From Oopsacas minuta (lineage: Eukaryota > Animalia > Porifera), in NCBI GenBank assembly GCA_024704765.1, contig JAKMXF010000033.1, forward strand, positions 558,001-622,000: a stretch of 64,000 nt of DNA, read 5' to 3'. Position numbers and translations under genes: made by a program. Positions 1 to 64,000 of this stretch are shown one piece after another (position 1 is the first letter of the stretch; each line of letters opens with the position of its first letter). The notes under the pieces are model-generated. The model was not told where the DNA came from. It saw only the letters and a program-made list of their open reading frames with translations, and searched no databases.

Positions 1-1
1 G

Positions 2-3000
2 GAGGCTATACTCCTGTCTAGCACGCTTCTATCTGAAGAAGATGTAGTAGAAATTATTATGAGTAGAATACACCAGAATGATTGTTTTCCTGGAATGATA
101 TTCGATTCTTTAGACTGTTCATTTCTATCTGACGAATCTCAAGCAGCTAGAACAGTGTTGAAATCAATTCGTCATAGAGAGTTGTTCTATTTCGTTAATT
201 TAGAGTTTAATCCTGATGCAGCATGTGAGGCTAAACAGCTGAAAGAGGAAGAAGAAGCTGCTAAAGAGAGGGAGCTACTGGCTTCTGTATCTCCTGTAAT
301 AGATCCAGCATTGTTAGAACCTGAATTAGAATTGTCAGATGAAGAGGGATACGAGTTATTAAGTCAGGAAAGGAAAGACGCGATTAATCGCGCTATTGCC
401 AAGAAATGGCGAGCTGAAAGGGAGAAGAAGCGACTTGAAGAAGAAGAGAAAAGGAGAGAGCTAGAGCTACTAGAACAGAAAAGATTGATGGAAGAAGAAG
501 CCAAGAAAAAGGGCGGTAAGAAAGGACAGAAAAGTACATTTGCAAATTTAAAAGATGGATCAAACGAGAACTTCAAAGGTCTCAAACAAACACCATCTGT
601 TACATCAATGGCCCAACAACAACAAACTCCAGCTCCAGCCCCTACTAGCCCTACTCCCAGCAGACCAGGTTCTGTCACAAGTGGTAGCACCATAAGACGA
701 GCTGCTAAGAATGCTGCTATTATCAGTAAAGTTATTGGTCTAGTTGATCAGGCCCCTCCCCCTGAAGAGGACGAAATGTCTGCCCTGTACACTAAATACG
801 AACGACACCTCCTATTAGCTCGTGGTGTTATAGAGCTATGGGATCCTGTTAAGATGGATACATACTCTCCTCCCGAGCCAGTTCAGCTACAACAGGATCA
901 TGAACCTGTAGTCAGCAGACAGCAGAAATTGAAGAAAGATTTAAAATTTAAAGACTTACCTTCTACAGGAATTGATCCTATGGCTGAATTAGAAACTTTA
1001 CTACAATCCAAACCTGAGAATATTGGGTTATCTTACTATGCTATCAATGGAGTTGGCACTAAAGAGTATATACATGTACAAATATGTGGTCTCCCGTGTG
1101 TTCCTACTCCAACAGAGCTATTGGATCGCCTGGGTATTGGTCCAGCCGGACCAAGGATACCTCCTCCTTTTGAGCTCAGTATGTTCAACTACCCAGTATA
1201 TAGACAACGTCCTATTCCCCCTGAAATGGAAAGACGCTTCTGTTTCGTGGCTCTACATCCAGATGATCCAAATGCTATAGACACTAAACTAGAGGAAGAA
1301 GAGCTTAAGAAACAGCAAGCTATTTCTCCTATCCAAGAGGAGGAGAAAGATCCACCGCCCCAGCCCCCCTCTCGTAAGTCTACTATATCTAGAGCTTCTC
1401 AGGAGAGTCAGAAAAAGACACGTGACGTATCCGGGAAGAAATCACAGAGGAAAAAGAGTCAGAAAGAACCGCGTAGTTCCACTCCCAAAGGCAGTGTCCC
1501 GTTAGATGAATCAGCCGCTTCAGATGACGTCATCACTACACCGGATACTCTCGTACCTGTAGGCCCTAAGAAACTGATCAAACATCGCTGGGTTATACCG
1601 GGACACGGCTCCACAACTCTAGGCATACAGTTCATGTCGAATGAAGTTGGAAACTATGATGAGACATTACATTTTGAGGTAATGGGTACTTCAAGACGTT
1701 ATCAGCTATACTGCAGAGGTCTATGTGCTGTTCCAGGTATATGTACAGATCCTAAGGTTATGTTTCCAGCTTGCAAACCGTCTAGGAAAATAGGAGAAAT
1801 TATCAAGAAACGGTTTGTGTTGAGTCAAGATTTGTATGATTTCGGTCCACTTTCCTACTTCCGGTCACGAGAAAGAAGGTTCCAATCCAAGCACCCAGAA
1901 AATATGGAAGATCTGACAATTCTTAATGACTCACCTCTCCAAGCTAACGTGACCTTCAAATTCAAAGACGATAACAACGCCACTACTTTTCTATTAGAAC
2001 CACCCAATCTATTACTCAATCCAGGAGAGAAGGGAAAGCTATCTATCTGGGCATATCCTAAACATCCTCATGAATTCAACGATACTCTAATGTGTTTTAT
2101 AGAGAATAATCCTAAACCAGTTGTATTCAAGATAAGAGCCGTATGTGTTAAGCCTGAACTCAAGTTAGATAGAAACGATTTCAAATTCGATAAAGTACTT
2201 CTTCACCGCAAGGAGAGTAGACAAATATTTTTAAAAAATCCTACACTACTTCCTGTATCATGGAAGTTAGCTACAGGAGAACGTAGCGTTATTTCTGAAT
2301 CTGATGCTGATATATACTCATTCAATCAAGAACAGGGTATTGTAGAGCCTCTCTCTGAATTTGCACTAGTTTGCTATTTCAGGTCACCACGTCCTACTGT
2401 CATTAAAAAGACTTTACGTCTCGAGGTATACTCCCTAGACAGCACAATTGGTCTCCTTACTAATGAAAATCTCACTCTACAAGTCGAAGCTTATGACGTA
2501 GCATTGGATATATCATTCCCGAAAGGCTCAGAAGGAAAACTAGAATTTCACCCTGTACGTATATTTGAAGAAGCTAAACAGGTCTGTCACGTCAAGAACA
2601 AAGGTAAATACGAGCTCCACTTTCAATTTGATTATGAGACAATCAAGGGAGTGTCAATGAGGAACTGCTTTGAGGTGTACCCGGCTAAAGGTGCCCTCCA
2701 AGCTGGAGAGAAGGCACAACCTACCACAGTTATATTCAATCCTAAACAAGCATTTAATCTCAGTAATGTAGCTGCTATGCGTTGTCACGTTATAGACCCT
2801 ACATATGGTGAGGTAATAGCTTCTATTCCAATACACGTGGAAGCACAAGCTGTATTCAGTGAGTTCAAAGTTCATCCTGTTAATGATATCAACTTTGGAC
2901 CTGTAGTTATGAATGCATCAGGAAAGCAGCAGAAAACTCTTACAATAGAGAATACAGGCTTATTTGAGTTCCGTTATAATATCATTAAACTGAGTAGCTT

Positions 3001-6000
3001 TATGTCACGGAGAGGTACAGGTGCTAGTAGGAAAGCAGCTAGATCAAGGCTTGATGATGCTCCACAGGGCCGAACTTCAGCTAAGGCTCTACCTAAAGGG
3101 AAGACAGGTCCAAGCGAGCAGCGATTAGAAGGACCACAAGCTCCAGTCAAGCAAAATTTCGGAGCTTTCACACTCAACCCAGCACACGCTATAGTACAGC
3201 CTGGACAGTCCCAACAAGTTACAATAGAGTGTCATCCTGAGAATATTGGATTCCATGAAGAGAAACTAATCATTGATGTAACAGACAAAAATCCAAATCC
3301 AAATCCAAATCCTGTAACCAAGAGTGCAGATATGCAGTATAGTCTTCTATGTGAAGCTTGTGTACCCAGTATAGAGAAAAGCATAGCTTCAATCTGTGAA
3401 GAACATCGTATATGTAAATCTCTCAAGTCACTGTCTGTGGGAAGTTTGTTGTTAAGAGGAGCTGGAGCTGGTATATTCTTCGAAGCAGAGAAGATATTCA
3501 GATTTAATACAATAGTAGTTGGTAGACAAATGGAAGCAAGATTTAGAATACAGAACACAAGTAAAGTACCTTGTGACGTCATTTGTATGCCTAAAGGTAT
3601 AGGTAGTCCTTTTAAACAGATGAAAGGTATGGGTGAAGTATTTGAGATTGAACCTTCAAAACTTCATCTTCTTCCACATTCACATAAGTTCGTAACAGTT
3701 ACATTTAGGCCACAAGCAATACAGCACTACCATTATAATTTCTCTGTATCTCTAGAGGGACCCGGTCACTTGTCTCGTGGGATGGGGCTGAACTTTGACC
3801 TCCAAGGGGAGGGGTCACTCCCCCAGGTAGCTGTCCTACAACCAGCAGCTACTGATCGTAACGGCAAACCTGTAATGATATTCAAACGTCTTGTTGTGGG
3901 TAAAACGCAGTATTTACCTCTTGTACTATCCAACATCGGTTCAATGTCCGCTATGATGAGTCTTAAGCTTGATGAACAAGCTAACGAGTTTACTATTAAA
4001 CCGATAATCCTACCTACATCATCTCCACAACCAGATCCTGATTTATCTGTTTCAGGTTATGGACAACATCTGGTGAATTTAGATCCTAATGATCAGTGTA
4101 CTTTTGAGCTTTGTTATTCCCCGAGAAAACCTGGAGAACATTGTTACAGTATAATACTACAGGTTCAAGATAATCCTTATGAACAAACGAAAATCCTACT
4201 ACTAGCAGAGAGTTATGTAGATGAGATTATTATTGATAACATCAGGGGAGCACATTACAGTCCACAGCTAGCAATGTCCTTAGATTCATCTCTCCTTAAG
4301 CCTATTAATGAGAACCACTTAGATTTCGGTAACAGTGCTGTTGGTGAAGAAAAGCAGTTAGTATTCTGCATCACTAATAATTCACAAGATGTTTTCAAGA
4401 TACATTTTGAGTCAATTCTACCATCTCTCACATTTACACCAAGCTCTGCTCACTTGCATGGTAATCGTTCTAAAGATATTCTAGTGACTTTCAAATCTGA
4501 TAAAGCTATAAATCACAATAGAGCTTCGGTTATATGTAAGCTACAAAAGATCCAGCTGATCGATAAGGATAGTATTGATTGGGATGATAGGATGAAGGTT
4601 ACTAGGTGGGTACCCGTATATACTGGTAAACATCAAGAAGAGGATCGTATGAGTATTGTCAGTGGGACACATCCACCTCCTACCGCTTCTGGTCACAGTT
4701 CTACCGTCCACCTCATTGGACATGTTCCTCCCTCTCCTATAGCAGTTAAGAGGAAGCGGATAACAGAGATTGAGAAAGAACCTGCTTACCAGGACATTCC
4801 TAGCTCTAGTAGACAGATAGAACTATTTATTACTGCATTAGCAGATCTACCAAGAGTAGAACCCAGCGTTACTGATATACATCTTAAAGATACTATGATG
4901 TTCCAGTCAAGGAAATATAGTTTTGAGCTCAGAAACGTGAGTCAGGTTACAGCACACTTTGAATGGTTATTAGAATCAGATATGTACCCAGAGCCTGTAC
5001 CATTTGAACAGGACCAAACAGAAAGATTTGAGAATCTCTACCTCAGCATTACACCAGCAACAGGAGATATACCCCCTCAAGAACACGTTAATATTACACT
5101 AAAATTCTCTCCTGCTGACGTCATCCAGCTACAAGCTAAACTATTAGCTCGTATCAAGAACTTACCCCCAGCTAGTTCTGACATTGAAATTACATTATTA
5201 GGAGAGAGTGTTATGCCTTATTGCCATTTCGATCTTCCAACAGTTAGCTACTCTCAGCTAGCGAATACTCTTGACATTAAAACTAGTACTACATCTTATA
5301 CAACGCCCCTGAACTCGGCTACACGTGTGCTTACATTTGAGACATGTGGTGTTGGTGTTACAGTATCTAGATCATTCCATGTTATCAACCCTACTAATCT
5401 GACTTATGATTTCGTATGGCAACCAGACCTGAAGGAGGATGTTAGAAAACCTTTTATCTGTCTAACCAAGACTGGCAGCATTACTGGTGGTAAAAAATTC
5501 GAAATGACATTTGAATTTCTTCCCTCTACAGCTGATTATGAGGAGTGTTTATGGAAGTTTACGATACCTAGTCTAGCTCTTATGGTCCCACTCCTATTTA
5601 TAGGTTACATCGTAGAGCCTAAGGTACTACTAGATAGAACATACCTACACTTCAAGCCTCAGTTAGTTAGTCAAGTGTGTAGAGAGTCTGTCTACATGAT
5701 TAATGATGAAGATCGTGCTTATACATTCTCTGTGAGAGAAGCTTCTTGTCACATGCCGGGACATCAGGCTAGTTTGACTGTCAATCCAATGTCAGGGACT
5801 ATCTTACCACATTCTAGACTCCCTATACTTATAACACTGCCTCTTAAGAAACAAGCAGAACACTCATTCAATCTTAAAATAGATGTTAAACATAATGCTA
5901 TACCTCTTCTATTGAATGTTAAGGCTAGTTCATTCCTGACTGATGCTACTTTAAAGGTTAGAAATTTCGCAGGAGATGAGATTGAGATATTTCCGGATAC

Positions 6001-8767
6001 AAAACAGAAATCTGATCAAACTTGTACAAATTTCGGTTCTGTTCAGCTCAATGAGAAGTCCTTACATACAGTTATACTGAATAATAACGGCCTATTTGCT
6101 TTTGACTATTTCTGGCGTTTATCTGAGAGATGCTTCAAAGCAGGAGGGAGTGAGAGTGAGGCAGGTCAGCTGGTTAACATCAACCCACAGAGCGGGAGGT
6201 TAGAGCCTCATACTTCTTGTCAGGCAGATCTATCTGTCTGTCCTACTGTCCCTATAAATCTAAAGGGTTGTAGCTTAGAATGTCATATCAAAGAAGGACC
6301 AACTTTCTCACTTGGTTTACTCGGGAAGGGTATCAAACCCTCTCTCTACTTCTCATTCACTAAATTTAACTTTGGGATGTGTTTCCTATACCATCCAGCT
6401 CTCCCATCTAACGTTACCACCCTGACCATAACTAATAACGAGGATAATCAAATCAGTCTAGATATACTTCCATTTACACTCCCTCACGTAATCATAAATT
6501 TCACTTCTATAATTCTTTCACCAGGAGCTAGTACTGAAGCAGAAATAACATTTTTGCCTCATGAGGCTGTTAAGTATCGTGACGTCATTGAGTTTAATAT
6601 TAATGGCATAACCAAACAACCAATTGAAATATTAGGACAAGGAACAGAGCTAAAATTAGAAGTTACAAAACCCCAGAAAAAATTGGTAAATTTCGGTGTT
6701 ATTCGAGTGAATGAGAAAGCTGACAAAACAGTTACAATCACTAATCTTGGTGCAGCAGCTGTTGAATTTAGCTTACAGCTGAAAGGCGGCACTCCTCCAG
6801 AAGTGTTAAAATTCACACCTTCTGAGAATATTTCTCTAAAACCTAATGGAGACAGTATTATCATAAATCTAACTTTCTGTCCCACATCAAGAATAGAACA
6901 ATTTACTGATGAGGTTCAATTCGAAGTTCTACGTCTCATCAAGCCTTTATTCATGGTATCGGGGTGTTGTCAAGATGTTGATATAAGACTAGCCACATCT
7001 CATATACCATTTGGACAGGTATGTCTCAATAGCAAGAGCTCCCGTCAGCTGCAGCTCTCTAACAAGGGAGATATCGGTGCGCATTTCAAATGGGACTTAG
7101 AAGCATTTAAACCGGATTTTACCATCACCCCCGTACAAGGCTACATCAGTCCTAAACTGGAAGTTATATTCTCAATAGAATTCTACCCCCAAGCCATCAA
7201 CAGTGATATCCGTTACGAGCATATTAAGTGTGAATTAGAAGGAACTAAGCCGCAGTACTTAACACTAACTGGTATGTGTAGTGATATACAACCTAAAGAG
7301 TCAATACAGTTTACTACACCAGTTCGTACCAGTGAATCTAAGCACCTGTCAATCAGTGTACCGAGAATTACCAATACAATTCACCTTAAGCCTAGTATAG
7401 ATGGTAACTCATGGTCAGGACCTGAGCTACTCACAATAGAACCTAATCAAACTAAAAACTACACGATCACATACCATCCGTTAGAGATGACGTCAGATCA
7501 CAGGAAACATGTAGGATCGATCTTCTTCCCCCTCCCTGAGGGGCAAGGACTTCTTTACAACCTGACGGGTGTCAGCGAGGCTCCGAAGCCGATAGACAGT
7601 CGCTCTGTAGACGTACCTTCTAAACTGAGACATACTGAATATCTCCCAGTAGCTAATTGGCTGACTACTAATCAAAGATTTAAAGTTTTTAGAGATATCT
7701 TAAAACCAGACCGTCCTGATATATCATTGTCTATTCAGGGTCAGGACTATATTGATGTACCAGGGAACTCTAAGAGAGAATACCAGTTACACTTCCACGC
7801 GTTTAAAGTAGGCACAACTTACATGCGGGTAACATTCAAGAACGAGGATACAGGAGAGTACTGTTTCTACTTACTAACGTTCAAGGCAGTATCAGCTGGT
7901 ACAATTGATGTTATTAATCTTGATACTACTGTCAGACAACGTGTTATACATACCATACGTGTGCATAACCCTCTACCAATACAAGTGAGTATATCCACTA
8001 ACTGCAGTCTGTATGATATCAGTCTACCGGCTCAATTTTTGGTTGGAGCACAGAGTGAAGGTACGTGTACTTTTGAGTACCTCCCTCTCAAATCTGGTGA
8101 GATATCTGGGGAAATATCTCTCACTAGTGCTGACCTCGGAATTTACCACTATACACTACATCTAACAGCACATCCTAGTCCTCCTGAACCTCCTGTAACA
8201 ATAGCAGGATATCTCGGCTCTACCACTGTACAGCCTGTTAGCTTTATTTCCTACGCTAAAGCTAACCGTATAGAGTACATTTGTAAGGTAGATCATTCAG
8301 ATTTTCATGTAGAGCGTACTGTACTAGCTGCTTCTGCAGCTGGAGGAATTGAGGTTCAAATAGATGTGAACTTTGAACCCTCTAGTCTGGGCACGATTAA
8401 CGCGATCCTCTCCGTATCCTCACAGTCAGGGGGAGAATATGTGATCCCTATCGTGGGAGAGTGTAACCTCCCCAATCCTCAGGGACCTTATGTTATAAAA
8501 GCAGGACACAGCGTGAATATTCCATTCAAAAATGTTTTCCCAGTTGCTGTTAATTATATTTACTCATTGGATAATCCTGCATTCCAATTCCGTGCTGTAG
8601 ATCAATTGAAGCCGAAGAAGAGCTATACAATAACAGTCACATTTGACCCGAAACAAGCAGATTCTTATGGCACAAATACTGGGAAACTTATAGCTAAATG
8701 TCCTCCAGGAAATGGAGACAGTCTCTCCAGTATTAGCTGGATATTCTACCTTAAAGGGATCATTTAA
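2..8767 (+). CDS. HYDIN: Hydin, axonemal central-pair apparatus protein; 5'-truncated by the window edge, one uninterrupted exon of >8.7 kb
   Basis: The frame is open from base 2 (EAILLSSTLLSEEDVVEIIMSR...) to the stop at 8767. Glu/Lys-rich coiled-coil region, then many ASH/Ig-like repeats with (D/N)FG motifs. The C-terminus WIFYLKGII resembles the HYDIN C-terminus. Confidence 0.93.
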   Translation, partial: EAILLSSTLLSEEDVVEIIMSRIHQNDCFPGMIFDSLDCSFLSDESQAARTVLKSIRHRELFYFVNLEFNPDAACEAKQLKEEEEAAKERELLASVSPVIDPALLEPELELSDEEGYELLSQERKDAINRAIAKKWRAEREKKRLEEEEKRRELELLEQKRLMEEEAKKKGGKKGQKSTFANLKDGSNENFKGLKQTPSVTSMAQQQQTPAPAPTSPTPSRPGSVTSGSTIRRAAKNAAIISKVIGLVDQAPPPEEDEMSALYTKYERHLLLARGVIELWDPVKMDTYSPPEPVQLQQDHEPVVSRQQKLKKDLKFKDLPSTGIDPMAELETLLQSKPENIGLSYYAINGVGTKEYIHVQICGLPCVPTPTELLDRLGIGPAGPRIPPPFELSMFNYPVYRQRPIPPEMERRFCFVALHPDDPNAIDTKLEEEELKKQQAISPIQEEEKDPPPQPPSRKSTISRASQESQKKTRDVSGKKSQRKKSQKEPRSSTPKGSVPLDESAASDDVITTPDTLVPVGPKKLIKHRWVIPGHGSTTLGIQFMSNEVGNYDETLHFEVMGTSRRYQLYCRGLCAVPGICTDPKVMFPACKPSRKIGEIIKKRFVLSQDLYDFGPLSYFRSRERRFQSKHPENMEDLTILNDSPLQANVTFKFKDDNNATTFLLEPPNLLLNPGEKGKLSIWAYPKHPHEFNDTLMCFIENNPKPVVFKIRAVCVKPELKLDRNDFKFDKVLLHRKESRQIFLKNPTLLPVSWKLATGERSVISESDADIYSFNQEQGIVEPLSEFALVCYFRSPRPTVIKKTLRLEVYSLDSTIGLLTNENLTLQVEAYDVALDISFPKGSEGKLEFHPVRIFEEAKQVCHVKNKGKYELHFQFDYETIKGVSMRNCFEVYPAKGALQAGEKAQPTTVIFNPKQAFNLSNVAAMRCHVIDPTYGEVIASIPIHVEAQAVFSEFKVHPVNDINFGPVVMNASGKQQKTLTIENTGLFEFRYNIIKLSSFMSRRGTGASRKAARSRLDDAPQGRTSAKALPKGKTGPSEQRLEGPQAPVKQNFGAFTLNPAHAIVQPGQSQQVTIECHPENIGFHEEKLIIDVTDKNPNPNPNPVTKSADMQYSLLCEACVPSIEKSIASICEEHRICKSLKSLSVGSLLLRGAGAGIFFEAEKIFRFNTIVVGRQMEARFRIQNTSKVPCDVICMPKGIGSPFKQMKGMGEVFEIEPSKLHLLPHSHKFVTVTFRPQAIQHYHYNFSVSLEGPGHLSRGMGLNFDLQGEGSLPQVAVLQPAATDRNGKPVMIFKRLVVGKTQYLPLVLSNIGSMSAMMSLKLDEQANEFTIKPIILPTSSPQPDPDLSVSGYGQHLVNLDPNDQCTFELCYSPRKPGEHCYSIILQVQDNPYEQTKILLLAESYVDEIIIDNIRGAHYSPQLAMSLDSSLLKPINENHLDFGNSAVGEEKQLVFCITNNSQDVFKIHFESILPSLTFTPSSAHLHGNRSKDILVTFKSDKAINHNRASVICKLQKIQLIDKDSIDWDDRMKVTRWVPVYTGKHQEEDRMSIVSGTHPPPTASGHSSTVHLIGHVPPSPIAVKRKRITEIEKEPAYQDIPSSSRQIELFITALADLPRVEPSVTDIHLKDTMMFQSRKYSFELRNVSQVTAHFEWLLESDMYPEPVPFEQDQTERFENLYLSITPATGDIPPQEHVNITLKFSPADVIQLQAKLLARIKNLPPASSDIEITLLGESVMPYCHFDLPTVSYSQLANTLDIKTSTTSYTTPLNSATRVLTFETCGVGVTVSRSFHVINPTNLTYDFVWQPDLKEDVRKPFICLTKTGSITGGKKFEMTFEFLPSTADYEECLWKFTIPSLALMVPLLFIGYIVEPKVLLDRTYLHFKPQLVSQVCRESVYMINDEDRAYTFSVREASCHMPGHQASLTVNPMSGTILPHSRLPILITLPLKKQAEHSFNLKIDVKHNAIPLLLNVKASSFLTDATLKVRNFAGDEIEIFPDTKQKSDQTCTNFGSVQLNEKSLHTVILNNNGLFAFDYFWRLSERCFKAGGSESEAGQLVNINPQSGRLEPHTSCQADLSVCPTVPINLKGCSLECHIKEGPTFSLGLLGKGIKPSLYFSFTKFNFGMCFLYHPALPSNVTTLTITNNEDNQISLDILPFTLPHVIINFTSIILSPGASTEAEITFLPHEAVKYRDVIEFNINGITKQPIEILGQGTELKLEVTKPQKKLVNFGVIRVNEKADKTVTITNLGAAAVEFSLQLKGGTPPEVLKFTPSENISLKPNGDSIIINLTFCPTSRIEQFTDEVQFEVLRLIKPLFMVSGCCQDVDIRLATSHIPFGQVCLNSKSSRQLQLSNKGDIGAHFKWDLEAFKPDFTITPVQGYISPKLEVIFSIEFYPQAINSDIRYEHIKCELEGTKPQYLTLTGMCSDIQPKESIQFTTPVRTSESKHLSISVPRITNTIHLKPSIDGNSWSGPELLTIEPNQTKNYTITYHPLEMTSDHRKHVGSIFFPLPEGQGLLYNLTGVSEAPKPIDSRSVDVPSKLRHTEYLPVANWLTTNQRFKVFRDILKPDRPDISLSIQGQDYIDVPGNSKREYQLHFHAFKVGTTYMRVTFKNEDTGEYCFYLLTFKAVSAGTIDVINLDTTVRQRVIHTIRVHNPLPIQVSISTNCSLYDISLPAQFLVGAQSEGTCTFEYLPLKSGEISGEISLTSADLGIYHYTLHLTAHPSPPEPPVTIAGYLGSTTVQPVSFISYAKANRIEYICKVDHSDFHVERTVLAASAAGGIEVQIDVNFEPSSLGTINAILSVSSQSGGEYVIPIVGECNLPNPQGPYVIKAGHSVNIPFKNVFPVAVNYIYSLDNPAFQFRAVDQLKPKKSYTITVTFDPKQADSYGTNTGKLIAKCPPGNGDSLSSISWIFYLKGII

Positions 8768-9116
8768 TCTGTAAACTCTCACACTACAACTTGTATCACT
8801 CATAACCTCTACTTGTATGTGACTATGTATTTATCAAATTATAATGTCAATTTCATTCATAATATTCATTTTATTCGGGAAGAAACGAATCATTGTTTAG
8901 CGAGGTTCACTTTTTATTTCCTAATAAATAATGTAATCTAAGAGTCCAAGAATTATCCTACCATGATCGTATACTTCATTTTCTCTCCGTTTTGCCCTGA
9001 GTACATCATTGACCATTCATTCATACATATATTCATAAATTATATATTTATTACACTTAACAGCATACAACTACAAATTTACAATAATTCTATATTGCAT
9101 ATCACGGACTTTTAGT

Positions 9117-10985
9117 TTATTTACAACACTTGAATAATTTCCCGAAGAAATTCTTCCAAAAGTAGTAGTTGGCCTTGGAGGGAAGTGTAACAATGAATAT
9201 ACAAATGATTAGAATTCTAATTAGAAACGCTTCAGCTATAAATAGCCATCCAGGATGAATAGTGTTAGTCTTATCAACCACGTAACATTTGTGTTCATAC
9301 TTATTTATGGCGTCATTTGTTCCGAACAGTGACTTGAAGGCATCTAATAGTGTATCGTATTCCTCTAGTTTATTATTCCGGTAGATAGATGATGGTCTTT
9401 GTGAGGTAAGACATTTGAACTCATCGGTGTATATCGCGAACAAATTCCCTTGGTAGATTATAATATACAATATGAGCCCGATTAGTAACGCCAGGCATAG
9501 CAGGAACATTATAATAGCATACAGCATTATCCTGTATTGCAATCCAGTCAACTTCGTACTGTTCGTCTTCAATTTCTCACTCCGTATGAAGTCCCATTTA
9601 ATCCTCGCTACAATGAGTGGAGTTAGTGTGAGTATACCGAGTGAAGAAGCGAATAATGGTATGAAGTATAGTATCAAACTAGGGAGAGATTCATCAATAT
9701 TATCACTGTCTGATACGATTAACCAAATGTATATTGACATGTAAGGACGACCATCTCTTAATGCTAAAGATCCTATGACGAATAGGATAGGAATAACGAT
9801 TGATATCACTAACTCCGTTACAATTATGCCGATTCGTATTTTATTATTTGCTTTGAGTTGAAGTGGATACATTAAGGTAAGGAGGAGGTTGAGTAATGTG
9901 AAGTTAACCCAGGAGTAAAATGCGAATATTCCAAAATGGAACAATGCTCCATACACGTTAAGTAGTATCAAATCAGATTGCGTATTATACTGCTTCTGAT
10001 AGGTAACAGATGGATCTGGTAAGTCAAATATAACCAACAGGACTACACAGAAAGATGCGAATGAATAGAGGAATAATATACTCGGCGCCAGTAGAGCCTC
10101 GAAGAACTTTCCTAATTTAGTCTGCCTTACTGCTAGTGTATTCTTATCAACGAAAAATGTTTTCAATAGAAAAGTAGTCAATGATAAAATGCTCGATATA
10201 AATCCGATAATGGCAATGCAAGCGTTTCCAATACGCATTGCAAACCGTCCTGCTTTCCCTGAAGGATGCCAATGGTGTACTATAAACCCATCCGGAACAC
10301 AGAATTGTTGTAAAGTATCAAATTCATATCCTTCTGGACATTCTACGTTCACTCCGAATACAATTCTTTCAAGTTTTATATCGTTATCGATCATTCCAGT
10401 TGTTGTGATGTTCAATATACTCACATTGCTTTTGTAGAAACGATCTTCATTCGAGAATGAAACATTTGAGAAATCAAACAGCAAATATTCCTCTGTTACA
10501 ACCAAATTAGGAGTAGCAAGTAGGATAGGGGCTAGGTAGGCAATGATGCTTCCTTCATTCGTACAATTCGTTTCATTACAATTGTTCATGGACAAGTTGA
10601 ATTTTCCGTTGTTTAAATCGTTAAGATAAATCTCATAAAGTTTGTAGATTTGTGAATCATTATTCACGAGTTGGCTCAAGAATATGTACACTATTGGCAA
10701 ATCATTAGACGACTTTGTTAAAGTCATGTTGAAATTTGAGTCACTAGAAATTTCACTTGGTTCTATTTGTTGATCCAGTAAGAAAATCGTACCTCCAGCT
10801 GCGATAAAGCTACTCCAGATTGTGACAACGACAATTATTGTTAGTACGGTTACGATAATTTTCTTACATAGAGTACTGCAACACTTCTTCTTTCTACCAG
10901 ATACATTTGTAATATTTATGATGTTGAAATCTTCCCGATGATTATCTCGGTTTGATAAAATCATAGCTTGCGGTGTCTCGCACAT
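9117..10985 (-). CDS. Multi-pass membrane receptor, Frizzled/Smoothened (class F)-like 7TM with an extra N-terminal TM and no obvious CRD, 622 aa
   Basis: One hydrophobic helix near the N-terminus, an N-glycosylation-rich ectodomain, then about 7 TM helices. Long Cys-containing loop before the last helix. Post-TM7 segment LPSKANYYFWKNF resembles the Fz/Smo K-x-x-x-x-W region. Confidence 0.6.
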   Translation of the reverse strand: MCETPQAMILSNRDNHREDFNIINITNVSGRKKKCCSTLCKKIIVTVLTIIVVVTIWSSFIAAGGTIFLLDQQIEPSEISSDSNFNMTLTKSSNDLPIVYIFLSQLVNNDSQIYKLYEIYLNDLNNGKFNLSMNNCNETNCTNEGSIIAYLAPILLATPNLVVTEEYLLFDFSNVSFSNEDRFYKSNVSILNITTTGMIDNDIKLERIVFGVNVECPEGYEFDTLQQFCVPDGFIVHHWHPSGKAGRFAMRIGNACIAIIGFISSILSLTTFLLKTFFVDKNTLAVRQTKLGKFFEALLAPSILFLYSFASFCVVLLVIFDLPDPSVTYQKQYNTQSDLILLNVYGALFHFGIFAFYSWVNFTLLNLLLTLMYPLQLKANNKIRIGIIVTELVISIVIPILFVIGSLALRDGRPYMSIYIWLIVSDSDNIDESLPSLILYFIPLFASSLGILTLTPLIVARIKWDFIRSEKLKTNSTKLTGLQYRIMLYAIIMFLLCLALLIGLILYIIIYQGNLFAIYTDEFKCLTSQRPSSIYRNNKLEEYDTLLDAFKSLFGTNDAINKYEHKCYVVDKTNTIHPGWLFIAEAFLIRILIICIFIVTLPSKANYYFWKNFFGKLFKCCK

Positions 10986-11759
10986 TTCTTGAAATTGTAT
11001 CGTTTGGAAATATATTTAGTTTGGAGATCTTTGTATTTCTATTTATAAGGTTTAACATATATTTTTCTCTGTATTACCTAGAATGATTGCGTCCGTTCGT
11101 TTATACGTAATTGTTGAGATCAGCTTCTGGGCAGATATATTATTTTGAAGTAAATGCTGACATGTTCATGTTATGTATCCTGGTTTATTTCCAAGAAATT
11201 AGCTCAATTTAGTATGAACTGTAGTAATTGTAATCGAGAAGTACTGGATTTGGCTAATATATTTCTACTTTCAAAATGAACACTTAGTCATTGCAAATAC
11301 TCACAAATAAGCTGATGACAAATGCTGGTATACTAACAGCTAAGTGTCCTGCCGTAATTCGAGTCAGTATTGCGGATATTAGGATGGATGATCTAATAGT
11401 TAAAGTCTCACGGGCTACCACGATTACTATTCATAATCAAATTATATGGCAATTTCATTCATATATTTGAATATTAATTCGGAAAAGGTCTAATTGTTAT
11501 AGATATCCTACTTGTATGGGAGTAATGCAGCATGTGACTTTAGGTTATTGAGTCACAATTAATAGCAAGGTTCACTATATCATAATCTTAGGGTGCATTT
11601 ATATTATAAGAGAAATTCGGGCCAATGGACCATTATCTTGCTTACATTTCCCATTCACTACTCTAAGTTATCATTTAACATAAAACATACATTGAGTTAT
11701 ATATTACAGAAACATACTAAAATTATCTACATGGAATTCATGTATCCTCTCCACTTCAC

Positions 11760-13009
11760 TTACATATCAGTTCTTTTGCAACACACCGATAATTTCAAGT
11801 AGAAGTTCTTCCAAACGTAGTAATTGGACTTGGAGGGAAGTGTAACAATGAACATACAAATGATTAGAATTCTAATTAGAAACGCTTCAGTTATAAATAG
11901 TCATCCAGGATGAATAGTGTTAGTCTTATCAACCACGTAACATTGGTGTATGCACTGATTTATGACGTCATTTGTTCCAAACATTGACCTAAATGCATCT
12001 AATAGTGTATCGTACTCCTCTAGCCTATCATTCCGGTAGATAGATGATGGTCTTTGTGAAGTGAGACAACCGAACTCATCATAGTACACAGCAAACAAAT
12101 TACTTTGATATATCGTAATGTATAGTATTAGCCCGATTAGTAACGCTGCCCATAAGATGAACATTGAAATAGCATACAGTATTATCCTGTATTGCAATCC
12201 TGTTACCTTTGTCGGTTTGTTTGGCTTTATCTCTTCATCTTGTAACGAATCCCATTAAATTCTAGACACGATGAGTGGAGTTAGTGTGAGTATACCGAGT
12301 GAAGAAGCGAATAATGGTATGAAGTATAGTATCAAACTAGGGAGAGATTCATCAATATTATCACTGTCTGATACGATTAACCAAATGTATATTGACATGT
12401 AAGGACGACCATCTCTTAATGCTAAAGATCCTATGACGAATAGGATAGGAATAACGATTGATATCACTAACTCCGTTACAATAATACTGACTCGTGCTTT
12501 TAGCTTAAGTCGATATGATTTTAGTAAGTAGGAGATTGAGTAGCGTGAAGTTAACCCAGAAGAAAAATCCAAAAATACTGAAATGAAACAAGGCTCCATA
12601 CAGGTTAAGTAATATCAAATCTGATTGTGTAGTGTACTGCTTCTGGTAGGTAACAGAAGGATCTGGTAAATCAAATATGAACAACAAGACAACACAGAAG
12701 GATGCGAATGAATAGAGGAATAACAGACTCGGTGATCATAATGTTTCGAAGAACTTTCCAAATCTAGATTGATCTACTGTTTGTAGTCTTACCACCGGAG
12801 ATCTGTTGGTCCAATATGAACACGATACCTCCACCTGCGAAAAGCTAACCCATATAATGACAATAACAATTATCGTCAGTACTATTGAATATTTTCTTAC
12901 ATCTAGTACTGTAATATTTCTTCCCGGGTATATATGTATCCTCTATTATTTCGAATTCTGCCTTCCCCGAGTCAGGCAAAATCATTGATTGAGATCCACT
13001 CTCGCACAT
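11760..13009 (-). pseudogene. Decayed tandem paralog of the 9117-10985 receptor
   Basis: Colinear homology with the intact copy. TGG>TGA at 11901-11903, AAA>TAA at 12255-12257, frameshifts near 12510 and 12900. A large internal deletion joins DQQI (about aa 73) to the FGKFFE region (about aa 290). Confidence 0.88.
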
Positions 13010-13203
13010 TTCTTGAGCTTGTATCGATTTAATTGTAATAGGTAAATTACTTTCTATCTTAACTTCATTTCTATGAGAGTAACTTAGTACATATATATCA
13101 ATTCGTTTAAACGTAATGTTGAGGGTTGGCGCCAACTGGCCAGATATACTACGGATAGCATTATATATATATTCCTAATAAATTAGCTCTAGCTCTGTAT
13201 CAA

Positions 13204-16200
13204 ATGAACTGTGGTAGTTGTAATTCACAATTACTGAATATTGACTCTCTATGTTTCTACTATCAAAATGAACATTCAGTCAGTCTCATTGTCAAACATG
13301 AACAGTATGTAATTCAAGTGAAGAATTTTCTTGAAGTAGGTGAGTCTAGAAGAAAAAGTATTGCATGTCCGAACTGTCGTAACGTTGTTGGGAAAAAAGT
13401 TCCCGCAGGCCCGAATAATACAATGTTTTTGGCATTTGGAAATGAGAAAGTGATTGTTTTCAATAGACAACTTGATAAGAAAAAACAACCATGGAGTCTT
13501 GTTTACAAACTTCCACCTTATAACGTCATTAAAATTCGTACGGATGCTACATTTTTCGGATCGCCCAAACTTCCAAAAAATGTAACTAGTCCAATACGAA
13601 CTCCTGTAGCATCAAATATACAGAGAATAAACTTTGCTAGTAACATCCAAGACTTTCTTTATACTGACTTACTCGCTTCAGATGTTATTCCTAGGAATTA
13701 TCAAATAGAGGCATACGTAGAGGCTCTACAACAAGATTTATTAATAGTTATACCCACTGGCTCAGGTAAGACATTAATAGCTACTATCGTAGCCGCAAGG
13801 ATGAAGTTATTAAATCCAGATTTAATGATACTATTCTTAGCTGAACGAGTTCCACTGGTTTTCCAACAGGGAGATTCTATTAGTTTTGATACGCACTTGG
13901 CTGTGTGTTGTCTTAGTAGTGAAAATAAAACTGCAAAGATACTTCGTGAATTGCAAGCAGGTGAATACGACATATTGGTAGCAACTGCTGGAGCTTATGT
14001 TAACTTGGAGAAAGAATTAGGAATAGATAGGTTTTCATGTGTTATATTTGATGAGTGTCATCACGCTACAAAGGCTCATAATTACGTGAGAGTTTTAGAT
14101 AAGATAAGAGAACGTCCCGGCTACAGACCTCGTGTAATTGGACTAACTGCCTCTCCTCCATCAGTTAAAGGGGACTATAGAGGTACTCAGAACATTTTGG
14201 ATGAAATCAGAAGAATATTTTTCAATGCCTCAATATACTACAACAAAGATCTAGAAATCAGTGCTTATGTCGATACATCCATCGAGTACAGAATAGTACC
14301 AGTAACTACAGACAAATATTTCTCAGAATACACACGAATACTTTGTGAAGAACTGAAAAAGATGGCAACATTAATTAATAAATTGATAGGCTACAATGCA
14401 ATTAGAATTGAAGATTGGGGTAATTCGAAAGGTAGACTCCAGTTAATTAACATGTTAAGTCATTTGGGTAACAGCTGTCAAGACAGGATTAACAATATGT
14501 TTAAGTCCATGAGATTAATATGTACAGCTTTGGATGTAACAGAAATATTAGGAGTTACCTATGCGAATACTATCTTAAAAAACTTAGACATATACAAAAC
14601 ACTTGGAAATTCTCAATATTTATCTCCTCGACTGTTATCTTTGCTAGAACTGCTGCATGATTTACCTAGCGAATCAAAAATAATAGTATTTGCACGAACA
14701 AGACAGATAGCTCAGATATTGTGTACAATGCTCAAGGATTATGAACTGATTAATACTAAGTTTTCTCCACTAAAGATAGTTGGTCAATACGGGTCATTGG
14801 GGATGGGTTGGGATTCTGAGCAAAAGGAGATTTTAGAGAAATTCCGTCACGGTAATTGCAATTTATTAGTCAGTACTTCTGTCTTAGAAGAAGGACTAGA
14901 TGTTCCTGAATGCAAATATGTAATTAGGTTCGATGGAATTACGTCACTGACTTCTTTCAAACAGAGCAAAGGTAGAGCCAGGAAACATGAAGGCAGATTC
15001 ATAATGATTCTTTCTGATGAAGAAATTGCAATGTTTAATGACATATTAGCTAGCGAAGCTATCGTACGTAGTGTCCTAGAAGGACAATATTCCATTAACC
15101 CCATCCCTACTTCTAAGACTTTAAAGATATTGCAGGACATACAACAATTAAATCCACCTAAAAACACCCCTAATAACATTGATAATCTACTGGACTCAAC
15201 AGAGTGTGTAGTAGAGTTCTATATAACTGGTAGCCAAAGGATAACAGATTTACAGGAATTTATCTGTGATTTTCTTAAGGAAAGATATTTTCTAACAGTC
15301 AAACATATTGATAAAGCGACAAACAACGCTGAATGGAAGTCAAAAGGCATTTTTCCATCATCAAATACAATGCTTACCCTGGGACTACAATCTCAACACA
15401 ATATATTTCAAATTTACAAGAAACTGATAATAGATTGGGACTTTACATTGAATTCTACACATACACGTGTGTGGAGTAGAATACTAATTCCACCAAAGAA
15501 GGAACCTCTTAGGATACCAACATGGCGTGTTAAGTCAATCCGATGGGGAAATTTTATTAATGCATTTGCATTCCAATCAGCCATGGAATATCTTCCAGAA
15601 AATGCAACCTTAATTTTCCAATTCGATGAATCTTCAAATTTTAAAGGAGAATCTGAAAAATGTATACTTATTGAGATTTTCCCTGATTATGTCATAAAGA
15701 TTTATCTATACATAATGCATAGATTTATATTAGCTCATTGGTCCGGTGAATATGTAACCCTGTATCTGCCTTTGAACAGTAGTCCAATAGTTCTAAGTGG
15801 TGATGGTGAAGGATTGCAAAGATACACTTCAAAAGATTGCGACTATTTATCTTGGTTTGGACTATGTCCTGTAGTTGGAATTACGTTATCGTATTCTAAA
15901 GCTAGTTGGAGTCAATTGATGTCATTCTTGCATTCATCTAACCATTTCCATGTTCTTGTGTTTGATTCACGCATTTCAGTTGTATCAACATCGACTATAG
16001 ATCTAATTCCTTCTCATTTTAAATGCCAGTCTAAAGAGATACAAGATTGCACGTGGGCTTTGTCTGTACTGAAATGCAACCGTGATGTTTGTGTACCTGA
16101 TGATTCAATTACTTATCTGTATCAACGAATAGGAAATTCATTTGTATACTCCACCATAGCATTATGGCGTATTATTGTCACTATTTCCAACCCCAAAACA

Positions 16201-19200
16201 CCCTACTTTGTAGAATTAATTGTAGAGATTCAAAAACAACTCCAGTATGTTAAAGATAAGAATATTTCACTGCCCCTAATCCCCCCCAATTTTAAAGAAT
16301 TAGAATGCGCTATGTTGACTCCATCTCGTGTAATTTGTCTACAACCTATCCTCACTCAGTCAAATAGATTATTCAGGCAATATCCAAATGAACGATTCTT
16401 AAATCTAGCTTTTCGAGAAGAACAAGGTCAGCCTCTGCAAGGTAAAGCTATAATAGCATTTGTTAAGAGTACAATACAGCATGGTATTAATATAGAGGGA
16501 AATATGTTTTATTTTCTGCTATGTAGTGGAAGTCAGATGAGGTCTAAACATGCAATATTCATACAAATACAAAATTCTATGTCAGCTCAGGAAAAAATTA
16601 ACCAAATTCGTCTTGAATTACTCGGTAACTCAAAGATTTCTATAGAATCTAAGTATTTATCTAGGCTAGGGCTCTTTTGTACATCTGATCATCCAATTTG
16701 TACAATCAACGAATACCAAACATGTTCCTTGCCCGATCTGCTTGCGAGAAATGGATTAATGTTAACAGACGGTGCTGGTAAAATTTCGAGATTATTAGCT
16801 GATCAAGTCATAGATAGATTAAATGAAGAGAATAATACATTTCATAATATAGGAAAGCCTTCTGCATTTCAAATCAGACTGGCTGGACTGAAAGGAGTAC
16901 TAACTATTGTTGATGAAAATACTGATGTTGATTTTCAACGTGTTGGTCCTTTTTGTAGAATTATCTACAGGGAATCCATGAAAAAGATAAATTGGACACA
17001 TTCTACCCTCTGTATTGTAAGGTATGCGAAATATAGCGAATGCTTTCTGAACATGCAAGCTATTAATCTCATAACTTCACTACAACATCCTATTTGGGAT
17101 CCTAATGTTCGGATTAAGTCTATATTTGAAGATTATCTTAGAGAAATTGGCTTAATGTTCACTGACGAGAAAATAGCAGATGAAGAATTAATTAATAATC
17201 TTGCAAATTACTATGAACGAACTATTGAATATTTTGATATTTTGACTGAGCCTTATTATGTATCTTTACTCCGCTGTATCTACGGTTACAAGGTTAAAAC
17301 TTTGATTGAAAAGTTTCGCATTCCAGTTAAGCATGGCTGTTTGCTAATGGGAATTCCGGATCCAATTGGTGTGTTACGTGATGGAGAGGTATATGTCAGT
17401 TTTCAAAACAAATCTCAGATATGTACACTGAATGGACGAATTCTAGTTTATAAAAACCCGTGCTTGCATCCTGGTGACCTATTGACCCCCACAGCTGTTG
17501 ATGTACCTAGCTTAGGCCATCTAATAAATGTGATTGTGTTTCCTATTTGTGGTAAGACATCTCTCCCAGCCTGTTCGGGAGGCTCAGATCTGGACGGTGA
17601 TGAATTCTCTATTATATGGGATCGTGCCCTCATCCCTCCACAATCTGCTATCGTAAAACCATTAAACTATGCTGATGTATTGAAAAATGCAACTGATTTA
17701 CAGAATATGATTGACGAAGAGTATTTAGACCAGACTGGTTTGGAGTTACTCAGAGATACTACAGATTGTTGTGATGATCCGTTTGCACCGAATTATACTG
17801 GTGACGAGGTTCAACAATTACCTTATAATCCTATAACTACAGAATGCTCTACCCTAATTCATAACGATCCTGCTATTCAAAAGAGACTATCAGAAGCTTA
17901 TTATAGAATTATCAGTAATGACTCACTCGGTATAATCTGTCATTACCATATGTCTATCTCTGATCAAAAACCTACTGGAGCATGTGACCCATTATCTATT
18001 GAGTTAGCCAAAGCAGCATCAATTGCAGTAGATTCTCCTAAAACAGGTATCTTACCAAGAATACCGAAAGAAGCTGTAAAACTAATTAGAGAGAAGGGAT
18101 ATCCTGATTTTATGGATAAAGTTCAATCGCCTTCCTACCCATCTTCTAAATTAATGGGAGAATTATATCGAATGGCTAAATCAACTTGTTACCAAACATC
18201 TCAATGGACGAACATTACTAAGTTTCATAAGAAGTATGATTTAACAGGAAGAATCCCTGGAAACCGCTATTTTGGGTATCTTATGGTTAGAGACTTCAAG
18301 AAGTACATGAGAGATGCTAAATTGATGTACCATGAGTATTCTAATGCACTACAGAGGATAATGATGTCATTTGGTGTCGAAACGGAGGCTGAAGCAATCA
18401 TGGGATTAATAATTAATTGTCATCCCCTTCTATCAGCTGATAAAGGGAAGATAACTACGTCACTACGTACAGCTGTTGAATACCTACTTGATGAATTCCG
18501 TGAGAAATTCTACCGGGATACTCCTCAATGCGATCTCCATGCTAAAGCATCAGCATGGTATATGGCTGCATACCAGCAGAAAGGAGAAGTGTTTCTATCG
18601 TTCCCGTGGATAATCGTTTCTTTACTTTGCGAAATTGTACCGAAACGACGAATTGGTAATATTTCCTTTTTGTATAGTAATGTAGGGCAATCAGCGAAGG
18701 AATATATTTGCAAAAATAGCGATTATGTTAAATCTATTGTGAGATCGAAATTGTGTGTATTGTCAGTAATAGAATCTTGTATCAATAATTACATGCGAAA
18801 GCTGTATCCATCTTTTCCTAATACGAAATTTTTCGAAATAACTGCATTCGGATCTGTCTCAGTGTATGTATGTGTGCCGCAGTCTGATTTGGATTTGTCT
18901 ATTTCTCTTACCGAAGATTCTTATAGAATAATATCCCAAACTGCTGGATTTATGAATTTGTCATTTAATGAAAAACGTAAACATATATTGCATACATTTA
19001 TTTACCCTTCTGTCAGTGAGATTGCAAACAAACATCATTGTAAACTCAACGCTGAAATACCTTTTATTTCTATAACAATTGATCCTGCAGAAGAAGGCGG
19101 TTCGGAAATAGAAATTGACCTAGTAATACAAAGTGATGGCGTCCTAAAATCAGAATATCTACGAAAGCTCTATATTGAAACACATGGGAAATTCTTTGGT

Positions 19201-21054
19201 TGGTTATGGATTATAGTGCATTGGGCGAGACATGTAGGAATCCTAAAATTTTATAGTACACAAGAAAACACAGGGATTATCAAAACTGCAGAATTCGAAG
19301 CACTAGCACTCTTTATTTATAATAAAATGTCAAACAAACGAAAAGATCAAAGCCCCCTTACTGATGCTTCGTTAGACAACATTATGGACTCTATAATGAG
19401 TATTGATATTGATAGCATACTGGGTAAAATGTTAGAGGAATTTTTCTGTTTAGGAGCTGAAATCACGAAGAATAGTAATGATATAGTTTATACATGGCCT
19501 GTTGAAGGTCTACCGACACATACTATCGAGAAGGAAGCTCTGAAGGAGATAAATATTCTACTATTCCAAGCTTGGCACTGTTTAATATTCACACAAAATA
19601 TCTCAAAATTATTTGACACAAATCTATGTAACAGTGAAACTTTAAGGAAAAGATTTTCAACCTACATCAGTGAACAGATCCGCCAGTCTACAGAATTTTA
19701 TAGGGCATTATTAGAGAAACAAACAGGTGCATCTATCTCTTTTCAACAAGTAGGGCGTAATGTCTTACTTATAGCTAGAGGATCCGCTAAATCAATTCAC
19801 GACCTGAACATAGAACTAAACTTAATTGAGAAAAACACATTGACAACAAGCTTCAGGACACATGCTTGTTATTATATGTTACAAGGATGTATGGCCCTAG
19901 TCATGTGTAATCAGACACATTCCACTAGAGTGGAATTAAAACCTTACAATTACATGTACAAATTACATCATAATTATAATGAGAGATCAAATGTAGTTAT
20001 AGCAGATAAGCCACATATTGTTAATCCCAATTGGCAGCAAAATTGTATTAACAGATTAAAAAATCTAATGTGGAATCAGTTAACACATTTTCCCGAGGAA
20101 GACACTGAATTGCTAGAAACTCTGCAGTTAAAAACTAGGTTTGGTTATTTCTACATTTTAGATGGAGCAAAAGCTTTCGAGTTAGTGGGTGGATCTCTTT
20201 ATTTGGATGAATTAGAAAAATGTTTATTGAATGATAAGAAATTCCCTAAACACTTATTGAGTAATTACGGTGGAGATTCTAATCCAAACAAATCACAACC
20301 AAATGCCTCAAAAAAGCCTCCTAATTTCGGTAAACAAAAAAAGCAGAGACCTAAATCCATTAGTAGTGCATTTTGTCCTGGAATATATTCAGGAGGTCGT
20401 AGTGATATGTGCTGTGTAGAGAATGCACAATTAGTATATAAGAAAGCTCTCAAGGATTGTGGATATAAATTCAGTCATTCTAACGCTCCTTGGGTATGGA
20501 GAATTGATGTCAAAGGAACTTCTAAAAGAGATTTACATATTGATTTCAATGAGAAATTTGAAATAGTCCAGATAGGCGAGCGTCCATTTATTTGGATGTT
20601 AGCTACGATTATTGGGGATAGAGCAACTGAGGCTATGCCTCAGAAAATACATGATATCAGAGTACGCGTTGAAAGTTATGTGATATTGAAGAGGGACTCG
20701 GAATTATTCACTCATATTCTTCCTAACAGAGTAATGACCCCACTCTTGTCATTAGGAACAGATGGTTCACCTATCATTAATAAGAACCTTAAAAAGCGTC
20801 TTAAATTAATTATCCACCACACATCTGTCCAATTCTACTCACTAGGTGATACTATTGCTAAGATCTGTACAGGAATAGAGTACAGTGGTGATAATATACA
20901 GAGATGTAGAAGGTTCTGTGAGCTGTCCCTGTATCATAATGGAACAAAGCTCCGAGAGGTAATTGCATCAGGATGTGATATTAATGAAGTACACTCTATT
21001 GCTGCTGAAGCAATACGTAATTCTCTCAATGTTTCTCGTGCTCTTTATTCATAA
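13204..21054 (+). CDS. Helicase-RdRP-nucleotidyltransferase fusion protein (RNAi-type RNA-dependent RNA polymerase), 2616 aa, intronless
   Basis: SF2 Dicer/RIG-I-type helicase motifs PTGSGKT (13753), DECH (14050), GLTASP, STSVLEEGLDVP and QSKGRAR (14962). Cellular RdRP motifs LTDGAGKIS, FQIRLAGLKG, KNPCLHPGD and SGGSDLDGDEF (DLDGD at 17587-17601). Pol-beta NTase motif FGS-x10-DLD (18847-18894) plus a third Asp in EIEIDL. Confidence 0.92.
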   Translation: MNCGSCNSQLLNIDSLCFYYQNEHSVSLIVKHEQYVIQVKNFLEVGESRRKSIACPNCRNVVGKKVPAGPNNTMFLAFGNEKVIVFNRQLDKKKQPWSLVYKLPPYNVIKIRTDATFFGSPKLPKNVTSPIRTPVASNIQRINFASNIQDFLYTDLLASDVIPRNYQIEAYVEALQQDLLIVIPTGSGKTLIATIVAARMKLLNPDLMILFLAERVPLVFQQGDSISFDTHLAVCCLSSENKTAKILRELQAGEYDILVATAGAYVNLEKELGIDRFSCVIFDECHHATKAHNYVRVLDKIRERPGYRPRVIGLTASPPSVKGDYRGTQNILDEIRRIFFNASIYYNKDLEISAYVDTSIEYRIVPVTTDKYFSEYTRILCEELKKMATLINKLIGYNAIRIEDWGNSKGRLQLINMLSHLGNSCQDRINNMFKSMRLICTALDVTEILGVTYANTILKNLDIYKTLGNSQYLSPRLLSLLELLHDLPSESKIIVFARTRQIAQILCTMLKDYELINTKFSPLKIVGQYGSLGMGWDSEQKEILEKFRHGNCNLLVSTSVLEEGLDVPECKYVIRFDGITSLTSFKQSKGRARKHEGRFIMILSDEEIAMFNDILASEAIVRSVLEGQYSINPIPTSKTLKILQDIQQLNPPKNTPNNIDNLLDSTECVVEFYITGSQRITDLQEFICDFLKERYFLTVKHIDKATNNAEWKSKGIFPSSNTMLTLGLQSQHNIFQIYKKLIIDWDFTLNSTHTRVWSRILIPPKKEPLRIPTWRVKSIRWGNFINAFAFQSAMEYLPENATLIFQFDESSNFKGESEKCILIEIFPDYVIKIYLYIMHRFILAHWSGEYVTLYLPLNSSPIVLSGDGEGLQRYTSKDCDYLSWFGLCPVVGITLSYSKASWSQLMSFLHSSNHFHVLVFDSRISVVSTSTIDLIPSHFKCQSKEIQDCTWALSVLKCNRDVCVPDDSITYLYQRIGNSFVYSTIALWRIIVTISNPKTPYFVELIVEIQKQLQYVKDKNISLPLIPPNFKELECAMLTPSRVICLQPILTQSNRLFRQYPNERFLNLAFREEQGQPLQGKAIIAFVKSTIQHGINIEGNMFYFLLCSGSQMRSKHAIFIQIQNSMSAQEKINQIRLELLGNSKISIESKYLSRLGLFCTSDHPICTINEYQTCSLPDLLARNGLMLTDGAGKISRLLADQVIDRLNEENNTFHNIGKPSAFQIRLAGLKGVLTIVDENTDVDFQRVGPFCRIIYRESMKKINWTHSTLCIVRYAKYSECFLNMQAINLITSLQHPIWDPNVRIKSIFEDYLREIGLMFTDEKIADEELINNLANYYERTIEYFDILTEPYYVSLLRCIYGYKVKTLIEKFRIPVKHGCLLMGIPDPIGVLRDGEVYVSFQNKSQICTLNGRILVYKNPCLHPGDLLTPTAVDVPSLGHLINVIVFPICGKTSLPACSGGSDLDGDEFSIIWDRALIPPQSAIVKPLNYADVLKNATDLQNMIDEEYLDQTGLELLRDTTDCCDDPFAPNYTGDEVQQLPYNPITTECSTLIHNDPAIQKRLSEAYYRIISNDSLGIICHYHMSISDQKPTGACDPLSIELAKAASIAVDSPKTGILPRIPKEAVKLIREKGYPDFMDKVQSPSYPSSKLMGELYRMAKSTCYQTSQWTNITKFHKKYDLTGRIPGNRYFGYLMVRDFKKYMRDAKLMYHEYSNALQRIMMSFGVETEAEAIMGLIINCHPLLSADKGKITTSLRTAVEYLLDEFREKFYRDTPQCDLHAKASAWYMAAYQQKGEVFLSFPWIIVSLLCEIVPKRRIGNISFLYSNVGQSAKEYICKNSDYVKSIVRSKLCVLSVIESCINNYMRKLYPSFPNTKFFEITAFGSVSVYVCVPQSDLDLSISLTEDSYRIISQTAGFMNLSFNEKRKHILHTFIYPSVSEIANKHHCKLNAEIPFISITIDPAEEGGSEIEIDLVIQSDGVLKSEYLRKLYIETHGKFFGWLWIIVHWARHVGILKFYSTQENTGIIKTAEFEALALFIYNKMSNKRKDQSPLTDASLDNIMDSIMSIDIDSILGKMLEEFFCLGAEITKNSNDIVYTWPVEGLPTHTIEKEALKEINILLFQAWHCLIFTQNISKLFDTNLCNSETLRKRFSTYISEQIRQSTEFYRALLEKQTGASISFQQVGRNVLLIARGSAKSIHDLNIELNLIEKNTLTTSFRTHACYYMLQGCMALVMCNQTHSTRVELKPYNYMYKLHHNYNERSNVVIADKPHIVNPNWQQNCINRLKNLMWNQLTHFPEEDTELLETLQLKTRFGYFYILDGAKAFELVGGSLYLDELEKCLLNDKKFPKHLLSNYGGDSNPNKSQPNASKKPPNFGKQKKQRPKSISSAFCPGIYSGGRSDMCCVENAQLVYKKALKDCGYKFSHSNAPWVWRIDVKGTSKRDLHIDFNEKFEIVQIGERPFIWMLATIIGDRATEAMPQKIHDIRVRVESYVILKRDSELFTHILPNRVMTPLLSLGTDGSPIINKNLKKRLKLIIHHTSVQFYSLGDTIAKICTGIEYSGDNIQRCRRFCELSLYHNGTKLREVIASGCDINEVHSIAAEAIRNSLNVSRALYS

Positions 21055-21698
21055 TATGTAGCTTACCTATTTATTGAATTTTTATATTATCTTTTTACAT
21101 GTGACAGAATTCTTATGGCCATATATTTTCTATATAATTATTTATGTATTTTACTATAATATCCCTGGACGGTTGACAGGTGTGTTAGTGATATTATTTC
21201 GATTCACTAAATGTTAGTATTCCCACCACAACTACAGTGTAACCTCTACAAGTGGGGTCTCTATAAACGGGGAACCTCGGCAATTTTGGTACATATTTTG
21301 TTCATTTCCTAGAAACGAACCTCGATATGTGGGGAATGGGGGATACTTTAATAGCAGCGATACCTTACACCATTAAAATCAACCTCTATAAGTGGGGAAT
21401 TTTCCAATAAAGTTCATTGAAATTTCTATTTTTGTGAAAAATATTCATTTAAGCAAGCATCCCTATGATAATTTGAAATAGTTTGATTTCTAGGAATAAT
21501 TTTTCTCCAAATTATTCCTATCTTGGATGTCTAAACATCAAAAATCATTGAAGGCGCTGTCATTGGAAGAAGTAGCTATACAAAATACGATATAGGCCAT
21601 GCGTGTTTAGAATGCTATGGTCACGGCTTTATGGGTAGGCATATATTGATTAATAGTAATATCAACGTATTTCACTGGTTTAAAGTTTCTACGATAAA

Positions 21699-23633
21699 AT
21701 GGGGAAGAGATTATTGACTTCCTTTATCACAGGTATCCTGCTAGCGTGGGCTTGTTCATGTAGCCAAGCATTTCTAGTCTTCTTCCCGTCAGCTTATATA
21801 CTATTTGGAGGCTGGCCTATTGTGTGGCGAATCAAGCAAACTCTTCGGAGAGATCTACAACTAGCCGGGTTCTATTCGAAGCTAAGGAAAGCCGAACAGT
21901 TGAATAAAAAGAATAATGTAACTTACCATATGAAATGGCAAAAAACAGTCGACAAACAGCCGAACAAAGTAGCAATAAGATTCCAAGATGAAGAGTGGAC
22001 GTATATCCGTATTGTATCCCTAGCTAATAAAATAGCAAACTATCTATCCTCTAATTCCAATTTAGATGTTGGTGACACAGTTGCTCTGGTTGCAGAGAAC
22101 TGTCCTGAGTACATAGTTGTATTGCTAGCTCTTTCCAAGCTAGGCTGTCCCGCTGCACTTATAAACTTTAATCTCAGCGGTAAGCAGTTGTTACATACGA
22201 TTGAAATCTCATCCAGTAAGGTAGTAATCGTTACGAGCACTCTCAGTCATAATGTTAAGCAAATTGAAGGAGATTTGAACACAGACATAGTCTATTATTC
22301 CCTGAATAGAAAAGAGTGTGATTCAATTTACAAAGATATCATCCAACTCTGTCATGATTCTCCAGTTACATCACCAACAGGTAGAGACAGCAAAATAACT
22401 CCATTGTCAACTCTATGCTATATCTACACATCTGGAACAACTGGACTCCCAAAAGCCTGCATTATCACTCATGCTAAAGCTGTTACGATTGGAGTTGTAT
22501 TCAATATAATATCAGAAGCTGTTGAATCGGATATTTTCTATGTTACCCTGCCGTTGTACCACACAAGTGGTCTCATTATTGCCACAGGGACGGTGGTAAA
22601 TGCAGGATGTTCTATGTACCTCAAATCTAAATTTAGTGCTAGTGAATTCTGGGATGATTGCGTCATGCATAATTGTACAGTCATCATCTATATAGGCGAA
22701 TTATGTCGTTATCTCCTTTTACAGCCGAGTAGACCTTCTGATACGAATCATAGGGTTACAAGAGCAATCGGTAACGGACTTCGGACTGGAATATGGCAAG
22801 ATTTCAGAGACAGATTTCTGATCACCAGGATTCTAGAGGTGTATGGGTCAACTGAAGGTTTTTCTGGCCTAATGAACCTTGTATCTGAACCCGGTTATAT
22901 TGGTTATTTACCAATCTCTCTGAAGGATGTTCCCCTATTACGTGCATTATATAACCTTACGTTTGTGGCCAGAATAGATCCAGAGACAGGAGATATTGTC
23001 AGGGGAGCTGATGGACTATGTATTCGCTGTGAAGTCAATGAGTCAGGCGAGGCCCTTGGCATGGTCCGTGTGGGAGAGAAAAAGATGGTTATGTATCTAT
23101 CCCAAGAAGCTACGAAGAAAACTATGGTCAGGAACGTAGTCACTCATGGTGACTTATACTGTAGGACAGGCGATATTATGTCTGCTAATGAGCTAGGGTT
23201 CCTAACATTTCTGGATCGAAGAGGTGATACATTTCGTTGGAAAGGTGAAAATGTTAGTACAAGCGAAGTAGAATCTATCTTTGCAGCTATCATAGATCAT
23301 GATGACGTAATAGTTTATTCTGTAGCTATACCTGGTATCGAGGGTCGAGCTGGAATGGCAGCTATTGTTAAGAAGCACTTAGACTTGGACAATTTGTTAG
23401 ACAGCTTGAAAAGGGACCTACCTTCCTATTCTGTCCCTCTGTTTATTCGATTGATAGCTGCTCCTAAACTTACAGCTACATACAAGTATAGTAAAATCGG
23501 CTTAAAGAGAGAGGGCTTTGATATTAATACTATTACTGATCCGGTATTCTTTCTAGATCCCAGGTGTAAGAAGTATGTGCCTCTTGATAACGAGGTGTTT
23601 AGCTTACTGATGGAGAGAAAGTTGAGGTTATGA
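21699..23633 (+). CDS. Long-chain fatty acid transport protein / very-long-chain acyl-CoA synthetase (SLC27A/FATP family)
   Basis: AMP-binding motif YIYTSGTTGLPK, FATP motif GDLYCRTGDI...FLDRRGDTFRWKGENVSTSEVE, GIEGRAGMAAI, N-terminal TM segment. Confidence 0.95.
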   Translation: MGKRLLTSFITGILLAWACSCSQAFLVFFPSAYILFGGWPIVWRIKQTLRRDLQLAGFYSKLRKAEQLNKKNNVTYHMKWQKTVDKQPNKVAIRFQDEEWTYIRIVSLANKIANYLSSNSNLDVGDTVALVAENCPEYIVVLLALSKLGCPAALINFNLSGKQLLHTIEISSSKVVIVTSTLSHNVKQIEGDLNTDIVYYSLNRKECDSIYKDIIQLCHDSPVTSPTGRDSKITPLSTLCYIYTSGTTGLPKACIITHAKAVTIGVVFNIISEAVESDIFYVTLPLYHTSGLIIATGTVVNAGCSMYLKSKFSASEFWDDCVMHNCTVIIYIGELCRYLLLQPSRPSDTNHRVTRAIGNGLRTGIWQDFRDRFLITRILEVYGSTEGFSGLMNLVSEPGYIGYLPISLKDVPLLRALYNLTFVARIDPETGDIVRGADGLCIRCEVNESGEALGMVRVGEKKMVMYLSQEATKKTMVRNVVTHGDLYCRTGDIMSANELGFLTFLDRRGDTFRWKGENVSTSEVESIFAAIIDHDDVIVYSVAIPGIEGRAGMAAIVKKHLDLDNLLDSLKRDLPSYSVPLFIRLIAAPKLTATYKYSKIGLKREGFDINTITDPVFFLDPRCKKYVPLDNEVFSLLMERKLRL

Positions 23634-23958
23634 ATATGAGGTCTTTACGTATAACTATATGTATATGTATATATTCCCCTGTATAGTCAATAGTAACGAT
23701 CTATTTGATGATATTTTTAGATCTTCGATAACGTGATAGTGATATGAAAATTGTTGTAATAATATGGTTCTAACAATATCGAACACGGATATACCGAAAT
23801 ACCCGCTTGTATCGAAGTAATTTTCGCAGTCCCTTCAACTTGGATATAACAGGAGTTTACCGTATGTTGAACTCGTTTTGTGATATGTTTGTGTGGAATA
23901 CACAGCTTGAAATGCCAATTGATTGTTTGGTTGTTAGGTTGTTTGTCCAGTTGCCTGA

Positions 23959-26900
23959 ATGGATTATGAGCGTCAGATTGTGCTAGACACATTAGAGGGA
24001 AGCAGCCTTATCATCCTGGCTCGGGGCCTAGGAGTACATCGGTGTATGCTAAGCTTACTGAAACTCCATTGTGAGCCATCAGGGCTAGTCCTTGTCCTGA
24101 ATACATACCCCACAGAGGAGTACTACTTCATTGAGATGTTACAGAGAGATTATGTTACCATGGTACCAAGATCTGTGACCGGTGAATTTCTAGCTAAAGA
24201 CAGACAAGCTTTGTATTTGAAGGGAGGAGTTCTGTTCATATCTTCACAGATATTAGTCATGGATATTCTACGTAAATGCTGTCCTACTGACAAGGTAAAG
24301 TTAATGGAAAATTTCCCGTGATTTCAAATTTTCGCTTGGATAAGGGGTGAAATCCCTGGATAAACCGAGATTACGGGATTGTTACAAAGTAGGCTCTTCT
24401 CTCATCCCTAGATATCTGGTATAATGGTGTATCACGCTGATAAGATCACAGAACAAACTATAGAAGCGTTTATCCTCCGTCTCTACAGGGAGAGAAATAA
24501 GACTGGGTTTATACACGGACTATCTGACTGTTCAGACTCATTTGTAGGAGAACTATATCAAGTCGATCACGTCATGAAATGTCTCTTCGCAAGACATCTC
24601 CATCTATGGCCACGATTCCATGCCACAGTTAAAGATATCCTAGACCGTGTGAAGCCTGACGTAAGAGAGATACACGTGAGATTATCTGTTCATATGGAGC
24701 AGATACAATTCTCTCTTGTAGACCTTATTAAACTTACATTGGAACAGCTGGAAAAGAAAGTTCCTTCCATCTCATCATTTGATAAAACTCAGGTTAGAAA
24801 CTTTCACGTTATACACTAGTCTATTTATCAAATATGTACGTATCTATCTTACAGCTGACAGTAGAGTCTTGTTTGCTGCTAAATTTCGCTCAGTCAATTC
24901 GACTCCAGCTAGACAGTGTATGGACACAAGTAGGCCAGAAAGCTAAGTCTCTTATAGAAGATCTAACAACACTCCGTCGTCTGTTATTCTCTCTGTTACA
25001 GCATGATTGTGTAACCTTCTGGTCTCTCCTGAAGCAGATTAAGAGTGAGGTAGATTCAACAACAATTCACCAGTCATGTAGACATGAATGGTTATTCATG
25101 GAGCCAGCTGATACACTAATATCAGCTGCTAGAGACAGGGTGTATGGGGGAGAGCCTCACTTCTCTAAAGACACTGTTACTCTCTCAGAACTAGAGTTAG
25201 AGAACAATCCTAAGTGGTCTGTCCTAGCTGATATTATCTCTGTAGCTAGCGGAGAGCAGCACCCAGGTAGGTTAGTGCAGTGTCTACCTCTTATTACGTC
25301 ACTGAATTATAATTCCCCAAAGCCAATCAATATGCAGTCTGAGATAGGCTTTAAGAAATATTATACAAACCACTGCGAAACTTGTATGTTCAATTAACTA
25401 ATATAATATCTATCTACACATTCGTATACCCTCAAATCTGATAGGCCAGAAGTCAGAAAGTTTGAGAGATATCGCTTAGACATAGAATTTTCCAAATTTA
25501 AGGTTTATAGCTCTTTTTTAATATTCGATCCTAACATGATTCTCCCTTTTAGAATCTGCTCCTATTCTTGTGGTTGTTGATGACACTCAGACAGCAAACT
25601 ACCTTGAGTACTATCTAGAGGGAGAAGGTAGAGAGAGATTACTGGATCTGTATCATGATATGGTTAATACAATTAATCAAACAGATGAACATATCAATAG
25701 AAGGTTCTACAATTCTAGGAAGCACTATGTTCCTCCAGAGAAACGGCCTAAGCTATCACATCCTGTTAAGACCCTAGAGCAGTGCTTCTCTAAGTCAGCT
25801 GCTACAGAGGACAATGATAGTCCCTCTTCCCCTGGTATCTCCACTCCTTGTGTCAAACTTGTAACTCAACATAATCTGTTATATCCTCATCAAGCTGCTC
25901 AGCTGCTGGAGCAAACACGTCCTCATACTGTAGTGTTATATCACCCTGATTTATCCTGGGTGAGACAGCTAGAGTGCTACCAAGCTATACACCCAGACAT
26001 ACAGCTTACAGTAAGTTGTATAGTGGATTCCGGTTATAAGAACCCCTTGTGAGTAGCAATATAGGTTCTTATAACCGGCATATAATATACAGGAATACCG
26101 GGTGTTTCAAAAAAAACAGGCCCCAAAATCATGGAGCCATATTTCAGACGATTCTATGTATTCAGATATACCATTGATAACTAGTATAAATATACTACTT
26201 TTTAACAATATAACTAAGGGAAAAGGTTGAAATTACTGAAATACCCAACTTATAGCATATGTTCTAGGTGCCCGCCATTAACTTCCATGCATTTTCTTAG
26301 TCTTTTCACAAAATTCTTCATTACATCCATGCACACTGACTTTGGAATCTTTCCCATTTCATCCTTAATGGATATTTTTAGTTCTCTGATGTTCTGGGGT
26401 TTGTTAGCATATACTTTATCCTTCAAATAGCCCCAAAGATAGAAATCAGGGGGCTCAGGTCCGGGCTATGAGGGGCCCACTCAAAGGGGGTCAGTCGACT
26501 GATGATTCTGGTTCCAAAGTGGTTTTTAAGCCATTCCCTAGCAATTAATGAGGTATGGGCAGGGGCTCCATCCTGCTGGAACCATAATTTGGGTAGTAGA
26601 GAGGGGTAGAGTGATTCCACTTCTTTCCAGAACTCATTAAGCACCTTGACGTAGCGTTCCTTTGTCACAGTCACATTTCGACCATTTTCTTCGATGAAAA
26701 TAGGTCCAATGATGCCTCTCGCCCCAATAGCAGCCCACACGGTGCATCTTTCGGAATGTAAGGGCTTCTGAACTATCTCTGAAGGCTTCTGAGTACCCCA
26801 AAATACATTGTTCTTACTATTGACCCGCCCATCCAGCTCAAAATGAGCCTCATCCGAGGTGAAGAGAAGCCCAAGGAATGAGTCACAACTTTCAACTTTG

Positions 26901-28534
26901 GCGACCAATTTCTCAGCCATAGCTACCCTCTTGACCTTATCTACATTTGATAGCTTCTGGCCAGTTTGTATTCTATAGGGGAAAAAGGACAAATCTTGTT
27001 TCAAGACTCCAGAGGGTGGTAGGGGTGATACCAAGAGACTGGCTCCTCTTCCGGATTGACCTTTTTGGGCTGTTTCCAACTGCCTCCCTGACATCATCAA
27101 TAACCTCCGCAGTTCTCTTCCTAGGTCTCCCAGAATGAGTTGAACGCTTGGAATCCTTTGTATTTAGGTTTAGCACGGTCCCATAAGCCGTAAAATGGCT
27201 AACCCAGGATTGAATCACACTCTTACAGGGCGAGGAAGCTGCCTCAAACTTTGCATGAAATAACTCATTGACCGTCGTAAACGACCCATGTTTGAAGTAG
27301 AATTCGACACAGAATATGCGGTGTTCCAACTTCCAATTTGGCATGGATGTATTCACAGGAGTTGTTTCTGCCATATAGTGAAGAGAAAATATTGCTATAA
27401 TAGAATACCTGTACATAGAGAGAAAAAGATGTAACTGGGGCCTAATTTTTTGAAACACCCGGTATACGAGAACAGTTTTCCAGAGGATGGTGCATAGGTG
27501 CTTGTATCCTGTGTTCTTATATCCGGCATCTGCTTTATTAATTGCATTACATCATATGTTATACACTATTAGTTCAATAGGTCCATTTTATGATGTATAA
27601 AGACTCTATAGAAGAACAGCGGTTTTTGTCATCCCTCCGGAGAGAGAAGGAAGCATTTGAGTGTCTGGTTAAACAGAAGTCCCTCATGGTTATACCAGAA
27701 GACAGAGAGGGTAAGGACCCCTCATGTACCTACCTATCACGGGACCCTTCCGGTCCTATCCCTGAGATGTTCACGCACCTTTGTGGAGGGCGTAAGGACG
27801 AGACAGAACGGAGGATTATCGTAGACGTACGTGAGTTTAAGAGTATTTTACCAGCCCTTATACACAAGAGAGGGATTAATATAGAGCCTGTTACGCTTGA
27901 GGTAGGTGACTATATACTCTCTCCTGATATGTGTGTTGAAAGAAAGGCAGTAGCAGACTTAATACAATCCTTGAATTCAGGGAGATTATACAATCAGTGC
28001 ACTGCTATGTGTAGATACTACAGTAAACCTATACTGCTAATTGAAGCTAAAGAGGGAGAGTATCTATGTCTTGATAAAAATATACAAGGAACTAGTCAGG
28101 ATATAGCTGGTAAATTAGTACTGTTAACTTTACACTTCCCTAAGCTACGTATCGCATGGTGTGAAAATCCGTTAATGGCTGCTGAACTGATTGATAAGTT
28201 AAAGAAGCAAAAACCTGAGCCCAGTACTGAGACAGCACTAGGAATGGGATGTGATCTGGATCTATTCACAGGTGATAAGTACCTTGGAGGAGCAGGGGTA
28301 GAAGATTTCTTATTGAAGCTCCCTGGTGTGAAGTTTAGGAATTATAGATCTATACTGAGAGAAATCGAGAGTTTATCCCATTTAGCTTCTCTCAGTCAGC
28401 ATAAGATAATCAGTATTATAGGGGAAGAGGATGGTACCGCTCTCTGGACCTTCCTACACAAGGATGCCAGATTTGTTAGTGTAGAGGGCAAAGGTCAGAG
28501 TACACTGTCTCTTCATACAGATGTTAGAAACTGA
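23959..28534 (+). CDS. ERCC4: DNA repair endonuclease XPF; exons 23959-24294, 24412-24792, 24855-25266, 25553-26010, 27581-28534 (about 846 aa)
   Basis: XPF helicase-like N-terminus (FILRLYRERNKTGFI, HLWPRFHATV) and nuclease domain (IIVDVREF, GDYILS, VERKAVADLIQSL). All four GT-AG introns keep the frame (phases 0,0,1,0). Confidence 0.95.
26098..27462 (-). mobile_element. Tc1/mariner DNA transposon (DD41D, rosa/Visitor-like), 1365 bp, in XPF intron 4
   Basis: TIRs CCGGGTGTTTCAAAAAA...AGGCCCC at both ends. TA target-site duplication at 26096-26097 and 27463-27464. Internal transposase remnants. Confidence 0.93.
26250..27374 (-). pseudogene. Frameshifted DD41D transposase
   Basis: MAETT start, HTH region with SGRPR, FTSDEAHF, WFQQDGAPAH, WAPHSPDLSPL-(D)FYLWGYLK. 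Two frameshifts (about 27020 and about 26450). 41 residues between the 2nd and 3rd Asp after repairing the 1-nt deletion. Confidence 0.9.
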
Positions 28535-28684
28535 TAATATGATAATACTCTAATCAAGATATTATTAAATACTTCTGATGTTCATTTAATTATGCAACTA
28601 ATTTTACTCAGCATTCTAATATTAGTAGTTTAGGTACAATTAATGAAATTTGTTCTAAAATTAGCACAGATATTTGTATTTATA

Positions 28685-31388
28685 ATGGATAATTTCAAGC
28701 CAATTCCGATGGACTCCCTTACCCATCCTCTCCCTCCTGAGGGTGTAACATGTCCCCGTGCTACTCCAGACACCGGATATGATATATCTGAGTGGAGTGA
28801 GTTCTTGAGCATCCAGGACCTATGGAACGAAATGGGATTAAGAAATGAACCAGAACGCTTACAAACTAGGAGCCATAAGCTGAAGGATAACTGTCATCTC
28901 CTGTTGAATAATATACTCAGAGAAGAACAGAAGGTCATGCAACAGCTAAAGGAGAATATACATTCATTCACGTCAGAGGTCAGGTTATCAAATTTTCATT
29001 TCTTGTATAATTATGATGACGTAATAATTCGGTTATTTGTTTGCATATTGTCAAGACATTTGGCATATTGAGGTGTAACGGTGATTAAATTTTCGAATTT
29101 CGACCATGTATATTGATAGAGCAGTGACTAATAATGTGATTTATTGAAATTCCAAGAGGTGACAATTACGTCATAATTTCTCCATTGGAGTTAATTTTTT
29201 TCCACAATAATAATTGACGTCATTATATTTATATCAGTTTATATTTACAGATAACTCAGACATGCACACAACTAGCTATACCAAATCCTTCTGAGCTATC
29301 AGATGACAATCTAAGCTTGATACAGCGAGAGAGTGCATTACGTAAATCACTTGATCAGCTACGTCTGGTACGAGGAGAAAGAGAGAAGAGACAAGAGAGA
29401 TTACAGGAGATGGAGATTGCTATGTGTCTTGAGTTAGGAGATGAACCTACATTCTATCAAGGCCTTTCTGTTGCTATACAACAGAGTCCACATTTCTTGA
29501 TTAAAGAAGAACAACTGCAGGAATACAGACAGGAAGTAAGTAATTTAATCATATTTAACAAACGAAATTATTGATCCAAACTTTAGGTACAATTATTAGA
29601 ACACAAGCTTAATACACACAGAAACAAGTTTGTCAGTAATAGGAATAAAATGATAGAGCTATGGCGAGTAACTGGCCAAGAACCTCTCTCAGATTTTGAG
29701 AGTTTGGTTAGAGATAATAATAGAAAGGAATTAACACTGAGCTCTTCTACACTCGATAACATGCAGGAAGTAGTTACTAGATTGCGTTTAGTATTTGATG
29801 AGATTACTGAATTGAGTGAGGAGACTAAGAGAGATGTTATATGTCTATGGAGGAGATTAGAGACCCCTCAAGAGGAACAGGATGTTATTACCGATAAAAT
29901 TACAGAGGTGTCTGCTAAGGTAAGGCATTGTATGCTTGGGTGTCCCTTGACCGCGAGATTTCATGCGGGGGTACACATAATGTGTTAAAGTTGGTACTAT
30001 ACGTGAAACGGTTGGGGACGGCTGCAATAGCTTCCCATATGTTTTCTATTAATCGAATTATAGACATGCAGAATATTGATGAGTGAGAAGAATCGCTTGC
30101 TATCCATAAAACAAGAGAATATTGGTAAATTCATTCAAAAGACAAAGGAACTCCTTGAGGAGGCTTGGGATAGATGTTACCTTGGTCCCGCACAGCGTTA
30201 CAACATGTGTTCCCTGTTCTTCTCAGATCTACCCCCTGACGAGCCTGTATTAGAAGCCCTAGAGTCCTCTCTCAAGGCTGTGTATGACATGGAGAGGAGA
30301 TTTATGAGGTTGTATACTGTGGTTAGGAAGAGAGAAGTGTTATGGGAGAAGTTTATGGATCTACAGGAAAAGATGAATGATCCGAATAGACTCAATAATA
30401 GAGGAGGTAGTTAACTGTGAAGTGTGAATAATCTGTTCATTTATTGTATTACAGTCAACTGCCCTTATATCAACACGAATATACCGAAATACCGGGTTAT
30501 ATCGAAGTCTGAAGTTGTGCTAATATGGTCACAAATCTTCAAAGTAAATAATATTTCATCGGTCGTATCAGAGTAATTTCACAGTCAATTGAGCTTCGAT
30601 ACAACGAGATTTGAATGTACGTCGTCCTCGAATTATCGCCTCTTTCACTGTGGCTAGTAAATACATTCCTGCTATTACAGTATTCATTTATAGGAGGATT
30701 ATTGAAAGAAGCAAAAGAAAGGAATTCTCTTGAAAAGCGTATCCCAAATCTTGAGATAGAGATAAAAAAACTAACAACAGAGTACACAGAGGAAACAGGA
30801 AATACTTTCATATTACTAGACAAGGAGTATACTAGCGTTATAGCTGATCAATGGGCTGAACGTAAGAACACTCAGAAAGTACAGAAAGCCAGCAGACAAC
30901 AAGCTAAAGCAGATCTCATAAAAACTGAGATGAAATTTGGTAGTACTCCTACTCCTAAGAAGGTTAACTTCAAACGACCTCGCCCTCTCGCTACTCCAAA
31001 AAATGCTAAGGTTATAGACGTTAAGCAGTCAAATGGATCTGCTAAGAAACTTTGTTTTGGATCTCCTCGCAAACCGATCACTCACTCAAGTCTATCAAGG
31101 ACAGGAGGTAAAGCTAAGAACATGCGTAGACGCATGTCACTCGCGAAACTCAGACACGCAGCTGGTGTTACTCGTACCCCCGTAAGCCCCCACGTGACTC
31201 ATACTCTCAGCTCTAAGGGCTCTCCTAATAGCACCACCAGGACAACCGATAAGAGTAACGAATCCGTCAATTTCCCTTCCTACACGGGACTAATTGAAGT
31301 GAATAATGCTAGCTACAATCAGTTCTCACAAGGAATAGACTTTAAAGCTCGCTCTTCATGTATACCCACTAATATAGACTTTAAGTAA
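28685..31388 (+). CDS. PRC1: Protein regulator of cytokinesis 1 (MAP65/Ase1 family); exons 28685-28978, 29251-29535, 29587-29919, 30064-30406, 30694-31388 (about 649 aa)
   Basis: Coiled-coil body, conserved DPNRLNNRGGGLLKEAKER motif, EMKFGSTP, basic tail. Four frame-preserving GT-AG introns. Confidence 0.9.
30452..30617. mobile_element. Pogo/Tigger-like MITE in PRC1 intron 4
   Basis: TA|CAGTCAACTGCCCTTATATC ... TTCGATACAACGAGATTTGAATG|TA. Shares termini with the 33879-34053 element and an internal motif with the remnant at about 23775-23862. Confidence 0.6.
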
Positions 31389-31824
31389 TGAACTAGATCG
31401 GATTTTTCTAGCTACACACATCAGGTACTTCAATAAAATTATGGGAACTATTGGACAATTGTTATTATTATTATTGCAATAACCATTCTACATCCTCCTA
31501 TATTATCAGTTGGTGTACTGACTACTGAGGGATGTTATACGATACAATAATTAGCCAATAATTACTGACTTTAATGACATACACCGGATCAATTACCCTC
31601 ATGCTAATTTACTGGATTCAGTCTGTCCCTTGTTTTCAACTAGTCAAAGACCGAGTGACGTATCTTACAGTCATACTACATCCATGATTTCATATGAGTG
31701 TGCTTATATTCCCTATAAGGAATATATAATTACAATATTATTACATACTAACCTTGTTCCATTTGTATTCAATTATAACAAATGAATATTTTGTTTGAAT
31801 TAATTAGAATATTTGAGGAATACC

Positions 31825-33549
31825 ATGGCTGATGAGCTAGTAAGCAAGATAGAAGGACTAAACATTACTGGTAAACCTCAGTCTACAGAGACAGGACTAG
31901 TTTATGACGAACTAATGCTTAAGCATGAGTCTCCAATAGAACACCCGGAATGCCCAGCTCGTATAAAACGTATCTACACTGCCATGGCTGAAGCAGGGTT
32001 AGTAGCTAGATGTAAGAGAGTACCTGTTAGAGAGGCGACTAGAGAAGAGCTACTCTCTGTACATGGAGAAGATTATCTTAACATTATGAGGAAATCAGAA
32101 GGCAAGAAACCATCAGATTTAGAATCCTCAGAGTTCGTATTCAACTCTATATACCTGACAGGACAATCTCACAAATGTGCTCTCCTGTCTGCTGGGGGAG
32201 TGGTAGATCTGACCCGTATGGTCTGGCAGGGAGACCTTGCTAATGGAATGGCAGTAGTACGTCCTCCTGGTCACCACGCGGAGAGAGACAATGCAATGGG
32301 TTTCTGTTTCTTCAACAATGTAGCAGTAGCAGCTGAGTTAGCAGTTCAGAAATGGGGTGCAAAACGTGTAGTCATATTTGATTGGGACGTACACCATGGT
32401 AATGGGTCTCAGACAATGTTTGAGGACAATAACAAGATCCTGTATATCAGTATGCATCGCTATATGAATGGGTGTTTCTACCCTCCTGGTAGAACAGGTG
32501 GACACACACACGTAGGAACTGGAAATGGAGCTGGCTATAACGTTAATATAGGATGGAATCATTATAACGTTACTGATGGTGACGTCATGGCTGCTATGCA
32601 TTTTGTATTGCTACCAGTGTTGTCTGAATTTGGACCTGATCTCGTTATAGTGTCAAGTGGATTTGATGCTGCTATTGGGGATCCTCTCGGAGGTTGTGCC
32701 CTCTCTCCTGAGGTGTTTGGATGGATGACACATATGCTTAAGCTGTATGCAGGTGGTAAGATAGTACTTGCTCTAGAAGGCGGTTATAACTTGAATAGTA
32801 TAAGTGAAGCTTCTATACAGTGTATGAAATCACTGTTAGGAGATATTCTACCTTCTCCTCCTCCTCTACAACCATGTTCTGAAGCAATACAGGCTATTTA
32901 TAAGACAATAGATGCCCTCTCTCCTTTCTGGATAAGTCTAGGTAGTCTCAAAACTCAAATAACCATGTTATCTGGTCTGGATTGTGCCAAGAGTCCTACC
33001 GGAGCAGAGAATCCCAGTCCTCGTACTCCTAGGTTTATACAGCAGCCCCCCACCAAGCCTTTAACACGATCAGCAGCTAAGGCAGCAGCTAAGACTACTC
33101 AAGATGATTCTAAACAACCACTCGGTACCATCGGTATTTTAGACTCCAGCCTAGATCCTCGTATGGATAGTATAGCATCTGCTGCACTAGCTCAAGGAGA
33201 AGAGAATGTTACCATGTATGCTGTACAACCTCTACCTACCTGTCCACATGTACTTGAATTGACCAAGATTAACCCAGATGAGCTAGAGATTGATCCCAAG
33301 GCTCCTTGCGCTGTATGCGAGCATACACCGGAGAACTGGATATGTTTACACTGCTATAAAGTATTATGTAGCCGCTATGTAAAGCAACATATGGTAGATC
33401 ATTTCAATGAAACTAACCATTGTTTAACTCTATCATTCTCTGATCTGTCTGTCTGGTGTTATGGATGTGATTACTATATCAACTCAAAGAATGTGGATCT
33501 CCATCCTTACGTGTCAGAACTGCATAAGGCTAAATTTGGACATTTGTGA
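31825..33549 (+). CDS. HDAC6: HDAC6-like class IIb deacetylase: one catalytic domain plus a C-terminal ZnF-UBP (BUZ)
   Basis: HPECPARI, VRPPGHHA, GFCFFNNVA, DWDVHHGNG, SSGFDAAIGDPLGG, LEGGY. ZnF-UBP CAVC...ENWICLHC...CSRY...HMVDH...LSFSDLSVWCYGCD. Confidence 0.9.
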   Translation: MADELVSKIEGLNITGKPQSTETGLVYDELMLKHESPIEHPECPARIKRIYTAMAEAGLVARCKRVPVREATREELLSVHGEDYLNIMRKSEGKKPSDLESSEFVFNSIYLTGQSHKCALLSAGGVVDLTRMVWQGDLANGMAVVRPPGHHAERDNAMGFCFFNNVAVAAELAVQKWGAKRVVIFDWDVHHGNGSQTMFEDNNKILYISMHRYMNGCFYPPGRTGGHTHVGTGNGAGYNVNIGWNHYNVTDGDVMAAMHFVLLPVLSEFGPDLVIVSSGFDAAIGDPLGGCALSPEVFGWMTHMLKLYAGGKIVLALEGGYNLNSISEASIQCMKSLLGDILPSPPPLQPCSEAIQAIYKTIDALSPFWISLGSLKTQITMLSGLDCAKSPTGAENPSPRTPRFIQQPPTKPLTRSAAKAAAKTTQDDSKQPLGTIGILDSSLDPRMDSIASAALAQGEENVTMYAVQPLPTCPHVLELTKINPDELEIDPKAPCAVCEHTPENWICLHCYKVLCSRYVKQHMVDHFNETNHCLTLSFSDLSVWCYGCDYYINSKNVDLHPYVSELHKAKFGHL

Positions 33550-33729
33550 GGATATTTATAGTAAAGTTTGTAGAATTGGATGTTAGTTACCCTCATGAAT
33601 TGTAGATTTATATTTAGTGTCCGTATGTTGTATTATAGATTATACTATTTGTATTGATATTGTTTTTGGGGGTTTTTCCCATTTCACACCCCATTGAATT
33701 TATTCACTTTTTGTTAGCTGTATTCAATA

Positions 33730-36700
33730 ATGACTACACCAGACTCATGCCAAATTGACAACGACAATAAAGACAATATTTCAGAGCAAGTTACTGCTAA
33801 ACAATCAGCACAAGATGTTACTGATGGTAATATAGCACAATCTCTTAGCAATGGTAAGTGTATATCATTGATCATTTACAGTCAACTCCCCGTTATATCG
33901 AAGCTCAAGGGACCGCGATAATTCCTTCGCGGATTTGATATAACCTATAAAATTTATGTTACTTTGACGGTTTGGGACCATATTGTACAATTTCAGGCTC
34001 TGATATAAGCGGGTAACCGATATATCCTTGTTCGATATAACCGGAGTTGACTGTAGTTAATAATACCTAATACAAATTCTATGATATCAGATGCTATGCA
34101 GAGTCCAGTTACCAGCAATATAAGCTGTGCTCCATCTTGTGATGTATTGAGTATAGACGGTGAAGAGACAGGAGAGAGTGAGAAGAAGAAAAGAAAGAAG
34201 AAAAAGCTTGGCATAAACCTAATAAATTGTAAATACGACTCTGTTCACAGAGTATCTCGTAGATTCGGTCTGAAAGAAATGGGAGATGATGAAGATTGGG
34301 TTATATTCTGGACCGATGTATCAGTAGCTATGGAGAGGGTAATGGCTCTTAAGAGGTACCAGAAGATTAATCATTTCCCTGGAATGATAGAAATATGCAG
34401 GAAGGATATGCTAGCTCGTAATATTACTCGTATGATGCGTCTCTTCCCTAAAGAATATTATATCACTCCTAAGAGCTGGTGTCTCCCTAGTGAATGGGCT
34501 CAATTACATGACTATCTCAGAGGGAAGAAAGGAAATAAGTGAGTTGATAGTTTAAACGGAAGTTCGACAAGCCGATTCCACGACATTTCCTTTTATGGCA
34601 TTCCACTTATCCATGGTAGATCACCACTAGAGGAGTGCCTCAGAATGACTGGAACGAAATCCGCTAGATCAGCGGTTCCCAACCTGGCTCTATCAACCCC
34701 TAGGTGGGCATTGAAGTCTACGGGAGGAGGTCACAGAATGTTTTAAAATTGGTATAGGGGTCTACGCGTTAATACGGTTGGGGACCGCATCGCTAGAAGA
34801 TAGCCTAACAGTTCAAATTTACACAGGCAATACACCTAGCGTACCGTAAACTGGGGCTATATGGCCCATTGGGTTTGTTTTAGCCCAAATATTGAAATTT
34901 GCTTACGTATCGAATAGATATTGTATTTGTATTCGAATTGTCTACCGATATTTGAAAATTCGTTAAAAATTTGGTAAGTCATTTTCAAGTATAATACTGA
35001 ATCTAATCTAGTTTCTTTGAAACTTTGATATTTGGGCTAAAGCAAACCCAGTGGGCCAAAGTAGCCCCAGATTTGGTACCTACTATATTGCTCTCTACTA
35101 TAGATACCTAATATTCAAGCCAGAAGCTGGTTGTCAAGGTAAAGGCATATTCATAACAAAGAATATTAAAGAAGTTAAACCTACAGAGCGATACATATGT
35201 CAGGAGTACATACAGAAACCTATTCTCATAGACAATTATAAATTTGATCTAAGAATATATGTGCTTATAACTAGCTGTGACCCTCTGCGTGTATTCACGT
35301 ACTATGAAGGGTTAGGTAGATTCTGTACACGAGAGTATCAAGATCCTACTGGACATAATCAGGAAGAGGTAACCTTATAGATTATACAGTGTAATCTCAA
35401 CTAACGGGGTACCGAAAATGCTACATCGCTTCTCCCAATATCCCTGTTCGTGGAGGTTCATTTTTATAGGACTAAGAATTTTCTAGAAATATTTTCAATC
35501 TGTTTCCACATACCCCATTTGTGGCAGTATATATTCAGGTGTGTACTATTATTATATACTTATTCTCAAGGTATATATGCATCTGACAAATTACGCGATT
35601 AATAAACACAGTAAGGATTTCGTAGTAGATGATATGTCAGGGAGTAAGAGAAGATTTGTATCTGTTAACTCTTCTCTGAGAGAGGCCGGATACGATGTAG
35701 AGCAGCTATGGATTGATATTGAAGATGTTATTATAAAAACTCTAATCTCTATACATCCTATACTCAAGCATAACTACAGGTAGTTATTGCATGTAATACC
35801 TATCTGTATTCAGTTTGCAAGTAGAACTCGGATAAGACGTACTCTAGTGGAGTTCGCGCTCGCCTATTAGCAAATCATATTTTGTATGAATTTTCCTTGC
35901 TAAACATGAATTTGTTATTATGCGAACCATTTATCATACAAAACCGCACACACTTAATGTCCATGATCCGAGTACTATTGTATATGCGAATACCTATTAT
36001 ATAACTTGTTTGTAGATCCTGCTTTGCTCATCATACAATTACTAGTGCTTGTTTCGAGATTCTAGGGTTTGACATACTCATAGACCGCAAGGTAAGACCT
36101 CTCCTATTAGAAGTTAACCACTCCCCAAGTTTCCACACAGATGCCCCAATGGATAAAGATATCAAGGAAGGTCTATTATATGAGACATTAAATCTGATAG
36201 ATCTGGGATCGTGTGATAAACGTAAGTGCCAGGAAGAGGAACGAAAGCGTGTACAGGAGAGACTGTTTACGAAACGTCCCCCTAAGGATCGTAAAGAGGA
36301 GGAGACAGTATTAGCTAACTATCTAGAACATCTAGCTATACACGAGAAAAAACATATGAAAGGATTTAAACTCATTTATCCGAATGGAAACGAAGAAAAG
36401 TATGCTAAATATTTTGAGCAGAGTGCCTCTCTCTTCGGAGAGACAGCTGCTTCCAGAGCTCGTCAGGAGTGTGCTAAGAATCAGAGATTAGAGCTTGAAG
36501 CTAAACAGAAGCAGTATGACGAATTTAAGCAGGGTCCTGTTAAGAAACCTCCAGCTGCCCCCAAGGCCCCCAAACCTGAGAGTCCTGTACGTGAGAAGGC
36601 TGAGACTAAGAACAAACCTCTCTTCACACTCTATGACAAATACAAGAAGAGTGTAACCCCCTCTGTGTCCTCTCAGCCCCAGATACTCCCTGAGGGAGAG

Positions 36701-37498
36701 AGGGATAGTAGTAGACCCTTGAGTATAGCAGATGATGAGGAATTAGAAAGACTCGCATTAATGCTCCAACGTGATAGTCTCGTGCGTAGCACGGGTATAG
36801 CTGAACAGCTGTACAGTATATTGGACGGGGTTAACAGTCCCCCAACTAATCAACGCCCCCCTCCACCCACACACCCTCTCCCCATTAACAGACCCCTAGC
36901 CATGTTGTCAAATAACCTCCAATATATACCTAAAATGCTACCAAACATATATACACTGGATCAAGAAATGAATAGGGCATTAGTAACCAGGGAGAGAACT
37001 CTCGTTGATTATTTTCCTAAGCTTAACAAAAAGCGTCCTAGCAATTACCGTGTTAACTGTGATGTTTCGCAGAACTTTGCACCTGATAATTCCATGGATT
37101 ATCGTAGCAACAGTTCTAACCGTAGGAATTCATTTGGAATGTGGCCTGTGAAATCACAGAGTGATCAAAATATGTGTGCTCGTCTTATGAAACAAGATTT
37201 CCTTCTCACTCCACATGTAGTCAATACTGGTAACCCGAGCTCTTACGACACACAAGACCACCTGTCAGACATGGGTACAGGAGGCAAGGGGTCCTCTTCT
37301 ACTCAGCTCCAGCTTGTGTCACAATCCGCAGCGTTGTCTCACCGTCCCGACTTAAACGTAATCGGTAAAAGACATAATATTCCATCTGATAACGTTAAAA
37401 TGAACAGGACACAGAGAATACGTGAAGCTACTAACTCAATCAAAGTCAAACAACTTGTATTGCAATCACAGAGCCAATCAAACTTACTACTGCCCTAA
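33730..37498 (+). CDS. TTLL6: Tubulin polyglutamylase TTLL6/TTLL13-like; exons 33730-33853, 34091-34538, 35104-35368, 35571-35779, 36016-37498 (about 842 aa)
   Basis: YQKINHFPGMIEICRKD, KPEAGCQGKGI, KFDLRIYVL, MHLTNYAINK, CFEILGFDILID, LEVNHSPSF. The intron phases are consistent. Confidence 0.9.
33879..34053. mobile_element. Pogo/Tigger-like MITE (175 bp) in TTLL intron 1
   Basis: TIRs CAGTCAACTCCCCGTTATATCGAA / TTCGATATAACCGGAGTTGACTG flanked by TA on both sides; non-coding interior. Confidence 0.8.
34670..34790. mobile_element. hAT-like MITE in TTLL intron 2
   Basis: Ends CAGCGGTTCCCAACC / GGTTGGGGACCGCAT; 8-bp flanks CGCTAGAT and CGCTAGAA (7/8 match). Confidence 0.7.
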
Positions 37499-39462
37499 TC
37501 CTAATCCAATTACACTGGTATGATCTACTGATACTCTTGGCGTGGTAAGTATGCACACACTCAATGCTTAAATAATTCGCATGCTGGCTCTATTATATTT
37601 TTATGTGTACTACTATCAGTCACTCATCTCAGATACCTGTACATGTGTAATCTAATGATACCATACAATATACCTATATGTGGTTTATCAAGGGATAATT
37701 AGGCAGGTAGATTGTGTAGTATACGTTAATAGGGAATTCCAAGCTGCCATCATCCTAATCGACTGTACTTTCTTCTAACGTTTTTTGGGCATTTTGTGTT
37801 TTTGTGTTTTTGTGTAATTGCTCATAGAAAGAATCATATTATACCCTGCGGTTCCTATTTCGCTCGTGGACCCCAGATATGCTCCCCTATACCACTTTAA
37901 GTTTTAACACATTCTGTGAACACTCTCATAGGCTGTAATACAAATTTTGAGATCCTATGGAACCTTGCTGTCGTCCGTGGACTACCAAGGGGTTCATATA
38001 CCCCAGGGTTGGTAACCGATGTAGTTGTACAAACCTAAATTACCATTTCACTGTCTTACTCTTGTCTATTGTTATATTTTCCTGTGAATATACTCTTTGT
38101 TTGTAACTTATACATGAGATTCAACTGCAATCTTCAATGAATTCTTTATTTAGCGAAATATTTATTTGGTTACCTTTACTTATACTTAGATGAAAAGACA
38201 ATTTATTGCGATATTAAGAATACATGAGAGTACACTAAACATCATGCCATTTCATCAACGGTATATACTGGTTTCCTTATGAATGGATTATACTATTGTT
38301 AGCGAATATTCTTACAAGATAGAATTGTAAAGTCGAGGTTAATACATGGCTTTTCATTTAAGGTTATGTGCTATGAATCGTGTTTTCAGATTATTCGTAG
38401 TTTTGCTTTGTTTTGTACCGAGCTGTACCACATGTAAATTGTCCTCTCCTTTACCTAGGAATCCAAGAGAAATAATATTCGCTTATTTTTTAATGCAGCT
38501 CCTAACAGGAGATGCCCTAATCCTAATGGCATGGACGATGTAGAACGTCTGTCCGTCCGTCCATTCGTCCGCGCGGCGTGCGAAATCTAACAGTTCGATT
38601 TACATCAAATTGGTATACTTAGATTTTGGGTCGGAGATTTGCACGCAATTTTCACACCTTTTTATGTAACTTCAAAAGCATGCTAGAGATTAGGTTTCAA
38701 CATGTTGTCAGGGGTAATAGCTAGAGGTTTGTTTAACTGCTAGTCATAGGTAATCGAGTGTATAGATTTCAATTTGCAAGCTTTTTGCGAGGACTTTGTA
38801 TTGTTTTATGTTATATAATGGCATAATACGTAATTGATACTTTTTTGAAGTCCCAGAGTGACTTATATCTCGTTTCAATTTTTGCATGAAGTTCAAGACA
38901 AAATTATGCGATAAGCCAAATATAGATTATTAATAATTTCAGTTTGTATACTACTTGTAACTGTTGCGTAGATTTTTCATTGCAATACACTTATTCTTCA
39001 ACACGTTTTATCCAAATCTGATCAATAATATCAAAAAGTATTCATGTAGTTTTGTTCTCATGGTAGGACTTGTGATATTGTCCCCACATGAAACACCATT
39101 TACTATGATACGTTACAAATTTAATATTCAGGAGCATTTATTGATATTTATTGCAACTAAAAATGCTCTAAGCATTGTTTATATATTTTTCACTAAGCAA
39201 TGCTATGATTAATACAATATTTCTATTGTTGCTCCATGGTTCTTGCTCATAGTTTCCATTCTTTACGGCAATCATATTTATCATAATACAAGATCCTAGC
39301 TTTTGTCCAGGCTTTTCTCTGTCGGGCACTTTGTCTTGCAGGGGCTCTCCTGGGATGGCATTTTGGACGGTAACATATTGATCCTATACAAATTTGACGG
39401 TATACACGTGAATATATCAATTTTTACTATTACTCTGATGTAGAATAGTTTCTGCTAATAGC

Positions 39463-41169
39463 ATGAGTTGTAGTAACGAGTTCATCGTAGAAGCTAAAGC
39501 GAATGAAGGCTGTTGGAAGCCTGCTAGTGTATTCGGTCACCTACAAACCGAAGGAATGTGGCTAGTGTCTGTTTACTTACTAGATAATCCTAGTGTTGAA
39601 GTGCATGTGCCTTTAGAGGGTATTAGATGGCCGAGAGTTAGCAAAGTACATCAAAACATTATTTTGAATAATAAAATGGAAGTGGAGTATTGTGTCAAAC
39701 ATGATAATTATATGAAAAATGGGATTTATAAGTGGGTGGTAGGAGAGATTATAGAATTTCAAGAAGAAAAGTGTCTAGTTAAAACAGAAGTAGAGGAAAT
39801 TAATATCGCTACCGATCGACTAGTCATACACGCTGATATCTTAACTTTCAGAGACGAGAATGTTCAAATATTTACAAGCTACATTGATATTGTTGGAGAA
39901 TTGAAAAACTTATATTTTAACTCCGAATCTCTTAAAATAATTTGTAAAGATGTAGAGGCTCTTACAGTTAATTACAGAGAGAATGAAGGCAAGCTAAATG
40001 TTCTCTCAATTAAACCTCGAACAGTACACCTTTGCAAAACTTATCATCAAAAACGCAGCAAGATAGCATCCCTAGGGAAAATTACTACTACGAGTAGTAC
40101 TAGTGTGGGGAAAACTGACACACAAATTGAGCAGAGTGCACTCAGCGAAACTTTGAAAATAGACAGTAAACTAATGGGCCTTGCTGTAGGTTATAACAAA
40201 ATAAACTATCAAAAAGCTTGTAGAGTTGATGGAATTACATCTATACAAATACTAAATAACACATTTATAATAGAAGGTACACACCCCAAGGCTGTGAAGG
40301 AAGCTATTGATAAGCTAGACGTGATTAGCGTTGTAGAATACTTTCCACTTTGCAATGAACATAAAATTGAAGGAATTAGAAATGGTAAAATAAGAGAAAT
40401 AGTTCTGATAGATAAAGGCCATTCCTCTAAGAACATGAAAGTGAAATTAGTTGGTAGAAGAGCTGAAGTAGATTTCGCTATTAAATCCCTTAATGACATG
40501 AAAATGGCTGAAAGAATTGGTTACAAGCCCCCGAAAGCAAAACATGCGTCGTATGAAGTACAACAAGATGGATCTAGACTTCTATACGCTACAAAGGACT
40601 GTAAACCTAATAAGCCTCATAGAATGAATTCAGATATTCCCTACTATACGAGAAATAATTTTCTTATTGCTTCCGAATCTGATAGCTCTCCTCTTACTCC
40701 ACCCGAAAAATCATTTACTAAGACTCTTCAAGATAAATCTTATGAGAATAATAACCAAGCTCAAAGGCAGCCTTTCTTTCAACAAACTGAGAATATGAGC
40801 CCTGTCCCATGTGGCGCTAAGCCTGTTACTACAGAATTTATAGAAACAGATTCTCCCAAAAGCACTCAAACACGAGCTAAAGGATTAACAAAAGGCCGTA
40901 ATAGGAAGATATATCGACAACGTAGTGACCATTCTATTTGTAATATTGAGATATGTAATTCTAAATATGAGCATGGCTATGGAGAAACTTGGGACAAAGG
41001 AAAGGACCCATACCCACATGAATTTAGGGGAAAGGGAAAAGAAAAATATCATCAAAATTCGAAGAAAGCACATTCTGAAAATAATGTCCAAGTAAAAGAT
41101 AAATTCTCTTCTATCCCAACAGAAGATTTTAACTGTTTAGACGATGTATTTACTGAAACTTCTCAATAA
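39463..41169 (+). CDS. Divergent FMR1/FXR-family protein (tandem Agenet/Tudor + KH), 568 aa, intronless
   Basis: EFIVEAKANEGCWKPASV and EVEYCVK...KWVVGEI resemble the FMRP Agenet domains. LMGLAVG...KACRVDGITSIQI...IEGTHPKAVKEA resembles FMRP KH1. Confidence 0.72.
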   Translation: MSCSNEFIVEAKANEGCWKPASVFGHLQTEGMWLVSVYLLDNPSVEVHVPLEGIRWPRVSKVHQNIILNNKMEVEYCVKHDNYMKNGIYKWVVGEIIEFQEEKCLVKTEVEEINIATDRLVIHADILTFRDENVQIFTSYIDIVGELKNLYFNSESLKIICKDVEALTVNYRENEGKLNVLSIKPRTVHLCKTYHQKRSKIASLGKITTTSSTSVGKTDTQIEQSALSETLKIDSKLMGLAVGYNKINYQKACRVDGITSIQILNNTFIIEGTHPKAVKEAIDKLDVISVVEYFPLCNEHKIEGIRNGKIREIVLIDKGHSSKNMKVKLVGRRAEVDFAIKSLNDMKMAERIGYKPPKAKHASYEVQQDGSRLLYATKDCKPNKPHRMNSDIPYYTRNNFLIASESDSSPLTPPEKSFTKTLQDKSYENNNQAQRQPFFQQTENMSPVPCGAKPVTTEFIETDSPKSTQTRAKGLTKGRNRKIYRQRSDHSICNIEICNSKYEHGYGETWDKGKDPYPHEFRGKGKEKYHQNSKKAHSENNVQVKDKFSSIPTEDFNCLDDVFTETSQ

Positions 41170-42360
41170 TGATTGACTTATGTTTCGATTTTAAATTCAA
41201 GCTATCGCTAGTTGTCAGTATTTTTTACTTTTTCGTTTCTATCGTGGATTGACTTACATGTATAGTAAATAATTGTAAATTCATTAGCTATTATCTATTG
41301 TACTTTCTTTGTATAATATGTTTTACATTTCTTTTGTTCTCAAACAAAGGTATAATATATGTAGAAATTATTTATGTTTGGTGCTTGCATTTGTACTTCT
41401 AATCCTCGCTCTTTTGTTTTCGTTTAAGCTGTCAAGTAACATGATGTGGGAATCACACTAAACCATACTTGCAACAGTTCATTTACTGCACCTGGATAGA
41501 TGAATTATTTAGAATCCTACTTTTGCTATGTTACCTTTATCTTACCCGGTTACGTATGATGACGGAAATTACCTCTATAGCTACTGATAACAGAATTTCC
41601 ATACGAGGAGATTATTGTAATTCTATTAATCCTTAATTAATGAATTAGTTAAGGCATACCTTTCCCTCTCCAGAGCTAAGCTCAAAACAAGTTATGTACT
41701 TTCAAAATGGCATACTATTGACCCTTATTGCCCTCAGCATTTTACAAATACGCTAATACGTTCAAATTAAATCAGTCAATATAAGTCTAGCATTATATTG
41801 CTGTTATTCTGCTTAGAACGAGGGAACTAATCTAATTAAGAATTAATCAAATAATTAATATGTGTATAGTACAATAGCTATCATATATATATATATACAT
41901 ATACAGGCGAATTATTACTTTGCAATATTTATCACATGGATTTTTCAGAAATCTTCTTTGGATAAAAATGGTCGTCGAATTAACCTAAGAATATTATACG
42001 TAGCAATTATTAATTCTATGAATAAATTTGGAGTTGCTTAAATATGGTTGCTTAAATATGCTTACTTAATCGTTATTTATTTAATTACTTGAATTATCTT
42101 TTGTATATATATATATATCCTCAAAAATTATATACATTCGTATAGTGTTATTCACTCCCATAGCGTATATAATACTTTGTAGATAGCAAAGTTTTATTGA
42201 TTATTTCCAGAAGAACCACGTATTTAATAATATAACTTTACAATGTGCGTACAATGCATTAATTATTAGCTTAAGTCTGTAAACATCTAGCGAATGTGTA
42301 GAATGCATAGACGCCAGCTTATTAGCTCTAGCAAGGTTGTCGCAAGCTCGGTCACATTCC

Positions 42361-42615
42361 TCATTCCAGTTTTTCGAATCTCTCCTTCTTTGCGCGTAAA
42401 GATTTTACTTCAGCTTTGAGTTGTGCGAATTCTATCTGTAACTTTTTCTTCTCATTCTCGAGAATTTCTTGTAAGTCCTTCATGTCTTCCTCGCTATCGT
42501 ATTCGTCTGAATCGACATCAGATCTTAGATGTTGCCTACGTTGTGCAATTCTACTTGACCGGCCGCAATCGCTTGGTTGCTGCCTTGTATGTCTAGTGGT
42601 TCTTCTGATCGACAT
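42361..42615 (-). CDS. Hypothetical small basic/acidic/coiled-coil protein, 84 aa
   Basis: Isolated ATG ORF with higher GC than its AT-rich flanks, a non-random Arg-rich, then Asp/Glu-rich, then heptad composition. No family recognised. Confidence 0.45.
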   Translation of the reverse strand: MSIRRTTRHTRQQPSDCGRSSRIAQRRQHLRSDVDSDEYDSEEDMKDLQEILENEKKKLQIEFAQLKAEVKSLRAKKERFEKLE

Positions 42616-43171
42616 TATTTAATTTCTAGCTAAGCTTTGTAGAATTAATCCTCCTATAATATAGTACCAAAATCAGGGACCTATTCCTTTATATACTCCG
42701 CTTCTGAGTGAATTCTTGCTATCTCAGTACTTGTTTATTTCAACTTTTAAGGTTTTATATTCCGATATCGCTAGAAAATAGTGTACTGCAGTCTGTCATG
42801 TAATTTCGTATAGCCTAATACCCAAACTGTGTTAGCCACATTAAATTTACATTCAACCCTAGCCTCAGCAGTATGCTATTCATTTATTAGATTAATTAAT
42901 TAAGAGAGTATACAGCTTAGCTTATTAATTACTCTCTACGATAATATTTATACTTATTTTACAGTCTGGAACATTTTGTTTGGACCTCTCTAGCTGTATT
43001 AAGTTTCTAATTTCTGCAATTATTCATATTTCATTTGTGTCCTGTTGTTGTCCTTTCTATTATATTTACTTCCGTCATTACTTGTTGAAAATATGTTTTG
43101 TTTCTTACTTGTCACATTAATAGGTCTGCAACCAAATACGTATAATGTTTTACAATATGGTTAACCTATAT

Positions 43172-43270
43172 CACCGGTTCCAAACCTTTTCAGCCGTGGA
43201 CCCCCTATACCAATTTTACATATCCTGTGGACCACGAAGTGGCCCACGGACCCCAGGTTGGGAGCCGATG
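43172..43270. mobile_element. hAT-like MITE (99 bp)
   Basis: Ends CACCGGTTCCAAACC / GGTTGGGAGCCGATG; 8-bp flanks ACCTATAT and ATCTATAT. Related termini at 34670-34790 and about 38008-38020. Confidence 0.7.
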
Positions 43271-44892
43271 ATCTATATGTTCTAAATACTCCGCGCTAAT
43301 GACCATCATGTATACTCTTTATCTCAAAATTAGATTCCTAATTTTGCGTAAATGCAAATAATACGAATTTTCACTACTTTGTCAGAAATTTGCAAGTATG
43401 CATAGTCCTAACCGAATTCAAGGAAGACCTGAAGAGATCATTATAAACACAGCATAAGGTTAAGCCAGCTGGCTTAACGATTCAATCAAATTTTCACAAT
43501 ATATTCCATTATTGGGTTAACGTATATTTTACTTACGTATTCATATGTTTAGTCAAAGAATACCTATTTCAATCGCTTTTACCAAATCCAGCATTCTTCT
43601 AATTATAATAAATGCTCTAATTATCTTGTAATTGTGGATCAATGACACATTTATCAGGTTTGATAGATCTAGAGAGGATTCCATTTTCCGTTGTCTAATT
43701 ATCGTATCTTAACAGGATTCTTGGAAACCTTTTCTTATCAGGGGATTCATCAAATTACGAGAGCTCCCATTATTCGTTATTATAATTGATTATTGTAATT
43801 CGGTGTAATCTATTTTATGTTAAAATCCGAGCTTTTCACTCTCTATGAAACAATTCAATTAATTAATAATGCGTTAATAACTTGTGTGAAGTTTATTGAT
43901 TACGTTATATCTAAATTTACATAACTATTACTGTATTAGCTTATCTTCGGTTTCTTATTTGTATCAGGTGTAGAACACCAAGGAAAATCATACTTCTTTG
44001 GCTAGTAAACTTTGCACTTTAGAAGGAACATAAAGTAGCAGTTTGTACAGCTGGCTCTTGTTAATATTTATCGTATTTACTCTACTGTTACTTAGAATAT
44101 ATACGCCTAGTGTAAGTATATGGGTACAGTAATTACTTTATTTCTAAGAATAGTATCTCTCCCTGAGGGTTCCTAAGATTAATAATTACAGATAATTGTA
44201 ATTATCGTTCTCTATGTACGTAGCACTTATTGATCGGAAGTAGAAATACATTGAATGAACTGATAAAGGCTCGTGATATAGTTTCGGAGTTTCTGCAAAT
44301 ATACGTATTATGTATTTTCTCAGAGAAATATTGTTGTGAGATGTTAATTCATAAACTGTCTGATTCTCTCTAAATTCTCAATACCTATATTAATAACATT
44401 ACTTAGAGAAAGGTATTATAGTATTCTCAGAAATATTTATATTATCATCTTAGAGTTGAATAAATTATTATGCTATTCTCGGTGTGCCCAGCAAGACCAG
44501 ATTACAATTTATCTAAATAGTGTGTATGCTATTGTTCCAGTTCAAGTTCCAAACAGTGATATCTCTGAAAAGGTAGACTCAGATTTCAAATATCATTTCA
44601 TCGTATATCCCAGACAATACGTACTAATGTTTGTGGAGGTTTTGCTGTATTAATGCTACATTCCAGGCTCATATTAAATTTATTGGCTTTTATAAAACAC
44701 AGCTACTTTCGCAAGAATACACTTTTATATAACTACTGCATTATTAGAAAGAATACGATTAGAATCATTACGATAATGATAATTTGTAAGATACTCGGTA
44801 GCAACATTTGTGTATTCTATCGAACTACAGTAAACTTTATAACCAGAGTTTACTCTGTTTACTGTTTATATTAGTAGAATATTACACTAAAT

Positions 44893-45903
44893 ATGAATTC
44901 CATCACTCCTGAATTTCTTATACGCTGTGCTAACCAATACAACCGTAAGCGAGGAGAGACAGAAGGGGAGTATCTCTGTAGAATTACACATCTCTATTGT
45001 GCTGATAAGAATATTACTGCTATACAGAACATATCTCAATGCGGAAGTCTCATAGTGTTATACTTATATGATAATCTAATCAATAGGATTGAGAATCTAG
45101 AATTCGCGAAGTTTCTCACACACTTGTATCTACAAGGAAACAACATAGCTAAAATAGAGAACTTATCTGCATTGAAATCTTTACGTAAACTGTACTTAGG
45201 TCGTAATTGCATTACAGTAGTAGAAGGACTTGATCAGTTACAACAATTAACAGAATTGCATATAGAGTATCAAAAACTTCCTTTAGGAGAGAAGTTATTA
45301 TTTGATCCTAAGTCTATAGTAGCTCTTATCACTACTCTATCTGTTCTTAATGTAGCAGGGAATAGACTAGATTACCTGGGTAATATTAAACTGTTGAATC
45401 GGTTAGGCTCTCTAAACGCTTCTGACAACCAAATTAGTAGTATTCTAGATGTGTGTAAGGTAATATCTACCTGGGGGAAATTAACACAGCTACAATTACA
45501 AGGCAACCCTGTCACTAAAAAGCACCGTTATCGAGAATCTCTGGTAACTAGTTGTACCTCACTTAACACCCTGGATGGAAATGAAATAAGTGAGATAACT
45601 CGATTATTTTTGATTAACTGGAAAGCAGCAAAAGAAGCTCGAATGAAATTGACTCTATTACGTCAGAGTAAATCTTGTAATAGTAATATCATCACTGATG
45701 TAAAACTGCCTACTATTACAGCACACATTTCTCTTAAACACACAGACAAGCAATATAGCTCTATGTCAAAACTAGATGAGGAATCTCAGGAAGGAAAGTT
45801 CCCAAACATATTCGTACCGTACTCCCCACAGGCTGCTAAGAGGATCTCTAATTGGACTAAAGAACAGTGGAATAAAAACGATACTTCCTCCAGCTCGCTA
45901 TAA
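44893..45903 (+). CDS. PPP1R42: Protein phosphatase 1 regulatory subunit 42 (LRRC67/TLRR)
   Basis: SDS22-type LRRs. The diagnostic segments QKLPLGEKLLFDP, GNPV...YRE and FLINWKAAK resemble PPP1R42. Confidence 0.92.
   Translation: MNSITPEFLIRCANQYNRKRGETEGEYLCRITHLYCADKNITAIQNISQCGSLIVLYLYDNLINRIENLEFAKFLTHLYLQGNNIAKIENLSALKSLRKLYLGRNCITVVEGLDQLQQLTELHIEYQKLPLGEKLLFDPKSIVALITTLSVLNVAGNRLDYLGNIKLLNRLGSLNASDNQISSILDVCKVISTWGKLTQLQLQGNPVTKKHRYRESLVTSCTSLNTLDGNEISEITRLFLINWKAAKEARMKLTLLRQSKSCNSNIITDVKLPTITAHISLKHTDKQYSSMSKLDEESQEGKFPNIFVPYSPQAAKRISNWTKEQWNKNDTSSSSL

Positions 45904-64000: not shown

Follow-up and report, generated by a model that had tools for sequence, protein, structure and literature searches.

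An intact gene from the glass sponge Oopsacas minuta encodes helicase, RNA-dependent RNA polymerase and predicted nucleotidyltransferase domains in one chain and belongs to a widespread eukaryotic family

Results

Structure and expression of the gene

The window, meaning the whole stretch of 64,000 nucleotides from Oopsacas minuta that was analysed, contained an uninterrupted open reading frame (ORF) of 2616 codons, recovered from the ORF listing of the window (Table 1). Its surroundings were gene-dense and intron-poor, with approximately 36% G+C. From N- to C-terminus, the chain comprised a zinc beta-tent module, a DExH helicase, a middle region, an RdRP (RNA-dependent RNA polymerase), a nucleotidyltransferase (NTase) and a terminal region that was KH-like and then triphosphate-tunnel-like. 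Two AlphaFold models were built from alignments of 15–16 glass-sponge homologues, while conservation was assessed in alignments of 12–15 full-length relatives, drawn from animals, alveolates, euglenozoans and stramenopiles together with one fungus and one plant. No variation was seen among these relatives in the DLDGD of the RdRP, in helicase motifs I, II (DECH) and VI or in the NTase residues GS 1883–84, D1895, D1897 and D1972. Pfam scans of the 2616-aa protein returned no match to the RNase III family, nor to the CARD, Death or TIR signalling domains.

The first-pass annotation had described a single chain that joined helicase, RdRP and NTase, with intact catalytic residues and no RNase III, in a basal animal. 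The fusion was borne out by Pfam, by the models and by collinear relatives; the catalytic motifs quoted in that annotation were found where it had placed them and all proved invariant across relatives; and it was also right about the basal-animal host and about the missing RNase III.

Table 1. Features of the gene, with positions numbered from the first letter of the window
Feature	Residues	Positions	Strand	Basis or remark
Probable spliced-leader trans-splice acceptor (AG)		13185..13186	+	Leader-bearing X1 contig
Complete CDS	2616 aa + stop	13204..21054	+	No intron detected
Zinc beta-tent-like module	1–118	13204..13557	+	CxxC at 3/6 and 55/58; model pLDDT 70–90
RLR/Dicer-type DExH helicase	~161–650	13684..15153	+	Pfam DEAD/ResIII/Helicase_C; Foldseek
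Middle region	651–1037	15154..16314	+	Alpha/beta and beta-rich domains by model secondary structure
Eukaryotic RdRP	1038–1817	16315..18654	+	PF05183
RdRP catalytic motif DLDGD	1462–1466	17587..17601	+	Invariant in relatives
Predicted terminal NTase, Cid1/TUTase/GLD-2 type	1818–2139	18655..19620	+	Motifs in next line
NTase motifs	GS 1883–84; DLD 1895–97; D1972	GS 18850–18855; DLD 18886–18894; third Asp 19117–19119	+	
C-terminal module	2147–2616	19642..21051	+	Small KH-like unit, then TTM-like beta-barrel; no sequence family

The sequence was present in four public runs, all derived from one sample. Three runs carried Nextera adaptors and had even depth across genes and spacers; these look like DNA, and in the DNA-like run X2 a single 107-kb contig covered positions 16400–22399. 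Run X1 carried TruSeq adaptors, had zero coverage at 11000–11599 and 13050–13184, and showed steps in depth at gene borders. X1 was probably RNA, judged from these steps and from its leader-bearing contigs, since its library type is not on record.

An X1 contig that started at position 13185 was preceded by 22 non-genomic letters, AAATTCTTCATAAAAAACTTAC, a leader that was absent from the 64-kb window. At the following gene, the same leader end stood before position 21729, a site with the genomic letters ACAG. At both sites a leader ending in CTTACAG was joined at a genomic AG, a pattern that looks like spliced-leader trans-splicing, which has been reported for hexactinellids. This would probably put the 5' end of the mature mRNA at 13187, leaving 17 nt ahead of the ATG at 13204. 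Two X1 contigs (13185–14363 and 14334–21758) overlapped without joints and covered the whole ORF continuously, and the gene is probably expressed. Their coverage supports a single transcript, in a manner that is supportive and not decisive, because the X1 library type is not on record and contigs alone cannot prove a single mRNA molecule. The earlier reading of the locus as one gene was nevertheless left unrefuted, both by these contigs and by a syntenic orthologue with the same architecture.

This orthologue, P0004, was the closest homologue (approximately 60% identity) and lay at locus L001 of another glass-sponge assembly. It had the same neighbours in the same arrangement: a HYDIN-like gene, an unknown gene, the present gene, an AMP-binding enzyme gene and an ERCC4 gene. 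Per-domain identity was used for the comparison with P0004, synonymous sites being saturated at this level of protein identity, and was found to be even, at 58% for the beta-tent, 66% for the helicase, 67% for the RdRP, 63% for the NTase and 58% for the tunnel module. Rfam found nothing in the upstream region (10900–13300), while within the window no repeats or transposase genes flanked the gene.

The N-terminal half

The four cysteines of the first module were conserved. Of 24 family members, 10 matched RIG-I_C-RD (best E = 2.3e-5) and 16 matched Yippee-Mis18 in Pfam, all below threshold, and the best PDB sequence match, also sub-threshold, was to C. elegans DRH-3, in its C-terminal domain (E = 0.055). 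By sequence, residues 1–118 resemble the zinc beta-tents of Yippee and of RIG-I-like-receptor (RLR) C-terminal domains, the latter of which bind RNA ends, with membership not proven.

Within the helicase, Pfam identified ResIII/DEAD at aa 163–319 and Helicase_C at aa 480–592. The N-terminal AlphaFold model (aa 1–1038; mean pLDDT 75) was matched by Foldseek to the helicases of MDA5, LGP2, RIG-I, DRH-1 and Dicer (E ~1e-25; TM ~0.6 by target), and the previous label of a Dicer/RIG-I-type helicase was therefore correct. A helical insertion (aa 371–486) separated the two RecA lobes in the model. The invariant motifs took the forms GxGKT (I), DECH (II) and QxxGRAR (VI). Foldseek alignments to Dicers extended to about aa 800–900, into the middle region, which had no Pfam match across aa 651–1037; this region probably combines a post-helicase portion of Dicer type with the N-terminal portion of the RdRP.

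The polymerase and nucleotidyltransferase

The RdRP was identified by PF05183 (aa 1038–1657, E = 6e-118), and its C-terminal tail matched Arabidopsis RDR2 when a profile was compared with PDB sequences (E = 3e-6).

The NTase carried a pol-beta signature, FGS-x10-DLD, at aa 1882–1897, together with D1972, in accord with the pattern hG[GS]-x9-13-DxD and third carboxylate of the Cid1/Trf4/GLD-2 non-canonical poly(A)/(U) polymerases (TENTs), and was bilobal, with the catalytic palm and central (PAP-associated) domain of the TENT fold. In the window protein, the Pfam model MTPAP-like_central scored 26.2 bits at aa 1858–1989, just short of its cut-off of 27, and PF03828, considered alongside PF22600 and PF01909, was not detected. 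The homologous NTases of Hydra, a dinoflagellate, a liverwort and an acoel scored above the cut-off (41–50 bits), while those of Diplonema and Prorocentrum scored below it, such that four of the six scanned relatives passed. An ESM Atlas feature search returned NTase clusters only, with a score of 0.81 that is under the tool's reliable level. The domain is predicted to be an apparently active tailing enzyme.

The C-terminal module

The C-terminal module, of ~470 aa, had not been described in the first-pass annotation. Its model was of moderate confidence (mean pLDDT 63), rising to 75–92 in the barrel, and contained an eight-stranded antiparallel beta-barrel tunnel with a triphosphate-tunnel fold like those of yeast Cet1 and trypanosome RESC1/2. 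Among Swiss-Prot AlphaFold models, the best structural match of the module was Q10338 (E = 3.8e-7, with low TM of 0.24/0.33), which a published supplementary table gives as the fission-yeast RNAi protein Dsh1. At the sequence level the module was isolated. Scanned with Pfam at E ≤ 1, 21 members of the family gave only noise and no match to PF02940, and a profile search of PDB sequences likewise gave only noise and no triphosphatase; the profile that had matched the RdRP tail to RDR2 otherwise produced only a marginal match to CutA in PDB.

The first ~70 residues of the module had a beta-alpha-alpha-beta-beta-alpha topology in the model, and ESM Atlas neighbours included DUF7903 proteins from plants and a KH protein from an oomycete (TM 0.61–0.66 by hit). 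Because of this topology and these neighbours, a KH-like unit may precede the barrel; a KH profile gave no match in these residues. The barrel strands bore conserved, alternating charged residues, among them HD-x-R at 2483–2486, R2312 and E2573. In the alignment, the two-glutamate ExE(K) strand was not conserved; the corresponding strand in the family reads FCELSL, with E2573 as its one conserved glutamate, and this makes triphosphate hydrolysis doubtful. The module was not classed with the Cet1-family triphosphatases, given the missing glutamate pair and the absence of any Pfam or PDB sequence match, leaving the fold alone as shared. With low confidence, the modelled features favour binding of a 5' end over its hydrolysis.

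Distribution and phylogeny of the family

The C-terminal 837 residues, taken as a profile against 1.84 billion cluster representatives, recovered only 228 proteins, many of them 2000–2900 aa in length and matching at their C-terminus. Short stand-alone matches in this search were mostly metagenome or transcriptome fragments, with one from Tetraselmis. More than 25 full-length homologues (2550–2740 aa) from independent assemblies and phyla were collinear with the window protein. Members were found in cnidarians (Hydra, at two loci, Hydractinia and the jellyfish Rhopilema), the acoel Convolutriloba, dinoflagellates (Effrenium, Prorocentrum and Symbiodinium), diplonemids (Diplonema and Sulcionema), oomycetes (Pythium, Plasmopara, where the protein is named 'RDR1', and Aphanomyces), the chytrid Phlyctochytrium, the liverwort Riccia and the green alga Tetraselmis. 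All six relatives scanned with Pfam had helicase, RdRP and NTase, the last below cut-off in the two already mentioned. The Hydra, Plasmopara and Pythium proteins aligned collinearly over their full length, with profile scores above 1000 bits and the helicase preceding the RdRP in the same order. One relative, P0001 (1926 aa), was without the helicase.

Three paralogues from Oopsacas minuta are named 'RNA-dependent RNA polymerase 1-like' by NCBI. A quick maximum-likelihood tree placed 28 glass-sponge proteins in one clade of at least six paralogue groups, with the window protein and its three named paralogues in separate groups. The window protein grouped with P0002–P0005; the deeper order was unreliable owing to long-branch rows. 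Dictyostelium Rrp proteins were not among the matches of two word-indexed profile searches, probably because shared 5-mers were lacking.

Helicase-bearing RdRPs have been described from oomycetes and from Dictyostelium, Hydra and Nematostella, with helicases that form one clade and with no mention of an NTase (Bollmann et al. 2016, PMC4791657). One figure legend records a PAP_NTPase domain on two amoebozoan RdRPs (bioRxiv 10.1101/2023.10.19.562841), and the demosponge Amphimedon is stated to be without RdRP (Calcino et al. 2018, PMC6211395). A literature search returned nothing on the tunnel module, on a link between RdRP and tunnel, on RDRC as one polypeptide or, apart from that legend, on a fusion of RdRP, NTase and helicase. 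The first-pass annotation knew of no helicase-RdRP that also carries the NTase. The idea that such a protein is new or peculiar to this animal failed, because the architecture is ancient and widespread, occurring at full length in cnidarians and an acoel as well as in dinoflagellates, diplonemids, oomycetes, a chytrid and a liverwort, and because the helicase-RdRP core is published. The same annotation would have abandoned its view had the architecture been both widespread and characterised; it was widespread, but biochemically it is unstudied. On these sequences, the family is an ancient and widespread eukaryotic one and not an invention of sponges.

Discussion

A candidate single-chain RNA silencing enzyme

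In fission yeast, the RDRC consists of the RdRP Rdp1, the helicase Hrr1 and the nucleotidyltransferase Cid12, and has Dsh1 as a partner. The gene described here is in all likelihood an intact and probably expressed host member of an ancient helicase-RdRP family, and its product would most readily be understood as a self-contained counterpart of the RDRC, possibly with Dsh1 included. From the domains present, a sequence of events may be proposed, of which the enzymatic activities, substrates, order of steps and biological target are what we infer. The beta-tent and helicase would engage a target RNA, or the end of an RNA duplex, and translocate along it; the RdRP would make the complementary strand; the NTase would add untemplated nucleotides to the 3' end of template or product; and the tunnel module would hold, and possibly hydrolyse, a 5'-triphosphate end, such as RdRP products bear when started de novo. 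In this way the protein would yield dsRNA or precursors of small RNAs, leading to the silencing of viruses or transposons. The scheme put forward in the first-pass annotation, in which the protein recognises, tails and copies an RNA in cis, is likewise hypothetical.

Alternative explanations

It is possible, if unlikely, that the protein is mainly a cytosolic antiviral sensor and effector, in which the RLR-type helicase and the CTD-like module detect viral dsRNA or 5'-ppp RNA, the polymerase and NTase modify or mark RNA, and the expansion of the family reflects an arms race. The helicase does match MDA5, LGP2 and RIG-I as well as Dicer, the N-terminal module resembles the C-terminal domains of RLRs, and the single glass-sponge clade of at least six paralogue groups shows a pattern common in immune gene families. 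However, the protein has none of the signalling domains (CARD, Death or TIR) sought with Pfam, and published relatives act in the silencing of transposons and transgenes (PMC3950715, PMC4791657). Such a sensor would, moreover, differ from a silencing enzyme in its target and not in its chemistry, so that the two readings overlap.

Less probable again is a role for the NTase and tunnel module as non-catalytic scaffolds, which would position RNA or partner proteins for a helicase-RdRP core. The tunnel module is without the conserved ExE(K) strand, its closest structural matches, RESC1/2, belong to RNA-binding complexes and not to enzymes, and the NTase of the window protein falls just under the Pfam threshold; inactive members of the NTase group also exist, since fly Trf4-2, a match in the structure search, is named an inactive non-canonical poly(A) polymerase in Swiss-Prot. 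Against this, neither the GS nor any of the three carboxylates in the NTase varies between sponges, oomycetes and a liverwort, a constancy that would be hard to explain without catalysis, and the charged residues of the tunnel strands (HD-x-R, E2573 and R2312) are conserved too.

Finally, the long ORF might be thought a fusion of separate genes during assembly, or a gene borne by a transposon or virus, given that it is intronless and multi-copy in the genome and that P0001 has no helicase, but this is very improbable and was rejected on synteny with another glass sponge, on phylogeny, with collinear full-length homologues in independent assemblies and phyla, and on the unbroken X2 contig, with a host-type leader sequence at the 5' end and neither flanking repeats nor transposase genes also counting against it.

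Wider interpretation

If the protein is taken as a self-contained counterpart of the RDRC, a broader and more tentative proposal may be made. The family could represent an ancestral one-chain RdRP complex that was split in fission yeast into Rdp1, Hrr1, Cid12 and Dsh1, the last being an orphaned KH-like and triphosphate-tunnel module, while the editing TUTases and RESC1/2 of kinetoplastids would have arisen from the same pair of NTase and tunnel; the tunnel would grip or trim the nascent 5'-triphosphate as the NTase tails the 3' end. Were this true, one molecule would define both ends of a silencing RNA, and if the links to Dsh1 and RESC are real, three RNA pathways that have been treated separately would become connected.

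Silencing by RdRP in animals is understood almost solely from nematodes. Glass sponges have kept and multiplied a complete helicase-RdRP-NTase enzyme, which is common to cnidarians, an acoel and many protists, and the C-terminal half of which is essentially undescribed in the literature searched. As a compact, single-protein system, the family could offer a view of the coupling between the copying of RNA, the tailing of 3' ends and the handling of 5' ends.

Comparison with known systems

The nearest published proteins are the helicase-RdRPs of Hydra and Nematostella, oomycete RDR1 and Dictyostelium RrpA/B/C, which have the same DExH helicase and Helicase_C followed by PF05183 (PMC4791657). Two of these, Hydra LOC105846402 and Plasmopara 'RDR1', were collinear with the window protein over their full length, including the NTase and C-terminal module, whereas the published descriptions end at helicase and RdRP and do not discuss the NTase, tunnel-like or N-terminal zinc modules (PMC4791657). 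Kinship with the Dictyostelium Rrp proteins was taken from the literature, and the likeness there concerns the helicase and RdRP by description. Glass sponges differ from these published cases in the expansion into at least six paralogue groups.

Trypanosomes have the TUTases RET1, RET2 and MEAT1 and the guide-RNA-binding RESC1-RESC2, which are separate mitochondrial proteins of kinetoplastids, have no RdRP and showed 8–16% identity; common ancestry with them is offered as a hypothesis. The RNA 5'-triphosphatases Cet1, Pct1 and CTL1, which are triphosphate tunnel metalloenzymes (TTM), differ from the family of the window protein, which has a single-glutamate ELSL in place of the ExE(K) strand and gave no sequence match to PF02940 or to PDB triphosphatases.

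In C. elegans, secondary siRNAs are synthesised by a module of EGO-1 or RRF-1 with DRH-3, accompanied by tailing through RDE-3/MUT-2. Here too an RdRP acts with a nucleotidyltransferase and a helicase related to Dicer, but as separate proteins, and the nematode RdRPs in the search output were without helicase and NTase Pfam domains.

The fission-yeast RDRC has the same set of activities as is predicted for the window protein, namely an SF2 helicase, an RdRP and a Cid1-family NTase. There they are distributed over separate subunits, whereas the sponge gene encodes them in one polypeptide with a helicase of RLR/Dicer type, and adds to them an N-terminal RLR-CTD-like module and a C-terminal module with a likeness to Dsh1 that is structural only (E = 3.8e-7, TM 0.24/0.33).

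Apparent trans-splicing at two adjoining genes

Contigs from X1, a public sequencing run read as probably RNA, carried an identical, non-genomic leader end (…AAATTCTTCATAAAAAACTTAC, with a further AG held in common with the genome) before both the RdRP gene and its downstream neighbour, which encodes an AMP-binding enzyme. The joining of this leader to AG acceptors at both genes looks like spliced-leader trans-splicing; the leader was not encoded anywhere within the 64-kb window. The apparent acceptor of the second gene (21731-32) falls within the open reading frame and coincides with an approximately threefold increase in X1 depth. Because the acceptor lies inside the ORF, the true start codon is probably situated downstream of the first ATG.

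Word depth in X1 reached ~16,000 between 11800 and 12500, about 100 times that of neighbouring genes, while the DNA-like runs of the same sample rose only 2-3-fold; this disparity points either to a small gene with very high expression or to a repeat. There was no Rfam match for this region.

Features of the window
Feature	Position	Strand	Remarks
HYDIN/CFAP65-type ORF	59-8767		2902 aa, uninterrupted; Ig-like (ASH) repeats
~620-650-aa ORF	9117-10985	-	counterpart at L001 3702-5648
ORF	11901-12197	-	resembles small membrane protein
ORF	12255-12599	-	resembles small membrane protein
Leader junction, RdRP gene	13185-13186		AG acceptor; X1 contig
KH-like segment	19642-19850		aa ~2147-2215, between NTase and tunnel barrel
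AMP-binding enzyme ORF	21699-23633		first ATG at 21699
Leader junction, AMP-binding enzyme gene	21729-21732		AG acceptor; X1 contig
GTPase-MACPF-Hint ORF	51507-55211	-	1233 aa; Pfam: GTPase domain (MMR_HSR1), MACPF, Hedgehog-type Hint module

Gene order

The HYDIN/CFAP65-type gene has an orthologue that likewise precedes the RdRP gene in L001, the syntenic locus of another glass-sponge assembly, and therefore provides a synteny anchor. Between the HYDIN-like and RdRP genes, both assemblies retain the ~620-650-aa ORF, for which no Pfam family was found.

Protein architecture

P0001 (ENA, 1926 aa), a close relative (60-61% identity), begins inside the middle region, between helicase and RdRP, with neither the zinc module nor the helicase present. 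Either its gene model is truncated or it represents a natural variant that has no helicase. Within the RdRP-gene protein itself, the KH-like segment contains a 'TGAxIxI' motif and adopts a type-I KH topology in the predicted structure model. No KH profile matched this segment; its neighbours in the ESM Atlas were a KH protein from an oomycete and DUF7903 proteins from plants.
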